Shown: positions 1 through 64,000 of the stretch, piece by piece | Numbering within the stretch: position 1 is the stretch's first letter | Layout of the letters: every line of letters starts with the position of its first letter | DNA from: Streptomonospora litoralis | Lineage (GTDB): Bacteria; Actinomycetota; Actinomycetes; Streptosporangiales; Streptosporangiaceae | DNA length: 64,000 nucleotides | NCBI RefSeq assembly: GCF_004323735.1 | Contig: NZ_CP036455.1 | Span: forward strand, 241,101 to 305,100 | Reading direction: 5' to 3' | Notes under the pieces: generated by a model | Told to the model about the DNA's origin: nothing | The model's input: only the letters and a program-made list of their open reading frames with translations | Databases searched by the model: none | Position numbers and translations under genes: made by a program

Positions 1-977
1 GCATGCGCAGCTGCTCGGGTGAGAAACGACCCGATTGGCGCGTCCGCAACCACGGTGACAGCACCTCCGGCAAGCACGACATGCTGACCGGCACCCGGAA
101 TTCGGTCAACACCTACTTCGCGCAATTGCAGAAGCGCGTCGGGCTGTGCGACACCGTGCAGACGGCCCGCGCGCTCGGCGTCCACCGCGCCGACGGCGCC
201 CCGCTGGGCGAGTGGAACTCGTTCACGCTCGGCGACCAGGAGGTGGCCCCGCTGACGATGGCCTCCGCCTACGCGGTCTTCGCCAACCGCGGCGTGCGCT
301 GCGAACCTCGCCCGGTGACCGCAGTCTCCGACGGAGCGGGCACCGACCGCCTGGCGCCGTCGTGCTCCCGCGTCCTGCCGCGCGGCGTGGCTGACGCGAC
401 GAGCCGGGTGCTGAGCCAGCCGTTCAAGCCCGGCGGCACGGCCGCGGCCCTGGGGATCGGCCGCCCGGCCGCGGGGAAGACCGGCACCACCGACAACGCG
501 GCGGCCGCCTGGTTCGCCGGCTTCACACCGGGACTCGCCGGCGCGGTCGCGCTGGGCGATCCCCGCGGCGCCGCACAGCACCCGCTGCGCGACGTCACCA
601 TCGGCGGCACGTTCTATCCGACCGTCTACGGCGGCACGCTGCCCGGCCCCATCTGGCAGCAGACGATGCGGGAGGCCACCGAGGGCACGCGCGAAGAGCC
701 CTTCCCGCGCCCGCCCGGGCGGTTCACGGGGGGCGGCAGCGGCGCCGACCGCCCCCAAGGCGGCGACGACTCCACGCGCCGCGTCCCCGACGTCGTCGGC
801 CGCGCGCGCGAGGACGCGGTGCGCGCGCTCGAAGCGGCGGGCTACGCGCCCAGCGTCGGCGAGGTGACCGTGCCCTCCGACGAGCCCGAGGGGCGGGTGG
901 CGGCCACCAACCCGCGGCCCGGCGCCGACCTGCCCGAAGGGGCGGTGGTCAACGTGTTCGTCAGCCGCGGCGGGTGA
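1..977 (+). CDS. Penicillin-binding protein, C-terminal part (transpeptidase domain with KTGTT motif, then a PASTA-like domain). The 5' end is cut by the window edge
   Basis: ORF 3..977 translation contains AAGKTGTTDNAAAAWFAGFTP (the KTG(T) PBP motif) and a C-terminal segment VPDVVGRAREDAVRALEAAGYAPSVGEVTVPSDEPEGRVAATNPRPGADLPEGAVVNVFVS typical of PASTA. There is no start codon at the window edge. Confidence 0.8.
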   Translation, partial: MRSCSGEKRPDWRVRNHGDSTSGKHDMLTGTRNSVNTYFAQLQKRVGLCDTVQTARALGVHRADGAPLGEWNSFTLGDQEVAPLTMASAYAVFANRGVRCEPRPVTAVSDGAGTDRLAPSCSRVLPRGVADATSRVLSQPFKPGGTAAALGIGRPAAGKTGTTDNAAAAWFAGFTPGLAGAVALGDPRGAAQHPLRDVTIGGTFYPTVYGGTLPGPIWQQTMREATEGTREEPFPRPPGRFTGGGSGADRPQGGDDSTRRVPDVVGRAREDAVRALEAAGYAPSVGEVTVPSDEPEGRVAATNPRPGADLPEGAVVNVFVSRGG

Positions 978-1106
978 GCCGCGCCGCGGGGGCCGCGCGG
1001 GGGCCGGTGCGGTCCCGCCCCGCGAATCAACCCGGATGATCAAGAAACCTTCGGCGGAACGCGCGCGCCCGCTACGCTGGCCACCTGGAGTACCAGGAGG
1101 TCGCGC

Positions 1107-1874
1107 ATGGCCGTCGTTCCCCTCCACTACCGCTTTGACGGGCCCCGGCACGCCCCTGTGGTGCTGCTGCTGGCTCCTCCGGGCGCGAAGTGGACCGTGT
1201 GGGAGCCGCAGATGCCCGAGTTGACCCGGGAACTGCGCGTGCTGCGCGTCAACCATCGCGGGCACGGCTCCTCGCCCGCGCCGGGCGGCGGCTACTCCAT
1301 GGACGAACTCGGTGCCGACCTGCTCGCCCTCGTCGACGAGTTCGCCCTGGAGCGCGTTTCCGTCGTCGGGGCGGGCCTCGGCGGCATGCTGGCGACCTGG
1401 CTCGCGGCCACCCGGCCGGGCCGTGTGCGGCGGCTGGCCTACGTGGCGAGCACTGCCCGGGTGCCGCGCGCCTCGCCGTGGCCGCAGCTGGCCGCCCGTG
1501 CGCGCCGCGAAGGAATGGCCGCCGTCGTGGACGAGGCCACCCGCTGCTGGTTCACCCCCGGCTTCGGCGACTACCGGCCCGACGTGGTCAAACGCCTCGC
1601 GGAGGAGTTCGCCGGGGTCGCCGCCGCGGGGTTCGCCGGATGGTGCACCGCGATCGCGGGCCTCGACCAGCGCCTCCTGCTCTCACGGGTGCGCGCGCCC
1701 GCGCTCGTCGTCGCCGCGGCGCACGACCCGCTGCTGCCGCCCGGCCACGGCCGCCGCCTGGCCCGCGGCATCCCTGGAGCCCGCCTGGAGACGGTCCCGG
1801 CAGCCGCCCACCTCGCCGGCATCGAGCGCGCCGACCGGGTCAACGAACTACTCACCGAGCACCTCGTGCGCTGA
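1107..1874 (+). CDS. alpha/beta-fold hydrolase (3-oxoadipate enol-lactonase-like)
   Basis: 255 aa. HRGHGSSP...GAGLGGM nucleophile-elbow region, ...AAAHDPLLPP..., and CAGGAGG RBS immediately before the ATG at 1107. Confidence 0.75.
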   Translation: MAVVPLHYRFDGPRHAPVVLLLAPPGAKWTVWEPQMPELTRELRVLRVNHRGHGSSPAPGGGYSMDELGADLLALVDEFALERVSVVGAGLGGMLATWLAATRPGRVRRLAYVASTARVPRASPWPQLAARARREGMAAVVDEATRCWFTPGFGDYRPDVVKRLAEEFAGVAAAGFAGWCTAIAGLDQRLLLSRVRAPALVVAAAHDPLLPPGHGRRLARGIPGARLETVPAAAHLAGIERADRVNELLTEHLVR

Positions 1875-2117
1875 TCCGCCTCACCGGGGTCGGCACCCAC
1901 CCGCCCCCTCCGGTCGTGTGCTCGTGGCCAGGTCCGGATCGGATACTGGCCGCAAGAGCAAGGCCGACGGCAGTCGGCGTAGAATCGCAGGGCAGCACCC
2001 GACGACAGTGGCGGTGGGGCCCGCCACGACCTCCCGGCGAATGAAGGGCGCAGGGCAACCGCGGCACCCGCCGCCGACGGTCCCTATCAGGCACCCGCGC
2101 GCTGATAGGAACGACCC

Positions 2118-2720
2118 GTGCCCGAATCGCCCGAATGTTCCGAAGTTCCCGGCCCCGGCGAAACCGGCGCCGGGAGCGCGGCGCCCGCCGGCGCCCCCGA
2201 TCTCGTCGATCCCGATGACGATCTGCACGTTGCCCGCCGACGGCGCGGGCTGCGCGGCGTGCCGTGGGCCGTTCTCGCGGCGGTCTCGGCGGGCGGGGCG
2301 GTCGGGGGAGCCGCCCGCCGCACGGTCGAACTGCTGCTTCCCCACGAGCCGAGCGGGTTCCCCTGGTCGACGGCGGTGGCCAACGTCTCCGGTTGCCTGT
2401 TCACCGGTGTGCTGATGACGGTGCTCGTCCGCGCCCGCCCCGACTCGCGGCTCCTGCGGCCCTTCGTCGGAGTCGGCATCCTGGGCGGATACACCACGTT
2501 CTCGGCCTACGCGGGCGACGTGCAGGCGCGGCTGGCAGGAGGCGAGCCCGCCGCGTCGCTGGGCTATGCGGGCGCGACCCTGCTGTGCGGCCTCGCCGCG
2601 GTGTGGGCCGGCGTCGCGCTCACCGAGCCGCTGGTGAAACCGGGCGCGAGCGCCGAGGGGCCGCGAGATCGCGGCTTGGGCGGAACGGACGGCGGCGGCA
2701 GCGAGCAGGTGCGGCCGTGA
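2118..2720 (+). CDS. crcB: Fluoride ion channel CrcB/FluC homologue 1. It has an N-terminal extension, so the true start may be the internal GTG at about 2259
   Basis: Translation shows the CrcB signature (FPWSTAVANVSGCLFTGVLM ... GILGGYTTFSAYAGDV). The stop TGA at 2718-2720 overlaps the GTG of the next gene. Confidence 0.8.
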   Translation: MPESPECSEVPGPGETGAGSAAPAGAPDLVDPDDDLHVARRRRGLRGVPWAVLAAVSAGGAVGGAARRTVELLLPHEPSGFPWSTAVANVSGCLFTGVLMTVLVRARPDSRLLRPFVGVGILGGYTTFSAYAGDVQARLAGGEPAASLGYAGATLLCGLAAVWAGVALTEPLVKPGASAEGPRDRGLGGTDGGGSEQVRP

Positions 2721-3085
2721 CCGTGCTGCTGGCCGCGCTGGGCGCTGCGATCGGCGCCCCGCTGCGCTACCTCGCCGACCGGTTCGTGCAGCAGCGCCAC
2801 GACTCCAAGTTCCCGTGGGGGACGTTCGCCGTCAATGTCGCGGCCTGCCTGCTGCTCGGCCTGCTCAGCGGGTTCGCGCTGCCGGGATGGGCGCGGGCGC
2901 TGGCCGCGACGGGTGTACTGGGGGCGCTCTCGACGTACTCGACGTTCGGCTACGAGACGTTCGTCCTGCTGCGGGAACGCGAGCGGTTGCTCGCCTTCGC
3001 CAACATGGCCGCCTCGCTGGCGGCCGGGCTCGGAGCGCTCCTCGCCGGCCTGCTCGCCGCAGCGCTCCTCACCGGCGCCGCCTGA
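2717..3085 (+). CDS. crcB: Fluoride ion channel CrcB/FluC homologue 2. The two together would form the heterodimeric tandem pair typical of actinobacteria
   Basis: In-frame segment VTVLLAALGAAIGAPLRYLADRF...FPWGTFAVNVAACLLLGLLSG...GALSTYSTFGYET. GTGA start/stop overlap with the upstream crcB. Confidence 0.8.
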   Translation: MTVLLAALGAAIGAPLRYLADRFVQQRHDSKFPWGTFAVNVAACLLLGLLSGFALPGWARALAATGVLGALSTYSTFGYETFVLLRERERLLAFANMAASLAAGLGALLAGLLAAALLTGAA

Positions 3086-3244
3086 GCTCGTCGATGGGAG
3101 TTCGTCGGAGCACCTGCGGATACGACGAAGGCGTCCGGCTTCGCCTGAGGCGCCGCCGCCGAACCATGTGCGAGGCCGCCGCCACAGCAGGTTGCGGAAA
3201 CGGGGCTTGAGCCGTGAAGCGGCCTTCGTTCCCACGGCGGGTCT

Positions 3245-3889
3245 TCACAGGATGTCGGGGCCGGCCCAGGCGTAGGTGTCGCGGTCCCGGACGGCGGCCA
3301 GCTCGTCCTCGGAGAGCACGCGGGGCTCGCCCAGGCTGCGGGCGCGGATGTAGACCCCGCACAGCCACTCCAGCAGCCGCGCGTGCTCAAGCGCCTCCTC
3401 CAACCCTGCGCCGACGGCGAGGCCGCCGTGGTTGGCCAGCAGCGCGGCACGCTTGCCCTTGAGCGCTTTGACCAGGTGGTCGGAGAGTCGCCCGGTGCCG
3501 TAGGTGGCGTAGTCGGTGACGGGGATGGCGCCGCCCAGGCGGGCGGCGCTGTGGTGGATCGGAGGCAGTTCGGCCAGGGCCGCGGAGACGACGGCGGCGT
3601 GCTCGCCGTGGGCCTGCACGACGGCTCCCGCATCGCTCGTGCGGTAGGCGGCCGTGTGCAGCGTGGTCTCGGCGGCGGGCTCGCGCCGGCCCTCCAGCAC
3701 TCCGGCCTCGACCGACAGCACCGGGCAGTCGGCCGGCTCGATCTTCTCCAGCGGCACGCCTGCCGGAGTGACCGCGATCCAGGACCCGCTGCGGACACTG
3801 ACACTCCCGCCCTCGCACCGGGCCAACCCGCACTCGGCGAGCCGGCGGGCGGTCAGACACACGTCTCGGCGTTCTTGCTCCAGCAGCAT
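3245..3889 (-). CDS. Class II aldolase/adducin-family protein (fuculose-phosphate-aldolase-like)
   Basis: 214 aa. ...TPAGVPLEKIEPADCPVLSVEAG...HTAAYR...AVVQAHGEHAAVVSAA...ANHGGLAVGAGLEEALE resembles class II aldolase metal-binding His motifs. ATG at 3889. Confidence 0.7.
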   Translation of the reverse strand: MLLEQERRDVCLTARRLAECGLARCEGGSVSVRSGSWIAVTPAGVPLEKIEPADCPVLSVEAGVLEGRREPAAETTLHTAAYRTSDAGAVVQAHGEHAAVVSAALAELPPIHHSAARLGGAIPVTDYATYGTGRLSDHLVKALKGKRAALLANHGGLAVGAGLEEALEHARLLEWLCGVYIRARSLGEPRVLSEDELAAVRDRDTYAWAGPDIL

Positions 3890-4212
3890 GGGCCCTCAAC
3901 AGCCTCCCGGCACAGGCGGTCCGGGGTCCGGACGACGATGACCGCGGCATCACGGTTAGGTATGCCTAAACTACGTTAACCCGACGTGGGGCGGTCTTGT
4001 CCAGTGTGCGGCCGCAACGGGCGGGGCGGGGCGAGACGCCGACCGCCGTGGCGGACGATCGCGTCCAGTGGCGGAGTGTGCGGCCGATCACGTGCGGCCG
4101 GCGCTGATTTCTCATATTTTTCCAGCTCAGATATGGTCGAACGCTTGTTGTCAGATGAGCGAGAAACCCGCAACGGCCGTTTGCGGCCCGACGACCTGGG
4201 GAGGAGGGTCCC

Positions 4213-5739
4213 GTGACTGGACCTGACCTGCGACTCCCGGCCAAGCCCTACCTGTCCGACCCCGGTTCACCAAGCGCCGCAAGCAACCGCATCTCCGGCG
4301 CCTGGTGCGCCGCCGCCGGCGGCGGCGTCCGCGAGGTGATCGACCCCTGCGACTCCTCCGTGCTCGCCGTCGTCAGCGAAAGCGGCGCCGGCGACGCCGA
4401 GGCCGCCGTGGCCGCCGCCCGCGCCGCCTTCGACCGAAGCGACTGGACCCGCCGCCCCGCCGTCGAGCGCGGCCTGATCGTGGGCCGCATCGCCGACCTG
4501 CTGCAGCGCGACCGCGAGGAGATCGCGCTGATGGAGTCCTTCGACACCGGCAAGACCGTCGAAGAGGGGCGCATCGACGTCGACGACGTCACCGCCGTCT
4601 TCCGCTATTACGGCGGCCTCGCCGACAAGGACGCCGGCCGGGTGGTCTCGGCCCCCGAAGGCGTCTCCAGCCGGGTCGTCTACGAACCGGTCGGCGTCTG
4701 CGCGATGATCATCCCCTGGAACTACCCGCTGCTGCAGCTCTCCTGGAAGATGGCCCCGGCCATCGCCGCCGGCAACACCATGGTGGTCAAGCCCAGTGAG
4801 ACCACCCCGGTCACCACCTGCAAGCTCGTCGAGCTGTGCGCCGAGGCCGGTGTGCCCGCCGGTGTGGTCAACCTGGTGCTGGGCACCGGAGCCGAAGTGG
4901 GCGCCGCGCTGGTCGAGCACCGCGACGTCGACCTGGTCTCCTTCACCGGCGGCCTGGCTACCGGCAGGCGCATCATGGCCTCCGCCGCCGACACCGTGAA
5001 GAAGGTCGCTCTGGAGTTGGGCGGCAAGAACCCCAACATCGTCTTCCCCGACGTCGACCTGGACACCGCCGTCGACTACGCGATGATCGCCGCGTTCTTC
5101 CACTCCGGCCAGGTCTGCTCGGCCGGCGCCCGCCTCATCGTGCACGAGGACGTCCACGACGCGTTCGTGGCCGAGCTGTGCCGCCGCGCCGAGCGGGTGC
5201 GGTTGGGTTGCGGCCGCGACGAGGGCGTGCAGTGCGGCCCGCTCGTCTCGGCCGAGCACCGCGCCAAGGTGGAGGCCGCCGTCGCCCGCGGGGTCGAGGA
5301 GGGCGCGACGCTCGCCGCCGGCGGCCGCCGCCCCGAGGAGCCCGGACTCGCCGACGGCTTCTTCTACCGCCCTACCGTCTTCACCGGCTGCCGCGGTGAC
5401 ATGGACATCGTGCAGACCGAGGTCTTCGGTCCCGTCGTCACCGTCGAGACCTTCCGCACCGAAGACGAGGCGATCGCCATCGGCAACGACACCGACTACG
5501 GCCTCTCCGGCGCCGTGTGGACGGACGACCCCGGCCGCGGCGACCGCGTCGCCGCCGGGCTGCGCCACGGCACCGTGTGGATCAACGACTTCGGCCCCTA
5601 CTTCCCGGGCGCCGAGTGGGGCGGGTTCAAGCGCTCCGGAGTGGGCCGCGAACTCGGCCACGCGGGTCTGGACGAGTACCGCGAGGCCAAGCACATCTAC
5701 CGCAACCTGGCGCCCGAGCCGCAGCGCTGGTTCGACTGA
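4213..5739 (+). CDS. NAD(P)-dependent aldehyde dehydrogenase (betaine/aminobutyraldehyde-dehydrogenase-like)
   Basis: 508 aa. Has ...FDTGKT..., VELGGKNPNIVF, FFHSGQVCSAGARLIV (catalytic Cys), and EVFGPVV. GTG start preceded by GGAGGAGGG. Confidence 0.85.
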   Translation: MTGPDLRLPAKPYLSDPGSPSAASNRISGAWCAAAGGGVREVIDPCDSSVLAVVSESGAGDAEAAVAAARAAFDRSDWTRRPAVERGLIVGRIADLLQRDREEIALMESFDTGKTVEEGRIDVDDVTAVFRYYGGLADKDAGRVVSAPEGVSSRVVYEPVGVCAMIIPWNYPLLQLSWKMAPAIAAGNTMVVKPSETTPVTTCKLVELCAEAGVPAGVVNLVLGTGAEVGAALVEHRDVDLVSFTGGLATGRRIMASAADTVKKVALELGGKNPNIVFPDVDLDTAVDYAMIAAFFHSGQVCSAGARLIVHEDVHDAFVAELCRRAERVRLGCGRDEGVQCGPLVSAEHRAKVEAAVARGVEEGATLAAGGRRPEEPGLADGFFYRPTVFTGCRGDMDIVQTEVFGPVVTVETFRTEDEAIAIGNDTDYGLSGAVWTDDPGRGDRVAAGLRHGTVWINDFGPYFPGAEWGGFKRSGVGRELGHAGLDEYREAKHIYRNLAPEPQRWFD

Positions 5740-5766
5740 GCCGCGGGCGCACACCGCGCCGAGGCT

Positions 5767-5812
5767 GCGCCCCCGCGCCCCCGCGCCCCCGCGCGGACGG
5801 GCGGGGGCGTGC
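5767..5812. terminator. GC hairpin with a 3x CGCCCCCG tandem octamer between convergent genes (candidate bidirectional terminator)
   Basis: gcgcccccgcgcccccgcgcccccgcgcggacgggcgggggcgtgcgc. The CGCCCCCGC / GCGGGGGCG stem lies between the aldehyde dehydrogenase stop (5739) and the minus-strand gene ending at 5838. Confidence 0.4.
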
Positions 5813-5837
5813 GCCGCGGCGCACACTCCCGCCCGTC

Positions 5838-6113
5838 TCAGCGCTCGTAGCGGCGGCGCCGGCTGATCCAGAAGATGTTCAAGCCGACGGCCAGCACGCC
5901 CGCCACCAGGACGATGGTCAGCGGCGCGGAGCGCAGCACCACGACCGCCAGCACCGCACCCGTGATCAGGACGACCAGGCCGAAGACCGCCAGCACCAGC
6001 CGGAACAGCAGCGGGCTGGCCGGGCGGTCGTGGCTGCCCATCGGCCCCTTCAGCCGTCCCCGGCGTCCCATGCGGTGCTCTTCCTTCCCGGCGCCCGTCG
6101 CGAACGCGCTCAT
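5838..6113 (-). CDS. Small membrane protein with two predicted TM helices. The start is uncertain (6113 or 6071)
   Basis: ...SPLLFRLVLAVFGLVVLITGAVLAVVVLRSAPLTIVLVAGVLAVGLNIFWISRRRRYER. It is a hydrophobic hairpin with a basic tail. Confidence 0.45.
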   Translation of the reverse strand: MSAFATGAGKEEHRMGRRGRLKGPMGSHDRPASPLLFRLVLAVFGLVVLITGAVLAVVVLRSAPLTIVLVAGVLAVGLNIFWISRRRRYER

Positions 6114-6159
6114 CGTAGCCGGGCGCCGGGCGCGAGCGGCGCGCGGCCGCCCGAGGGCC

Positions 6160-7263
6160 TCACACCGTGGTGAACCGCAGGAACGCGCCGACTCCCTCGC
6201 GGGCGTCCGCCGCACTCGGCAACCGGGTGAACGTCGCGCTGGTGGCCTGCGCGGCCCGCAGGAGCAGCGAACTCGCCGGCGCCTCGAAGGCCTCCGCCGG
6301 TTCGGTCAGCCGGGCGCGGTCGTCGGAGACCTCCAGCGGGTCCGACGACGAGGCCCACAGGCTGGGCTCGTTGCCGCGGTCGCCGTCCATGAGCAGGCGC
6401 CGTACGCGGCCCGAACGCAGCGCCTCGCACGTTTCACCGAGACCTTGCACGGCCCGCCCCGGCCGGCCGAGGTCCTGGGTGAACTGCTCCATCAGCCCCG
6501 ACCGCAGTACCACGGCGTTTCGGTGCAGCCCCTCCTCCACGGCCTTGCGCAGCTCCGCGATCGCGTCCGTGCCGCCCCGGCTGCCGCCGGAGATCTCGAC
6601 GAGCATCTCCAGCGTGCGGTGGTCGAGGTGCTCGCGGAGCTTGCCGAGGGCGCGTTCGTCGCCGCCCACGAAGACCGCCGCGGCCCCCACGGCCTTGACG
6701 GCCTCCTCGACGTCGTGGGCGACTTCGGCGGCGTTGGCGAACCACACCTCCTCGGTGTGGCGCTGGTGGTGCTTCTGCCGCCAGCCGCCGGTGGGCACCT
6801 TGTTTATGTGCAGGTTCGCCCCGCTGGTGTGCCGCTCCTCCGACAGGTCGCCGTAGGCGGGGTAGGCGTAGACGTCGGCGCCTTCGCGGTCGATCGCCAC
6901 CACCACGTAGGGCAGTCCGTCGTCGAGGTCGCCGACCAGTTCCACGGGATCGGGCACCGGCAGCAGCGCGGCGCGGTTCTGCGACGGCGTCTGCGAAAGC
7001 GTATACGCCGCGATCAGCTCGCCGTCCGCGGCGAACAGCGCCTCCCCCTGAGGGCCCGGTATCCCGTTCATGCCGCCGGCGGCCGAATCGAGCGCCTTGA
7101 GCGTGGCCTCGTCGGCCCCGGACTCCGACAGTTCCTCACGCAGCTCCCGCCAGCGCAGCGAGATCCGGTGCGCTGCGTCCTCGGTGGAGCGGGTGGTGTC
7201 CAGGTAGACCGATGCGACCGGGCCGGTCGCACGGTACAGCGGTTGCAGAAATCGCAGATCCAT
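6160..7263 (-). CDS. Bacterial eRF1-like / Vms1-Ankzf1-family protein (Rv2629-like, baeRF-type)
   Basis: The internal start MDLRFLQPLYRATGPVASVYLDTTRS... is taken as the start (ATG at 7263). Length about 367 aa. The architecture resembles actinobacterial release-factor-like proteins. The assignment is from memory of the family and is not computed. Confidence 0.55.
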   Translation of the reverse strand: MDLRFLQPLYRATGPVASVYLDTTRSTEDAAHRISLRWRELREELSESGADEATLKALDSAAGGMNGIPGPQGEALFAADGELIAAYTLSQTPSQNRAALLPVPDPVELVGDLDDGLPYVVVAIDREGADVYAYPAYGDLSEERHTSGANLHINKVPTGGWRQKHHQRHTEEVWFANAAEVAHDVEEAVKAVGAAAVFVGGDERALGKLREHLDHRTLEMLVEISGGSRGGTDAIAELRKAVEEGLHRNAVVLRSGLMEQFTQDLGRPGRAVQGLGETCEALRSGRVRRLLMDGDRGNEPSLWASSSDPLEVSDDRARLTEPAEAFEAPASSLLLRAAQATSATFTRLPSAADAREGVGAFLRFTTV

Positions 7264-7549
7264 GACGGCTGGGCCGCGGCTGCGACGGCCCGTCCTCACC
7301 TCCCGACGCTGCTGTGCGGTCGGCGCTATGGGCAACGCGGGCGCCTCCGACGCTGTGCCGAGTGCGTCCTGGAGTCGCCACTGCCCGCCCCGGCCCGGCG
7401 CATGCGGGGCGCGGACGCCCCTTTACCCCGGCGGGAGGGGCGGCGGGGCAGGTCAGCGCCCCACCGCTGTTTGCCCCGGCCCGGCGGCGGGTAGGCGCGC
7501 AGCCTGCAGGCAATGACGACTGCGCCGACTACCGGCTTGGAGGGGCGCG

Positions 7550-7756
7550 ATGGAACAGAGCGATAAGCACGGCCCGAAGCTCGACGACGAGATCGAGAAA
7601 GAGATCCAGGGCATGCTGAAGGGCGACAAGCCCACCCGGGCCGAGGAGGAGCACGAGACGGAGCCGACCGTCACCGACGAAGGCGAAGCGGCCAACGACC
7701 CCGCTGCCATCGACTCGGATGCGGAACTGCCGGAGGACGAGCACCGCGGTCGGTAG
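7550..7756 (+). CDS. Small highly acidic protein (68 aa)
   Basis: MEQSDKHGPKLDDEIEKEIQGMLKGDKPTRAEEEHETEPTVTDEGEAANDPAAIDSDAELPEDEHRGR. GGAGGGG RBS 6 nt upstream of the ATG. Confidence 0.5.
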   Translation: MEQSDKHGPKLDDEIEKEIQGMLKGDKPTRAEEEHETEPTVTDEGEAANDPAAIDSDAELPEDEHRGR

Positions 7757-7907
7757 CCGCCCCGACGGCCGGGGGCGGAAGCGCCCGCCCCCGGCCACTC
7801 GTGTGTCGGGCCCTGCCGGCGCCGCCGCCTACGCTTTCCGCCTGAACCCGGCCACAGCATGGCCCGGCGCCGCAGTCCATTGATCTAGCCGCCGTGCCTA
7901 CTCGGCC

Positions 7908-10205
7908 CTACTCGGCGTCGAGGACGGCGGGCAGCGTGCCCTCGTGGGTCCGGCGCAGCGTGTCCAGGTCGATGCTGAAGCCGCCGTCGGGGTAGTTGAC
8001 GGTGAGGGCGGAGCCGCCGATGGTGCCGATCTCGGTCGCGGGGACGCCGTGCTCGCGGCACAGCCGGGCGAAGGACTCCTCCTCTTCGGGCAGCACGACG
8101 ACCACGGCGCGGGCGCCCGACTCGCCGAACAGGTCGGCGAACGGCTCCTCCACACGCACCGAGCAGCCGACACCGCCGCGCATGGCCGACTCCGCGAGCG
8201 CCACCGCCAGGCCGCCGTCGGAGACGTCGTGCGCAGTGGCCAGCAGGCGGTCGTCGGCGGCCGCGGAGAGCAGCCGCGCCAGCGCCGCCTCGGCGTCGAG
8301 GTCGACCCGCGGCGGCAGCCCGCCGAGGTGGCCGTGTACGACCTCGGCCCACACCGACCCGCCCAGCTCCTCGCCGGAGGTGCCCAGCAGCAGCACCCTC
8401 GCGCCGTCGCCGCGCGGCGGGAACGCCGTGGTCAGCCGCGCGTGCACGTCGTCGATCACGCCGAGTACACCGATCACCGGGCTGGGGTTGATCGCGCTGT
8501 CCCCGGTCTGGTTGTAGAAGCTGACGTTGCCGCCGGTGACCGGAGTCCCCATGGTGCGGCAGGCGTCGGCCAGGCCCCGGGTAGACTCGGCGAACTGCCA
8601 CATCACCCCCGGATCCTCCGGCGATCCGAAGTTCAGGCAGTTGGTGACGGCCAGCGGCCGGGCGCCGGTGGCGGCGACGTTGCGGTACGCCTCCGCGAAA
8701 GCGGCCTGGGTGCCGGCGTAGGGGTCGAGGCGCGTGTACCGGCCGTTGCCGTCGGTGGCCAGCGCGATGCCGCGGTCGCCGTCCTCACCGACCCGGATCA
8801 TGCCGCCGTCGTGCGGGGCCGAGAGCACGGTGTCGCCGCGCACATAGCTGTCGTACTGCCCCGTCACCCAACCCGGGTCGCACACGCCGGGCGCCGCGAG
8901 GACGCGCAGCACCTGCTCGCGCAGTTCCTCGTCGTCCTCCGGACGCGCCAGCCGGTCGGGGGTGTCGGCCTGGAGGGCGTCCTGCTCCGGCGGGCGGGCG
9001 TAGGGCCGCTCGTAGACCGGCCCCTCGTCGGAGGCGGTGCGCGGCGGCAGGTCCACCACGGTCTCGCCGTTCCACGTCATCACCAGGCGGCCGCCGCGCT
9101 CGGCCTCCTCGGGCGTGACGTCGGTGACCTCGCCGATCACGGCGGCCTGGATGTTCCACCTGCGGCAGGTGGCCGTGAACTCCTCCAGGCGCTCCGGCTC
9201 GACCACGGCCATCATGCGCTCCTGCGATTCGCTCATCAGGATCTCCTCCGGAGTGAGCGTGGAGTCGCGCAGCGGCACCCGGTCCAGCTCGATGCGCATG
9301 CCGCCGGTGCCGCCCGCCGCCAGCTCGGTGGTGGCGCAGGAGACCCCGGCCGCGCCGAGGTCCTGGATGCCCACGACGAGCCCGTCGCGGTACAGCTCCA
9401 AGCTGCACTCGATCAGCAGCTTCTCCAGGAACGGGTCGCCCACCTGCACACTGGGGCGCTTGGCGTGGCTCTCGTCGTCGAAGGTGGCGCTGGCCAGCAC
9501 CGAGGCGCCGCCGATGCCGTCGGGCCCGGTGGTGGCGCCGAACAGCACCACCTTGTTGCCCGGTCCCGGCGCCTGGGCGAGTTGGATGTCCTCGTGGCGC
9601 ATCACACCCACACACAACGCGTTCACCAGCGGGTTCGCGGCGTATCCGGCACCGAAGCCCAGCTCGCCGCCGATGTTGGGCAGGCCCAGGCAGTTGCCGT
9701 AGAAGGAGATGCCCGAGACCACGCCGGGCAGCACGCGGCGGGTATCGGGGGCGTCCAGCGGGCCGAAGCGCAGCGCGTCCATCACCGCCACCGGCCGGGC
9801 GCCCATGGTCAGGATGTCGCGGACGATGCCGCCGACCCCGGTGGCCGCGCCCTGGTGCGGTTCGACATAGGAGGGGTGGTTGTGCGACTCGATCTTGAAC
9901 GTGACCGCGCGGCCCTCGCCGACATCGACCACCCCGGCGTTCTCGCCCATGCCCACCAGCAGCGCGTCGCTGTGCGGCGCCTTCTCGCCGAACTGGCGCA
10001 GGTGCACCTTGGAGCTTTTGTAGGAGCAGTGCTCGCTCCACATCACCGAGTAGATCGCCAGTTCGGCGGCTGTGGGGCGGCGGCCCAGGATGCGGCGGAT
10101 GCGCTCGTACTCGTCGTCGGCGACGCCCAGTTCGGAGTAGGGCTGGGGGTTGTCCGGGGTGCGCTGCGCGGTCGCGACGGTGTCGAGCTGCGGCTGTTCG
10201 GGCAT
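7908..10205 (-). CDS. purL: Phosphoribosylformylglycinamidine synthase subunit PurL
   Basis: 765 aa. ...[17 protein letters not shown]... and two AIR-synthase-related repeats. Canonical PurL. Confidence 0.9.
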
Positions 10206-10302
10206 TCGCGGTTTCCGTTCGGGGCTTGCTCGGCGGGCTGCGGGCTGTTGGGCGGCGGCGGCGCGCGGGCGGCGCGCTCCGCCGGGTCGGGGGCGGTCGC
10301 GG

Positions 10303-10848
10303 TCAGGAGCCGGGCTGCTGGGCGTGCATCATCATCAGGCCCGCGGTGGCATCGGGCGAGTCGACCGGGGTGGTCGTGATCAGCACCTGGCCGTCGGTGA
10401 GGTAGCTCTCGCCGAGCGGCACCTCGTCGGGGTTGGCGCTGTTGTCGGGCAGCACGCGTCCCCAGCCCTGCTCCAGCAGGTGGTTGAACACCTTGTCGAC
10501 GGCCTTCTTCGAGGCATCGTCGCCGGAGCCCCGGCCTTGGCCGCCGTCGCTCTCGCCGTCCTCGGTGGTTATGCCGACGATGCGCACGCACTCGACGTCG
10601 GGGCACTGCTCGCCGAAGTCGGTGTAGGAGGCGCCCTCGGGAGCATCGCCCAGCGCCTTCATCTTCGGGGCCGGAGCCGGAGAGGAGACGCTGCCGGGCG
10701 GGGCGTTGCGCCCCGGAGCGGCGGCCGGATCGGGCGCGCTGAGCGCGTTGAACAGGCCGACGGCTCCCGTGGCGACCATCCCCACGGTCACCGCGGCGGC
10801 CAGGACGACCATGGTCACCCGCGACCGCAGCAGATCCATCAAACGCAT
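10303..10848 (-). CDS. Hypothetical membrane-anchored/secreted protein inserted between purQ and purL
   Basis: 181 aa. N-terminal hydrophobic segment [21 protein letters not shown], then an acidic region. GGGGGA RBS before the ATG at 10848. Confidence 0.55.
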
Positions 10849-10878
10849 ACCAGTCCCCCGGTCTTAGCGTCGGCGGCG

Positions 10879-11583
10879 TCAGCCGGCCGCGGCCGCCGCC
10901 GGGCTGGTGTCGGCCAGATGCGCGAGGAGGGAGGTGAAGAAGTCCAGGCCGTGGGTCGAGGCGCCGGTCAGCTCCTCCACGGCGTGCTCCGGGTGGGGCA
11001 TCAGGCCGACCACGTTGCCGTGCTCGTTGCTGACCCCGGCGATGCCGCGGCGGGCGCCGTTCGGGGCCTCGCCCACATAGCGGGCCACCACGCGGCCGGA
11101 GCGCTCCAGCTCGTCCAGCGTGGCATCGTCGGCGACGAAGCTGCCTTCGCCGCTCTTCAGGACGATGCGGATCTCCTCGCCCTCGATGTACCGGTTGGTC
11201 CAGGCCGTCGCGGTGGACTCCACACGCACGAGCTGCTCGCGGTTGATGAAGCGCAGCGAGCTGTTGCGGGTCAGCGCGCCGGGCAGCAGGTGGCTCTCGC
11301 AGAGGATCTGGAACCCGTTGCAAATGCCAAGCACGGGTAGCGCGCCCGAGCGGGCGGCGGGCACCAGTTCGGTCATGATCGGTGCGAATCGGGCGATGGC
11401 GCCGCAGCGCAGGTAGTCGCCGTAGGAGAAACCACCGGGCAGGATGACGGCGTCGACGCCCTGCAGGCCGGGATCGTCGTGCCAGAGCGGAACGGGTTCG
11501 GCGCCGGCGATTCGGACGGCGCGCGCGGCGTCCCTGTCGTCGAGGGAGCCGGGGAAGGTGACGACGCCCACACGGGCTGTCAT
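10879..11583 (-). CDS. purQ: Phosphoribosylformylglycinamidine synthase subunit PurQ (glutamine amidotransferase)
   Basis: [19 protein letters not shown]...[10 protein letters not shown]...GLMPHPEHA. Class I GATase catalytic Cys/His. Confidence 0.9.
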
Positions 11584-11688
11584 GGGCACTCTCCGGGTAT
11601 CGGTCGGTGGGAGACGTGCGCCGCGCGCGGCCAAGGGCCGGCGCGGACGCTCCACCCCCGAGGTTACCCGCTGACCTCGGCGCCCGGT

Positions 11689-12141
11689 TCAGCGCAGGAC
11701 GGCCTCGCGCCTGGCGGGCTCGCCGTGCTCGGGAGGCGTCGGTCGGCAGCGGGCGAGCCGCTTGCTCAGCCGGACCCGCACGGTGCCGTCGTCCTCGGCG
11801 ATGATGGAGACGTCCTCCATCATCTGGCGCATCAGAAGTATGCCCCTGCCCGACTCCGCTTCGAGGTCTGGCAGGGGCACCCGCGCCGGATCGAATCCGG
11901 GCCCTCTGTGGGCGACCTCCAAAACGCAGGTATCGCCGTGAATCCGCGCTGTGACCTGGTAGGCCGTGGACGGCTCTCCGTGGTCGACGGCATTGGCGCA
12001 GGCTTCGGAGGCCGCGAGCAGAATGGTGAACCTGCAGTCGGCGCAGACACCGGTGGTTCGCAGCGCTTCACCGAGGAAGTCCCGCATGACGGCCACGGTG
12101 TACGCCTGTCGGGGGAGCGCAATCGAGAATTTCACATCCAT
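11689..12141 (-). CDS. Anti-sigma regulatory factor, Ser/Thr protein kinase (RsbW-like HATPase_c_2 domain)
   Basis: 150 aa. ...AASEACANAVDHG...VAHRGPGFDP...ESGRGILLMRQMMEDV. Lies between purS and purQ. Confidence 0.65.
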   Translation of the reverse strand: MDVKFSIALPRQAYTVAVMRDFLGEALRTTGVCADCRFTILLAASEACANAVDHGEPSTAYQVTARIHGDTCVLEVAHRGPGFDPARVPLPDLEAESGRGILLMRQMMEDVSIIAEDDGTVRVRLSKRLARCRPTPPEHGEPARREAVLR

Positions 12142-12322
12142 CGCAAGCCCTCACGACCGGTAGGCACATCCCGAAGCCTTCCCGAGGTGAATCCTGCGAA
12201 ACGGACATGGTCGCGAGTTGGCCGGATTCGGCACGTGACATGGCGGTTCCGCTGCGAGAGCAATCCTGCGCAGCTCTCTGCGACGAATTCCGGCCATACA
12301 CGGCGCGGCAGCGCGACGTGTC

Positions 12323-12565
12323 CTATTCCACATGCAAGGAGAAGTCCTCGATGACGGGATTGGCGAGCAGGGTCTCGGCCATCCGCCGGACCTCGGACAG
12401 CGCGGCGTCGTCGGCCTCGCCTTCGAGCTCCACCTCGAAGCGCTTGCCCTGGCGCACCTCGCGGACGCCGGAGAAACCGAGCCGCTCGCAGGCGCCGGCG
12501 ATGGCCTGGCCCTGGGGGTCGAGGATCTCCGGCTTGAGCATGACGTCAACAACGACGCGGGCCAC
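12323..12565 (-). CDS. purS: Phosphoribosylformylglycinamidine synthase subunit PurS
   Basis: 80 aa. MARVVVDVMLKPEILDPQGQAI...GVREVRQGKRFEVELEGE.... GTG start. Confidence 0.85.
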   Translation of the reverse strand: MARVVVDVMLKPEILDPQGQAIAGACERLGFSGVREVRQGKRFEVELEGEADDAALSEVRRMAETLLANPVIEDFSLHVE

Positions 12566-13037
12566 AGGGTCCTCCGTTTGTTCGTCCGGGAGCGGGTACG
12601 GAAGTCGATCGGGCCGCCGACGCGGGTAGCGGGACGGCGGCAGCAGAAAGCGTACGGCACTGTGGAACGCCTCGCGGGCCGATCCGGCGGCGTCTACCCT
12701 GGAAGGAGGCGCATGGAGTCATGCGTCACCACGTCGGCGCACCGAGCTGCGCGTCAACGGAGACGCCGCACGGTGCGGTTGCGGGAGCGTGCGGTCGCGT
12801 TCACCCCGGCCGGCACCGCCCGTGAACGAGGCGCCGCGGGCCGCCCTTTGCCCGCCCGTCGCCCACCACCGCCCCAATCGAGGCGCTGCGCGCCGCTTTC
12901 TTACCTGATATTGACCCGCTGCACACGCCGCTTCGGTATTTTCGTGACACGTATCACCCGGACCGGCGTCATCATCCGGCGCTCTTCCATGCGTCTATCA
13001 AGTTGGTAACGAACGCCGGTCGTCCCAAGGGGGAGAT

Positions 13038-13658
13038 TTGACGACCATCGAACTGGAGCGTATGAGCGGAGCCGACGAGTCCACTGAAACCACCGAATCC
13101 AACGGTTCGCTCGACTTCGCCACCGCCGTCACTCCGTACGCCGATCAGCTCTACCCCACGGCGCTGCGCATGACGCGGAACTCCGCCGACGCCGAGGACC
13201 TGGTGCAGGAGACCTTCGCAAAGGCCTTCGCGAACTTCCACCAGTTCCGCGCGGGTACCAACCTGCGGGCGTGGCTCTACCGGATCCTCACCAACACCTT
13301 CATCAACGGCTACCGCAAGAAGCAGCGCGAGCCGCGCCAGGACTCCACCGACGAGATCAAGGACTGGCAGCTCGCCGCCGCCGACGCGCACGCCTCCACC
13401 GGCTCGCGCTCGGCCGAGTCGGAGGTGCTGGAGCGCCTGCCCGATTCCGCGATTCGGCACGCGCTGGCCGATCTCCCCGAGGACTTCCGCCTCGTCGTCT
13501 ACCTGATCGACGTGGAGGGCTTCACCTACAAGGAGGTCGCGGCCCGCATGGGCACGCCGCTGGGCACCGTCATGTCGCGCCTGCACCGGGCGCGCCGGCA
13601 GCTGCGCGAGCACCTTGCCGACTACGCCAAGGAGCGCGGAGTCCGCGCCGCGGCCTGA
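13038..13658 (+). CDS. ECF (sigma-70 family) RNA polymerase sigma factor
   Basis: Has the region 2 motif ([36 protein letters not shown]) and the region 4 motif ([40 protein letters not shown]). TTG start preceded by AAGGGGGAG. Confidence 0.8.
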
Positions 13659-14137
13659 CCCGTTCCGCACCCGCTCCGACCGGCAGCGCACCAGGCGCAT
13701 CACCGAGCATCCGGCCGCCGCCCTCGGCGGCCGCCGCAGACGCGGGGCCCGCCCTCCGGCAAGCCGGTCCTCTTCCACCGGCCGCGTCGCGGCAGGCGGG
13801 GTCGCATTCAGTCGCTCTCCGTAACCACTCTTCCGCCGTACCGTCACTGCCGAACCGCGATCGGCTGGCTCTCCCTTCGGGTCTTAGGTCGTCCGAATTC
13901 TTCTTCGGCCTCCCTTGCTTTTGCTAGGAAGACCTGCTAGTTGCACAACTTCTCGCGTGGGACATGATGGTGCGGCGGATGAAAGTCGGCGCTGGGCCCT
14001 TGCGCTGCCAGCGGTGAGTTCTGTCACGATGTCGGTAGGGCTGTCCGCTGGAACCCGTTACCCCGGGTAAGCGGCAGAGATCCGGCCGACGTAGTGGTAC
14101 CCCGCGAAATCGGCCCCGAGAACCCGAGGAGCGACAG

Positions 14138-15253
14138 GTGTCGGACAACACCGCGCACGGAGAACCCGAGCTCGTCCAGCTCTTGACCCCCGACGGCGAG
14201 CTGATCGACCACCCCGACTACCCCCTGGAGATCGGCCCCGAGGACATCCGCGGGCTCTACCGCGACCTCGTGCTGGTCCGCCGCGTCGACACCGAGGCGG
14301 TGGCGCTGCAGCGCCAGGGCGAACTGGGCCTATGGGCCTCACTACTGGGCCAGGAGGCCGCCCAGATCGGATCGGCGCGCGCACTGCGGCCGCAGGACAC
14401 GGCCTTCCCCTCCTACCGAGAGCACGGCGTCGCCTGGGTGCGCGGCGTCGAACCCAAGGCGCTGCTCGGCATGTGGCGCGGCGTCAGCAACGGCGGCTGG
14501 GACCCCGCGCAGCACGGGCTCCAGCTCTACACCATCGTCATCGGCAGCCAGACGCTGCACGCCACGGGCTATGCCATGGGCGTCCAGCGCGACGGCGCCA
14601 CCGGCGAGGACGGCTCCGCCGTCATCGTCTACTTCGGCGACGGCGCCACCAGCCAGGGCGACACCAGCGAGGCGTTCAACTTCGCCGCCGTGAACAACGC
14701 CCCCGTCGTGTTCTTCCTGCAGAACAACCAGTGGGCCATCTCCGAGCCGCCCGAGCGCCAGGCGCGCGTCCCGCTGTACCGCCGCGCCGCCGGGTTCGGC
14801 TTCCCGGGCGTGCGCATCGACGGCAACGACGTCTTCGCCTCCCTGGCCGTCACCCGCAAGGCCATGCAGCAGGCGCGCGAAGGCCAGGGCCCCATGCTCA
14901 TCGAGGCGTTCACCTACCGCATGGGCGCGCACACCACCAACGACGACCCCACCCGCTACCGGGTCGCCGCCGAACTGGAGGAATGGAAGGCCAAGGACCC
15001 CATCCTGCGGCTGCGCGCGCACATCCAGCAGCAGGGCCTCGGCGACGACGACTTCTTCACCGAGGTCGAGAACGAGGCGGACCGCCTCGGCGAGCGGCTG
15101 CGCTCGGAGTGCCGGTCGCTGCCCGACCCCGACCCGCTGGACATCTTCCACGAGGTCTACGCCGAACCCAACACCCAGCTCGACCTGCAGCGGGCCGAGT
15201 TCGCCGACTACCTGGCGTCGTTCGAGGACGCCGGCGCCGAGGGAGGGCGGTGA
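14138..15253 (+). CDS. 2-oxoacid dehydrogenase E1 component alpha subunit (TPP-dependent; branched-chain or pyruvate type)
   Basis: 371 aa. GDGATSQGD...NNQWAIS TPP-binding region. GAGGA RBS, GTG start. Confidence 0.85.
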   Translation: MSDNTAHGEPELVQLLTPDGELIDHPDYPLEIGPEDIRGLYRDLVLVRRVDTEAVALQRQGELGLWASLLGQEAAQIGSARALRPQDTAFPSYREHGVAWVRGVEPKALLGMWRGVSNGGWDPAQHGLQLYTIVIGSQTLHATGYAMGVQRDGATGEDGSAVIVYFGDGATSQGDTSEAFNFAAVNNAPVVFFLQNNQWAISEPPERQARVPLYRRAAGFGFPGVRIDGNDVFASLAVTRKAMQQAREGQGPMLIEAFTYRMGAHTTNDDPTRYRVAAELEEWKAKDPILRLRAHIQQQGLGDDDFFTEVENEADRLGERLRSECRSLPDPDPLDIFHEVYAEPNTQLDLQRAEFADYLASFEDAGAEGGR

Positions 15254-15256
15254 CCA

Positions 15257-16236
15257 TGAGCGTCAACCTCACCATCGGGAAGGCCATCAACGCCGGACTG
15301 CGCCGCGCGATGGAGGCCGACCCCAAGGTCCTGGTCATGGGCGAGGACGTCGGCCGCCTCGGCGGCGTCTTCCGGGTGACCGACCAGCTGCACAAGGACT
15401 TCGGCGCCGACCGGGTCATCGACACCCCCCTGGCCGAGTCCGGCATCGTCGGCACCGCGATCGGCCTGGCGCTGCGCGGCTACCGGCCCGTGTGCGAGAT
15501 CCAGTTCGACGGCTTCTTCTTCCCCGCCACGAACCAGAGCTTCACCCAGCTCGCCAAAATGCGCCGCCGCTCGGCCGGGGCGCTGAGCGTGCCCGTGGTG
15601 CTGCGCATCCCCTACGGCGGCGGCATCGGTGCGGTCGAGCACCACAGCGAGTCCCCCGAGGCGTACTTCGCCCACACGGCGGGGCTGCGGGTGGTCACCG
15701 TGGCCAACGCGGTCGACGCCTACTGGATGATCCAGCAGGCGATCACCTCCCAGGACCCGGTCGTGTTCTTCGAACCCAAGCGGCGCTACTACGACAAGGC
15801 CGACGTCGACACCGACGCGTCCCCGGACTCCGCGCTGCCGATGGGCGCCGCGCGGGTGGCGCGCCCGGGCACCGACGCCACGCTGCTCGCCTACGGGCCC
15901 ATGGTCAAGACGGCGCTGCAGGCCGCCGAGGCCGACACCGACCACTCCCTGGAGGTAGTCGACCTGCGCTCGATCTCCCCGGTCGACTACGCCACCGTGG
16001 AGGAGTCGGTACGCCGCACCGGACGCCTCGTCATCACACACGAGGCGCCGGTCAGCGGCGGCGTCGGCGGCGAGATCGCGGCGCGGATCACCGAGTCGTG
16101 CTTCTACCACCTGGAGGCGCCCGTCATCCGCGTCGGCGCCTTCGACACCCCCTACCCGCAGTCCCGCCTGGAGGAGCACTACCTGCCCGACCTCGACCGC
16201 ATCCTCGACGGCGTCGACCGCGCGTTCACGTACTAG
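15257..16236 (+). CDS. 2-oxoacid dehydrogenase E1 component beta subunit
   Basis: MSVNLTIGKAINAGLRRAMEADPKVLVMGEDVG...GIVGTAIGLALRGYRPV.... Starts 4 nt after the E1 alpha stop. Confidence 0.85.
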
Positions 16237-16256
16237 AAGGGGGCGGGAGAGACAAG

Positions 16257-17792
16257 GTGAGCCAGGTGAACACCGAACAGGCCGGTGTGCAGGAGTTCCG
16301 GCTGCCCGATGTGGGCGAGGGGCTGGTCGACGCCGAGCTGCTGCAGTGGTACGTGCAGCCGGGCGACGAGGTCCAGGTCAACCAGATGATCTGCGAGGTC
16401 GAGACCGCCAAGGCCGCCGTGGAGCTGCCCTGCCCGTGGGCGGGCACGGTCCGCGAGCTGCTGGTGGAGGCCGGCACCACGGTCGACGTCGGCACGCCCA
16501 TCATCACCGTCGACACCGGCGGCGGCGAGGGAGCCGACGCGCAAGCGGGCGGGCAGGCCGCCGCGGGCGAGGAGACCGAGGAGCGCGAGAAGCCGCTGGT
16601 CGGCTACGGCGAGCGCGCCGCGTCCACCCAGCGCCGCCCGCGCAGGCGGCGCGCAGCGGCGGGAGGCGCGGCCGAGGGTCCGGCTCCGGCCCAGAAGGAC
16701 AAGGGCACCGAGGACGCCGCGGGCGAGCGCAACGAACCGGCGACCGCCGCCGAGCAGAGCGCGCCCGCGCCGCAGGCCGCCGGGCCGGGTAAGGCGCAGG
16801 GAGCGAGCGACGGCACCGCCGCGCAGAACGGCGCCCCGGTCCACGCACTGGCCAAGCCGCCGGTGCGCAAGATGGCCAAGGACCTGGGCGTCGATCTGGG
16901 CTCGGTCACCCCGACCGGGCAGGGCGGCGTCGTCACCCGCGAGGACGTCCGCCGCAGCGCCGATGCGGCGGCGGGCGGTGCGGCCGCTCCGGCGGCTTCG
17001 GCGGCCCCGACGGCACCCGCCCAGCAGGAGGCCGCTCCCGCAGCGGCCGAAGGCCCGGCGACCACGGAGCCCGCGGCGGCCCCCGGCGCGCGGGAGGAGC
17101 GCATCCCGGTCAAGGGCGTGCGCAAGCACACCGCGGCGGCGATGATGCGCAGCGCGTTCACCGCGCCGCACGTCAGCGAGTTCCTGCAGGTCGACGTCAC
17201 CAAGATGGTCAAGACCGTCGAGAAGCTGCGCGAGCGCCGCGAATTCGCCGACGTCAAGGTCTCGCCGCTGCTGCTGGTGGCGCGCGCCCTGCTGACGGCC
17301 GTGCGGCGCCACCCCGACGTGAACGCGTCGTGGGACGACGAGAACCAGGAGATCGTGCGCAAGCACTACGTCAACCTGGGGATCGCGGCGGCCACGGACC
17401 GCGGACTGGTGGTGCCCAACGTCAAGGACGCCCACACCAAGGCGCTTCCGGAGTTGGCACACGAGCTGCAGACCCTGACCGAGACGGCCCGTGCGGGCAA
17501 CGCCACCCCGGCCGATCTCACCGGCGGCACGATCACGATCACGAACGTGGGCGTGTTCGGCGTCGACGCGGGGACGCCCATCATCAACCCCGGTGAGGCC
17601 GCGATCCTGGCGTTCGGCCAGATTCGCGACATGCCGTGGGTGCACAAGGGCGAGCTGAAGGTGCGCAAGGTGACGACGCTGTCGATCTCCTTCGACCACA
17701 GGCTTGTGGACGGCGAACTGGGCTCCAAGGTCCTGCGCGACGTCGGTGCGATGCTGGAAGACCCGAAGACCAACGCCCTCATCTGGGGCTGA
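16257..17792 (+). CDS. Dihydrolipoamide acyltransferase E2 component (lipoyl domain, Ala/Pro-rich linkers, catalytic domain)
   Basis: Lipoyl-attachment motif VQVNQMICEVETAKAAVELP. C-terminal catalytic motif SISFDHRLVDG. GTG start with GGGAGAGACAAG upstream. Confidence 0.85.
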   Translation: MSQVNTEQAGVQEFRLPDVGEGLVDAELLQWYVQPGDEVQVNQMICEVETAKAAVELPCPWAGTVRELLVEAGTTVDVGTPIITVDTGGGEGADAQAGGQAAAGEETEEREKPLVGYGERAASTQRRPRRRRAAAGGAAEGPAPAQKDKGTEDAAGERNEPATAAEQSAPAPQAAGPGKAQGASDGTAAQNGAPVHALAKPPVRKMAKDLGVDLGSVTPTGQGGVVTREDVRRSADAAAGGAAAPAASAAPTAPAQQEAAPAAAEGPATTEPAAAPGAREERIPVKGVRKHTAAAMMRSAFTAPHVSEFLQVDVTKMVKTVEKLRERREFADVKVSPLLLVARALLTAVRRHPDVNASWDDENQEIVRKHYVNLGIAAATDRGLVVPNVKDAHTKALPELAHELQTLTETARAGNATPADLTGGTITITNVGVFGVDAGTPIINPGEAAILAFGQIRDMPWVHKGELKVRKVTTLSISFDHRLVDGELGSKVLRDVGAMLEDPKTNALIWG

Positions 17793-17801
17793 GCCGACGA
17801 C

Positions 17802-17855
17802 CAGCGGCGGGGCGGGGCCTGGCGGTCCCGCCCCGCCGCTGTGCGTGTCGGGGGT
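17802..17855. terminator. Intrinsic-terminator-like hairpin shared by the convergent E2 and DUF397 genes
   Basis: 15-bp perfect stem cagcggcggggcggg ... cccgccccgccgctg (loop gcctggcggt), followed by gtgcgtgtcgggggttgggtttcg. Confidence 0.55.
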
Positions 17856-17891
17856 TGGGTTTCGAGTGGTCAGCTGGCGGTCGAGGGCTGT

Positions 17892-18077
17892 CTACAGGTC
17901 GCCGTCTCTTACCTCGGCGATGAACGCTTCCCACTCGGCGGCGGGGAAGGCGAGGTGGCCGCGGTCGCGGTGCTGGGTGTCGCGGACGAAGGTGTGGGGG
18001 CCTTCGGCGACCTCGACGCAGTTGGGCTCGTTAGCTCCGCTGTAGCTGCTCTTGTGCCAAATCATCTTAGAGTTCAT
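17892..18077 (-). CDS. DUF397-family small protein (the Streptomyces-type partner of XRE/DUF5753 regulators)
   Basis: MNSKMIWHKSSYSGANEPNCVEVAEGPHTFVRDTQ... is a textbook DUF397 motif. The ATG is embedded in the last codons of the upstream XRE gene. Confidence 0.75.
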   Translation of the reverse strand: MNSKMIWHKSSYSGANEPNCVEVAEGPHTFVRDTQHRDRGHLAFPAAEWEAFIAEVRDGDL

Positions 18078-18865
18078 CCCTCATTTTCTTCAGCAAGGCC
18101 AAGGATTCCGTCGGAGAGAGGGACTCGGCTTGGAGGTCGCCGAAGAAGCTGACCAGGGCTGCGGCCTCAGACGGGTTCTCCTTCACCGCGTGGCCTCCCA
18201 TGTGGGAGACATGCACGATCTGCCGCCCTCCCTCCAGAGTCATGATGCGAAACCCTCCGGTGGCGATCGGTCGCCAGGGAGCATACCCAGGGAGGATCAT
18301 GACGATGGCTTTCTCCGCCTCGGCGAGCTGGCGTATGTGGTCGTACTGCTCGCGCATGACATCGGCCGATTCGGATACGCGCCCGAGGACTACTTCGTCG
18401 ATCACGACGCGCACCCGTACCTCCGACTTCAAGCTGCCCAGGCGGGCAAGTCGAGCAGCGACGGCCTTCTCGGAAACGCCGCTGGAATCGTAGGCCCTCT
18501 TGAAAACCCAGCGGATGTAGCCATCCGCCTGGAGTAGCCCAGGGATCAAGACGGGATGGTATTCCCTGATCTCGGCGGCCTGTTGTTCGAGGGCCAGAAA
18601 ATCCACCCACTCCGGGGGTATGTCTCCCGTGCCCTCGATGTCGCGCCATAGCTGATGGAGGATCTGTCCCGTAGACAGGACCTCGTCAAGGTGGCGAGCT
18701 ATGTCCACACTTGGTTTTCTTGTCGCTTTTTCGTATTTGCTAATCGCTTGTCGGCTCATGCGTGCCAGGCGGTGCTAGCTGAGCCTGCGTTCGACCAGCT
18801 AGTTCGCGTTGTAGTCGAAGTTCCTGCCCCCATTGCACCCATTGCGGCTGCACCGGCTCAGTCAT
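18067..18865 (-). pseudogene. XRE-family (HTH + DUF5753-like) regulator, interrupted by a frameshift inside the HTH region (about 18745-18775)
   Basis: The C-terminal 230-aa frame reads ...MSRQAISKYEKATRKPSVDIARHLDEVLSTG.... The missing first half of the HTH (MTEPVQPQWVQWGQELRLQRELAGRTQAQLA) is encoded just upstream in another frame starting at the ATG at 18865. Restoring 1 nt gives ...AQLAHRLARMSRQAISKYE. Confidence 0.6.
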
Positions 18866-19176
18866 GAACTCGATGCTGCCAGAGGCGTCTACGTTCGTCG
18901 CCGGATTCTCCGGAATACTACAGAGATGTAGCCCCTATGGCAGGTCAGCCTCTTTACAGCGAGGGTGGAAACGAAAGACCCCCGCGACACGTACCAGGTG
19001 TCCGGGGGCGTGGCCTCCAGCCATCAAGGAGCTGAAGACATGTCGATCCTACTGGCGACACTCGATCCATTGGCGATGATCGTCCGACTCGTGCGCCCCT
19101 CACGCGGACTGCACGCCGCCCCCGCACGCTGGGCGCGCTTCGAGCCCGACCCGGTGCCGTTCGCGCCGCGCGCGAG

Positions 19177-19497
19177 GTGGGCGGCATGAGGCGCACGGCC
19201 GACATCATCGAGAATCCGCGGACCTGGCGCCGGGTACCCGAGTCGGGCGCGGTCTACGGCGTCGGGATCGAAGCGGGCACCGTCCTCCTCGAATGGCGAC
19301 CGGCCGCCGACGACCCGGCCCGCATCGAGGTCTTCGTTCACCGCGCGGTCTACGACCGCAAGCGCGGCTGGTCGCTGACCCTGCCGCGCGCCGATTTCCA
19401 ACTCCGCCTCTTCAACTGCATCCACGACTCGTGGGACCCGTGCATCTATCCCTTCGGGTTCCCCTTCCACGAACGCCCCGAGGACGGTGCCGCATGA
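19177..19497 (+). CDS. Hypothetical protein (106 aa)
   Basis: ORF with ATGA stop/start overlap to the next ORF. Lies in the lower-GC island. No recognisable domain. Confidence 0.4.
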   Translation: MGGMRRTADIIENPRTWRRVPESGAVYGVGIEAGTVLLEWRPAADDPARIEVFVHRAVYDRKRGWSLTLPRADFQLRLFNCIHDSWDPCIYPFGFPFHERPEDGAA

Positions 19498-19703
19498 CCG
19501 CCGAGAAGTGGACCTGCCGCCTCTGCGAGCGGCCCAACCTCGATGAGACCTGCGGCTACTGCGGCTACCCGCTCTCCGAGCAGTGGCGCCTGCCGCCCCT
19601 ACCGCCCCTCCCGTCACCGGCATACAGCCCGCCCGGAACGCGGCGTACCTCCGACGTCCGCGGTTACGTCCTCGCCTCTACGACCGTCCAGGAACTCGAG
19701 TGA
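19494..19703 (+). CDS. Small zinc-ribbon-like protein (69 aa; CxxC...CxxC)
   Basis: MTAEKWTCRLCERPNLDETCGYCGYPLSEQW... followed by a Pro-rich tail. Translationally coupled to the upstream ORF. Confidence 0.4.
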   Translation: MTAEKWTCRLCERPNLDETCGYCGYPLSEQWRLPPLPPLPSPAYSPPGTRRTSDVRGYVLASTTVQELE

Positions 19704-19710
19704 GGAGGCT

Positions 19711-20235
19711 TCAGGCCGGGTGCGGGGCACCGGTCAACGAGGCGTCAACAGCAGCCGCCCGGCGAGCGCGAGTAGCACCGTGCCGGTTAAACACGGCGGC
19801 CTTGGGGTTGGCGAGTTGGACGACCAGACCTTCCGTGAACGCCACGGCGGTCGACCGCCTCCACGTCGGCGCGTCCTTTTCCTCCTCATCCGCGGGGTCG
19901 GCGGACCGCATGCCGCCGTCCCCGCCGGCGGAGAGGCGCCGCTCCTTCAGGACGGTGATCCACGAACGGATTCCCAGGTAGGCGAGGAACGCCGCGCCCA
20001 CGATCTGCAGCACCACATAAGCGGTGCTGGAGGCGGCTACGAGGGCGGCCACTCCGGCGCCGGCGGCTATCGCCCACAGGTAGATGCCGGTCTCAAGGCC
20101 GAGCACCGTCGCCACGCTCGCTCCGAACCCCCGCAGGGCCGCCCGCCGGAAGATCAGCGCCATAGCCGGTCCGGGGGAAGCGGAGATAAGCAGGACGGCG
20201 ACCAGAAACGCCGGGAGCACTTGAATGATCTCCAT
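19711..20235 (-). pseudogene. LysE/RhtB-family translocator, C-terminally truncated or frameshifted
   Basis: The N-terminal 150 aa look LysE-like (...ISASPGPAMALIF..., ...AFTEGLVVQLANPKAAVFN). The remaining about 60 aa (TM4-6) are replaced by RHGATRARRAAAVDAS... before the stop. Confidence 0.5.
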
Positions 20236-20478
20236 TCACTATCTCCCCTGTCGTCCTGTGTGGAAACTCGGATGCCGTCCGATCTTCGGCGGCGCCGCGA
20301 ACACGGACAAGCGCGTGGCCGAATGCGGACAACTCAGACGTAGTGGCTCCCACCGCGAATCGGACGGTTCACAGAGAAGCGAGGCTGAACTGCGCCTCGA
20401 CCGTTCCAGCCGCTTCGTCCGGTGTCCAGCCTGCGACTGCCGGCGTGATCACGAGCCGCGTCTGGAGCGAGCGGCATG

Positions 20479-20913
20479 TCACCGCGCATCCGGAAGCGTG
20501 CCGTAGCTGTTGCGGTAGACCTTGCCCGGCTTGGGCCTGGTGAATTTAAGTCCGGCCCAGACATCGTCCACGCGCAGGCAGACGCTCTCGACCAAACCGT
20601 AGTCGTAGCCGATGCGGATCACCGACTTCATGTTCAGATCGGTGCCGAGCCGACCGCCTTTCGGCCACGACACCCACAGCATCCCGTCGCGGCGCAGATG
20701 ATCCTTGAGGAGGGGGAACCCGCTCATCATGGCGTTCTGAGTCCAGGTGAAAAGGTGCAGATAGTCGAATCCGCCGTTCAGCTCCTCTTCGATCCACAGT
20801 TCGGGGAGACCCATGCGCTTCAGCGTCTCGCGAGGCGCATCGACGAAATGGGCCCGGGACCCGGCTCGTATACCCATCTTCTGGGCTACGGTCTTGCTTG
20901 GCACGTCGCTCAC
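20479..20913 (-). CDS. DUF3052-family protein
   Basis: 144 aa. ...DYLHLFTWTQNAMMSGFPLLKDHLRRDGMLWVSWPKGGRLGTDLNMKSVIRIGYDYGLVESVCLRVDDVWAGLKF. The family recollection is from memory. Confidence 0.6.
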   Translation of the reverse strand: MSDVPSKTVAQKMGIRAGSRAHFVDAPRETLKRMGLPELWIEEELNGGFDYLHLFTWTQNAMMSGFPLLKDHLRRDGMLWVSWPKGGRLGTDLNMKSVIRIGYDYGLVESVCLRVDDVWAGLKFTRPKPGKVYRNSYGTLPDAR

Positions 20914-21154
20914 GGAACCACCCTAGGAAGCCCCCCCGACATTTTACGGTCCCTTCTGTCCGCTCCACGGGATCGTAGGTAAGCACCAGTCCCCGTCCAC
21001 GGCACGCGGCGACCTGCGCGCCCGGCCGGCGGTGGACGTCGGCCTCCTCGAAAGGGACACCCGGCCGGACCTGGTCGACTCGGGTGTGCGGTCTCCGGGC
21101 CCCGCCCGCGCATGGCTTGGCGCGCCGACGGCGCCCTCGGATCCGGCCCGGTCA

Positions 21155-21219
21155 GCATCCATTGCGCGGAAATCACCACGTCCAAGGCCGATCCTTGGTG
21201 ATTTCCGCGCAATGGATGC
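21155..21219. repeat. Near-perfect 24-bp-stem inverted repeat (palindrome) in a divergent intergenic region
   Basis: gCATCCATTGCGCGGAAATCACCA cgtccaaggccgatcct TGGTGATTTCCGCGCAATGGATGc. A related half-site GTGATTTCCGCGCgTTGGAcG recurs at 23570-23590. Confidence 0.7.
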
Positions 21220-21522
21220 CGCAAGACCCGACATAAAGGACACCCGGGCGCCCCATCATCGCCGAGACTGTCTGTGGGACCGGTTTCGGCGGCGAAACCG
21301 TCTCTGGAGCCGTTCTCGGCGCCGTCAGTCGCGCCGCCGGCGGGCACCCTGCCCGATACGCGCGGGCCCGGCCATCCGGCGCCGTGGCTGCCGCTTTTCC
21401 TCCGGACCACCCGCCGCCTGGCAGCCCACAAGGCCGCCCAGTGGGCCCGAGGTCCACGAGTTCCGAGAGCTGTACGATTCGACTGCCCCCGGCTCCAGCG
21501 CTCCCTCAGAGAAGTCCCCGTG

Positions 21523-22224
21523 ATGGACTACTACCCGCATCCCTTCGTCTTGCTCGCCGCGAGCCTGCTCGCCCTGGCCGCAACGTTTCTCGCACCGCGC
21601 ATCAGGTACCGGCTCCGGGGTCGGCGATTCGCCGCCTGGGCGCAGCGGCACGGTTGGCGCTACACCGAGCGATCCTCAGGGCTGCTCGGCACGCTGTTCC
21701 CGGCGTTGCCCCCGGGCATGGCCGAGCACCACCGCCTGCTGCACGTCCTGACGGGCACCCACCGGAGCCGCTCGGTGGTCGCCTGCGACCACCTCGAACC
21801 CAATCTGATGACCGCACCCGGCAACACCGAGCGGAAGCACCTCGGGCGGGTCGTTGCGGTAGCGATCCAGGACTCCACCCCGCTATTGGACATCCGGGAC
21901 CGGAACGAGCCCTACCGCTCCGCACCGCCCGACACCGTCGGCCTCGACGAGATCAGCACGGGCGACCGGCGGTTCGACGGAGCCTTCCGGGTGTCCACCT
22001 CCGACGCAGTCTTCGCCCGCGCCGTGCTGACGCCGGAAATGACAGCCCGCCTGCTCACCCGTTCCGCAGTTCGCCTGGTCCCGCTGCGGTTCACCGGCGA
22101 CCACCTCATGTCCGTCCAGCCCCGGCGACTCGCCCCCGACCGGGTCCGCTCGATCGCGGACGATCTGATCGACATCCTGGAGGCAGTTCCCGGATCGGCG
22201 TGGGAGGTGGCCCCGCGCACCTGA
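21523..22224 (+). CDS. Hypothetical membrane protein
   Basis: MDYYPHPFVLLAASLLALAATFLAPRIRYRL.... One N-terminal TM helix. ORF 21274..22224 was trimmed to the first ATG after the long upstream extension. Confidence 0.45.
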   Translation: MDYYPHPFVLLAASLLALAATFLAPRIRYRLRGRRFAAWAQRHGWRYTERSSGLLGTLFPALPPGMAEHHRLLHVLTGTHRSRSVVACDHLEPNLMTAPGNTERKHLGRVVAVAIQDSTPLLDIRDRNEPYRSAPPDTVGLDEISTGDRRFDGAFRVSTSDAVFARAVLTPEMTARLLTRSAVRLVPLRFTGDHLMSVQPRRLAPDRVRSIADDLIDILEAVPGSAWEVAPRT

Positions 22225-22340
22225 TGCGTCCGGCGCTGTAGGTGAGTCGCTCGGTGCAATCGGGGGCTCGGGCAAGTGTGGTCGTTCCGGGACTGCGGAT
22301 GCGATCCTCCGCAGGCACACCATCGGCAGGAAGGCGCGGC

Positions 22341-22823
22341 ATGACGCGAATCGGGACGACCGGCCACTCGAACCTCTCCGCGGACAGCGTGCCGCCGATC
22401 CGGGCCGCGCTGGCCGACGTGCTCGCGCCCTACGCCGACGGCGACCTGGTCGGAGTCTCCTGCCTGGCGCGCGGCGCCGATCAGATCTTCGCCGAGGTGG
22501 TGCTGGAGGCGGGCGGGCTGCTGGAGGTGGTTCTCCCCTCGGTCGACTACCGCGAGGCCAAGGTCACGCCCGACAACCTCGCGCGCTTCGACGACCTGCT
22601 GATGCGCGCGGCCGCGGTGCGCTACATGCCGCACCGCACCGCCGGGCGTGAAGCCTACGAAGACGCGAACGAGGCGGTTCTGGGCGGCATCGACCGCCTC
22701 GTCGCCGTCTGGGACGGCCACCCTTCGGGTGGCAAGGGCGGCACCGGAGACGCCGTGGATGCTGCCCGGAACCGCGGTGTCCCGGTCGACGTCGTCTGGC
22801 CGGTCGGTGCCCGCCGGGAGTGA
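22341..22823 (+). CDS. Rossmann-like SLOG/LOG-DprA-superfamily protein (predicted nucleotide-binding). Assignment is tentative
   Basis: MTRIGTTGHSNL...LVGVSCLARGADQIFAEVVLEAGGLLEVVLP...LVAVWDGHPSGGKGGTGDAVDAARNRGVPVDVVWP. GGAAGG RBS 6 nt upstream of the ATG at 22341. Stop overlaps the next start (GTGA). Confidence 0.5.
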   Translation: MTRIGTTGHSNLSADSVPPIRAALADVLAPYADGDLVGVSCLARGADQIFAEVVLEAGGLLEVVLPSVDYREAKVTPDNLARFDDLLMRAAAVRYMPHRTAGREAYEDANEAVLGGIDRLVAVWDGHPSGGKGGTGDAVDAARNRGVPVDVVWPVGARRE

Positions 22824-23266
22824 GGGCCGACGTGGGCGAGTGCGGCGGGCAGACCGCCGAGCACTGCCCCGACTGGGGATACCCGTGCAAGCACGCCGCG
22901 GCGGTGCTGTACACCCTGGCGGACAGATTGGACCGGGACCCGTTCCTGCTGCTGGCCTGGCTGGGGCGCGACCGGGAGACGCTCCTGGAGTCGGTCCGCG
23001 CGGATGCCGAGGGTGGCGGTGATGACGTCGGTGACGGTGAGCAGGTCTCGGGGAGCGGGCTGAACGTGCGCGCCCGGCCGCTCGCCGAGTGCGTGGACGA
23101 CTTCTACGCGGCCGCGGACCCGGCGCGCCTGCCCGTGCCCAGCCGCAGCCTGGACCCGGTCTCCCACGCCGACACCGACATCCCCGGACTGGTCGCCGCG
23201 CTGACGCCGATGTACGAGCTGCTGGAGGCGGGGGGACCGGGCGCGTCGGAACGCGGCGACGCCTAA
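22820..23266 (+). CDS. SWIM-type zinc-finger protein
   Basis: CGGQTAEHCPDWGYPCKHAAAVLYTLA matches the SWIM CxCx(n)CxH pattern (...CPDW..PCKHaaAVL). GTG start overlapping the upstream stop. Confidence 0.65.
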   Translation: MRADVGECGGQTAEHCPDWGYPCKHAAAVLYTLADRLDRDPFLLLAWLGRDRETLLESVRADAEGGGDDVGDGEQVSGSGLNVRARPLAECVDDFYAAADPARLPVPSRSLDPVSHADTDIPGLVAALTPMYELLEAGGPGASERGDA

Positions 23267-23286
23267 GCCAACGCCTAAGCCCGTGT

Positions 23287-23420
23287 TGAGAACGCCGATT
23301 CGCTGGGCGGCCTTGTTGGTCTGCCGGGTGGCGGGTGGTCTTCATGGGAGGCGGCGAGGGCGGCGGGGGGCTGGGCCCTGCGGTTGTCTGGTCGGGTGCC
23401 CGCCGGTGGCGGCGGCCGAC
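23287..23420 (+). repeat. GC-rich interspersed repeat, copy 1 (motif A GGCCTTGtTGGTCTGCCGGGTgGCGGGTGGTC, then motif B GGGCCCTGCGGTTgtCtGGTCGGGTGCCCGCCGGTG)
   Basis: About 88% identical to the minus-strand copy at 52420-52532. Further partial copies lie at 52019-52135 and 52632-52745. Confidence 0.7.
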
Positions 23421-23617
23421 GAAGGGAAGTACGGGGTGCTGGTCGCGGGCGGTGGCGCGTGCGAGGACGACCCGGCGCCGATATGTCCGATCTGCCGGGA
23501 CGGCGATGATCTGGCTCCGGTGGCGCTCACCGAGCGCGAGGATTTCGCCAGAGAACGGCCGCGGGTTCAGTGATTTCCGCGCGTTGGACGAGCCCAGCCG
23601 CATACCCGGCTACCCGG

Positions 23618-24661
23618 TTACGCCAGGTCGGACATGTCTAGGACGAAGCGGTACCGGACGTCGTTGCGCCCGAGCCGTTCCAGGACCTCGTTCACTCGCG
23701 CGGAAGGGACGAGTTCGATGTCGGCGGTGACGCCGTGCTCGGCGCAGAAGTCGAGCATCGAAGCCGTCGCCGGCCGGCCGCCGCTCCCCGCTGAGCTGAG
23801 CTTCTTGCGCCCCTGGAGCAGGTCCATGGTCGCCACGTCCACCTCGCCCAGGTACCCGAGGTGGCTGAGGGTTCCGTCCAGGGCGACGAGCCGCAGGTAG
23901 GGGGAGAGGTCGTGTGGGGCTGCGATGGTGTCGATTACGACGTCGAACCGGTCGCGTGCGGCGGCCATCTGCTCCTCGCAAGTGGACACGAGGAGTTCAT
24001 GCGCGCCGAGTCGGCGGGCGTCGTCGGCCTTTTCCGCCGATCGGCTGACGACGGTCGTCTCGGCGCCGAGGGCGACGGCGAGTTTGACCGCGAGATGCCC
24101 GAGACCGCCGAGTCCGGCTACGGCCACCCGGGTTCCGGGACCGACCCCGAGGGCCTGTAGCGGCTCCCACACGGTGATTCCGGCGCACAGCAGGGGAGCC
24201 GCGGCCGCGGGGTCGAGGTCGCGGGGCAGCGGGTAGGCGAACCGCTCACGAACGACGTACTCGCGCGAGTAAGCGCCCAGCGTGGTCGAGCCGTCGTATC
24301 GGTCGGTGCCGCCGTAGGTCAGGGTCGGGAACTCGTAGCAGAAGTTCTCCTGGCCCTGTCGGCACATGGCGCACACGCCGCACGAGTCGACGATGTTGCC
24401 GACCGCGACCGGGTCGCCCGGAGCCAACTCCGTGACCTCGCGCCCGACGTCGGTCACCGTCCCCGTGAACTCGTGGCCCGGCACCACCGGCGCGGCGCCC
24501 GCCTCGGGCTGGGCGTGCAGCGAGTGCAGATCGGTGTGGCAGACGCCGCAGTAGTCCACCCGCACCGCGAGGTCGTCGGCGCGCAACTCCCGGCGCTCCA
24601 ACGGCGCCCGCCGCAGCGCGTCCCCGGCACCGTCCGCCTGCCATCCCATCGTGGTTCTCAT
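23618..24661 (-). CDS. Zinc-dependent NAD(P)-alcohol dehydrogenase (cinnamyl-alcohol-dehydrogenase family)
   Basis: 347 aa. CGVCHTDLH, GHEFTG, and the structural-Zn cluster CGVCAMCRQGQENFC. Cofactor-binding motif VAGLGGLGHLAV. Confidence 0.85.
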   Translation of the reverse strand: MRTTMGWQADGAGDALRRAPLERRELRADDLAVRVDYCGVCHTDLHSLHAQPEAGAAPVVPGHEFTGTVTDVGREVTELAPGDPVAVGNIVDSCGVCAMCRQGQENFCYEFPTLTYGGTDRYDGSTTLGAYSREYVVRERFAYPLPRDLDPAAAAPLLCAGITVWEPLQALGVGPGTRVAVAGLGGLGHLAVKLAVALGAETTVVSRSAEKADDARRLGAHELLVSTCEEQMAAARDRFDVVIDTIAAPHDLSPYLRLVALDGTLSHLGYLGEVDVATMDLLQGRKKLSSAGSGGRPATASMLDFCAEHGVTADIELVPSARVNEVLERLGRNDVRYRFVLDMSDLA

Positions 24662-24676
24662 ACCGACCTCTAAATA

Positions 24677-24742
24677 AACAGACTGTTCGGTCTATTCAAA
24701 GCTAGCCCAAGGCGAGAGGCTGAGCAAACAGACTGGTCTGTT
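24677..24742. promoter_or_regulatory. Two TetR-type operator palindromes in the ADH-tetR divergent intergenic region
   Basis: AACAGACtgttcgGTCTaTT (24677-24696) and AACAGACtgGTCTGTT (24727-24742). Both begin AAACAGACTG. Confidence 0.55.
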
Positions 24743-24757
24743 GTTACCCTGGGAGGC

Positions 24758-25345
24758 ATGCCGGACAAGCCCCTGACCTCGCGCGGCGTCGCGACGAAGC
24801 AGCGCATCATGGAGGTCGCGACCCGGGAGTTCGCCGCGCACGGGATCGCCGGCGCCCGCATCGAGCGCATCGTGGCCGCCGCCCGCACCAACAAGGCCCA
24901 GCTCTACGCCTACTTCGGTAGCAAGGAAGGCCTGTTCGACGCCATCTTCTTCGGCTCGCCGGATCGGATCATGGACGTCGTGCCGATCGACGCGGCCGAC
25001 CTGGCGGACTGGGCCGTACGGCTCTACGACGAATATCTCCGGCGTCCGGATCTCATCCGGCTGGCCACCTGGTCACGCCTGGAACGGCGTCCGACCGGTC
25101 ACCTGGTCGACGACGCCGATCGGGTCGACGCGCAGAAACTCCGCGCGATCGCCGACGCGCAAGCCGCGGGCACCGTCCGCTCCGGCGATCCGTTCGATCT
25201 GATGGCGATGGTCATCGCGATGTCGATGGCGTGGTCACCGGTCAGCAACGTCTATGCCGCCGACCACGAGGAACCCGCCGAAGCACACGAGCGGCGCCGC
25301 GCGCTGCTACGCGAGAGCGTGCAGCGCGTCGTCGCGCCGGTGTAG
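24758..25345 (+). CDS. TetR-family transcriptional regulator
   Basis: N-terminal HTH ...TKQRIMEVATREFAAHGIAGARIERIVAAARTNKAQLYAYFGSKEGLF. GGGAGG RBS. Confidence 0.85.
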   Translation: MPDKPLTSRGVATKQRIMEVATREFAAHGIAGARIERIVAAARTNKAQLYAYFGSKEGLFDAIFFGSPDRIMDVVPIDAADLADWAVRLYDEYLRRPDLIRLATWSRLERRPTGHLVDDADRVDAQKLRAIADAQAAGTVRSGDPFDLMAMVIAMSMAWSPVSNVYAADHEEPAEAHERRRALLRESVQRVVAPV

Positions 25346-25602
25346 CCGGTCGGCGCCGCGCTGCACCCGTCTGCGCGCAGGGACCGGGCGGGGCGCGAAG
25401 AGACCTGGGAGACCGCCCGCGATCGAGGCGGGGACGGCGGCGATGGCGGTTCGGCGTGAGAAAAACGCGACCGATCGGGGAACCGATCGCGTGAATGCGG
25501 CGTCTGATAAGGCAGAGGCTCCGCACAACGGATGAGGGATCGCGGAGCCTCGGCGGGCCGATTCGATCCGGCCGGGATCGAATGCCGCAGACGCCGGCGG
25601 CC

Positions 25603-25980
25603 TCAGGCGGCCGACAGCGACGGCGCGTGGTGGCGGCCGCGTTGGAAGGGGCTGGTGAGAGGGAAGGAAAGAGCGCTCAGCATCGCCGCCGCACCCGCGG
25701 GATCGTTGGCCGGGTGGGTGACGGTGCTGCCGACGAGGTCGTTCCAGAAGAACTTCCCGTCCTGGCACCAGACGTTGATGCCGCGCATGACCGAGATGAC
25801 GGCGAGCTCGGAGGTGCCGGCCCGGTACATCGGGCGGGCGGCGAGCGCAACGAGTTCGTCCCACAGTGCGGTGACGGCTCGCTCGGCGCAGAACGCGTGC
25901 CGAGGTCTGTGCTTCACTCGGTTCGCCAGGGCCGCTTTCATACGGTTGGCGCGCGGGTTGTTCAACCGCCAGTGACTCAC
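25603..25980 (-). CDS. Hypothetical protein (125 aa) in a low-GC, sparsely coding segment
   Basis: GTG start with a GGAGA RBS 5 nt upstream. The codon third positions are GC-rich, unlike the surrounding DNA. No domain recognised. Confidence 0.45.
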   Translation of the reverse strand: MSHWRLNNPRANRMKAALANRVKHRPRHAFCAERAVTALWDELVALAARPMYRAGTSELAVISVMRGINVWCQDGKFFWNDLVGSTVTHPANDPAGAAAMLSALSFPLTSPFQRGRHHAPSLSAA

Positions 25981-26752
25981 TTCGTCTCCTGATCAGTCCG
26001 GTTGCCGCAGTGGAGAGCCGCTCTGGGAGCGGGCACACTGCCGCAGGCAGAGCATGGGCTCGTCAGTCGAGGACCCACGATCTTTGCAAAGTTGGTAGGC
26101 CGCGAACGCTGTCGTTACCTCCTGGTTATTCTTTGCGCTCCGGATAGTAGCAGGAATCGCCCCCTAGGGGTCGACCCTCAAAAATGTGGCCCATGTCACC
26201 GGTGGAGACTGGGTGACATCGGGGTGTACGAAACGTTTTCCCAGTTCAGAAGCTACTTCTGAGGCGGCTCGTGGCCGAAACAGGCCAGTGTTCGAATTCG
26301 CCGTCCCCTCCGGGAAGCCGGGTTCGTCACGCCGTGCCACCGGATGGAGGCACCTGTGTTTTCGCAGCTCATGGTGCGAATGAGAAATGTGGCGGGGGAT
26401 AGATCATCTTTTGGGGGCGGGCAAACCTGTCGGAGTGCACAAATCTGCCGAAGGTCGCCCTGATGCGGCGCCTTCCGTCGTTTCGGTCGACTCGGCGCGT
26501 CTGATTGACAGCAGAGGGTGACAACGGTGACCGGGCGAGTCGCCTCTGCCGCAACTGCGTGTTTGGGCTCGGGGTGGCAATGCGATGGCTTGCTCTTTGC
26601 TCTCCTCGCGTCTCAGGAGTCTCGCCGCTCCGGCTCGCCACGTCGTGCTTCGGAGGACACCGGGACGTGCTGTGCGACACGGCGCGGCGTGGCGGGTTAC
26701 ACCTTTTCCCCACGCGCACGCGCGCGAGGATCGCGGCTAGCATAGATACAAG

Positions 26753-27397
26753 ATGCATACCAAGATCTCGGCGACCGACCGCGCCTACCGCTACGCCAAA
26801 GACGCGATCCTCGACCGCCGCTACGCCGGCGGCGACCTCATCAGCGAGGGGGACATCGCGACGGGTGTCGGCGTCTCCCGCACGCCCGTGCGCGAGGCGC
26901 TGCTGCGGCTGGAGGCCGAAGGGCTGGTCCGCCTGTACCCCAAACGGGGCGCGCTGGTGGTGCCCGTCTCCCAGGGCGAGATCGACGACGTCATCGAGAC
27001 GCGTCGCCTGGTGGAGGTGCACACGGCACTCAAGGCGGCAGGTGCCGAGCACGAAGTGCGCGAGGCGCTGGCGCGCCGGCTCGCCGGGCTGCTCGACCGC
27101 ATGCGCACCGAGGTCGAGGGAGACCGCCAGGCGTTCGTCCTGGCCGACCGCGAATTCCACCGCGAGATCGTCGCCGGGAGCGGCAACGACATCCTGACCG
27201 GACTGTACGACTCGCTGCGCGATCGGCAGTTGCGCATGATGGAGGAGGGGATCCGCACCGTGTCTCGGATGCGCAGGAACATCGAGGAGCACGACGCCAT
27301 CCTCGACGCGATCCGGTCGGGCGACCCGGATTCCGCCGGCCGCGCTGTCCAGGCCCACATGGACTCAGCTGCGCAGCTGTTGGGGGCCCGGACGTGA
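26753..27397 (+). CDS. GntR-family transcriptional regulator (FadR/FCD subfamily)
   Basis: ...GDIATGVGVSRTPVREALLRLEAEGLV... wHTH, then an FCD-like helical domain with conserved His residues. Confidence 0.85.
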   Translation: MHTKISATDRAYRYAKDAILDRRYAGGDLISEGDIATGVGVSRTPVREALLRLEAEGLVRLYPKRGALVVPVSQGEIDDVIETRRLVEVHTALKAAGAEHEVREALARRLAGLLDRMRTEVEGDRQAFVLADREFHREIVAGSGNDILTGLYDSLRDRQLRMMEEGIRTVSRMRRNIEEHDAILDAIRSGDPDSAGRAVQAHMDSAAQLLGART

Positions 27398-28869
27398 GCA
27401 GTGCCGACGAGGCGGCCGCAGCCGAAGGGGACACCCGCCCTCCCGGAGGCCCTGCGGACCGGACGCCGCCTGTGTGCGCGGATACATCCGATGATCCGCT
27501 ATCCGGCGCGCCCGGCGTCGACGTCTCTCGCCCCGCAGCCGATGCGACCTCATCTTCCGCTTCCGCGAGGACGGACACCGTGCCGCAGACTCCCTCGACC
27601 GCCCGCACCACTCCCACACCGCCGGCCGCCCCGCCCGCCGGCGACCCCACAGGCGGCGCCCGCGCCTGGCTCGTGTGGGGCATCGGGGTGGGCGTCTACT
27701 TCCTGGCGATGTTCCACCGCAACAGTCTGGGCGCGGCGGCACTGGAGGCCCAGGAGCGCTTCGACGCCGGTCCCGCGCTGCTCTCCCTGCTGCCCATGCT
27801 GCAACTGCTCGTCTACGTGCTGCTGCAGGTGCCCACCGGCCTCCTCGCCGATCGGGTGGGTCCGCGTGTGTCGCTGATCGCAGGCGCGGTCCTCATGGCG
27901 CTGGGGGTGGCGATCTTCGCGCTCGCACCCTCGATCGAGGCGGCCGTCGCGGGCCGGGTGCTGATCGGCATGGGCGACGCCGTCACCTTCCTCAACGTGA
28001 TCCGCCTGGCCGCCCTGTGGTTCCCGCGCTCCCGCTACGCACTCGTCAGCGGCCTCACCGGCGTCGCCGGCGGACTCGGCCAGGCCGCCAGCGTCGCGCC
28101 GTTGTCCTTCGTGCTGCGCGGAATCGGCTGGACGGGCGCTTTTCTGTCGTTCTCCGCAGTGACGGTCGTGATGGCGCTGCTCGTGCTGCTGGTGGTGCGC
28201 GATCGCCCCTCCGGCCGGCGCACCGAGCCCGTGCAAGCGCCTGTACCCGCTCTGCAGAGCATCGCCGAGGCCCTGCGCACCCGCGGCCCACGGCTGGGCC
28301 TGGCCCACCACGCCGCGATCATGCCGCCGTACACGATGCTCGGCGTGCTGTGGGGCTACCCCTTCCTCGTCGAGGGGATGGGCTACGCGCCGGCGGTCGC
28401 GGGGACGTTGCTCTCCGGCATCGGCGCGGCCGTGCTGTGGATATCGCCGCTCATCGGCGTGGCCGTCGGACGGCGCCCCGCGGTGCGGCGACCGCTGGCG
28501 ACCGGATTGGTGAGCCTGTTCGTGCTGGGCTGGCTGACCCTGGTCGGCTGGCCCGGTGGCCTCCCGCCGACCGGATTGGTGCTGGCGGTGCTGGTGGTCA
28601 GCGCCGCGGGTGCGGTCATCGCGCCCGCCCTGTCCTTCGACTTCGCCCGCGACGGCCTGCCCGCCGAGCGCACCGGCGTGGCCTCGGGCCTGGTGAACAT
28701 GAGCGGATTCCTTACGACGGTGATCGTGACGGTGGCCGCGGGGATCATCCTGGAGGCGGGCGCCGGGTTCCAGGCGGCGTTCGTCCCGGTGACAGTGACG
28801 ACGGCTCTGGCGGGAGGCACGCTGCTCACCCTGCTATGGCGCCGGGCGCCCAGCGACGCGGCGGAGTAG
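27394..28869 (+). CDS. MFS transporter with a roughly 100-aa low-complexity N-terminal extension
   Basis: GTG start overlapping the GntR stop (GTGA). 12 predicted TM helices from ...AWLVWGIGVGVYFLAMFHRNSLGAAA... onward. The N-terminus is Pro/Thr/Ala-rich. Confidence 0.75.
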   Translation: MSSADEAAAAEGDTRPPGGPADRTPPVCADTSDDPLSGAPGVDVSRPAADATSSSASARTDTVPQTPSTARTTPTPPAAPPAGDPTGGARAWLVWGIGVGVYFLAMFHRNSLGAAALEAQERFDAGPALLSLLPMLQLLVYVLLQVPTGLLADRVGPRVSLIAGAVLMALGVAIFALAPSIEAAVAGRVLIGMGDAVTFLNVIRLAALWFPRSRYALVSGLTGVAGGLGQAASVAPLSFVLRGIGWTGAFLSFSAVTVVMALLVLLVVRDRPSGRRTEPVQAPVPALQSIAEALRTRGPRLGLAHHAAIMPPYTMLGVLWGYPFLVEGMGYAPAVAGTLLSGIGAAVLWISPLIGVAVGRRPAVRRPLATGLVSLFVLGWLTLVGWPGGLPPTGLVLAVLVVSAAGAVIAPALSFDFARDGLPAERTGVASGLVNMSGFLTTVIVTVAAGIILEAGAGFQAAFVPVTVTTALAGGTLLTLLWRRAPSDAAE

Positions 28870-28944
28870 TGGGCCGGTCGCCGCTCGGCAGCCCTATCCG
28901 GGCGCCGTGCGCCTGAGGTGGTGATCGTGTCGTTGTCCCCTCGC

Positions 28945-29247
28945 CTACTGGGGAGGCCTGTGCTGCCGGCTCTGAATGACGATCTGCTGCAGCGCGGCGA
29001 GGTGGTCGTCGATGGCCGTCCGCCCCGTGTCGGTCAGCCGCAGGCTCGTGCGCGGGAACTTGCCCGCGTAGCCCTTGTGCACCTGTACATACTCGTGCGC
29101 CTCCAGTTTCGTGATCTGCTTTGAAAGGGCTGATTTGGACAGCCCTGCGGCGTCGCAGACGAAGGAGAAGTCGGCCCAGTCGCATGAGGCGAGCAACGCG
29201 AGGATCTTCAACCGGGTGGGGTCGGCAAGCAGCGGGTCGAACTCCAT
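28945..29247 (-). CDS. ArsR-family winged-helix transcriptional regulator
   Basis: MEFDPLLADPTRLKILALLASCDWADFSFVCDAAGLSKSALSKQITKLEAHEYVQVHKG.... GGAGG RBS. The internal Met was chosen over the longer ORF. Confidence 0.7.
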   Translation of the reverse strand: MEFDPLLADPTRLKILALLASCDWADFSFVCDAAGLSKSALSKQITKLEAHEYVQVHKGYAGKFPRTSLRLTDTGRTAIDDHLAALQQIVIQSRQHRPPQ

Positions 29248-29251
29248 GGCC

Positions 29252-29725
29252 CTACCTCCGGCTTCCGGTCTTGGCCAGCCACCACTGCGCAAAGTGCGGG
29301 CCGCCCAGGGCGAGCACCAGACCCACCACCGCCCCCGGGATGACGGGGTAGGAGGCCCCGAGCACGTACTGCACGGCCGCGTTGAGCGAGAGGAACAGCG
29401 CTGACGCACCCAGCATCGTCAGGAGGGTCAGCGTGCGGGCCCTCCTGCCTGCCGCGCCGGTCAGCCGCGCCCGCCTGCCGGTAAGCCAGCCCCACCGGGC
29501 GGACATGCCGAGCAGAAAAGCCACGAGGGCGACCCCGAGCAGCACCAGTTGGAGGATTTCCGACCCCTCTGGACCCATCAGCCAGATCAGCCCCGATCCG
29601 GCGAATACCCCGCCGCCGAGTACGGCCCAACGCAACCGACCCGTCATCAGCGCCGCAGTCGCCTCCTGACCAGCGGTGCTCGCTTCGTTCAGGTCCCGCA
29701 TCGCATCCGCCGGATCCATGTCCAT
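29252..29725 (-). CDS. Membrane protein (3-4 TM helices), upstream partner of the ArsR regulator
   Basis: MDMDPADAMRDLNEAS...WAVLGGGVFAGSGLIWLMG...LVLLGVALVAFLLGM.... GGAGGG RBS. Stop 4 nt before the ArsR start. Confidence 0.55.
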   Translation of the reverse strand: MDMDPADAMRDLNEASTAGQEATAALMTGRLRWAVLGGGVFAGSGLIWLMGPEGSEILQLVLLGVALVAFLLGMSARWGWLTGRRARLTGAAGRRARTLTLLTMLGASALFLSLNAAVQYVLGASYPVIPGAVVGLVLALGGPHFAQWWLAKTGSRR

Positions 29726-30026
29726 CTTTGCCCTCCAGGCATCTAGTTTCCTAGGGGAATTTAGTTTCCTTGTAGGAAACAGTATCCGGGGTCCGGTCAC
29801 AGTGCAATCCCAGGCGACCGCCGGCGCGCCGACGCGTCGCCTCGCGGCTGACCGATTCCGGACAAGGCGCGCGAGGGGCTGCAGCGGCCTATGCCCCCTT
29901 CGGTAGGGTCGGACGGCACGTGCCGAATGCCGCTCCGCCCTGCTCCCTTTGGGGCGGTGGCGGGGTGACGGTGAGAAGTGCTGTGGCGCCGTGCGTCTCG
30001 TTCTGGGGCGGTGACGGGAGGGCGGG

Positions 30027-30671
30027 ATGGCCGGTCTGCTTGAAGCCTCCCTTTCCTTTCCTACGGTGCTGTTCAGCTTTCTGCTGCTGGTGGTCTTCGG
30101 CTATTGGCTGTTCGTCGTCCTGGGCGCCGTCGACACCGACATCCTCGACGCCGACCTCGACGCCGGATCGTCGGCGGGCGGTATCGGTGGCGCGCTGGGC
30201 GCGGTCGGCCTCGGCGGCGTTCCCGTGACCGTGGTGCTGTCGCTGCTGATCGCGGTGTCGTGGTTCGCGAGCCTGGTGGGAACCGTGCTGATCGACCCCT
30301 TGTCGGACTCCTCGCCGCTGACGATCGCCGTGGCGCTGGTCGTCCTGGTGGCGGCCGTGATCATCGCCTGGGGTGTCACCAGCGCAGTCGTGATGGGTGT
30401 GCGCAGGCTGCTGCCCGCTGAGCGTCAGCGCAGGGGCGGCGACTTCGTCGGCCAGACCTGCGTGGTGCGCACGGGCCGGGTCGACGGCGAGTTCGGGCAG
30501 GCCGAGATCTCCGGCGGCAACGGGTCGTGGTCGCTGATCGAGGTCCGCACCATCGGCGGCGAGCGGCTCACCGCGGGCAGCACCGCGCTCGTCTTCGACT
30601 ACGACGCAGACACCGGTGTCTACCGCGTCACGCCCTACGACTCGGCGCTCGATCCGGGCACTTCCGCCTAG
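30027..30671 (+). CDS. NfeD-like membrane protein (N-terminal TM helices and C-terminal OB-fold), the usual partner of SPFH/flotillin proteins
   Basis: Hydrophobic N-terminus (LFSFLLLVVFGYWLFVVLGAV...), then GDFVGQTCVVRTGRVDGEFGQAEISGGNGSWSLIEVRTIGGERLTAGSTALVFDYDADTGVYRVTP, which is typical of the NfeD OB domain. GGGAGGGCGGG RBS. Confidence 0.7.
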   Translation: MAGLLEASLSFPTVLFSFLLLVVFGYWLFVVLGAVDTDILDADLDAGSSAGGIGGALGAVGLGGVPVTVVLSLLIAVSWFASLVGTVLIDPLSDSSPLTIAVALVVLVAAVIIAWGVTSAVVMGVRRLLPAERQRRGGDFVGQTCVVRTGRVDGEFGQAEISGGNGSWSLIEVRTIGGERLTAGSTALVFDYDADTGVYRVTPYDSALDPGTSA

Positions 30672-30992
30672 CGGTCGCCGAGCCGCCTCCGGCACGGCCG
30701 AGTGGACGCCGTCGGCCCGCACTCCCTGCGCGCAGGGGTTCGCGGAACCCGGTCGGCGGCCGCCGCGTCGTATCGGACACCGCATCGGCACGGCGGCGGG
30801 CTACCGCGCGGCGCCGTCCTATCCTCCGATCCTCCTATCCCCCAACCCCCTGAGCCCACTGAACATCCCCCGATCTCCCCGCGTTCGACGCGCTCCTTCA
30901 GTTCCGCGCCCGGACCGCGCCGCCCGCCGGCGCGGCGCTTGCGGGTGCGCCCGCGTCCGAAGCTCTCCCAGGATGAAAGAGAACACCGCCTG

Positions 30993-33008
30993 ATGGATAC
31001 GAGCACCATCACCGCAGGGGCAGGCGTGCTGCTTGCCGTCGCCCTGCTGATAGTCATCGGCCTGGTCATCACGGTCGCCCGCCTGTTCCGCAAGGTCGAA
31101 CAGGGCAAGGCGCTGATCGTCTCCAAAGTCCGCAAGGTCGACGTCACCTTCACCGGCGCCGTGGTCCTGCCGGTGCTGAACAAGGCCGAGACCATGGACA
31201 TCTCGGTCAAGACCATGGAGCTGGAGCGCAGTGGCAACGACGGTCTGATCTGCAAGGACAACATCCGCGCGGACATCAGTATCAAGTTCTTCGTCCGCGT
31301 CAACCCCACGGCCGAGGACGTGCTGCGCGTCGCCAAGCTCATCGGCGTGGAGAACGCCAGCAGCCAGGACAAGCTGCAGGACCTCTTCAGCGCGAAGTTC
31401 TCCGAGGCGTTGAAGACCGTCGGCAAGCACTTCGACTTCGAGGACCTCTATACCCGCCGCGCCGAATTCCGCGACCGGATCATGGAGGTCATCGGCCAGG
31501 ACCTGAACGGCTACGTCCTCGACGACGCGGCGATCGACTACCTGGAGCAGACCCCCAAGTCCCAGCTCGACACGGACAACATCCTCGACGCGCAGGGCAT
31601 CCTCAAGATCACCGAGCTGACCAAGCCCAAGAACGAGCGCACCCACCTGCTGGAGCAGGACGAGGCCAAGGAGAAGGACCGCCAGACCACCGAGGCGATG
31701 GAGGCGCGCGAGGAGCTGCGCCGCCGCCGCGAGGAGGCCGAGGCCAAGTCCTCCCGCGAGATCGAGACGCTGAAGGCGCGCGAGGAGGCCGAGACCCAGC
31801 GGGTGCAGGCCGAGGAGCGCCTCAAGTCCCACACCGCCCACATCCGCACCGACGAGCAGCTCGGTGTGCAGCGCGAGAACCAGCAGCGCGAGATCGCCGT
31901 GGCCGAGAAGAACCGCGAGCGCGTCATCTCCATCGAGAGTGAGCGCATCGAGAAGGACCGGATGCTGGAGGTCATCGGCCGCGACCGCGAGACCGAACTG
32001 GCGCGCATCGCCAAGGACAAGGAGGTCGAGGGCGACAAGCGCGAGGTCGCCGAGGTCGTGCGCGAGCGCGTCGCCGTCGAGAAGACGGTGGCCGAGCAGG
32101 AGGAGAACATCAAGAAGCTGCGCGCGGTCGAGGAGGCCGAGCGCGATCGCCAGGCCATCGTGATCCACGCCGAGGCCGAGGCCCAGCAGAACCTCGTCAA
32201 GGACATCAAGGCCGCCGAGGCCGCCGAGCAGGCCGCCAAGCACAAGTCCGCCGAGGAGCTGACCCTGGCCGAGGCGCGCCAGCAGGCCACCGAACTCGAC
32301 ACCCGGGCCAAGATCCGCCACGCCGAGGGGCTGCAGGCCGAGGCCGCAGCCGAGGGACTGGCCCAGGTCCAGGTGCGCGAGCAGGACGCCGAGGCGGTGG
32401 AGAAGGTGGGCCGCGCCGAGGCCGCCGTGGAGCGGGAGAAGGCGACCGCGGCAGCCGAGGGCGTCCGCGAGAAGCTCAAGGCCGAGGCCGAGGGCCTCAA
32501 CGAGAAGGCCGGCGCCATGGCCGCCCTCGACGAGGTCAGCCGCGAGCACGAGGAGTACCGCCTGCGCCTGGAGACCGAGAAGGACATCCGGATGGCCGGT
32601 ATCGACGTGCACCGCCAGGTCGCCGAGGCCCAGGCCACCGTGCTGGCCACCGGCCTGGAGAAGGCCGACATCGACATCGTCGGCGGCGACGGCATGTTCT
32701 TCGACCGCATGGTCAACTCCATCGGCATGGGCAAGGCGGTCGACGGGTTCATGGGCAACTCCGACGTCGCCCAGAGCCTGGCCGGGCCGTGGATGGACGG
32801 CTCGCAGAACTTCACCGAGGACCTCTCCCGCGCACTGGGTTCGGTCGGCACCGAGGACGTCAAGAACGTCACGATCTCGGCGGTGCTGCTGCGGCTGATC
32901 AACTCCGGCGGATCCGACAGCGAGAAGATGCGCGAGCTGCTGGACACCGCGCAGCGGCTCGGTGTCGACGAGGCGCCCGTGGCCGCCCTCGACGGCGTGA
33001 AGCGGTGA
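30993..33008 (+). CDS. Flotillin-like SPFH-domain protein (YqiK/FloT-like). N-terminal TM anchor, SPFH domain, and a long E/A/R/K-rich coiled-coil
   Basis: 671 aa. MDTSTITAGAGVLLAVALLIVIGLVITVARLFRKVEQGKALIVSKV..., followed by extensive EA-repeat coiled-coil (...REEAEAKSSREIETLKAREEAETQRVQAEERLK...). Confidence 0.85.
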   Translation: MDTSTITAGAGVLLAVALLIVIGLVITVARLFRKVEQGKALIVSKVRKVDVTFTGAVVLPVLNKAETMDISVKTMELERSGNDGLICKDNIRADISIKFFVRVNPTAEDVLRVAKLIGVENASSQDKLQDLFSAKFSEALKTVGKHFDFEDLYTRRAEFRDRIMEVIGQDLNGYVLDDAAIDYLEQTPKSQLDTDNILDAQGILKITELTKPKNERTHLLEQDEAKEKDRQTTEAMEAREELRRRREEAEAKSSREIETLKAREEAETQRVQAEERLKSHTAHIRTDEQLGVQRENQQREIAVAEKNRERVISIESERIEKDRMLEVIGRDRETELARIAKDKEVEGDKREVAEVVRERVAVEKTVAEQEENIKKLRAVEEAERDRQAIVIHAEAEAQQNLVKDIKAAEAAEQAAKHKSAEELTLAEARQQATELDTRAKIRHAEGLQAEAAAEGLAQVQVREQDAEAVEKVGRAEAAVEREKATAAAEGVREKLKAEAEGLNEKAGAMAALDEVSREHEEYRLRLETEKDIRMAGIDVHRQVAEAQATVLATGLEKADIDIVGGDGMFFDRMVNSIGMGKAVDGFMGNSDVAQSLAGPWMDGSQNFTEDLSRALGSVGTEDVKNVTISAVLLRLINSGGSDSEKMRELLDTAQRLGVDEAPVAALDGVKR

Positions 33009-33012
33009 GCCG

Positions 33013-36000
33013 GTGACCGACGTCGCGACCGAGGGGTCCGCCGCCGAGGCGGACCCCTCCCCGGACCCCGCCCAGGCGTCGCCCGGAAGCGCGCTCGACG
33101 CCGGAACCTACGACGTGCTGCGGTCGCGCCTGGCCGACCGGGCCCAAGAGCTGGCCCGGCGCGCCGAGGCGCTGAACAGCCGCCGCGTCGAGGTCTTCGG
33201 CGGCAACGAGCTGTCCCTGGTCGGCACCGCACGGATCCGCACCGAAAACAACTGCGTACCGCGCGACATCGTCTCGGTCGACGGGTACATGCTGTTCGGC
33301 TACAACGTCTACATCGGGCTCAAACCCGAGACCGCCGTAGGCGACGTGTTCTCGCTGCACACCTTCGTGCGCGGCACCGAGGAGACCTCCGGCGCGTTCC
33401 GCTTCGACGACGCCGACTTCGCGCGGCTGCCCGACCTGCTGTCGGCGCCGCAGTTCCAGCGCGACTTCGGCGAGCTGTACCGCTACTACCGCGAGACCCG
33501 GCTGATGCAGTTGCGGCGAGTGGAGGAGAAGCTGCTCGCCGTCTTCCAGACCGGCCCCCGCACTGAGGACGTGCGGGTGCTGCGCTGGAAGGTGAGCGCC
33601 GACGGCGCCGTCTCCTACCTGGACAACCGGGGCCAGCGTGACCACGTGTTCCCGCCGCCTTACGACTTCGAGTGGACGCCCACGACCCGCGACGACCACG
33701 TGCAGGGCCGCCACCCGCACATCTCGGTGCTGAACGAGCTGTTCGTCGAGACCGTGGGCGGCACCCTCACCGTCAAGATCGAGAACAACACCGAGGTGGG
33801 CGAGGGCGTCTACAGCGAACCCGTCGACGAGCCGCTGCAGAGCCTGGCCGACGCGGAGGTGTCCTACGCCCGCATCGGTGCGCTCGTCCTGCTGCGCGTG
33901 CTGCCCTACAACGAGTCAGCGGCCCGCTACCTGGTCTTCAACAGCCGAACCAAGGACGTGGTGCGGCTCGACGGCATCGGCCAGGCGTGCCGGCTCCTGC
34001 CCGAGGACCAGGGCGTCATCTTCCCCGGCGGCTACTACCTGGCCACGGGCACGGCGAAGACCTTCGACGCGAAGCTGGACGACCTGGAGTTCGAGAAGGT
34101 CGTGCGCTCGCCCAACGGCGAGGACGTGCTTTACGTCTTCCACGCCCGCAAGGAGGGCCGCAGCCTGCTGCTGCCCTACAACGTCATCCGCAAGGAGGTC
34201 GCCGCCCCGATCCCCTGCCACGGCTACTCGCTGTTCGACGACGGCACCCTGGTGGTATTCCGGGCGGCCTCCGAGGAGCCCACCCGGGTGCACCCCATGC
34301 AGGTGTGGCAGACGCCCTACGTCTCCGACGAGTACGCCGCGGCCCAGCCGACGGGCACCGGCCCGCTGGAGCGGGTGGGCAACGCCGAACTCGTGCGCGG
34401 GGTGTCCGACTGCCTGTCGGTGGCGCGCATGGTCGAGGAGATGACGCCGTCGACGCCGGTCTTCGAGGCGCTGATCGCCAACTGCAAGCGGGTGTTCGAC
34501 CACTACCCCTGGCTGGACGACACCGAGCTGGGCGACCTCCACGGTCCGCTCACGGAGGTCCGCGGCACCGCCGAACAGGTCCTCGACGAGTTCGAGAAGG
34601 TGCAGGCGCTCACCGGCCAGGCCGAGAGGGCCGTGCAGGAGGCCGCGGAACAGGTGGCCTCGCTGGTGCGGCGCTCGCGCGGCGAGACGCCGCGCACCGC
34701 CGAAGGCTGGGTGGGCCGGCTGACCGAGCTGCGCCGCGCCCAGGGGCACCTGGTCACGCTGCGCGAGATGCGCTACGTCGACACCGGCCGCGTCGACGGG
34801 TTGGACTCCTCGCTCGCCGACGAGCTGGACTCGGCGGGCCGGCGCGCAGTCGAGTTCCTGCAGGGCGAGGACGCGTTCAGCGCCTACCACACCGAAGTGG
34901 ACCGGCTCGTCGCCGACGCCGAGGCCATCGGCGCGGTGGCCGAAGCCGAACCGGTGGCGGCCCGCATCGCCGAGCAGACCGAGGGGCTGGAGATCGTCAC
35001 CGAGGTCGTCGGCTCCCTGGAGATCGCCGACGCCCGGGTGCGCACCGCCATCCTGGAGCGCATCGGCGAGGTGCTGGGCGGTGTGAACCGGGCGCGCGCC
35101 ACGCTGGAGGCGCGCCGCGGCGAGCTGCTGGACTCCGAGGGGCGGGCGGAGTTCGCCGCGGAGTTCGCTCTGCTGGGGCAGGCGGTCACCGGCGCGCTGG
35201 CGGCGGCCGACAGCCCCGACCGCTGCGACGAGCAGCTCGGCCGGCTGATGCTGCAGATGGAGAACCTGGAGTCGCGCTTCGCGGAGTTCGACGGCTTCCT
35301 GGAGGAGCTCTCCGCCAAGCGGGACGACGTCTACGAGGCGTTCTCCGCGCGCAAGCAGGCGCTGCTGGACGAACGCGCGCGCCGCGCCGACCGGCTGGTG
35401 GAGTCGGCGGAGCGGGTGCTGTCCACCGTCACGCGCCGCGTCGCCGGGCTGGACTCCGCGGACGAGGTCAACACCTACTTCGCCTCCGACCCGATGGTGG
35501 CCAAGCTCCGCTCCAGTGCCGAGGAGCTGCGCGGCCTCGGTGACACGGTGCGCGCCGAGGAGCTGGAGGGGCGGCTCAAGGCCGCCCGCCAGGAGGCCGG
35601 CCGGGCCCTGCGTGACCGCGCCGACCTCTACGACGGCGGCGGCGACACCATCCGACTGGGGCGGCACCGCTTCGCCGTCAACACCCAGCCCTTGGATCTG
35701 ACCCTGGTGCCTGGCGACGGAGCGATGTCGCTGAGCATCACCGGCACCGACTTCCGGCTGCCGGTGACCGATCCCGACTTCCTGGCCACCCGCCCGCTTT
35801 GGGAGCGCTCGCTGGTCTCGGAGAGCCCCGAGGTCTACCGCGCCGAGTACCTGGCGGTGTCGATCCTGGCCGACGCAGGGGTCGGCGCGGGCCCGGTGCC
35901 GTCACTCGCCGAGCTCGACCGGGCGGCCGCCGAGGGCGGGGACGACCCCGGAGCCGGACTGCTGCCCATCGTGCGCTCGGCCGCCGAGGAGCGCTACGAC

Positions 36001-38073
36001 GAGGGGTACGAACGCGGAGTCCACGACCACGACGCCGCGCAGCTGCTCGCTGCGCTGCTGCGTCTGCACACCGGTGCCGGGTTGCTGCGCTATCCCGGTC
36101 CGGACCGCGCCGCGGCCCAGCTGTACTGGGCCTTCGGCGCAGCCGAGGACGCCAAGTCCGCCTGGGCCACCCGGGCCGCCTCGCTCGCGCGCGCCCGCGA
36201 CGCCTTCGGCGGGCATCGCTCACCGGCGATCGGCGCGCTGTGCGCCGAGCTGGACGCCGCCGTCACCGGGTTCGCGGCCGAAACAGGCGTGCCGCAGCCG
36301 GACGGCGGTACCGGCATGGCGGGGGAGTACCTGTTCGAGGAGCTGGCCCAGGGCGGCGCGTTCGTCACCGCCGCCGGAGCCCGCACGCTGCTGGACCGCT
36401 TCGGCCGCGCACTCGGCGGCGGCGCCGCGGCGTCGCGTCAGGACTTCGAGCGCGACGTCCGTTCGCTGGGCACCGACCTGGCCGCCCGCCACCAGCTGGT
36501 GACGGCGTGGCTGGAGGCGTATCTGGCGAACGCGCAGCACACCGGCGACGCCTGGGACCTCGCCGAGGCGGCGGCGATCGAGCTGTGCGGCACCGCGGTG
36601 AACCGGCGTGAATCCTCTGCGGCGCTGAGCACCGAGGTCACCGGTCTGCTGGGGGCGCACCCGCGCGTCTCCGGCCGCCGGATGACGCTGCGGCTGGACG
36701 AGGTGCTGCCACGGGTGCGCCGCTTCCGCGCCGAGGAGGTCCCGGCCTTCCGCGACTACCAGCGCCGCCGCCACGAGCTGGTCGCCCGCGAGCGCACCCG
36801 CCTGCGGCTGGAGGAGTACCGCCCCTCGGTGATGAGCGGGTTCGTGCGCAACCGGCTGCTGGACGAGGCCTACCTGCCGCTGATCGGCGACAACCTCGCC
36901 AAGCAGCTCGGCGCGGCCGGCGACGACAAGCGCACCGACCAGAGCGGCCTGCTGCTGCTCATCTCACCGCCCGGCTACGGCAAGACCACGCTGATGGAGT
37001 ACGTCGCCAGCCGGCTCGGCCTGGTGTTCGTCAAGGTCGACGGCCCCGCGCTGGGGCACGCGGTCACTTCGCTGGACCCCGCCGAAGCGCCGGACGCCAC
37101 CGCCCGCCAGGAGGTCGAGAAGATCAACTTCGCCCTGGAGATGGGTAGCAACGCGCTGCTGTACCTGGACGACATTCAGCACACCGACCCGGAGCTGCTG
37201 CAGAAGTTCATCTCGCTGTGCGACGGCCAGCGGCGCATGGAGGGCGTGTGGGAGGGCCGCACCCGCACCTACGACCTGCGGGGCAAGCGGTTCGCGGTCT
37301 GTATGGCAGGCAACCCCTACACCGAGCAGGGCAGCCGGTTCCGCGTCCCCGACATGCTGGCCAACCGCGCCGACGTCTACAACCTCGGCGACGTCCTCTC
37401 CGGCCGCGACGAGCTGTTCGCGCTCAGCTACATCGAGAACGCACTGACGTCCAACCCGGTGCTGGCGCCGCTGTCCACCCGCGAGCGCGGCGACATCGAG
37501 CTGCTGGTGCGCATGGCCAAGGGCGACGAATCGGTGCGCGCCGACCAGCTGTCCCACCCCTACTCGCGGGTGGAGCTGGAGCAGGTGCAGGCGGTGCTGG
37601 CCAAACTGGTGCGCGTCCAGCAGGTGGTGCTGGCCGCCAACCAGACCTACATCGCCTCGGCGGCCCAGGCCGACGAGTCCCGCACCGAGCCGCCGTTCCG
37701 GCTGCAGGGCTCCTACCGCAACATGAACCGGCTGGCCGAGAAAGTCGTCCCGGTGATGAACGAGACCGAGTTGGAGGCCGCAATCGACGACCACTACCTC
37801 GGCGAAGCCCAGACCCTCACCTCCGGCGCGGAGGCCAACCTGCTCAAGCTGGCCGAAATTCGCGGCACACTCACCGCCGAGCAGGCCGAGCGCTGGGAGC
37901 AGGTCAAGGCCGCCTACCGCCGCGCGAAGGCCCTCGGCGGCGACGGCGACGACCCGATGAGCCGGGCCGTGGGTGCGGTGGGCCTGCTGGCCGACCGCGT
38001 CGGCGCGGTGGAGGAGGCCATCGAGCGGGCGGCGGGGGCGTTCGTCGCACGGGATCCGGGACAGGGCCGATAG
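33013..38073 (+). CDS. Giant 1,686-aa protein with a C-terminal AAA+ P-loop ATPase domain. It is flotillin-associated and of unknown function
   Basis: GTG start 4 nt after the flotillin stop. Walker A LLLISPPGYGKTT (about 36964-36990). Walker B LLYLDDIQHTD (about 37159-37191), and RVPDMLANRADVYNLG. The N-terminal roughly 550 aa is beta-rich and the central region is helical. Confidence 0.8.
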   Translation: MTDVATEGSAAEADPSPDPAQASPGSALDAGTYDVLRSRLADRAQELARRAEALNSRRVEVFGGNELSLVGTARIRTENNCVPRDIVSVDGYMLFGYNVYIGLKPETAVGDVFSLHTFVRGTEETSGAFRFDDADFARLPDLLSAPQFQRDFGELYRYYRETRLMQLRRVEEKLLAVFQTGPRTEDVRVLRWKVSADGAVSYLDNRGQRDHVFPPPYDFEWTPTTRDDHVQGRHPHISVLNELFVETVGGTLTVKIENNTEVGEGVYSEPVDEPLQSLADAEVSYARIGALVLLRVLPYNESAARYLVFNSRTKDVVRLDGIGQACRLLPEDQGVIFPGGYYLATGTAKTFDAKLDDLEFEKVVRSPNGEDVLYVFHARKEGRSLLLPYNVIRKEVAAPIPCHGYSLFDDGTLVVFRAASEEPTRVHPMQVWQTPYVSDEYAAAQPTGTGPLERVGNAELVRGVSDCLSVARMVEEMTPSTPVFEALIANCKRVFDHYPWLDDTELGDLHGPLTEVRGTAEQVLDEFEKVQALTGQAERAVQEAAEQVASLVRRSRGETPRTAEGWVGRLTELRRAQGHLVTLREMRYVDTGRVDGLDSSLADELDSAGRRAVEFLQGEDAFSAYHTEVDRLVADAEAIGAVAEAEPVAARIAEQTEGLEIVTEVVGSLEIADARVRTAILERIGEVLGGVNRARATLEARRGELLDSEGRAEFAAEFALLGQAVTGALAAADSPDRCDEQLGRLMLQMENLESRFAEFDGFLEELSAKRDDVYEAFSARKQALLDERARRADRLVESAERVLSTVTRRVAGLDSADEVNTYFASDPMVAKLRSSAEELRGLGDTVRAEELEGRLKAARQEAGRALRDRADLYDGGGDTIRLGRHRFAVNTQPLDLTLVPGDGAMSLSITGTDFRLPVTDPDFLATRPLWERSLVSESPEVYRAEYLAVSILADAGVGAGPVPSLAELDRAAAEGGDDPGAGLLPIVRSAAEERYDEGYERGVHDHDAAQLLAALLRLHTGAGLLRYPGPDRAAAQLYWAFGAAEDAKSAWATRAASLARARDAFGGHRSPAIGALCAELDAAVTGFAAETGVPQPDGGTGMAGEYLFEELAQGGAFVTAAGARTLLDRFGRALGGGAAASRQDFERDVRSLGTDLAARHQLVTAWLEAYLANAQHTGDAWDLAEAAAIELCGTAVNRRESSAALSTEVTGLLGAHPRVSGRRMTLRLDEVLPRVRRFRAEEVPAFRDYQRRRHELVARERTRLRLEEYRPSVMSGFVRNRLLDEAYLPLIGDNLAKQLGAAGDDKRTDQSGLLLLISPPGYGKTTLMEYVASRLGLVFVKVDGPALGHAVTSLDPAEAPDATARQEVEKINFALEMGSNALLYLDDIQHTDPELLQKFISLCDGQRRMEGVWEGRTRTYDLRGKRFAVCMAGNPYTEQGSRFRVPDMLANRADVYNLGDVLSGRDELFALSYIENALTSNPVLAPLSTRERGDIELLVRMAKGDESVRADQLSHPYSRVELEQVQAVLAKLVRVQQVVLAANQTYIASAAQADESRTEPPFRLQGSYRNMNRLAEKVVPVMNETELEAAIDDHYLGEAQTLTSGAEANLLKLAEIRGTLTAEQAERWEQVKAAYRRAKALGGDGDDPMSRAVGAVGLLADRVGAVEEAIERAAGAFVARDPGQGR

Positions 38074-38205
38074 ACCGGGGCCGTCCCGTCGAGGGCCCGC
38101 GGCTCGGCTGAACGTTCGGCCGAACCGCGGGCCATCTATCGCGGTGGGACGGGCGCCGGGTGACGGGACTCTCTACCCGCCGACAGCGGGGCCCGCTGGC
38201 CGAGC

Positions 38206-38238
38206 ACTACTACCGGGTAGTAACATGATGTTGTTACC
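38206..38238. promoter_or_regulatory. Operator-like palindromic site upstream of the acyl-CoA dehydrogenase gene
   Basis: ACTACCgGGTAGT overlapping GGTAGTAACAtgaTGTTGTTACC. It shares the core TAGTAACAT with the site at 49166-49186. Confidence 0.5.
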
Positions 38239-38291
38239 AGTCAGTAGATCGCGTGTGCACACACCGCGGCCCGGACAAGCGGAGCGCGCCC

Positions 38292-40115
38292 ATGACGCAC
38301 TACAAGAGCAATGTCCGCGACCTCGAGTTCAACCTCTTCGAGGTCTTCAAGCGCCAGGACGTGCTGGGCAGCGGCCCGTTCGAGGAGCTGGACGAGGACA
38401 CGGCCCGCACCATCCTCGACGAGGTGAACCGGCTCGCCACCGGCGCGGTCGCCGAGTCCTTCGAGGACGGCGACCGCAACCCGCCGGTGTTCGACCCCGC
38501 CACCGGTGCCGCCACCCTTCCCGAGAGCCTGAAGAAGTCCTACCGGGCCTACATGGACGCCGGCTGGTACAACCTCGACCTGCCCCCGGAGCTGGGCGGC
38601 CTCAACGCGCCGCGCACGCTCGCGTGGGCCGCGGCCGAGCTGATCCTCGGCGCCAACCCCGCTGTGCACATGTACGCGGCCGGTCCGGGCTTCGCCAAGG
38701 TGCTCTACGAGGAAGGCAACGACACCCAGAAGCGGATCGCCCAGCAGGCCATCGACCGCGGCTGGGGCGCCACCATGGTGCTCACCGAGCCCGACGCGGG
38801 CTCCGACGTCGGCGCCGGGCGCACCAAGGCCGCCGATCAGGGCGACGGCACCTGGCACATCGAGGGGGTGAAGCGCTTCATCACCTCCGCCGAGCAGGAC
38901 ATGACCGAGAACATCTTCCACCTGGTCCTGGCGCGCCCCGAGGGCGCCAAGCCCGGCACCAAGGGCCTCTCGCTGTTCCTGGTACCGAAGTTCCTCATCA
39001 ACGAGGACGGCTCGCCCGGCGAGCGCAACGGCGTCTACGTCACCAACGTCGAGCACAAGATGGGCCTGAAGGCGTCCACCACCTGCGAGCTGACGTTCGG
39101 CGCCAAACACCCCGCCGTCGGCTACCTGGTCGGCGACAAGCACGACGGCATCCGGCAGATGTTCCTGGTCATCGAGCACGCCCGGATGATGGTGGGCACC
39201 AAGGCCATCGCCACGCTCTCCACCGGCTACCTCAACGCGCTGGAGTACGCCAAGGAGCGCAAGCAGGGCGCCGACCTGACCCGGATGGCCGACAAGACCG
39301 CGCCGCGGGTGTCCATCACCCAGCACCCCGACGTCCGGCGCAGCCTGATGACGCAGAAGGCGTACACCGAGGGGCTGCGCGCGCTGGTCATCTACACCGC
39401 AAGCCAGCAGGACGCGGTTCAGATCGCCGAGCACGAGGGCGCCGACCACAGCGCCACGGACGCGCTCAACGACCTGCTGCTGCCCATCGTCAAGGGCGTG
39501 GGCTCCGAGCGCTCCTACGCGCTGCTCGCCGAGTCGCTGCAGACGCTGGGCGGGTCCGGCTACCTGCAGGACTACCCGCTGGAGCAGTACATCCGCGACG
39601 CCAAGATCGACACCCTCTACGAGGGCACCACCGCGATCCAGGCGCAGGACTTCTTCTTCCGCAAGATCGTGAAGAACAACGGCGAGGCGTTCGGCCGGCT
39701 CGTCGGCGAGATCAAGGAGTTCGCCGCGGGCGAGGCCGGCAACGGACGGCTCAAGAAGGAGCGGGCCGCCCTTGCCGAGGCCGCCGAACACGTGGAGAAG
39801 ATGGTCGAGACCATGGTCAACGACCTGATGCGCTCCGCCGAGCAGACCGACGAGCTCTACAAGGTCGGGCTGAACACCACCCGCCTGCTGATGAGCGCCG
39901 GCGACCTGGTGCTGGGCTGGCTGCTGCTGCGCCAGTCAGAGGTCGCCCTCGGCGCGCTCGACGGAGCCGACGACGCCGACCGCGACTTCTACACCGGCAA
40001 GGTCGCCGCCGCGAGCTTCTTCGCCGACCAGGTCCTGCCGCGCCTGGCGGGCGAGCGCGCGATCGTGGAGAACACCACCCTCGACCTCATGGAGGTCCCG
40101 GAGGCGGCGTTCTAG
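38292..40115 (+). CDS. Long-type acyl-CoA dehydrogenase (FadE5-like, about 607 aa)
   Basis: [18 protein letters not shown]... N-terminal extension, then the ACAD fold (...[20 protein letters not shown]..., ...[31 protein letters not shown]). Confidence 0.85.
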
Positions 40116-40128
40116 CCGCTTCGCTGTA

Positions 40129-40160
40129 CCCCGGGGCGGCGACCCCGCCCCGGCCTTTCC
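40129..40160. terminator. GC hairpin between convergent genes (candidate bidirectional terminator)
   Basis: ccggggcgg cgac ccgccccgg followed by cctttcc, directly after the acyl-CoA dehydrogenase stop. Confidence 0.45.
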
Positions 40161-40231
40161 GGCCCGGTGCGCACGATCCCTGCGCGCCGGGCCGTTGTGC
40201 GTCTGCGCCGATCAGCCGGGGGCAAAAGGGT

Positions 40232-40501
40232 TCAGGCCGCGGTGTCCACCCGCCTGGCGAGAGCGACGTACTGCTCAAGAGCACCGGGCAGCACGTCCAA
40301 GTGGACCATGCTGCCGCTCGGATGGGTCGTGACGTCCACCACGACCGCGACGGCGGGGGCGTCGTCGTCGCCGGCGACGACGACGGCACCGGCGACGATG
40401 ATCGACGGATCACGGGCCTCGTCGAGAAAAGTCCACACGTATCCGGTCTCGTCCTCGGCGTTGAGGTCGGCGGCAATGTCTACTGAGACCATCCCTGTCA
40501 C
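40232..40501 (-). CDS. Hypothetical small acidic protein (86-89 aa), downstream member of the coupled pair
   Basis: ...MVSVDIAADLNAEDETGYVWTFLDEARDPSIIVAGAVVVAGDDDAPAVAVVVDVTTHPSGSMVHLDVLPGALEQYVALARRV. Start is either the GTG at 40501 (GTGA overlap) or the ATG at 40492. Confidence 0.4.
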   Translation of the reverse strand: MTGMVSVDIAADLNAEDETGYVWTFLDEARDPSIIVAGAVVVAGDDDAPAVAVVVDVTTHPSGSMVHLDVLPGALEQYVALARRVDTAA

Positions 40502-40920
40502 CTTCTCCGTCGCCTCGTCTCACCATATCGAGTGTTGGTTCGAGGTGGGCCCAACAGCTCCAGCAGTTTGTCGATCCGCTCCAGTGATCCCACCAACACG
40601 GTGGCATGCGGCCGGGTGAACGTGGGCAGAACATCGAACCCTGCGCTCACGAGCGCGTCGGCGGGAGTCATGTGCACGTCACGATAGGTCGAAAGCCGTC
40701 CCGCCAAGAGCCCGTCGAGCGACGAAGCGCCGACGTCGTCTACTGCGGCGAACACAGAGATCCCGAGGATGAAGGTGCCGTCAAGCGTGAAGGCACGTTG
40801 CATACGCAGGGCATGAGTTCTCAGTTTGGCCGTGGAGTCGGGCCCGCCGCGTAGCAGAATCACGTCCCGATGAAGGAGTTCGTGGCGAACGTTGTCTCGC
40901 AGGTCCGGGATGTCGCTCAC
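40498..40920 (-). CDS. Hypothetical protein (140 aa), upstream member of a coupled two-gene module
   Basis: GTG start. MSDIPDLRDNVRHELLHRDVILLRGGPDSTAKLRTHALRMQRAFTLDGTF.... Its stop overlaps the next gene's start. Confidence 0.4.
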   Translation of the reverse strand: MSDIPDLRDNVRHELLHRDVILLRGGPDSTAKLRTHALRMQRAFTLDGTFILGISVFAAVDDVGASSLDGLLAGRLSTYRDVHMTPADALVSAGFDVLPTFTRPHATVLVGSLERIDKLLELLGPPRTNTRYGETRRRRR

Positions 40921-41161
40921 GAGCTGTCACAGTAACGATGCTTAGCGCTGCTGTCCGGTGAATCGTCAAATCGCAGGACCGAATCCCGCCGCCCGGTGTC
41001 GCCCTCGGGCGTGTCCGAGTGCATCCGTGCGCCGGGCCTGCCGTTGGGGGGACGGATCCGACCGATCGGCGGCCGGGTGGACGTTTCCGGGATGCCGGGG
41101 CGTCGAACGGGTAGATGTAGCGGACGGGATCGCAACGTATGCGGTGCGGAGGAAGCGAATA

Positions 41162-41371
41162 ATGGGTATCGGACTCGGCATTTTTCTGTTCGTGATCGGG
41201 GCGGTGCTGAGTTTCGGCATCACCGCCGAGATCGCCGGACTGGACCTGAACGCCATAGGCACGATCTTCATGGCGGCCGGGGTGGTGGTGGTCGTGCTGA
41301 CCATCATCCTCATGGTGGTCCGCCGCGACCGCACCCGGCAGGCGGTTCAGGACGACAGCGACGTGATCTGA
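41162..41371 (+). CDS. Small membrane protein (69 aa, 2 TM helices)
   Basis: MGIGLGIFLFVIGAVLSFGITAEIAGLDLNAIGTIFMAAGVVVVVLTIILMVVRRDRTRQAVQDDSDVI. GGAGGAAG RBS. Confidence 0.5.
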   Translation: MGIGLGIFLFVIGAVLSFGITAEIAGLDLNAIGTIFMAAGVVVVVLTIILMVVRRDRTRQAVQDDSDVI

Positions 41372-41510
41372 TCCCGGGTGCCGCGGCCGCCCGCCTGCGG
41401 GAGGGCGGCCGCGGCACCCGGGAGACCGCGGACACGACGACGGCCCCGGCGCAGGAACCGCCGGGGCCGCCGTCGTCATGTGCCGTTCCCGCCGTGCGGC
41501 TGGACGGGCG

Positions 41511-44126
<2,616 letters not shown>

Positions 44127-44303
44127 GCGTCGCCGCCCCCTTCGCGCGTGATCGCTATGCGGTTTTCATAGAGGTGCCGTGGTGTCGGCGCGAAAGCCGT
44201 CCGGTGGAGTCCGCCGGGTCCGCCCCACCGTTTGCTTCCGCGGTCGGGCACGGGCCTCCCTCGCCGACCGCCCGCGGCGGCCGGCACGACCCGGCGGAAT
44301 TCG

Positions 44304-44729
44304 CTACTGGTCCGGCTCGGGCGGAGGAGAGGTGTTGAAGATCGTCAGCCGGGTGCGCCGCACCGGCAGCAGTTCGCCGCCTGTGCTCTCGCCCGCGGAG
44401 GAGCGCCGCGCGACTGCCGAACGGGCCGCGTCCAGCTCGTTGCGCAGGTGGAACACGTGCTCGTGCAGCTTTTCCACCTCGTCCTCCAACTCCAGGATGC
44501 GCTTGATCCCGGCGAGGTTGATGCCTTCCTCCTGGGAGAGCCGCTGCACCTCACGCAGCGTCCGGATGTCGCGCATGGAGTAGCGCCGCCCGCGCCCGGA
44601 GGCCCGGCCCGGCGAGACCAGGCCCAGCCGGTCGTACTGGCGCAGCGTCTGCGGATGCAGCCCGGACAGCTCGGCGGCCACCGAGATCACATAGACCGGG
44701 ATGTCGTCGCCCAGCCCCGGATTGGTCAT
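44304..44729 (-). CDS. hspR: Heat-shock repressor HspR (MerR family)
   Basis: [79 protein letters not shown].... Sits at the 3' end of the dnaK operon. Confidence 0.85.
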
Positions 44730-44734
44730 GACAT

Positions 44735-45889
44735 TCACATCCCCTTCGCGCGCGTCTCCAGACCGCTGCGCGGGTCCTGCTCCGCGGTCGCGGCGCGGAA
44801 CTTCTCCAGTGCCTCGCGGGCGTCGCCGCTGAGGCTCTGCGGCACCGACACCTCGACGGTGACCAGAAGGTCGCCTGCCGTGCCGTCCCGCCGAGCGGTT
44901 CCCTTGCCGCGGACGCGGAACGTGCGCCCGTTGGGGGTTCCCGGCGGGATCTTGACCGTGACCGGCAGACCGTTGAGCGTCGGCACCCGGACATCGGCGC
45001 CGAGCACGGCCTCGGGGAAGGTCACCGGGACGTTGATCGTCAGGTTGTCGCCGGACTTGCCGAACACGGGGTGCGGCTGCACATGTACCACCACATAGAG
45101 GTCTCCGGCCGGTCCACCGTGTTCGCCCGGCGCTCCTTTGCCCTTGAGCCGGATCCGCTGGCCGTCGGAGACGCCCGCGGGGATCCGCGCCTGGATGGTG
45201 CGGGTGCTCTTGCCGCGCCCGCTGCCGTTGCAGGTGGGGCAGGGGTCGTCGACGACGAGCCCGCGCCCCTTGCACTCGCTGCAGGGCTCCGACAGCGAGA
45301 ATCCGCCCAGATTCTGGTTCTCGTGCCCGGTGCCCGAGCACCTCGGGCACACCCGCGGCGCCGTGCCGGCCTTGGCGCCGGTGCCCTTGCAGGTGCCGCA
45401 CGCGGCGTCGCTGCTGAGCTGGAACGACCGGGTGAGACCGGTGGCCGCCTCGGCGAAGGACAGCCGTGTCTCGGTCTCGACGTCGGACCCGCGCCGGGGC
45501 TGGGTCGTGGTCCGGCCGCGGCCGCCGAACAGCCCGCCGAACAGGTCGCTCAGCCGCTCGCCGCCCCCGCCGGGCTGGCCGCCCCCCTGGCCGAACAGGT
45601 CGCCCAGGTCGAAGCCGCCCGCACCGGTGTTTCCGCCGGGCCGGTAGGAGCCGCCGAAGAGGGACCGGGCGTCGTCGTACTCCTTGCGCCGCTTCTCGTC
45701 GCTGAGCACGTTGTAAGCCTCGGAGATCTCCTTGAAGCGCTCCTCGGCCTGGGGGTCGCCGGTGTTGGCGTCGGGGTGGTTCTCACGCGCGAGCTTGCGA
45801 TAGGACTGCTTGATCTCGTCCTGCGAGGCGGTCTTTGAGACTCCGAGGACCTTGTAGTAGTCCTTCTCCAGGTAGTCCTTGGTGCTCAT
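44735..45889 (-). CDS. dnaJ: Chaperone DnaJ
   Basis: J-domain ([31 protein letters not shown]), G/F-rich region, four CxxCxGxG zinc-finger repeats. Confidence 0.9.
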
Positions 45890-46020
45890 CGACGTCTGCC
45901 TTCTCCCGCTTCGCGCTCTGGGTCGAATGGTCCCGGGCACCGGCCCCCGAGGCCCGCCGCGGCGGGCCGTCCGGTGTCCGAGCGCCCCGGGCGCCGCTCG
46001 GGCGCCCGGGGCTCGGCGGT

Positions 46021-46773
46021 TCACTGGTTGTCGCCACCGGTCCCGCCGGGCTGGTCGGGACCGGGCTCCTCGGTCGAGGCGCCCGGCTCGTCCGCCCCCG
46101 GTTGCGATTCGGCGGATTCCGCGGCCTCAGCGGCATCGTCCCCAGGACCCGCGACCACCACGCGTGCGGGGCGCAGAACGCGCTCGCCGATGGTGTAACC
46201 GGGCTGGAAGACCTCGATGACCGTGGGCACCGTGGCGTCGGGCGAGGGGACCATGGTCAGGGCCTCGTGGACGTTCGGGTCGAACTCGTCGCCCTGCTCG
46301 CCGTACTTCTTCAGCCCCAACTTGGTGACCAGCGCCTCCAGGGACTCGCCGACGGACTTGAAACCGCCGGTGAGCTCGTCGTGCTCCCGCGCCCGGCCGA
46401 TGTCGTCGATGATCGGCAGGAGTTCGCCGACCACCTGGGCCATGGCCTGCTCGCGCACGGCCACGCGGTCGCGCTCGACGCGCTTGCGGTAGTTGGCGTA
46501 CTCCGCCTGGATCCGCTTGAGGTCGTTGGTCAGCTCCACGACGTGCTCGCGGGCCTTGAGGAGCTCGCCTTCCTCGGCTGCACCGTCGACGACGACGGGC
46601 TCCTCCTCCTCGACGACCTCGACGTCGGCCTCAGGGGAGTCGGGAGCGACGCCCTCGGCGCCCGCGGCTCCCTCGGGCGTGCGGAGCTCGCCGGTCTCGG
46701 GGTCTATGCGACGCCTGTCGCGGACCACCGGTCCCTGCTGCTCCTCGCCGTTTTCGTTCTCCGGCAGCGCCAT
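46021..46773 (-). CDS. grpE: Nucleotide exchange factor GrpE
   Basis: ...LKRIQAEYANYRKRVERDR...KKYGEQGDEFDPNVHEAL.... The internal ATG at 46773 was chosen. Confidence 0.85.
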   Translation of the reverse strand: MALPENENGEEQQGPVVRDRRRIDPETGELRTPEGAAGAEGVAPDSPEADVEVVEEEEPVVVDGAAEEGELLKAREHVVELTNDLKRIQAEYANYRKRVERDRVAVREQAMAQVVGELLPIIDDIGRAREHDELTGGFKSVGESLEALVTKLGLKKYGEQGDEFDPNVHEALTMVPSPDATVPTVIEVFQPGYTIGERVLRPARVVVAGPGDDAAEAAESAESQPGADEPGASTEEPGPDQPGGTGGDNQ

Positions 46774-46807
46774 TGGCTGCGCCTCCCTTGACTTGCCTCT
46801 CGGCCGA

Positions 46808-48658
46808 TCAGGCGTTGCCGTCCTTCTTGTTCTCCTCGTCGACGATCTCGGCGTCCACGACGTCGTTGTCGTCGTTCTGCGCCTGCTCGCCGGACGCGGC
46901 GTCCTCGGCGCCGGCGCCCTGCTCGCCCTGGCCGTAGATGGAGGAGCCGATCTTCTGGCTGGCCAGCGCAACCTTCTCGCTCGCCTGGCGGATCACCTCG
47001 ATGTCGGTGCCCTCCAGGGCCTGCTTCAGCTCGCCGACGGCGGACTCGGTCTCGGACTTGACGTCGGCCGGGATCTGCTCCTCGTTGTCCTTGATGACCT
47101 TCTCGGTCTGGTGGACCAGCGACTCCGCGTTGTTGCGGACCTCGGCCTCTTCGCGGCGCTTGCGGTCCTCCTCGGCGTACTGCTCGGCCTCGCGGACCAT
47201 CTTGTCGATCTCGTCCTGGCTCATGGCCGAGCCGCCGGAGATGGTGACCGACTGCTCCTTGCCCGTGCCCATGTCCTTGGCGGTCACGTTCACGATGCCG
47301 TTGGCGTCGATGTCGAAGGTCACCTCGACCTGGGGCACGCCGCGCGGCGCCGGCGGCAGACCGGTCAGGTCGAAGACGCCGAGCTTCTTGTTGTACTGCG
47401 CGATCTCGCGCTCGCCCTGGTAGACCTGGATCTGCACCGAGGGCTGGTTGTCGTCGGCGGTGGTGAAGATCTCCGAGCGCTTGGTCGGGATGGTCGTGTT
47501 CTTCTCGATCAGCTTGGTGAACACGCCGCCCTTGGTCTCGATACCCAGCGACAGCGGGGTGACGTCCAGCAGCAGGACGTCCTTCACCTCGCCCTTGAGC
47601 ACACCGCCCTGCAGCGCGGCGCCGATGGCCACGACCTCGTCGGGGTTGACACCCTTGTTGGGCTCCTTGCCGCCGGTCAGCTCCTTGACAAGTTCCACGA
47701 CCGCGGGCATGCGGGTGGAGCCGCCGACCATCACCACGTGGTCGATCTTGTCGACGCTGATGCCGGCGTCCTTGATGACCTGGTGGAAGGGCTGCTTGGT
47801 GCGGTCCAGCAGGTCGGAGGTCAGCCGCTGGAACTCCGCGCGGGTCAGCTTCTCGTCGAGGTGCAGCGGGCCCTCGGAGGAGGCGGTGATGTAAGGCAGG
47901 TTGATGGCCGACTCGCTGGAGCTGGACACCTCGATCTTGGCCTTCTCCGCCGCCTCGCGCAGGCGCTGCAGCGCCATCTTGTCCTTGGACAGGTCGACGC
48001 CGTTGTTGTTCTTGAAGCGCTCGACCATCCAGTCGACGATCGCCTGGTCCCAGTCGTCGCCGCCGAGGTGGTTGTCGCCGTTGGTGGCCTTCACCTCGAC
48101 AACGCCGTCGCCGACCTCCAGCAGGGAGACGTCGAAGGTGCCGCCACCGAGGTCGTAGACCAGGATGGTGGCCTCGTCCTCCTTCTCCAGGTGGTAGGCC
48201 AGCGCCGCGGAGGTGGGCTCGTTGATGATGCGCAGGACGTTCAGGCCCGCGATCGTGCCGGCTTCCTTGGTGGACTGGCGCTGGGCGTCGGAGAAGTAGG
48301 CCGGCACGGTGATGACGGCGTCGGTGACCTCTTCGCCCAGGTATGCCTCGGCGTCGCGCTTGAGCTTCTGCAGCACGAACGCGCTGATCTGCTGGGAGTT
48401 GAACTCCTTGTCGTCGATCTCGGTCTTCCAGTCGGTGCCGATGTGGCGCTTCACCGAGCGGATGGTCCGGTCGACGTTGGTTACCGCCTGGCGCTTGGCG
48501 ACCTCGCCCATCAGCACCTCGCCGTTCTTGGCGAAGGCAACGACGGACGGAGTGGTCCGGGCGCCTTCGGCGTTGGCGATGACCGTGGGCTCGCCGCCCT
48601 CCAGGACCGAGACGACCGAGTTCGTCGTCCCCAGGTCGATACCGACCGCACGTGCCAT
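46808..48658 (-). CDS. dnaK: Chaperone DnaK (Hsp70)
   Basis: [24 protein letters not shown]...[13 protein letters not shown].... Canonical Hsp70. Confidence 0.95.
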
Positions 48659-48678
48659 GAGTACGTTCCTCCGTCAGA

Positions 48679-48751
48679 GTTGAGTCTTACAGGCACAAGT
48701 TTGCTTCGCGGCTCGTATGCTGTCAAATCACTTGAGTCGCCGCGGCTCAAT
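48679..48751. promoter_or_regulatory. Two HAIR-like HspR operators (CTTGAGT-N7-ACTCAAG-like) in the dnaK promoter region
   Basis: CTTGAGTcgccgcgGCTCAAt (48731-48751) and gTTGAGTcttacagGcaCAAG (48679-48699), both upstream of the minus-strand dnaK start at 48658. Confidence 0.6.
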
Positions 48752-49165
48752 GCCTTTCTCCGCCTCTACCAACGGCCGGACCACGGCGTTTGTTCCCGCC
48801 GCGGACGGCCGCTCCCGGTGTTTCCGGGGTCCTCCAGGGGGATCTCAGGGCTCGGTCAGGGCAAGGTCCGGCGGCGGCTCAGGGTGCGCACCGCGGTGCG
48901 GGTGCGCCGTGCGCGGGAGTGGGCGGGGCCGCGCGTGCGCCGGGTGCGCGGGACCGTGCAGTCGCCGGTGCGTGCGCGCGGGGGCGCGCCCGGGGGCAGG
49001 TGCGCACGCCCGGCGGGTGATGATGGTCGCGGGAGCGTGCCGCCGCCGGTCGGGGAGTGGACAAGGGCAGGTGGTCCCGCCGATTCGGGCGGCCGGCCCG
49101 TCTTCTAACGTGGGAGGCCGCGGCTTCGGCGGCGCCGTACCAGGGGCGGCGGACCCACCAGGCAT

Positions 49166-49186
49166 TACTGGCTAGTAACATTTGGT
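49166..49186. promoter_or_regulatory. Operator-like site sharing the TAGTAACAT core with the fadE-upstream site
   Basis: TTACTGGCTAGTAACATTTGG lies about 55 nt upstream of the Fe-S oxidoreductase start. Compare ACTACCGGGTAGTAACATGATG at 38206. Confidence 0.45.
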
Positions 49187-49242
49187 GGGCCTCCGATGTG
49201 TGGCGCATCGGGGAACGACAGCAGGATGGGAGGCCGCGGGCG

Positions 49243-51399
49243 ATGCTCTACATCGTTCTGGGGATCATCACGACCCTCTTCGCCGTGGTCGGGGTCGCCA
49301 TGTGGGCGTTCGGCATCCGCCGGATGGTGCAGACGATCCGTCTGGGCCAGCCGGCCGAGAGCGGGCGCACCGGTCCCTTCGGCAGGCGACTGACGACCAC
49401 GTTGATCGAGGTGCTCGGGCACAACCGGATGCTCAAGCGGCCGTGGGTGGGGGTGGCCCACTGGTTCGTGATGGTGTCCTTCCCGCTGCTGGTGTTTACC
49501 GTCGCCGAGGCGCACGGCGAGGTGTGGGACCCGCACTTCCACCTGCCGATCATCCACGACTGGACGGTCTACGGGCTGTTCATCGAGCTCATCGCCGGGC
49601 TCGGGCTGATCGCCATCCTGGGCCTGGCCGCCTACCGCCAGATCAAGGGCCCCCGCCGCCTCGGGCGCGACTCCCGCTTCGCCAACTCGGTGCACTGGAC
49701 GGCCTACTACGTCGAGGCCTACATCGTCGCGCTGCTGGTCGCCATCTTCGTGATCCGCGGCTTCAAGGTCGCCATGGGCGACTTCCCCTTCCCCGTGTGG
49801 GCCACGCCGATCTCGCACGCGCTGGGCGAGGTCCTGCCGCCCAGCGAGCCGGCTCTCGCCCTGGTCGCCGCCTTCAAGCTGATCATCTCCTGGATGTTCT
49901 TCATGGTCCTGGCCGTGGTGCTGACCATGGGCATCGGCTGGCACCGCTTCACCGCGCCGTTCAACATCTACTTCAAGCGCGACCCCGAGGGCGCTCCGGC
50001 GCTGGGCGCGGCCAAGCCGATGATGGACGCGACCGGCAAGAAGCCGCTGGACTTCGAGGAGGCCGACCCCGACGAGGACCCCTTCGGCGTCGGCAAGGTC
50101 GAGGACTTCACCTGGAAGGGCCTGCTCGACTTCACCACCTGCACCGAGTGCGGCCGCTGCCAGTCGCAGTGCCCGGCCTGGAACACCGGCAAGCCGCTCT
50201 CGCCGAAGAAGCTCGTCACCGACCTGCGCGACCACGCCTACGCCAAGGCGCCCTACCTGATGCAGGGAGTCACCGAGGAGACACCCGACATCCACGACGA
50301 CGTGCTCTCCCTGCTCGGCAAGCCCCTGGTGGGCACCGAGGAGGAGGGCGGCATCATCCACCCCGACGTCCTGTGGTCCTGCACCAACTGCGGCGCCTGC
50401 GTCGAGCAGTGCCCGGTCGACATCGAGCACATCGACCACATCATGGACATGCGCCGCTACCAGGTGATGATCGAGTCCAGCTTCCCCTCCGAGGCCAACA
50501 CCCTGCTGAAGAACCTGGAGAACAAGGGCAACCCGTGGGGCATGGCCGAGGACCGGCGCATGGACTGGATGGCCGAGTTGGACTTCGACGTCCCGGTGGT
50601 CGAGGACACCCTGCCCGAAGGCACCGAGTACCTGTTCTGGGTGGGCTGCGCCGGTGCGCTGGAGGACCGTGCGAAGAAGACCACCAAGGCCATCGCCGAG
50701 CTGCTGCACATGGCCGGGGTGAAGTTCGCGGTCCTGGGCGGCATGGAGGCGTGCACAGGCGACCCCGCGCGGCGGCTGGGCATGGAGTACGTGTTCCAGA
50801 TGCTCGCCCAGCAGAACGTCGAGACGCTCAACGAGGCCGGCGTCACCAAGATCGTGGCCAGCTGCCCGCACTGCTTCAACACCCTGGGCAACGAGTACCC
50901 GCAGCTGGGCGGCGAGTACGACGTCGTCCACCACAGCCAGCTGCTGGCCAAGCTGGTGGAGGAGGGCCGCCTCACCCCGGTCCAGCCGATCGAGGAGAAC
51001 ATCACCTACCACGACCCCTGCTTCCTGGGGCGGCACAACAAGGTCTACACGCCGCCGCGGGAGATCATGGCGCAGGTTCCCGGCATCACCACCAAGGAGA
51101 TGCACCGGCACAAGGAGCGCGGCTTCTGCTGCGGCGCGGGCGGCGCGCGCATGTGGATGGAGGAGCGCATCGGCAAGCGCATCAACACCGAGCGGGTCGA
51201 CGAGGCGCTGACCACCGACCCCGACACGGTCTCGACCGCCTGCCCGTTCTGCCAGGTGATGCTGGGCGACGCCATCAACGAGAAGAAGTCGCAGGGCGAG
51301 GCCAAGGAGTCGCTGGAGGTCGTGGACGTCTCCCAGCTGCTGCTGCGCTCGGTCAAGGCCGACGCCGCCCCGGCGCAGGAGCAGGCGGAGAAGGCTTAG
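49243..51399 (+). CDS. Membrane-anchored iron-sulfur-binding oxidoreductase (N-terminal TM helices, 2x[4Fe-4S] ferredoxin-type Cys clusters, C-terminal CCG cysteine-rich domains; HdrD/GlcF-like)
   Basis: 718 aa. CTECGRCQSQCP and CTNCGACVEQCP ferredoxin motifs. C-terminal ...SCPHCFNTL... and ...CCGAGGARMWME...CPFCQVML. GGGAGG RBS. Confidence 0.8.
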   Translation: MLYIVLGIITTLFAVVGVAMWAFGIRRMVQTIRLGQPAESGRTGPFGRRLTTTLIEVLGHNRMLKRPWVGVAHWFVMVSFPLLVFTVAEAHGEVWDPHFHLPIIHDWTVYGLFIELIAGLGLIAILGLAAYRQIKGPRRLGRDSRFANSVHWTAYYVEAYIVALLVAIFVIRGFKVAMGDFPFPVWATPISHALGEVLPPSEPALALVAAFKLIISWMFFMVLAVVLTMGIGWHRFTAPFNIYFKRDPEGAPALGAAKPMMDATGKKPLDFEEADPDEDPFGVGKVEDFTWKGLLDFTTCTECGRCQSQCPAWNTGKPLSPKKLVTDLRDHAYAKAPYLMQGVTEETPDIHDDVLSLLGKPLVGTEEEGGIIHPDVLWSCTNCGACVEQCPVDIEHIDHIMDMRRYQVMIESSFPSEANTLLKNLENKGNPWGMAEDRRMDWMAELDFDVPVVEDTLPEGTEYLFWVGCAGALEDRAKKTTKAIAELLHMAGVKFAVLGGMEACTGDPARRLGMEYVFQMLAQQNVETLNEAGVTKIVASCPHCFNTLGNEYPQLGGEYDVVHHSQLLAKLVEEGRLTPVQPIEENITYHDPCFLGRHNKVYTPPREIMAQVPGITTKEMHRHKERGFCCGAGGARMWMEERIGKRINTERVDEALTTDPDTVSTACPFCQVMLGDAINEKKSQGEAKESLEVVDVSQLLLRSVKADAAPAQEQAEKA

Positions 51400-51558
51400 C
51401 GGCCGGGAGCGGCGGAGGTTGTCCGCAGGCAGGCCGGGTTGCCGCCCTTCGGACGGCCTCCGCCGGTGCACCGGCGCCGCAGGGCCGCGCCCCGGGAAGA
51501 CCGCCTCTCGGGGTGCGGCCCTGCCGCGCCGGCCGGCCCGTACACGCGGGCCGCAGGC

Positions 51559-51762
51559 TCAGCCCGCGTGGTGCGGACGCGCGGCGCGGCCGCCCAGTCG
51601 GCGGCGCGCCTGCTCGGGCACGGGCGGGTGCACACCCAGGACGATGTCGATCTCCTCGTAGGTGAGCCGCCGGTCCGACCCGGCGACGGCGATGAGTAGT
51701 TCGGCGTAGAGCTCGATCTCCGCCATGGCCACGTGGTCGTGGAGGCGCACGTCGGGATCCAT
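51559..51762 (-). CDS. Small hypothetical protein (67 aa)
   Basis: MDPDVRLHDHVAMAEIELYAELLIAVAGSDRRLTYEEIDIVLGV.... Strong GGAGGTGGG RBS 6 nt upstream of the ATG at 51762. Confidence 0.45.
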   Translation of the reverse strand: MDPDVRLHDHVAMAEIELYAELLIAVAGSDRRLTYEEIDIVLGVHPPVPEQARRRLGGRAARPHHAG

Positions 51763-52018
51763 GCGCGCCCACCTCCATCGACAGCACCGCGGGGGCGCGA
51801 ACCGCCCAGGACTCGAGAACGCGGGAGGCGGCCTCACGTATCCCCGGGTCGGAAGCCGACCAACGTGGGATCCCGCCGGAGACATCCCGCACTCTTAAGG
51901 CTACGTCCGGGTAGCCCGCCGCCGCATGACCCAGACGGGTCATTCTCAGAACCACGTTCGAGTAGTCATCCGGCGGTATGCACGCAGGGTCACTGCGCGC
52001 CGACAGAACTAGGCCGTG

Positions 52019-52760
52019 GTTAAGAACGCCGGTCTGCCGGGAAGCGGGTCGCCTGGCGGGGAACGACGGGCACCGAGGACAGCGCCGGGTGGGGCCCTGC
52101 GGTTGCCGGGTCGGGTGCTCGCCGGTGGCGCGCCCGGCGGGGGCGGCGTTCGGCCGCCGTAAACTCGGCGCGGCTTGACCCGTCTATCGCGAACTTATGG
52201 TCGCAGGAAAGCGTATTCCGCGGCCATAAGTTCGCGATCATCGCCGGATGAACCGGCATAGGGGACCTACCGGCGCCGGTAGGTCGGCTGGGTACCGCCG
52301 TGTCCCCTGCCGGGACCGGTGCGGGGATGGCACCTCGGGGCGACACCGAAGCCGATGCCACCGCACGTACGTGCAACTCGTGGTCATGATCCGGCCGCAT
52401 GGCCCCCGCCAACTGCCCCGCCGCGCGCCGGCACCGGCGGGCACCCGACCCGGTAACCGCAGGCCCCTCCCACCGCCGCCCTCGCCGCTTCCCAGCGAGA
52501 CCACCCGCTACCCGGCAGACCATCAAGGCCACCCAGCGGCCCCGGGCCGCCCCGTCGGGTGCTCGACCGGCGGACATCCGGACCGGTGATCGCGGGTCCG
52601 GCCCCGCTGCCATCGTTGCCGCCGCCTTTCCGATAGACCACCCGCTACCCGGCAGACCATCAAGGCCGCACAGCAGACCGGAGCCGCCTCGCCGGCCGCC
52701 GACACCGGCGGGCACCCGGCCCGGCGAACGCGGGCCCGGCCATCCGCTGTTCCCGCTGCC
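52019..52760. repeat. Cluster of GC-rich interspersed repeats (motif A/B family): at least three full or partial units in both orientations
   Basis: Plus-strand partial unit at 52019-52135. Minus-strand units: motif A at 52499-52530 with motif B at 52432-52467, and motif A at 52636-52667 with motif B at 52701-52741. All are related to 23287-23420. Long ORFs across this block (for example 52020..52922) are low-complexity repeat artefacts. Confidence 0.7.
52186..52238. repeat. 19-bp-stem hairpin/palindrome with an AT-containing loop, embedded in the repeat block
   Basis: ATCGCGAACTTATGGtCGC aggaaagcgtattcc GCGgCCATAAGTTCGCGAT (one G-T mismatch). Confidence 0.6.
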
Positions 52761-53288
52761 GCGTTCCCTTCGAGTCCGCCCGGCACCCGGCAGGCCGACA
52801 AAGCCGACCACAAGGCCAACGGCAAGGCCCACGACAAAGCCGCCCAGCCGATTGGAGCGCCCCTCCCCACGCACCGCCACCGGCGGTTCCCGTTCCCCCC
52901 GACCAGCGGGCCCGGCCGCCACCGGCCCCCGGTGCCCGCTGCTCCCCGTCGATCAGCCCGCCGCCCCACCAGGGCAAGTCCGCGTAGCGGATTCGAGCCG
53001 CACGGCCCGGCCGCCCATGGGAGCCGGATCGATCCAGCACTTCTTAACACGGCTCGGTGCTCCGGTCCGCCGGTACATTTCCGTCGCGTGGCCGCGGCGC
53101 CCGCCCCACGTCCGAAACTGGGTCCGCCGGGTGTTCCAGTGGTCAGACCGGACAGGGCGTGCGAACATCGGGGCGTGCACTATCACGGGTACTTCTGGCG
53201 CGGATCCGACGCAGACCGCTCGCGCAGGGCACGTGACGCCCATCCCGACGGACCCCATTTCACCTCCGCCGATGTGCCCCCCGTCAAG

Positions 53289-53594
53289 ATGTGCTGGTGG
53301 TTGCGCAAACCCGCGGACATGATCGCGGGCACCTGGGGCGACGCCGACGGCGCTGCCGCGTGGATGGTTTCGCAGTACGAGAAGGTGCGTTCCGAGATCG
53401 ACGGACCGGACGCATTCTGGTCACCCGCCGGCGACCGCTACACGGCCGCGCTGCGCGATATGGCCGACGGCCGCGACCTCACCTGGCAGTACCAGCTCGG
53501 CGGCGACGAACGCGCGTTCGTCGCCGTGATCGCCTGCTCACCCAACACCTGGGACGCCGAAGCCCCCTGCCCGCTGGAGCGCGAGGAACGCTAG
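53289..53594 (+). CDS. Possible small hypothetical protein (about 100 aa). The start is uncertain
   Basis: ...MIAGTWGDADGAAAWMVSQYEKVRSEIDGPDAFWSPAGDRYTAALRDMADGRDLTWQYQLGGDERAFVAVIACSPNTWDAEAPCPLEREER is protein-like. There is no convincing RBS. The upstream part of ORF 52932..53594 is repeat-derived. Confidence 0.3.
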   Translation: MCWWLRKPADMIAGTWGDADGAAAWMVSQYEKVRSEIDGPDAFWSPAGDRYTAALRDMADGRDLTWQYQLGGDERAFVAVIACSPNTWDAEAPCPLEREER

Positions 53595-53691
53595 CCCCGC
53601 GGCGGATCGGCCGCCGGATCGGCTGGGGAGCACCGGGCCTCCGACGCGGGGAAACGCGTCGCCTGCAGCCGATCCGATCGGACGCCCGGTC

Positions 53692-54999
53692 CTAGCATCC
53701 GGCGGAGCCCTTCCGACTCCCTCCGCCGGTGGAGTACTCGCGGTCCACCGAGCGCTGCAAGAGGTCGCAGGTGTGCTGGAACTCCTCCTGCAGCCTCGCG
53801 GCCTCGACGAGCAGAGTGCCGTACGGGCTCGACCGGTCCGTGACGAGGAACTCGATGTCCTCGGCGCCGTCGCTGAGCCGCTGGGCGTAGTTCCGGGCCT
53901 GCTCCGCCAGCGAGCACAGGTGCCTGGCCTGCTCCACGAGGCGGCTCTCGTCGATCGCGCTGAGCTCTTCGGTGATCTCGGCGAGCGCCGCGAGAAGGTC
54001 GGCGTAGTGCCCGAGGAACTCCGTGCGCCGGGGGCCTTCACCGGTCTCCGATACCGACATGTCGAGGGTGCGGGTGACCGAAGCCAGCTGGTAGGAGACG
54101 CGTTCGAGGGCGTCGACCACACCCGCGTAGCCGGTGAACGTGTGCCGCCGGTACTGCCGGCTCAGCAGCTTGCGCGGGTTGTAGTAGACGCTCTCCTCAG
54201 CCGTGCGCACCGCGCTTCGGGCTTGGGCGACCGTGCCCTCCATCCGGTTGGCGCGCCGCCGCCACTGCCGCGTGCGGTCCTCGTCCAGTTCCCCTTCCCG
54301 CAGGGCCGGGTGGATGTCCGTGAGCAGGTCGCACACCGACTGCGCGAGGGAGCGGACGCCGTACTCGGCGCTGCGGAACCGCATCGGGGGCACCACCAGC
54401 AGGTTGACCAGCACGCCGACGGTGCAGCCGATGGCGACCAGCGCGATGATCCACCCGAGCTGCGCGGCGCGTTCCATGGTGCTGGTCGCCGTGATGTAGA
54501 GGGCGAAGGCGAAGAACGCCGCCGTGACCACCTGCGAGCCCTGCGACCCCAGGCGCGGCCAGCGCCCGATGACCAGCGCGATCACCGCGACGAGGACGAA
54601 GGTCACCAGGTTCGGGCCGGCGACGAAGCCCACGATGCCCTGGACGGCGACCCCGGCGCCGACGGCGCCGAGGTAGCGGAGCGCCTGGGAGAACGACTGG
54701 TAGACGGTGACCTGGATCATCAGCACCGCGGAGAACGGCGCGAAGGCCGGGGCCTGTGCGCTCAGCACGGAATAGGAGATGACCCAGGCGATCGTGGCGG
54801 CGAGCGTGCTCTTGCCGATCATCAGCAGCGTGTGCCGCTCGTGCCCGTCCGATCCCGCGCGCCGGAACCACTGGCCGATACGCGATCCGAGGTTCAGGGA
54901 GGGTGGTTGCCTCCCCGACCGCGCCGAGGGCCGCTGCCGGGCGTCCGCTGCGTCCTCGCTTCCCATATCCGTGCTGTTAACCGGATCGAAGCGAGGCAT
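53692..54999 (-). CDS. FUSC/ArAE (aromatic acid exporter)-family membrane protein
   Basis: N-terminal half has 5-6 TM helices (...IAWVISYSVLSAQAPAFAPFSAVLMIQVTVYQS...). C-terminal half is a cytoplasmic helical region. The start was set at MPRFDPVN. Confidence 0.65.
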   Translation of the reverse strand: MPRFDPVNSTDMGSEDAADARQRPSARSGRQPPSLNLGSRIGQWFRRAGSDGHERHTLLMIGKSTLAATIAWVISYSVLSAQAPAFAPFSAVLMIQVTVYQSFSQALRYLGAVGAGVAVQGIVGFVAGPNLVTFVLVAVIALVIGRWPRLGSQGSQVVTAAFFAFALYITATSTMERAAQLGWIIALVAIGCTVGVLVNLLVVPPMRFRSAEYGVRSLAQSVCDLLTDIHPALREGELDEDRTRQWRRRANRMEGTVAQARSAVRTAEESVYYNPRKLLSRQYRRHTFTGYAGVVDALERVSYQLASVTRTLDMSVSETGEGPRRTEFLGHYADLLAALAEITEELSAIDESRLVEQARHLCSLAEQARNYAQRLSDGAEDIEFLVTDRSSPYGTLLVEAARLQEEFQHTCDLLQRSVDREYSTGGGSRKGSAGC

Positions 55000-55053
55000 G
55001 TGCTGCACATTCGGTGATTTTTCCGACGCACGGTGTCGCAACCCCGGCGGTGC

Positions 55054-55608
55054 TCAGGTACGGCGCTCGGTGGTGCCGATCCAGGTGACCTCGCGATGGC
55101 GCGCGGCGTAGCGGGCGTACTTCTCCGGTGTCTCGGCGAACCCCGCCTTGTCGTCGTCGGTCAACTCACGCACGACCTTGCCCGGCAGCCCCGCCCACAG
55201 GGTGCCCTCCGGGACCTCCTTGCCCGGCGGTACCAGGGCCCCGGCGGCCACTAGGGCTCCCGCTCCCACGCGGGCGCCGCCCAGCACGATCGCGCCGATA
55301 CCGATCAGGGCCCCCTCGCCGATCTCCGCGCCGTGCACCATGGCCTTGTGCCCCAGGCTCACCCGGTCGGCCAGCACGGCGGGCTCGCCCGGGTCGGAGT
55401 GCAGCCCGCACTGGTCCTGGATGTTGCAGGTCTGCCCGATGACGATGTCCTCGGTGTCGGCGCGCAGCACCGAGCCGTACCAGATGCTGCTGGTGGCCCC
55501 GATGCGCACTCGGCCCACGACCACGGCGCCGGGAGCGACCCAGGCGTCCGGGTGGATGTCGGGCTCTCCGAACGGGGCGTCCCCGACGAGCGGAGCGGAC
55601 ACGGGCAC
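55054..55608 (-). CDS. Gamma-class carbonic anhydrase / hexapeptide-repeat (LbH) protein
   Basis: ...AWVAPGAVVVGRVRIGATSSIWYGSVLRADTEDIVIGQTCNIQDQCGLHSD...MVHGAEIGEGALIGIGAIVLGGARVGAGALVAAGALV. Confidence 0.85.
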   Translation of the reverse strand: MPVSAPLVGDAPFGEPDIHPDAWVAPGAVVVGRVRIGATSSIWYGSVLRADTEDIVIGQTCNIQDQCGLHSDPGEPAVLADRVSLGHKAMVHGAEIGEGALIGIGAIVLGGARVGAGALVAAGALVPPGKEVPEGTLWAGLPGKVVRELTDDDKAGFAETPEKYARYAARHREVTWIGTTERRT

Positions 55609-55965
55609 CTCCTTGCGGCCATAACGAGCGGCGATCCGTACCGGAAATGCCGCACACCGGCCCCGAGTCGCCGTGAACGGGCATACCTTAGTAGTGCGGT
55701 GAGCACTGCGGCAGGGCGGCGCGCCGCCTACGGGCGATCCGTCCAGGCTATTGAGCGGGAGGTGTAGCGGCCATTACCGTAGTCGCCTCCCCCGGTGTTC
55801 ACTACATCACACTTCGCACGCGATTCGGGATCTCTGTTGCGGTTTCCCATCACACCGCCAAGCTTGGGGAATGAATGTCATTGACGTGTATTCCGGGTGT
55901 TATGGGAATGATAGGCAGGGAGTCCGGCCACCATCCCATTGGCAGCCAACCTGGTTGATTAGGAC

Positions 55966-57348
55966 ATGAACGAGCACAGCGCAGAGATCTTGCCGAACTT
56001 CCTACGTGAGGAAGCCTTCCCGACCGAGAAGCGCGGCTACAGCAAGCGCCAGGTCGACGACTACGTGGTCCGCACGCACAACCAGACCCGCGACCTGCAG
56101 GAACGGCTGGCGCGCGCCCACGACGAGCTGGAGCAGATCCGCCGCGAGTTGGCCGAGGCCAAGGAACAGGCCGCGGTCAAGCCGGAGCACGAACAGATCA
56201 GCGAACGCATGTCCAGCATCCTTCGCATAGCAGAGGAAGAGGCGAAGGAGAAGCGCAGCAAGATCGACGGTGAGGTCGACTCCATCCGCGGCAAGGCCGA
56301 GGAAGAGGCGGCCAAGCGGCTGAAGGACGCCGAGGACCACGCCGAGCGCGTCGTCTCCAGCGCGCGCTCCGAGGCCAACGAGATGGTGTCGACGGCCAAG
56401 CAGGAGGCCGAGCAGCTGCGCGCCCAGTCCGAGGAGGAGACCCAGCGCCGCGTCAGCGACGCCGAGGCCCGCGCCAAGAAGATCAACGACACCGCCGATC
56501 GCCGCCTGGCAACGCTCACGGCCACGCACAACGAGGCGGTCCGCCGACTCGGCGACATGCACGGCACCCTGGCCGAGCTGCTCGACGCCGAGAAGAAGTC
56601 GGGGCCGCTGGAGACCGGCCTGTCCCAGGCCGAGGTCGCCGCCGAGCAGGAGGCCGCGGCCGAGTCCGGGCAGCACGTCAAGCCGTCCGACCGCCAGCAG
56701 CAGGAAGGGCCCCGGCAGCAGCAGCCCGATCAGTCGGGCCAGCCGGGCCAGCCCGGTCGGCAGCAGACACGCCAGGGGGAGCCGCCTCAGCAGGGTCAGC
56801 GGCCGCAGCCGACCGGTCAGCAGGGTCAGCAGCAGAGCCAGGACCAGGGTCAGGGTCGCCAGCCGGCCAAGCAGAGTGCACAGGCCGTGACCCCGCAGCC
56901 GCCGCCCGCGGCCGCGGGCCACCACGGCGAGTCCGGGGGGAACCCGGCTGTGGGCCAGCACCAGGCGCGCTCCGGCGCCGGGGAGGACGAGACCACGATG
57001 AAGGTCGGTCCGGCCGCCCAGCCGCTGGACGTGGCCGACGAGTCCACGGTCCGCCTCGACCCGGCTCCGCCGACCGGCGGAGGGGGCGAGGGCATCGCCT
57101 CGCAGCCGCTCCGGCAGGCGCCGCGCCCGCAGGGGGCGCCCTACGGCGGCCCCGCGCCGCACCAGGCACAGCAACCACGCCAGGCACAGCAACCGCAGCA
57201 GAGCGGCCAGTCCCAGCAGGGCCAGGCACCGCCTCAGCCGGGCAACGACCCCGGTATCACGGCCATCCACCAGCGGTCCGAGGCGGGGCAGGGCAACCGG
57301 CCCGACGAGCCGGATGCGACCGAGGGAGTGCGCATCATCAAACCGTGA
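55966..57348 (+). CDS. DivIVA-domain protein with a long coiled-coil and a Gln/Pro-rich C-terminal tail
   Basis: N-terminal ...FPTEKRGYSKRQVDDYV... (DivIVA domain), extended EAxRxAE coiled-coil, then a QQPQQxGQ low-complexity tail. Preceded by a lower-GC leader of about 270 nt. Confidence 0.75.
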   Translation: MNEHSAEILPNFLREEAFPTEKRGYSKRQVDDYVVRTHNQTRDLQERLARAHDELEQIRRELAEAKEQAAVKPEHEQISERMSSILRIAEEEAKEKRSKIDGEVDSIRGKAEEEAAKRLKDAEDHAERVVSSARSEANEMVSTAKQEAEQLRAQSEEETQRRVSDAEARAKKINDTADRRLATLTATHNEAVRRLGDMHGTLAELLDAEKKSGPLETGLSQAEVAAEQEAAAESGQHVKPSDRQQQEGPRQQQPDQSGQPGQPGRQQTRQGEPPQQGQRPQPTGQQGQQQSQDQGQGRQPAKQSAQAVTPQPPPAAAGHHGESGGNPAVGQHQARSGAGEDETTMKVGPAAQPLDVADESTVRLDPAPPTGGGGEGIASQPLRQAPRPQGAPYGGPAPHQAQQPRQAQQPQQSGQSQQGQAPPQPGNDPGITAIHQRSEAGQGNRPDEPDATEGVRIIKP

Positions 57349-57527
57349 CCCGGTGAGGTCCGCTCGGCGGCGGAATCCATCGCGTGCGAGCGCCGCCTGC
57401 GCGGACCGGCGGGAGCCGGGCCGGTCCGGACTGGATTCGCTCATGTCCGCACTCGTGGCGGGGGCGCCGACGCCCCCGCCACGAGTCGTTTGTCCTGGCA
57501 TAAGGGGCGACGTCGGGCTTTGCGCAG

Positions 57528-58001
57528 GTGTCGGCTACGATGCCGAACGCCATGATTATCCGCTCGGCCATCCGGTCTGACCTCGGTGCGATCCTGCGGC
57601 TCCTCCGCGAACTCGGGGACAGCGCCCCTGCGCACAGCAGCGGCGTCCGCATGTCCTCCGCAGCCGTGCGCGCCTGGACCCGGATGGAGAACGACCCGGA
57701 CCGCTCGGTCCTGGTCGCCGAGCGCCGCGGCCAGATCATCGGCACCCTGGACCTGCTGGTCGTCGCCAACCTCACGCACGACGCGCAGTCCTGGGCGATC
57801 GTCGACAACCTGGTGGTCGACCCGATCGCCCGGCGAGGCGGCGTGGGCCGCGCCCTGCTGGAGGAGGCCGTCGACCGCGCCGCACGGGTCGGCTGCTACA
57901 AGATCGAGCTGCTGTCGCACGAGAGCCGCGCCGGTGCGCACGCCTTCTACACCGCTGTCGGGTTCGCGAACTCCGCCGAGGGGTTCCGCCGCTACATCTG
58001 A
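57528..58001 (+). CDS. GNAT-family N-acetyltransferase
   Basis: ...IIGTLDLLVVANLTHDAQSWAIVDNLVVDPIARRGGVGRALLEEAVDRAARVGCYKIELLSHESRAGAHAFYTAVGF (acetyl-CoA-binding R/Q-x-x-G-x-G/A motif). Confidence 0.75.
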   Translation: MSATMPNAMIIRSAIRSDLGAILRLLRELGDSAPAHSSGVRMSSAAVRAWTRMENDPDRSVLVAERRGQIIGTLDLLVVANLTHDAQSWAIVDNLVVDPIARRGGVGRALLEEAVDRAARVGCYKIELLSHESRAGAHAFYTAVGFANSAEGFRRYI

Positions 58002-58128
58002 TCCGGGTACCGGCGCTCCGTTCGTCGCCGATCCGCCCCGCACGGGAGGCGGCAGCGCGCACCCTGCCCGCCGCAGAGGTGCGACGCGCTGCGGGCCGCC
58101 GGAGGCCGCTGGGCGAACCGAGCCGGCC

Positions 58129-59742
58129 TCAGTCCCCCTCGCCTGATCCCCGCGAGCGTCCGGAGCGCAGCGGGACCTGCTTGAAGAACAGCACGATGGC
58201 GAACGCCACCGCCGCGATCGGCATGCCCAGGGTGAACACGGTGTGCATCGCGTCGCTGAAGGCCTGGATCACCGCCTCCTGCGCAGCGGGGGGCAGCGCG
58301 TGGATCGCGTCGGGCGAGCCGGTCGCCGAGTCCGGCAGTTGCCCCGCGCCCGCACCCGCTCCGACCCGCTCGGCGAACTCCGCAAGCTCGTCGTGCAGCC
58401 GGTTGGTCATCACCGAGCCGAACGCGGCCACGCCTATCGCGCCGCCGAGGTTGCGGAAGAAGGAGACCGCCGATGTCGCCGAGGCCAGGTCCGCCCGCTT
58501 GACGGCGTTCTGCGTGGCGAGGATGAGAATCTGCATGCACATCCCCAGCCCCAGGCCGATCTGGCCGACGCCGGCGCCGACCAGGACGAGGCTGGAGTCG
58601 ACGTCCAGCCGCGTCAGGGTGAAGAAGCCGCTCAGGATGAGCAGCGTCCCCACCGTCGGGAAGATCTTCCACTTGCCGGTGTGGCTGACTGCGAAGCCCG
58701 AGCTGACCGAGGCCACCAGCAGGCCGAGCACCATGGGCAGCGTCATGAGTCCGGAGGCCGTGGGGCTGAGCTCCTGCACGATCTGCAGGTACTGCGGCAG
58801 GTAGATCATCACGCCGAACATGCTCATGCCCACCGTGGCCGAGGCCAGCGAGCCGAGTACGAACGTGCGGTTGCGGAACAGGTGCGGCGGCAGAATGGGG
58901 TCCTGCGCGCGCAGTTCGACGAGCACGGCGGCGACGATCAGCACCACCGCTGCGGCGATCAGGCCGTAGGAGGGGGTGGAGGTCCACGCGAACTCCTGAC
59001 CGCCGAGGCTCAGCAGCAGCATGACCGCGCTCGCGGCGCCGACGATGCAGGTGGCGCCCCACCAGTCGATGCGCTTGTCCGGGCGCGGCCGCGCGGGCAG
59101 CTTGAGCAGTCGCTGGATGACGACGAAGGCCACCACGGCAAGCGGCACGGTGATGAAGAAGCACCAGCGCCAGCCCAGCGGGCTGTCGACCAGGAACCCG
59201 CCGAGCAGCGGGCCGCCGACGGTCGCGATGCCGAAGACCGAGCCGAGGAAGCCGGAGTAGCGTCCGCGCTCACGCGGGGCGACGACGTCGCCCAGGATGA
59301 TCTGGGGCAGCGCGGCGAGTCCCCCTGTGCCGATGCCCTGGAAGAAGCGTGCGGTGATGAGCCAGGTCATGTCGTGGGCGAAACCGGCGGCCACCGACGA
59401 GCCGATGAAGATCACCAGCGCGATCTGGAAAAGCAGCTTGCGGCCCCAGACGTCGGAGAGCTTGCCCCACACCGGCGTCGACGCGGTCATCGTGAGCAGG
59501 GTTGCGCTGGCCACCCAGGACAGCCGGTCCTGGCCGCCGAGTTCGCCGACGATGGTGGGCAGCGCTGTGCCCACGATCGACGTCGTGAGCATCGAGGTCA
59601 GCATGGCCAGCATCAGACCGATGAGGATCTCGATGATCTGGCGCCGGGAGTAGTTCGCCGGCGCTTCGTCTGCCGCCGTTTGGGCGGGCTCCCCCTGCAC
59701 CGCCCCCGTCTGCCCGTCCGCTCCGGCTAAGCGTCGCTCCAC
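58129..59742 (-). CDS. MFS transporter, DHA2 (14-TMS drug:H+ antiporter) type
   Basis: ...YSRRQIIEILIGLMLAMLTSMLTTSIVGTALPTIVGELGG...WRWCFFITVPLAV.... The GTG at 59742 (AGGAG upstream) was chosen over the long N-terminal extension. Confidence 0.75.
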   Translation of the reverse strand: MERRLAGADGQTGAVQGEPAQTAADEAPANYSRRQIIEILIGLMLAMLTSMLTTSIVGTALPTIVGELGGQDRLSWVASATLLTMTASTPVWGKLSDVWGRKLLFQIALVIFIGSSVAAGFAHDMTWLITARFFQGIGTGGLAALPQIILGDVVAPRERGRYSGFLGSVFGIATVGGPLLGGFLVDSPLGWRWCFFITVPLAVVAFVVIQRLLKLPARPRPDKRIDWWGATCIVGAASAVMLLLSLGGQEFAWTSTPSYGLIAAAVVLIVAAVLVELRAQDPILPPHLFRNRTFVLGSLASATVGMSMFGVMIYLPQYLQIVQELSPTASGLMTLPMVLGLLVASVSSGFAVSHTGKWKIFPTVGTLLILSGFFTLTRLDVDSSLVLVGAGVGQIGLGLGMCMQILILATQNAVKRADLASATSAVSFFRNLGGAIGVAAFGSVMTNRLHDELAEFAERVGAGAGAGQLPDSATGSPDAIHALPPAAQEAVIQAFSDAMHTVFTLGMPIAAVAFAIVLFFKQVPLRSGRSRGSGEGD

Positions 59743-59902
59743 GTTCGCACTACTCCTCGTTCGTCGCCCCGTGCCGGTGCCGCCGGCGGCCTCGGCGGGC
59801 GCGAGCGAGCGGTCGCAGGCCGGGGCCGGGCATGGCGAGCACGTCCCCTGGGGCGGGGACGGTTCGGTGGTAATCTCCCACTCAGGTATAAGTAAACAGT
59901 GT

Positions 59903-59914
59903 TGACTTGTCAAG
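59903..59914. promoter_or_regulatory. Palindromic TetR-type operator overlapping a -35-like TTGACT in the MFS-tetR divergent region
   Basis: TTGACttGTCAA within gtaaacagtgTTGACTTGTCAAgcg. Confidence 0.45.
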
Positions 59915-59999
59915 CGGGGGCGCTATAGTGCGGGGAGCCGCGCACGAGAGGCCGCGCTGAGCAGGTGCTCCGCCGCGGCTGCAGCATGGGAGCCCGCCG

Positions 60000-60581
60000 A
60001 TGAACCAGCCGGACGCCGCCGACGCCTGCCAAGGGCGGGCGCGCGACCGCGAGGCGACGCGCCAGCGCATCCTCGACAGCGCCCGCGACCTGTTCACGCG
60101 GGAGGGCTACGCGCAGGTGTCCTCGCGGCGCATCGCCGCCGAGGCCGGGGTCAACGTCGCTCTCATCAACCGCTATTTCGGTGCCAAGCGCGGTCTGCTG
60201 GCCGAGGTCATCGCCGAGGACGCCGCCTTTCCGGGGCTGTTCGAGGGCGACCGGGCCACGCTTCCGCGGCGCATCGCCGACCACGTGGTCAACCGCACGC
60301 TGGGCGCGGGGACGCCGCTGCAGCGCGCGCTTGTGCATTCGTCGGGGGACCCGGATCTGCAGTCGGTGTACCAGGAGCGGCTGCAGAGCGCGATCATCGG
60401 GCCGCTGGCCGACTACCTCGGCGGCCCCGAGGCCCAGGCGCGGGCCGCGCTGGTCGCGTCACTGCTGATCGGCGTGGCCAGCGTGCGGCGCATGGGCGGG
60501 GCCGAGCCGCTGAAGGCACACGAGCCCGAAGCACTGACCCGGCGGCTGACCGGAGTCGTCGAACGCTGCCTGGAGGAGTGA
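60000..60581 (+). CDS. TetR-family transcriptional regulator
   Basis: ...TRQRILDSARDLFTREGYAQVSSRRIAAEAGVNVALINRYFGAKRGLL... Confidence 0.85.
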   Translation: MNQPDAADACQGRARDREATRQRILDSARDLFTREGYAQVSSRRIAAEAGVNVALINRYFGAKRGLLAEVIAEDAAFPGLFEGDRATLPRRIADHVVNRTLGAGTPLQRALVHSSGDPDLQSVYQERLQSAIIGPLADYLGGPEAQARAALVASLLIGVASVRRMGGAEPLKAHEPEALTRRLTGVVERCLEE

Positions 60582-60789
60582 GCGCCGCCCCTTCCCGCGG
60601 GTTCCGCAGAGTGCGGGGCGGGTGTGACGGGTGACGCATGCGGCGTTCAGCCGATTCTAGCGAGGAGCCCCGGCTCTGCAGAGCCGGGAGGAATCGCTTC
60701 TCATCACGGCCCTGCCCCGAATACGAGCACGCCTGCGGATTTCGGCGTTCGGCCCCCATCGGGGCGGCGGTGATCGTAGGATCGCCGCT

Positions 60790-61948
60790 GTGCAGCTCGT
60801 CGTGCAGGTCAAACTGGTGCCCGATGCCGCACAGGCGTCCGCGCTGTCAGCGACCCTGCGCACCCTCAACGAGGCCGCCAACCGGGTCTCGGCGGTGGCC
60901 TTCGAGCTCGGTGTGCCGCGCGAGTACGAGCTGCGCAAGCACACCTACGCCGACCTGCGCTCCCAAGGTCTGGGCGCCCAGGCGGCCCAGCACACCATCA
61001 AGAAGGTCCGCGACGCCTACACCACGCTGGCGGCCGATATCCGGGCCGGCCACCTCGGCACACCTGGCAGCAAGCGCCGCCGAAAGGCCGAGTCCGCGCC
61101 GGTCGCCTTCCGGCCCGAGGCCGCCCCACCCCTTCGACGACCGGTGTTTGAGCTGGCGCTACGACCAGCGGACCGTCTCCGTCTGGACCACCGCGGGCCG
61201 GTTGAAGAACGTGGGCTTCGCCTGCGCACCGGAGGCGCTCAAGATGTTGGTAGAGCACCGGCAGGGCGATTCGGATCTGGTCGAACGCGGCGGCGTGTTC
61301 TACCTGATGGCCACCTGCGAGGTGGCCGAGGCCGAGCAGTATGCGCCGGAGGGGTTCATCGGTGTGGATCTGGGCATCGCCAACATCGCGACCACCTCCA
61401 CCGGCTACCGGGCGGCCGGGCGGGGCCTGAACCGCCACCGCAGGCGCCAGGCCGCCCTGCGGGCCGAACTCCAGGCCAAGAAGACGACATCGGCGAAACG
61501 CCGGCTGAAGACGCGGCGGCGCAGGGAAGCGCGCCACGTTGCGAACACCAACCACGTCATCGCCAAGCAGATCGTGACCGAGGCTGAACGCACCTCATCC
61601 GGTATCGCCCTGGAAGACCTGACGGGGATCCGGCAGAGGGTACGGCTTTGCCGGCCCCAACGGGTCGCGATCCATTCCTGGGCCTTCGCCCGGCTCGCCG
61701 CCTTCATCGCCTACAAGGCCAAGCGGGCCGGGGTGCCGCTGGTCTCGGTGGATCCGGCCTACACCAGCCGGGAATGCGCCGAATGCCATCACATCGACAC
61801 GAGGAACCGCCTGGATCGGGCCCGGTTCGTGTGCCGGTCGTGCGGGGTCGTTGCCCACGCCGACCGCAACGCTTCCCGCAACCTCGCCCGCCGGGGCGAG
61901 GCTGCGTGGAATGCGGGGCGTGCGTCACGCGTCCCTGCCGCCCCGTAG
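60790..61948 (+). mobile_element. tnpB: Solo IS200/IS605-family tnpB (RNA-guided TnpB/OrfB nuclease gene) with a frameshift in a C-run at about 61122-61135. No tnpA is present. Likely an IS1341-type element remnant
   Basis: The N-terminal frame (MQLVVQVKLVPDAAQASALSATLRTLNEAANRV...AFRPEAAPP) switches to the C-terminal frame (FDDRCLSWRYDQRTVSVWTTAGRLKNVGF...GVDLGIANIATTS...ALEDLTGI...CAECHHIDTRNRLDRARFVCRSCGVVAHADRNASRNLA). That gives the RuvC D/E/D triad and a CxxC..CxxC zinc finger. Removing one C from gccgccccacccctt restores a single 386-aa ORF. Confidence 0.8.
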
Positions 61949-62401
61949 CGGGGGTGTCTGGACGGAGGAGCCCACCCGCCGGCCAGGCGGGCCGCTACCT
62001 CCAAGCGCGGTCCTTTAGGGCCGGGTCAAGTTGACCCCCGACGGGCAGGTGCTGTTCTTCAACGTCCAGAGTCCCGGGATCACCTATGCGGTCACCGGGC
62101 CCTGGCGCAGCGGCGCGCTGTAGGGCATCGGACCGGCCCGCCGCGGGAGCGCCCCCGCACGCCCCCGCGGCCGGGCCGGGTTTTCCGCGCAGAACCGCGC
62201 AATATCCGCAAACGGTTCATATGCTCGGGAATCCGCGCGGACGACGGCACGGCGGGCTCCGTATCCCCCGACGCGGAGGGGGAATTCAGCGCGACACGCC
62301 AATGCCGGGATAAGAACAAGGGCTGCTGACGCCCTGTGTTTCCCTATGGAACTGCGTACCGGACGACAGGGCTCCGGGCGCAGCGAGAATATGGGGGAAC
62401 A

Positions 62402-62917
62402 ATGAACCTGTCCATGGGATTCGTGCGGCCGAATCGGGGAAACAGTACCCGCCCCATGACCAAGGCGGCTGTTACGTTATCCTCCCTGGCGGTATTCGCC
62501 GCGTTGGCGCTCGTATCCGCAGGTCCGGCGGCCGCGGAGGAACGAGTCTACCAGGCGTCGAGTGTCGCCGGGGAAGCCGTCGAACACGCCAAGGAGCAAA
62601 TAGGCAAACCTTACCGGTGGGGCGCGGAAGGGCCGGGGTCCTTCGACTGCTCGGGGCTTGTGCAGTATTCGTACAAGAAGGCGGGCAAGCGCCTCAGCCG
62701 CACCACCTACACCCAGTTCCGGGAAGGCCGTTCGGTTTCCCGGTCGAACCTGCGTCCGGGGGATCTCGTCTTCTTCTATTCCGGGCCGAGCCATGTCGGC
62801 ATGTACGTCGGGAACGGCCGGATGATCCACGCGCCGAGTTCCGGGAAAAGGGTCCAGATCGTCGAGATGGCCGGCTACTACAACCGGCAGTTCGTGGGCG
62901 CGCGCCGCGTCGCCTGA
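62402..62917 (+). CDS. Secreted NlpC/P60 (C40) peptidoglycan endopeptidase
   Basis: Signal peptide (MTKAAVTLSSLAVFAALALVSAGPAAA), ...GKPYRWGAEGPGSFDCSGLVQYSYKKAG... (catalytic Cys), ...HVGMYVGNGRMIHAPSSG... (His). GGGGGAA RBS. Confidence 0.8.
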   Translation: MNLSMGFVRPNRGNSTRPMTKAAVTLSSLAVFAALALVSAGPAAAEERVYQASSVAGEAVEHAKEQIGKPYRWGAEGPGSFDCSGLVQYSYKKAGKRLSRTTYTQFREGRSVSRSNLRPGDLVFFYSGPSHVGMYVGNGRMIHAPSSGKRVQIVEMAGYYNRQFVGARRVA

Positions 62918-63348
62918 GTCTCCGCCCGGGGCTGTAGAGCCCGGCGTCGAGACCGGCTGAGCACACCGTGCGGCGGCCGCAGTCCGGTAACCCACCGCAG
63001 CACCCGCGCGGAACCGAGAGCCGCGCGCCGCAGCGGTGTCCGGACGGCGGCCGCCGGCGGCCGCCCGGGTGCGCCCCGTCGGCACCGCCGCGAACCCCGT
63101 GCGCGCCGGTATGGGGCGGGGCCGCGGGGCACGGCGCGGCGGGCGCGGGCGGGCCGCGCCGGCGGCGGCGCCGAAGGTCACGACGGGTGCGGCGGGCGCA
63201 TGACTACGCGGCGGGTGCGGCGCACCGGGCGGTGAGGGCATGGGCACTGCTTCGGAAAACGGGCGCCGCCCGCCGTCGAAAGCGGGGGAGTGGCGCGAGC
63301 GCGGACGGTGTGGCGGAGTGTGCGGCGATCCGGGTGTGCGGCCGGGCG

Positions 63349-63669
63349 TCAGCCCAGCACGATCGCGCCGGCGAGGACCGGTTGGCTGAACGTGACGGAA
63401 CCCCGGCCCGAGGTGACGGCGCGGCCGCCCTGGCACGAGGTTCCGGCGAAGAGCGCGTATTTGGCGACGGCGTCGGCCTCGATGGCCACCACCCCGCCCT
63501 GGTCGGCCTCCAGCGCCCGGCAGCCACCGGTGTCGACCACCTGCTCATGCCCGGACTCGAAGGTCACGGTCACGGGACGCACGGAGTCGGCCCGCCCGGC
63601 GCGCATACCGGACAGCGCACCGGCGATGGTGGCGGACATGGTGGCGAGGTTGGCAGGGCGGATCGGCAC
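63349..63669 (-). CDS. Possible hypothetical protein (106 aa)
   Basis: Protein-like composition (…RPVTVTFESGHEQVVDTGGCRALEADQGGVVAIEADAVAKYALFAG…). Overlapped by several other GC-frame ORFs. Weak. Confidence 0.3.
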   Translation of the reverse strand: MPIRPANLATMSATIAGALSGMRAGRADSVRPVTVTFESGHEQVVDTGGCRALEADQGGVVAIEADAVAKYALFAGTSCQGGRAVTSGRGSVTFSQPVLAGAIVLG

Positions 63670-63895
63670 GACGCGGCTCTCGATTCCTCGGGTTCCTCAG
63701 TAGACGCGAATGATCGTCACTCCCTGTCATTTAGCTATATCCAAGCGTGATCAGCGCGGATTCCGTGCGGTGTGTCGCCACATCCGGCCGATACGGACGC
63801 CGTGTGCGCCGCGTGCAGGCGGTATAGGCTGGACTGGAACCGGCCGGGGCCGCGAGCACGCGCCCCGGTGCGCCGGCGGTACGAAAGGAGCGCCG

Positions 63896-64000
63896 ATGCC
63901 TCTCGGCTACGCCCTCGGGCACGCGCTCGCGTTCGGTCCCGACCTCGACCCCGCGTGGCCGCTGTCGCCGCTGTTCGGACCGGCCCTCGGCGCGTTCGCC
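63896..64000 (+). CDS. 5' end of an unidentified gene running off the window
   Basis: AAGGAG RBS 6 nt upstream of the ATG at 63896 (MPLGYALGHALAFGPDLDPAWPL...). Confidence 0.35.
   Translation, partial: MPLGYALGHALAFGPDLDPAWPLSPLFGPALGAFA

What the first reader, a model, noticed from the sequence alone, without database searches (positions are those of the whole stretch)
22341..23266. Overlapping SLOG-like (Rossmann, nucleotide-binding) and SWIM zinc-finger gene pair inside the variable island
Seen: a 160-aa protein (GTTGHSNL … LARGADQIFAEVVLEAGG … VWDGHPSGGKGGTGDAV) whose stop overlaps (GTGA) the start of a 148-aa SWIM zinc-finger protein (CGGQTAEHCPDWGYPCKHAAAVL). Established: SLOG/LOG-DprA Rossmann domains bind or process nucleotides and recur in nucleotide-signalling conflict systems. 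SWIM fingers mediate DNA or protein binding. Inference: a two-component module. The sensor or binder may be the SWIM protein, with the SLOG protein acting as the nucleotide-processing effector. It sits in horizontally acquired DNA next to repeats.
Basis: partly seen in the sequence, partly recalled or inferred. Interest (0 to 1): 0.6.

Follow-up and report, generated by a model that had tools for sequence, protein, structure and literature searches.

The report
Orphan SLOG gene beside SWIM remnant
A real, well-conserved nucleotide-binding-type (SLOG) gene happens to sit against the broken-off back half of an unrelated zinc-finger gene, so the "gene pair" is an accident of genome rearrangement and not a two-part system.

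Summary
Both ORFs exist in this Streptomonospora litoralis window. ORF A (22341-22823, 160 aa) is a genuine gene. It has more than 1000 close homologues, dN/dS of 0.10-0.20, and a confident model (pLDDT 94) whose best structural matches are YpsA, DprA, ShosA and LOG. The SLOG call is therefore right, although no Pfam, NCBIfam or PADLOC model detects it. ORF B (22820-23266) is the 3' relic of a ~250-aa SWIM gene. Homology to intact genes starts abruptly at nt 22865, inside the CxC...CxH motif, so the first Cys and the ~125 N-terminal residues are gone. The four intact homologues examined all lie directly downstream of a ~1000-1100-aa DUF3670-SNF2 helicase, and the window has no such helicase. 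None of 101 loci carrying an ORF A homologue has a SWIM gene nearby. In 44 of 89 genomic loci the neighbour is instead an upstream XRE-HTH/TPR regulator whose end abuts or overlaps the SLOG start. That regulator is missing here. The pair is best read as an accidental juxtaposition: an orphan YpsA-like SLOG gene fused to a gene fragment in a decayed, repeat-flanked region. The regulator-SLOG module seen elsewhere, partly in predicted prophages, is a modest uncharacterised lead.

The parts
22341..22823 (+). ORF A: 160-aa stand-alone SLOG-superfamily (YpsA/DprA-like) protein, here without its usual partner
   Evidence: Identical to a Streptomonospora litoralis hypothetical protein and has 1073 homologues. 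The AF2 model has pLDDT 94. Foldseek gives YpsA, DprA, ShosA and LOG as best matches. dN/dS is 0.10-0.20. Invariant residues sit in the loops after beta1, beta2, beta3 and beta5.
22327..22340 (+). Ribosome-binding region (GGAAGG). DNA homology to other loci starts here at the earliest, and it is all that is left of the 3' end of the usual upstream partner gene.
   Evidence: blastn homology to 80+ loci starts at 22327-22342. Other partner-less loci keep about 40 nt of the partner's 3' end. No partner homologue exists anywhere in the window.
22824..22864 (+). Junction filler of unknown origin between the end of ORF A homology and the start of SWIM homology. It contains the hypothetical GTG starts of ORF B.
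   Evidence: ORF A DNA homology ends at 22816-22830 in most loci. Nucleotide identity to intact SWIM genes is 0.19-0.39 up to 22864 and 0.92 from 22865.
22865..23266 (+). 3' relic of a ~250-aa SNF2-associated SWIM zinc-finger gene, equivalent to residues ~125 to the end. The reading frame is still open.
   Evidence: Homologues are 222-258 aa, and ORF B aligns only to their C-terminal half. The first Cys of CxC is replaced. The breakpoint is sharp. Pfam SWIM matches only profile positions 17-37 of 38.
21323..21441 (+). Copy of a dispersed GC-rich ~120-nt repeat, on the left flank of the three-ORF segment
23303..23421 (-). Inverted copy of the same ~120-nt repeat, on the right flank just after ORF B
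21523..22224 (+). Upstream neighbour: membrane-anchored DUF3137-like ORF. It is context only and is not a conserved neighbour of ORF A.
   Evidence: Pfam DUF3137 scores 26.4 bits against a cutoff of 26.1. There is no tblastn hit in any ORF A locus.

Best explanation
The two ORFs are an accidental juxtaposition, not a system. ORF A is an intact, selectively maintained member of an uncharacterised family of stand-alone YpsA-like SLOG proteins that has no Pfam model. By inference from the fold and the conserved pocket, it binds, and possibly cleaves at the ribosyl N-glycosidic bond, an adenine-nucleotide or NAD/ADP-ribose-derived small molecule. The pocket is built from the loops after beta1 (T7-G8-H9), beta2 (R44-G45-x-D47, the YpsA-type GxD/E motif), beta3 (D69-Y70-R71) and beta5 (W124-D125-G126 ... 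G133-G134-T135-x-D137). The family's usual context is a two-gene unit in which a ~450-500-aa XRE-HTH + TPR regulator lies immediately upstream. That regulator's stop often overlaps the SLOG start. In this genome the regulator has been lost and only the SLOG gene remains. ORF B is what is left of a different operon, a DUF3670-SNF2 helicase followed by a ~250-aa SWIM protein. A rearrangement removed the helicase and the first ~125 codons of the SWIM gene and broke it between the two Cys codons of the CxC motif, at nt 22864/22865. What is shown: the fold, selection on ORF A, truncation of ORF B, the native partners of both genes, and the lack of any conserved SLOG-SWIM pairing. What is inferred: the ligand class and any catalytic activity of ORF A, the functional link between regulator and SLOG, and the order of the rearrangement events.
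For: The SLOG fold rests on the AF2 model (pLDDT 94, pTM 0.90), Foldseek PDB matches to YpsA, DprA, ShosA, LOG, MCP and ThsA, and BFVD matches to actinophage DprA-like and YspA-type SLOG proteins. Purifying selection is shown by dN/dS of 0.10-0.20 against 11 homologues, with and without the partner. The invariant residues lie in the loops at the C-terminal ends of the strands. The GxD/E motif is the predicted substrate-binding signature of the YpsA clade (PMC6459960). DNA homology of the window to more than 80 loci is confined to 22327-22830, which is the ORF A coding sequence alone. Of 89 genomic loci, 44 have the full upstream HTH-TPR partner, 6 have remnants, 36 have none and 3 lie at a contig edge. 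The partner's ORF ends at or 4 nt past the SLOG start in several loci. Partner-less copies keep ~40 nt of the partner's 3' end. The partner is absent from the window. ORF B aligns only to residues ~123 to the end of 237-258-aa SWIM proteins. The breakpoint at 22865 is sharp and the first Cys is lost. The N-terminal half and the SNF2 helicase are absent from all 64 kb. All four intact homologues examined sit directly after a DUF3670-SNF2-Helicase_C gene, sharing 1-4 nt with its end. No SWIM homologue (E <= 0.01) or C.CP...CKH motif occurs in 101 loci with ORF A homologues. Two other Streptomonospora genomes have ORF A in entirely different neighbourhoods.
Against: ORF B is still an uninterrupted 148-codon frame with strong coding bias (GC3 0.92). 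Its identity to intact homologues (44-53%) is in the same range as those homologues show to each other. Its possible GTG start overlaps the ORF A stop, so it could be translated, and a new role for the C-terminal half cannot be excluded. In 72% GC DNA a long open frame is only weak evidence for this. The arrangement exists in a single sequenced genome, so its age and stability cannot be judged. Only the 80 best of 507 genomic relatives were inspected. No experiment addresses the ligand. Neither the position of ORF A's G45-x-D47 relative to the YpsA GxD/E motif nor its equivalence to the LOG catalytic motif was checked by explicit structural superposition.
Confidence: 0.8

Rival explanations
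1. One reading: ORF A and ORF B form a functional, translationally coupled two-component module. The SLOG protein handles a nucleotide signal, and the shortened SWIM protein acts as DNA/protein binder or sensor.
For: The stop of ORF A and a GTG of ORF B overlap by 4 nt. ORF B has an intact frame, high GC3 and no excess divergence. No terminator was detected between them. Relatives of the SLOG family occur in conflict-type fusions with TIR and AAA/STAND-type NTPase domains.
Against: The pairing occurs in 0 of 101 other loci. ORF B lacks the first zinc ligand and the whole N-terminal domain. Its family's conserved partner is an SNF2 helicase. The public annotation uses a later start with no overlap. 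PADLOC finds nothing for either protein.
Confidence: 0.06
2. ORF A is an ordinary housekeeping paralogue of LOG (cytokinin-type nucleotide phosphoribohydrolase) or DprA (a DNA-uptake/RecA loader).
For: The fold resembles both. Some database names read 'DNA recombination-mediator protein A' or 'DUF1273'. There is a weak PHROG DprA-like hit, E 0.005.
Against: There is no hit to Pfam Lysine_decarbox, DNA_processg_A or YpsA at E <= 1, and none to NCBIfam. A profile search of PDB sequences finds no DprA or LOG. The protein has only the 160-aa core and none of the extra domains of the 213-353-aa DprA chains matched in PDB. The genomic context differs in every genome, some genomes have two copies, and some copies lie in predicted prophages. 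The LOG-type PGGxGTxxE motif appears here as GGxGGTxD.
Confidence: 0.06
3. ORF A is itself a decaying orphan. After losing its regulator partner it is a non-functional passenger in a degraded region.
For: The partner is lost. The region contains other truncated genes, LysE and SWIM. It is flanked by dispersed repeats.
Against: ORF A is full length with every family-invariant residue retained. dN/dS is 0.10-0.20 even against other partner-less copies. About 40% of the loci examined lack the partner yet keep an intact 160-aa gene.
Confidence: 0.08

Closest known systems
YpsA (Bacillus subtilis; PDB 2NX2; Pfam PF06908/DUF1273), the 'YpsA proper' clade of the SLOG superfamily
   Same: YpsA is the best structural match (Foldseek E 1.8e-9, TMq 0.79). 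It is a stand-alone single-domain protein of similar size. ORF A has a GxD motif (G45-A-D47, invariant) at the start of helix 2, like the YpsA GxD/E substrate-binding signature (PMC6459960). Some database sources label homologues DUF1273.
   Different: Sequence identity is only 15%, and the Pfam YpsA model does not hit ORF A at E <= 1. A distant relative reaches only E 0.004, below the cutoff. ORF A has its own invariant motifs (DYR after beta3, WDG and GGTxD after beta5). The genomic partner differs: an HTH-TPR regulator instead of the gpsB neighbourhood. No link to cell division is known.
DprA/Smf and DprA-like defence or phage proteins (ShosA of Shosta, PDB 8ZVA; Streptomyces phage Mildred21 'DprA-like')
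   Same: The Rossmannoid core is the same. The 'ARGAD' loop resembles the DprA A-x-G-I-D loop (from my own knowledge of the motif).
   Different: ORF A has none of the additional domains of the 213-353-aa DprA chains matched in PDB. There is no ShosT-like phosphoribosyltransferase next to it, no PADLOC hit and no Pfam DNA_processg_A hit.
SLOG sensor/processing domains of NAD/ADPr-centred conflict systems (ThsA SLOG of Thoeris; viral YpsA-like SLOGs; 'SLOG sensor-activated systems' of PMC9503650)
   Same: The superfamily is the same. Family members are fused to TIR_2, RyR/TrkA_N and AAA/STAND-type NTPase domains. The regulator-SLOG pair occurs in predicted prophages. The literature predicts that viral YpsA-like SLOGs sense or degrade ADPr derivatives and notes HTH fusions.
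   Different: The structural match to ThsA SLOG is weak (E 0.02, TM ~0.48). The window holds no TIR, SIR2 or other signal generator or effector next to ORF A. Here the gene stands alone.
Actinobacterial SNF2-associated SWIM proteins (~250 aa, encoded directly downstream of a DUF3670-SNF2-Helicase_C helicase)
   Same: ORF B is 44-53% identical to their C-terminal half, including CPDWGYPCKHAAAVLY.
   Different: ORF B lacks residues 1 to ~125 and the first Cys of the finger. It has no SNF2 helicase upstream.
RNPP-type HTH + TPR regulators (PlcR, phage Rap/AimR-like), for the partner that is missing here
   Same: The partner elsewhere has an N-terminal XRE HTH plus a C-terminal TPR solenoid. PlcR and a phage Rap are among the fold hits. 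It matches a phage 'transcriptional regulator' family, phrog_10886, at E 1e-52.
   Different: The fold hits are generic TPR proteins with weak scores (best E ~6e-4). There is no evidence of a signalling peptide. The partner is not present in this window.

Membership tests
SLOG superfamily (Smf/DprA-LOG Rossmannoid domains) | Three-layer alpha/beta Rossmannoid core with a parallel sheet, and significant structural similarity to founding members (DprA, LOG, YpsA, MoCo carrier) | tested here: met
   The model shows a beta-alpha repeat with 6 strands at pLDDT 94. Foldseek probability is 1.00 to YpsA, DprA, LOG and MCP, with E from 1.8e-9 to 7e-4.
SLOG superfamily (Smf/DprA-LOG Rossmannoid domains) | Conserved polar or glycine-rich ligand-contacting loops after strand 1 and at the later strand ends | tested here: met
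   Invariant or near-invariant residues are T7-G8-H9, R44-G45-x-D47, D69-Y70-R71, W124-D125-G126 and G133-G134-T135-x-D137. All fall in loops that follow strands in the model.
YpsA family (Pfam PF06908) | Match to the family HMM above the gathering score | tested here: not met
   ORF A has no Pfam hit at E <= 1. A distant relative, P0178, scores 17.6 bits against a cutoff of 27.7.
YpsA family (Pfam PF06908) | GxD/E substrate-binding motif (G53/E55 in B. subtilis YpsA) | tested here: inconclusive
   G45-A-D47 is invariant at the beta2-helix2 junction. Its equivalence to YpsA G53/E55 is inferred from position and was not checked by residue-level superposition.
LOG (Pfam Lysine_decarbox) and DprA (Pfam DNA_processg_A) | Family HMM match. 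For LOG, also the PGGxGTxxE catalytic motif. | tested here: not met
   There is no Pfam or NCBIfam hit and no DprA or LOG in the PDB profile search. The motif here reads GGKGGTGDAV.
SWIM zinc finger (Pfam PF04434) | Complete CxCxnCxH zinc-binding signature | tested here: not met
   ORF B scores 21.7 bits (cutoff 19.6) but covers only profile positions 17-37 of 38. It reads E-H-C...C-K-H, and the first Cys is replaced by Glu.
SNF2-associated SWIM protein family (~250 aa) | Full-length protein with the N-terminal ~120-aa domain, encoded immediately downstream of a DUF3670-SNF2 helicase | tested here: not met
   ORF B aligns to residues ~123 to the end only. Neither the N-terminal half nor an SNF2 gene is present in the window. 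All four intact homologues examined have the helicase.
Known SLOG-containing defence systems (Thoeris ThsA/ThsB; Shosta ShosA/ShosT) | Presence of the cognate partner (TIR ThsB, SIR2 or TM effector; PRTase ShosT) and a match to defence-system HMMs | tested here: not met
   PADLOC gives no hit for ORF A or ORF B. The neighbours are a DUF3137-like ORF, the SWIM relic, an ADH and a TetR.
HTH-TPR regulator + SLOG two-gene module (defined here) | A ~450-500-aa XRE-HTH/TPR gene ending at or overlapping the SLOG start | tested here: not met
   The module is present in 44 of 89 genomic loci and 5 viral contigs. The window has no partner homologue. At most the last ~14 nt before the ATG are homologous to other loci.

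The most novel reading that the evidence does not exclude
The HTH-TPR regulator + YpsA-like SLOG pair, of which this gene is an orphaned half, may be an uncharacterised signalling switch of actinomycetes that is partly prophage-borne. In this reading the SLOG protein senses or destroys an NAD/ADP-ribose-derived messenger, for example a cADPR isomer made by TIR defence systems, and so controls the regulator's output (lysogeny, anti-defence or development). Stand-alone copies such as ORF A would then act as autonomous signal sponges or degraders.
Probability: 0.2. Interest if true: 0.55.

Novelty: new member of a known kind. Interest (0 to 1): 0.22.

Why it matters
An attractive "two-component conflict module" turns out to be a gene fragment abutting an unrelated gene, so effort should not go into the SLOG-SWIM pairing. 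It also shows that a 4-nt overlap and two suggestive domains in high-GC DNA do not establish an operon. The useful by-product is a large SLOG family (8568 50%-identity clusters with E <= 1e-3) that has no Pfam model. It is under strong purifying selection, is usually coupled to an XRE-HTH/TPR regulator, sometimes sits in predicted prophages and is sometimes fused to TIR or AAA/STAND-type NTPase domains. That family is a reasonable candidate for work on NAD/ADPr-derived signalling in actinomycetes, but the module is not present in this window.

Tried and rejected
- **Family searches for ORF A.** Pfam, NCBIfam and PADLOC found nothing. A profile search against PDB sequences gave only chance hits with E > 0.7. 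PHROGs gave only weak hits, a 'GTP-binding domain' at 1.6e-5 and DprA-like at 0.005.
- **afdb50 fold library.** It was unavailable.
- **Insertion test.** I asked whether ORF A had simply inserted into an intact SWIM gene. tblastn with 8 full-length SWIM proteins found no N-terminal half anywhere in the 64 kb, so the event was a deletion or replacement, not a simple insertion.
- **Synteny with intact SNF2-SWIM loci.** There is no SNF2 helicase or cydAB in the window. Only a truncated LysE matched.
- **Alternative conserved neighbours.** Among the partner-less ORF A loci none was found, and the DUF3137-like neighbour is not conserved.
- **Flanking repeats.** The ~120-nt repeat is not a known RNA: the only Rfam hit in the scanned region is a chance mir-142 match on the separate perfect hairpin at 21155-21219. 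The repeat alignment shows no covariation.
- **Promoter/terminator scan.** It was uninformative. No tRNA is present.
- **Literature.** Burroughs et al. 2015 (NAR), the SLOG classification paper, was not held. I therefore could not check whether this exact clade was already named. Literature searches on SNF2-SWIM operons and on orf1590/nsdA found nothing usable.
- **'55.5 kDa and 49.5 kDa sporulation protein' label.** One partner homologue carries this name. It is a pipeline-transferred name, so I treat it as a lead only.

Full report
**Source and observation.** The window comes from the Streptomonospora litoralis chromosome. ORF A is 100% identical to a hypothetical protein on a 5.72-Mb contig of that species. 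Both ORFs exist as described. ORF A runs 22341-22823 (+), starts with ATG and encodes 160 aa. ORF B runs 22820-23266 (+), starts with GTG and encodes 148 aa. The 4-nt GTGA overlap depends on taking GTG 22820 as the start. The public annotation gives a 144-aa product (P0121), which I infer starts at 22832 and does not overlap.

**ORF A is a real gene under selection.**
- It has 1073 homologues with E <= 1e-3, typically 160 aa. Identity is 60-85% across Nocardiopsis, Thermobifida, Saccharopolyspora, Pseudonocardia and Actinomadura.
- An exhaustive HMM search of 1.84 billion cluster representatives finds 8568 clusters with E <= 1e-3. Nearly all of the listed best hits are ~160-aa stand-alone proteins.
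- dN/dS against eleven homologues is 0.10-0.20.
- No Pfam, NCBIfam or PADLOC model detects it. A profile search of PDB sequences is also empty.

**ORF A has a SLOG fold.** A 29-sequence alignment gives an AlphaFold model with pLDDT 94 and pTM 0.90. It has a Rossmann-like beta-alpha topology.
- Foldseek against the PDB ranks B. subtilis YpsA first (2nx2, E 1.8e-9, TM 0.79). DprA, ShosA, LOG, the MoCo carrier protein and, weakly, the ThsA SLOG domain and TRPM2 follow. This is the membership list of the SLOG superfamily.
- Against predicted viral structures, the named matches include a Streptomyces-phage 'DprA-like' protein and YspA-type SLOG proteins of actinophages.
- The invariant residues are T7-G8-H9, R44-G45-x-D47, D69-Y70-R71, W124-D125-G126 and G133-G134-T135-x-D137. 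All lie in loops at the C-terminal ends of strands, the usual ligand face of a Rossmannoid domain.
- G45-x-D47 matches the form of the GxD/E motif described as the YpsA-clade substrate-binding signature (PMC6459960). I did not verify the equivalence by superposition.

The protein is not a member of the Pfam YpsA, LOG or DprA families as currently modelled.

**ORF B is a gene fragment.**
- Its 12 homologues outside this genome are 222-258-aa SWIM proteins. ORF B aligns only to their residues ~123 to the end.
- Codon-by-codon comparison with four intact genes shows nucleotide identity of 0.19-0.39 up to nt 22864 and 0.92 from nt 22865. The breakpoint therefore lies between the two Cys codons of the CxC motif.
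- Intact proteins read C-x-C-PDWGYPCKH and ORF B reads E-H-C-PDWGYPCKH. Pfam accordingly matches only positions 17-37 of the 38-position SWIM model.
- The missing N-terminal ~125 residues are not encoded anywhere in the 64 kb.
- The four intact homologues whose loci I fetched each sit directly after a 1002-1096-aa DUF3670 + SNF2 + Helicase_C gene and share 1-4 nt with its end. The window has no such helicase.
- The remnant is still an open frame with GC3 of 0.92. It is no more diverged than intact family members are from each other. The truncation may therefore be recent, and expression cannot be excluded.

**The pairing is not conserved.**
- I fetched 80 genomic loci from a scan of one genome per species, which found 507 relatives. 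I added loci from specific genomes and 30 viral contigs.
- In 101 loci with an ORF A homologue there is no SWIM homologue at E <= 0.01, and no C.CP...CKH motif within 2.5 kb.
- DNA similarity between the window and these loci is confined to 22327-22830, the ORF A coding sequence itself.
- In two other Streptomonospora genomes the gene lies in entirely different neighbourhoods.

**ORF A's real partner elsewhere.**
- In 44 of 89 genomic loci a ~450-500-aa gene ends at the SLOG start, and in several its ORF runs 4 nt past it. Six more loci have remnants of it, 36 have none and 3 lie at a contig edge.
- Many partner-less loci retain ~40 nt of its 3' end. This argues that partner-less copies arose by loss of the partner.
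- The partner has an XRE-type HTH (Pfam HTH_31) and TPR repeats. Its model shows HTH, a disordered linker and a TPR solenoid. Fold matches are generic TPR proteins, with PlcR and a phage Rap among the weaker ones.
- It matches phage family phrog_10886 ('transcriptional regulator') at E 1e-52.
- Five IMG/VR contigs carry the regulator-SLOG pair. Two of the three whose flanking ORFs I scanned have CHAP or DUF5047 genes nearby.
- The partner is absent from this window.
- Some members of the SLOG family are fused to TIR_2, RyR/TrkA_N or an AAA/STAND-type NTPase domain.
- Iyer et al. 2022 (PMC9503650) report that viral SLOG domains are mostly of the YpsA-like clade. They predict that these domains sense or degrade ADP-ribose-derived messengers, and they note fusions to HTH domains.

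**Local context.** The segment lies in a patchy, partly decayed stretch. From left to right it contains:
- a DUF397 ORF and an adjacent DUF5753 ORF in 59.8% GC DNA;
- a truncated LysE gene;
- a perfect 24-nt-arm hairpin at 21155-21219;
- a DUF3137-like membrane ORF;
- ORF A, then the SWIM relic;
- an ADH gene and a TetR gene.

Two inverted copies of a dispersed ~120-nt GC-rich repeat (21323-21441 and 23303-23421) bracket the DUF3137-like/ORF A/ORF B segment. Four further copies lie at 52.0-52.8 kb. The SWIM breakpoint is not at a repeat. No tRNA is present, and none of the ORFs I scanned between about 10 and 38 kb hit an integrase or transposase family.

**Interpretation.** With confidence of about 0.8, the 'pair' is an orphan YpsA-like SLOG gene that a rearrangement placed against the 3' half of an SNF2-associated SWIM gene.

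For ORF A itself I commit to a ligand-binding, possibly N-glycosidase, role on an adenine-nucleotide or NAD/ADPr-derived molecule. Because selection persists on partner-less copies, it would function autonomously here. This step rests on fold, pocket conservation, fusions and literature precedent, and has not been shown.

The rivals each score below 0.1:
- a newly formed functional SLOG + short-SWIM pair;
- a housekeeping LOG or DprA paralogue;
- a decaying passenger gene.

**Novelty and interest.** The feature as proposed is not a system. ORF A is a new member of a known superfamily, from a family with no Pfam model. The regulator-SLOG module found elsewhere is a modest lead. Overall interest is low, about 0.2.

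Noticed in passing
window 21323-21441 (+), 23303-23421 (-), 52031-52139 (-), 52424-52544, 52549-52673, 52689-52810 (+); L008 8880-8962: This is a dispersed GC-rich repeat family of ~120 nt, with cores ACCGGCGGGCACCCG and AGACCACCCGCnACCCGGCAGACCAnCAAGGCCGCCCAG. There are at least 6 copies in 64 kb, three of them in tandem. Two inverted copies bracket the DUF3137-like/ORF A/ORF B segment. One copy lies ~400 nt downstream of the ORF A homologue in Murinocardiopsis flavida. There is no Rfam match and no covariation, and the function is unknown.
   Followed up: partly
window 21155-21219: A perfect inverted repeat with 24-nt arms and a 17-nt spacer (GCATCCATTGCGCGGAAATCACCA...) lies in the intergenic DNA upstream of the left repeat copy. 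A related 19-mer recurs at 23570-23588. The Rfam mir-142 hit there is a chance match to a hairpin.
   Followed up: partly
L001 4515-5984, L003 4629-5972 and 42 further loci (e.g. L010, L017, L041), always just upstream of the ORF A homologue: A conserved two-gene unit: a ~450-500-aa XRE-HTH + TPR regulator whose end abuts, and in several loci overlaps by 4 nt, the start of the 160-aa SLOG gene. It is present in 44 of 89 genomic loci and 5 predicted-prophage contigs. The regulator matches phrog_10886 at E 1e-52. One homologue carries the transferred name '55.5 kDa and 49.5 kDa sporulation protein'.
   Followed up: partly
proteins P0145, P0155, P0167, P0223 (relatives of ORF A): Some members of the same SLOG family are fused to TIR_2 (613 aa), to TrkA_N + RyR (759 aa), to RyR (393 aa), or to an AAA/STAND-type NTPase (1187 aa). 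These architectures are typical of nucleotide-signalling conflict systems.
   Followed up: partly
window 19711-20235 (-): This LysE-family exporter gene appears truncated. It matches residues 1-139 of a 216-aa homologue at 70% identity, and Pfam covers profile positions 3-116 of 193. It is a second gene remnant 2.6 kb from the SWIM relic.
   Followed up: partly
window 17892-18077 (-) and 18067-18759 (-): A DUF397 ORF and an adjacent DUF5753 ORF form a WhiJ/BldB-type pair (my own attribution) in the lowest-GC kilobase of the window (59.8%). No HTH was detected in the DUF5753 ORF, so it may be N-terminally shortened.
   Followed up: no
window 30702-33008 (+) and 33013-38073 (+): A 768-aa SPFH/Band_7 protein is followed by a 1686-aa protein with DUF3686 ('ATPase involved in DNA repair', E 2e-218), DUF7902 and an AAA_5 domain. 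This large conserved pair was not examined further.
   Followed up: no
L090, L092, L093, L094 (loci of intact SWIM homologues): In all four Nocardiopsaceae loci examined, a 1002-1096-aa DUF3670-SNF2-Helicase_C gene shares 1-4 nt with the following ~250-aa SWIM gene. This is a conserved helicase-SWIM operon. In two of the loci it follows cydAB.
   Followed up: partly

Follow-up and report, generated by a model that had tools for sequence, protein, structure and literature searches.

Organisation of the three-gene unit

The 64,000-nucleotide stretch analysed here (the window), from Streptomonospora litoralis, carries on its forward strand a unit of three co-directional genes, the last of which encodes an ATPase 100% identical to the S. 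litoralis protein P0001. The unit includes the following features.

30027–30671, + strand: gene for a putative YqiJ/YuaF-like small membrane protein, 214 aa; GC3 0.90
30672–30992, + strand: non-coding spacer of 321 nt separating the yqiJ-like gene from the flotillin gene; GC3 0.70–0.77 in all three frames
30993–33008, + strand: flotillin gene, YqiK/FloT type, 671 aa, ATG at 30993; GC3 0.96
33013–38073, + strand: AAA+ ATPase gene, DUF3686 family, 1,686 aa, GTG start; GC3 0.95
33148–34506, + strand: DUF3686 region (residues 46–498), one long helix followed by a β-rich propeller-like repeat domain
34870–35121, + strand: DUF7902 (residues 620–703), within a long helical-bundle region (residues ~439–850)
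36925–37842, + strand: AAA+ module of the MoxR/dynein/midasin type (residues ~1305–1610), with a β-hairpin before sensor 1
36973–36990, + strand: Walker A GYGKTT (residues 1321–1326), read from the translation; invariant in 28 relatives
37156–37182, + strand: Walker B region LLYLDDIQH (residues 1382–1390), read from the translation; D1386, D1387, I1388, Q1389, and H1390 invariant in 28 relatives
38091–38136, + strand: G+C-rich hairpin with 23-nt arms, an inverted repeat 87% complementary with no loop gap

Codon-position composition (GC3) gives a strong coding signature in all three genes. The original prediction described them as co-directional and tightly spaced, with 4 nt between the flotillin stop codon and the GTG of the large gene. 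The common direction and the 4-nt spacing hold, whereas the small-protein gene is set apart from the flotillin gene by the 321-nt gap. The 4-nt spacing by itself suggests that the flotillin and the ATPase may be translationally coupled. The flotillin start at ATG 30993 is backed by the Micromonospora orthologue (69% identity), because the alignment starts at residue 6; an extension of the open reading frame to GTG 30702 was ruled out by codon-position composition and orthologue alignment. The spacer could be the place of an internal promoter or a 5′ UTR. An Rfam scan of positions 28800–38400, which include the spacer, gave no match, and a promoter/terminator consensus scan, which itself performed at chance level, gave no sigma-70-like site in the spacer. 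The hairpin begins 18 nt past the ATPase stop codon and probably marks the end of the transcription unit; it was not called by the terminator consensus scan because it has no U-tract. A dnaK-grpE-dnaJ-hspR-clpB cluster is located 3.4 kb downstream of the unit. A heat-shock link, considered because of this cluster, was rejected, as the neighbourhood is not kept in other genomes.

The 214-aa protein combines three hydrophobic segments with a soluble domain at its C-terminus, and gave no match to Pfam or NCBIfam. It had been described as an NfeD-like OB-fold membrane protein; the model of the NfeD C-terminal OB domain (PF01957) returned nothing for this protein, even at E values up to 10, and matched 1 of 22 orthologues (E = 0.0024). 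The family profile of the small protein instead matches E. coli YqiJ (E = 8e-5) and, in hhalign, a syntenic protein with Pfam YqiJ_N (E = 1.7e-29). By profile comparison only, the 214-aa protein thus appears to belong to the YqiJ-like group.

The flotillin consists of an N-terminal transmembrane segment (residues 2–36, the only one), an SPFH domain, a long E/A-rich coiled coil (E 19.7%, A 16.7%), and a C-terminal globular region. The SPFH assignment made in the original prediction is borne out by a Pfam Band_7 match (residues 34–174, E = 1.2e-8, 35.7 bits versus a cut-off of 23.6); the length of 671 aa and the EA-rich coiled coil given there hold as well. The protein matches E. coli YqiK in BLASTP (E = 3e-34), scores 16.7 bits against the FloT equivalog NCBIfam NF058507 (cut-off 700), and has no match by sequence among solved structures. 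On these matches, it is best described as a flotillin-type SPFH protein that is not a FloT orthologue.

The giant ATPase and its conserved pairing with flotillin

A Pfam profile search of the large protein, which had been proposed with the original prediction, revealed DUF3686 (PF12458; E = 2.4e-218, 725.5 bits versus a gathering threshold of 25), DUF7902 (PF25472; E = 1.2e-31, 109.2 bits versus a gathering threshold of 26), AAA_5, and AAA. The predicted C-terminal P-loop ATPase with the motifs GYGKTT and LLYLDDIQH was recovered, and motif conservation was judged over 28 diverse relatives that share 29–61% identity with the window protein. None of them departs from it in Walker A, Walker B, sensor 1, or the arginines of the finger and sensor-2 sites, and the catalytic site is, as read from these motifs, intact. 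The Walker B motif has DD in place of the usual DE; therefore, hydrolysis could be slow or regulatory. AlphaFold2 models of the ATPase have pLDDT values of 86 and 85. CbbQ and NorQ, both MoxR remodellers, have the fold nearest to that of the AAA+ module. With its AAA_5-type fold, in which Walker A, Walker B, and sensor 1 are all intact, the module is assigned to the MoxR/dynein-like group. The ATPase has no hydrophobic or transmembrane segment, whereas the flotillin and the small protein are membrane-anchored; it is a predicted cytosolic AAA+ ATPase. Searches by sequence against solved structures returned weak P-loop-level AAA matches only, the bpMoxR model (MoxR-vWA-propeller ternary systems) gave no match, and family members of 1,850–2,040 aa contain no additional Pfam domain that hints at function. 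The family occurs in at least 589 genome stretches of a one-genome-per-species collection and forms ~1,400 clusters when metagenome-scale data are grouped at 50% identity.

Gene order was compared in 81 loci with upstream DNA, collected in two sampling rounds, and in eight loci fetched later. A flotillin gene lies directly upstream of the ATPase homologue, on the same strand, in all 81 loci and in seven of the eight later ones (L087, L088, and L090–L094); the only later locus with no adjacent flotillin encodes a truncated relative that lacks the AAA+ module. The 81 loci come from Actinomycetota, Myxococcota, Acidobacteriota, a Clostridia MAG, Pseudomonadota, Bacteroidota, and Deinococcota, and flotillin–ATPase loci cover at least seven phyla. 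The pairing is kept in distant clades, where ATPase identity is 27–38% (the lowest values being ~27–32%), and in further phyla, and the genes that flank the pair are unrelated and vary between loci. In ~25 of 62 loci, no more than 20 nt separate the flotillin stop codon from a candidate ATPase start codon, with frequent overlaps of 4 or 8 nt. The original prediction held that the ATPase is a dedicated flotillin partner, and proposed a neighbourhood comparison that could have placed its homologues mostly away from flotillin/NfeD genes; the comparison gave the opposite picture. A dedicated flotillin–ATPase partnership is supported because flotillin adjacency is near-invariant across phyla. Two flotillins of the sample gave partial alignments: the flotillin of L074, which matched solely in its C-terminal ~180 residues, is complete in translation, the partial match being a BLAST reporting artefact; an apparent BLAST match confined to the C-terminal ~180 residues was also seen for the flotillin of L084.

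The remaining partners are less constant. A homologue of the small protein is encoded upstream of the flotillin in ~65 of the 81 loci, and the yqiJ-like gene is absent from ~12 Streptomyces loci. These Streptomyces loci and the 321-nt spacer indicate that the small protein is dispensable for the flotillin–ATPase pair. Outside Actinomycetota, further genes recur near the unit: PspA, with or without CesT/Tir-DUF2170 (L003, L004, L088, L092, L093, and L094); TelA (L087 and L090); phospholipase D (L090); TPM (L088 and L091); and rhomboid (L003, L088, and L094). Across these gene neighbourhoods, the flotillin–ATPase pair shows itself as the constant core, with YqiJ and PspA frequent but optional.

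Proposed function and rival explanations

Bacterial flotillins are usually regarded as passive, ATP-independent scaffolds, and how their assemblies are built up, turned over, and coupled to membrane repair is unsettled. We propose, as a reading that we place just short of an even chance, that a widespread membrane-stress module is present here in its short form, without PspA, and that its ATPase docks on and remodels a flotillin/YqiJ assembly. The module would comprise the YqiJ-like 3TM protein, the YqiK/FloT-type flotillin, and the cytosolic MoxR-like AAA+ ATPase. The flotillin would assemble into an oligomeric scaffold at the membrane, on its cytoplasmic side; the ATPase would oligomerise, presumably as a hexamer, through its C-terminal AAA+ module; and its N-terminal propeller-like and helical-bundle domains would dock it on the flotillin/YqiJ assembly. 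ATP would be spent to assemble, disassemble, or recycle this assembly or the clients held there, so that the dynamics of membrane microdomains and membrane repair are tuned, probably together with a PspA encoded elsewhere in the genome. This remodelling would take place at stressed membranes and may extend to PspA assemblies. Four elements of the proposal are inferred: physical contact between the partners, what the substrate is, which way the remodelling runs, and the formation of a hexamer. The flotillin–ATPase adjacency is also compatible with flotillin as a platform rather than a substrate.

A bolder form of the proposal, which we regard as conceivable but rather doubtful, is that bacterial flotillin has in the DUF3686 protein, a MoxR-like AAA+ enzyme, its first dedicated ATP-driven machine. 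With its propeller and helical arm, this enzyme would grip the flotillin/YqiJ cage and open, disassemble, or recycle it. If so, flotillin microdomains would be cycled actively as a membrane-repair system, in a partnership with PspA much like that of Vps4 with ESCRT-III. The strictly linked AAA+ partner of ~1,650 residues offers a handle on energy-driven flotillin dynamics and on the connection to PspA.

The same genes admit other readings, in which the ATPase acts on something other than the flotillin. The ATPase could be a Vps4-like partner of PspA/IM30, the bacterial ESCRT-III, with the PspA polymer as its substrate and flotillin/YqiJ recruiting it to damaged membrane. In 6 of ~10 non-actinomycete loci, the operon contains or adjoins a PspA gene, often accompanied by a CesT/Tir-like gene, and an ESCRT-III/Vps4 analogy was drawn by Ravi et al. 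2024 (PMC11237479); we nevertheless judge this unlikely. Equally unlikely in our estimate is membrane-protein quality control in the manner of HflK/C–FtsH, with a flotillin cage confining damaged or unfolded membrane proteins that the ATPase extracts or refolds as its substrates, since the unit has neither a protease domain nor a conserved protease partner, the ATPase lacks a transmembrane anchor, and no aromatic pore-loop motif was noticed after the Walker A strand when the sequence was read by eye.

Far less probable are two readings that place the ATPase outside membrane maintenance. An anti-phage or other conflict system, with the ATPase as sensor or effector at the membrane, would fit the presence of the unit on some large plasmids, namely pQBR103 and plasmids of Hymenobacter and Deinococcus, the LexA-like or HTH_3 repressors that adjoin the operon in Bacteroidota, and the AbiJ-NTD4 and deaminase genes among the neighbours of the L094 operon. 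However, PADLOC-DB 2.0 returned only P-loop-level noise (IetA, E ~0.005, ~30 residues) and no meaningful match for any of the three proteins, tblastn found no match in 50,697 phage records, and no nuclease, toxin, or other effector domain was found. Across many actinomycete families, the ATPase is encoded in chromosomal but unrelated contexts and keeps 58–72% identity, a pattern that fits strongly constrained vertical inheritance and argues against a conflict system; the phage-conflict context raised in the original prediction thus found no backing, and we consider it very improbable. A role in DNA repair, which we hold to be the most improbable of the readings, is suggested by the family name "DNA repair ATPase" in NCBI, UniRef, and Pfam and by weak RuvB matches at the P-loop (E values of 1.5e-4 to 1.5e-3). 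These matches span only ~45 residues around the P-loop, and the scores are far below the cut-offs (NCBIfam RuvB, 20.8 bits versus 282; Pfam RuvB_N, 18.7 versus 27). No DNA-binding or nuclease domain was found in the ATPase, and the sampled loci always adjoin membrane-protein genes and never repair genes. Literature searches found no paper on DUF3686 or PF12458, no experiment on any family member, no paper that joins flotillin to "DNA repair ATPase" or backs this name, and, for Streptomyces envelope stress, nothing relevant to the unit.

Relation to described systems

Ravi et al. 2024 (mSystems, PMC11237479), in a comparative genomics study of membrane stress and the phage-shock (PspA) system, described a flotillin–AAA+–YqiJ operon that is tied to CesT/Tir-PspA and in some cases to a phospholipase D gene as well, and reported that abbreviated operons without PspA are widely distributed; from the flotillin–AAA+ association, they inferred ATP-dependent membrane remodelling or chaperone-like assembly. 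The suggestion that the unit is an undescribed system is therefore withdrawn: the operon association, including the PspA-less short form, is already known, and the idea of an ATP-driven machine for flotillin was proposed in silico in 2020/2024. The window agrees with this operon in (i) the 3TM protein of the YqiJ/YuaF type and (ii) the flotillin with one transmembrane segment, a Band_7 match above the cut-off, an E/A-rich coiled coil, and a YqiK match. The CesT/Tir-PspA dyad of the full form is missing; with no PspA, CesT/Tir, or PLD gene within 64 kb, the window fits the abbreviated class. The fuller contexts (CesT/Tir, PspA, and phospholipase D) were recovered around homologues of the window ATPase. 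The match rests on architecture and context rather than a shared accession, because PMC11237479 names no Pfam family for the ATPase. The labels "DNA repair ATPase" and DUF3686 are now tied to the flotillin/PspA module of Ravi et al.

In the two-gene units YqiJ–YqiK of E. coli and YuaF–FloT of B. subtilis, a flotillin likewise comes after a small multi-TM protein. By contrast, E. coli yqiJK has sibD/ibsD downstream in place of the ATPase gene of the window, and the window flotillin is longer than YqiK (671 versus 553 aa), its C-terminal ~240 residues having no YqiK match in BLAST.

MoxR-type ATPases usually act with a VWA partner. Compared with the MoxR-class proteins CbbQ, NorQ, and RavA and the AAA_5 group (dynein and midasin), the window ATPase has ~1,300 additional N-terminal residues and differs in its DD Walker B motif. 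No VWA family was seen in Pfam scans of the examined neighbours or of the ATPase, which was scanned as one whole, its middle domain (residues 851–1270) included.

SPFH scaffolds are known to pair with AAA+ machines or proteases, HflK/C–FtsH being an example. HflK/C–FtsH, like the window unit as proposed here, links an SPFH-family scaffold in function to an AAA+ machine at the inner membrane. The window ATPase differs from FtsH in being soluble, lacking a protease domain, and belonging to another AAA+ clade, and it pairs with a flotillin-type SPFH protein, whereas FtsH pairs with the HflK/C type.

Gene anatomy and surroundings

In the window, whose overall G+C content is approximately 70%, real genes were singled out by their third-position G+C (GC3). 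The flotillin unit consists of three genes:

30027–30671, + strand, small membrane protein, 214 aa, GC3 0.90
30993–33008, + strand, flotillin, 671 aa, GC3 0.96
33013–38073, + strand, ATPase, 1,686 aa, GC3 0.95

The original prediction of three co-directional, tightly spaced genes largely stands, except that the first spacer is 321 nt long and the small protein is YqiJ-like, not a demonstrable NfeD/OB-fold protein. This spacer (30672–30992) is non-coding and G+C-rich and might contain an internal promoter, from which the flotillin and ATPase genes could be transcribed apart from the small gene. The flotillin stop and the ATPase GTG are separated by 4 nt, and a G+C-rich hairpin with 23-nt arms (38091–38136) lies 18 nt 3′ of the ATPase stop. 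The longest flotillin open reading frame starts at GTG 30702 and adds 97 codons upstream; this extension was rejected as spurious, because no frame of 30702–30992 shows a coding signature (GC3 0.70–0.77) and a Micromonospora orthologue aligned with the product of ATG 30993 from residue 6. The 671-aa length originally assigned to the flotillin is thus right.

Two genes lie upstream of the flotillin unit and are divergent from it:

28945–29247, − strand, winged-helix regulator (HTH_34)
29252–29722, − strand, small membrane protein, 156 aa

An inverted repeat (GTTTCCTA...TAGGAAAC, 29746–29780) between this pair and the flotillin unit could be an operator. The next gene downstream, encoding an acyl-CoA dehydrogenase (38253–40115), starts 180 nt 3′ of the ATPase gene; just 5′ of it is an imperfect palindrome (38210–38247; CTACCGGGTAGTAACA / TGTTACCAGTCAGTAG), where a regulator may bind. 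Farther downstream, 3.4 kb past the ATPase gene, a complete heat-shock cluster, dnaK-grpE-dnaJ-hspR-clpB, with clpB immediately after hspR, occupies 41511–48658 on the − strand. Its position next to the flotillin unit is not kept in other genomes.

Protein domains and the ATPase active site

The small protein combines three hydrophobic segments with a soluble C-terminal domain. It matched nothing in Pfam or NCBIfam, and NfeD was absent even at E up to 10. A profile built from 22 of its syntenic orthologues gave a weak match to E. coli YqiJ (E = 8e-5, probability 61%) and a very strong one to a Planctomycetota protein at the same operon position that bears Pfam YqiJ_N (E = 1.7e-29); judged from these profile matches, the small protein is best called YqiJ/YuaF-like. 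The flotillin carries a single transmembrane segment at its N-terminus, a Band_7 match exceeding the Pfam cut-off, a coiled coil rich in Glu (19.7%) and Ala (16.7%), and similarity to E. coli YqiK (E = 3e-34). A FloT equivalog identity was rejected (16.7 bits against the NCBIfam cut-off of 700). When the flotillins of two comparison loci, L074 (7322–9916) and L084, were searched by tblastn and BLASTP, the C-terminal ~180 residues alone were reported; translation of the L074 gene revealed a full-length homologue, and the remaining alignment pieces were apparently suppressed by the biased composition of the coiled coil.

The large protein matches an S. litoralis NCBI entry named "DNA repair ATPase" at 100% identity, and no hydrophobic segment was found in it. 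Pfam places DUF3686 at residues 46–498 (E = 2.4e-218), DUF7902 at residues 620–703, and AAA/AAA_5 at residues 1314–1439. The AlphaFold2 models were confident (mean pLDDT 86 for residues 1–850 and 85 for residues 851–1686) and predicted the following elements:

residues 1–29, disordered tail
residues 32–62, helix
residues 68–433, beta-rich domain
residues 439–850, helical bundles with helices of 48–58 residues
residues ~879–917, small beta element
residues ~943–1192, helical domain
from residue ~1300, AAA+ module and lid

Residues K1324, T1325, D1386, D1387, N1434, R1452, and R1569 are invariant in all 28 relatives compared (29–61% identity to the window ATPase), so the ATPase is probably enzymatically active. 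The Walker B acidic pair D1386–D1387 (window 37171–37176) is DD in place of the usual DE and is invariant family-wide, as is the I-Q-H directly after it; the DD pair may make hydrolysis slow or regulated.

Linkage of the ATPase to flotillin

The ATPase family is large, with more than 6,200 matches in a word-indexed search and 1,409 clusters at 50% identity (E up to 1e-3). When one genome per species was scanned with a sequence pattern, at least 600 stretches matched, of which at least 589 were confirmed as ATPase relatives. We examined the best 80 of these relatives together with five other loci. In every one of the 81 loci for which upstream DNA was available, the gene directly upstream of the ATPase, on the same strand, encodes a flotillin homologue, and the genes flanking the pair vary. 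The ATPase is tied to flotillin, and the proposal that it is a dedicated partner is well supported. The pair is kept in a metagenome clade (L087; ATPase identity 27–32%), Sphingobacterium (L088), Vibrio (L090), Proteus (L091), Flavobacterium (L092), a Planctomycetota MAG (L093), and Agaribacterium (L094). The lone exception, L089 (8001–11123), encodes a 1,040-aa DUF3686 and DUF7902 protein, with both the AAA+ module and the flotillin neighbour absent, and is either a degenerate copy or a case of the N-terminal domains being used independently; its neighbours are Por_Secre_tail (type IX secretion) proteins.

By approximate estimate, the ATPase gene of ~25 of 62 loci has a candidate start 20 nt or less from the flotillin stop, and overlaps of 4 or 8 nt with the flotillin gene are common among these. 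A YqiJ-like gene accompanies the pair in ~65 of the 81 loci; it is missing from ~12 Streptomyces loci, where the unit is thus flotillin and ATPase alone. The other recurrent families near the pair in the loci examined were opposite-strand shadow ORFs and a PucR-like regulator (GGDEF_2 and HTH_30), the latter found in 31 Streptomyces/Embleya loci (L033–L084, about 5300–7500), mostly divergent and just upstream of the unit.

Membrane-stress context and possible mechanisms

Outside Actinomycetota, the flotillin unit is repeatedly accompanied by membrane-stress genes. PspA occurs with a CesT/Tir-like or DUF2170 gene in the Hymenobacter, Sphingobacterium, Flavobacterium, and Agaribacterium loci, and without either on pQBR103, where yjf-like genes are next, and in the Planctomycetota MAG, which has two PspA copies; neither the window nor the comparison loci L006–L085 yielded any PspA. 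Other neighbours are TelA (L087 and Vibrio), LemA (Proteus), TPM-domain proteins (Sphingobacterium and Proteus), rhomboid proteases (L003, L088, and L094), and, in Vibrio, an HKD phospholipase D that begins right at the ATPase stop codon. TelA, HKD phospholipase D, TPM, and LemA, found at L087 12989–14227, L088 12874–14391, L090 12834–14612, and L091 2675–4455, are all membrane-associated families of poorly known function. In Flavobacterium litorale (L092), an extra gene (5228–6988) separates flotillin from the ATPase in an otherwise complete operon (HTH_3, CesT_Tir, PspA, YqiJ-like, flotillin, ATPase); its 586-aa product has a faint SMC_N match and is probably a coiled coil.

We tentatively favour a reading, somewhat short of an even chance, in which the cytosolic MoxR-like ATPase would use its N-terminal domains to dock onto the flotillin/YqiJ assembly and then spend ATP on assembling, disassembling, or recycling that assembly or its clients under membrane stress. 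The gene anatomy, an intact active site, the near-invariant adjacency of flotillin and ATPase, and the membrane-stress context are established directly by the analysis; the interaction, substrate, and oligomeric state of the ATPase are what we infer here. Vps4-like action on PspA polymers is unlikely, since flotillin is obligatory in the unit but PspA optional. Membrane-protein quality control resembling HflK/C-FtsH is doubtful to a similar degree, as the unit is without any conserved protease. The anti-phage or conflict role raised in the original prediction is very improbable: neither PADLOC nor the phage search gave a signal, and conservation of the ATPase looks vertical. Least credible is the DNA repair role implied by the database name, because RuvB scores fall far under the cut-offs and repair genes never adjoin the ATPase gene in the loci sampled.

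In the literature searched, no paper found named DUF3686 or PF12458, and no experiment on the protein was reported. A comparative-genomics study of the PspA system (Ravi et al. 2024, mSystems; preprint 2020; PMC11237479) described CesT/Tir-PspA operons that gain a band-7/flotillin protein, an AAA+ ATPase, a 3TM YqiJ/YuaF-type protein, and sometimes a phospholipase D. The contexts recovered around DUF3686 homologues match that operon description point for point; the flotillin-ATPase association is therefore already known, and the system is not undescribed as had been proposed. The window locus is no discovery, yet, as an ordinary member of this computationally described module, it merits experimental work.
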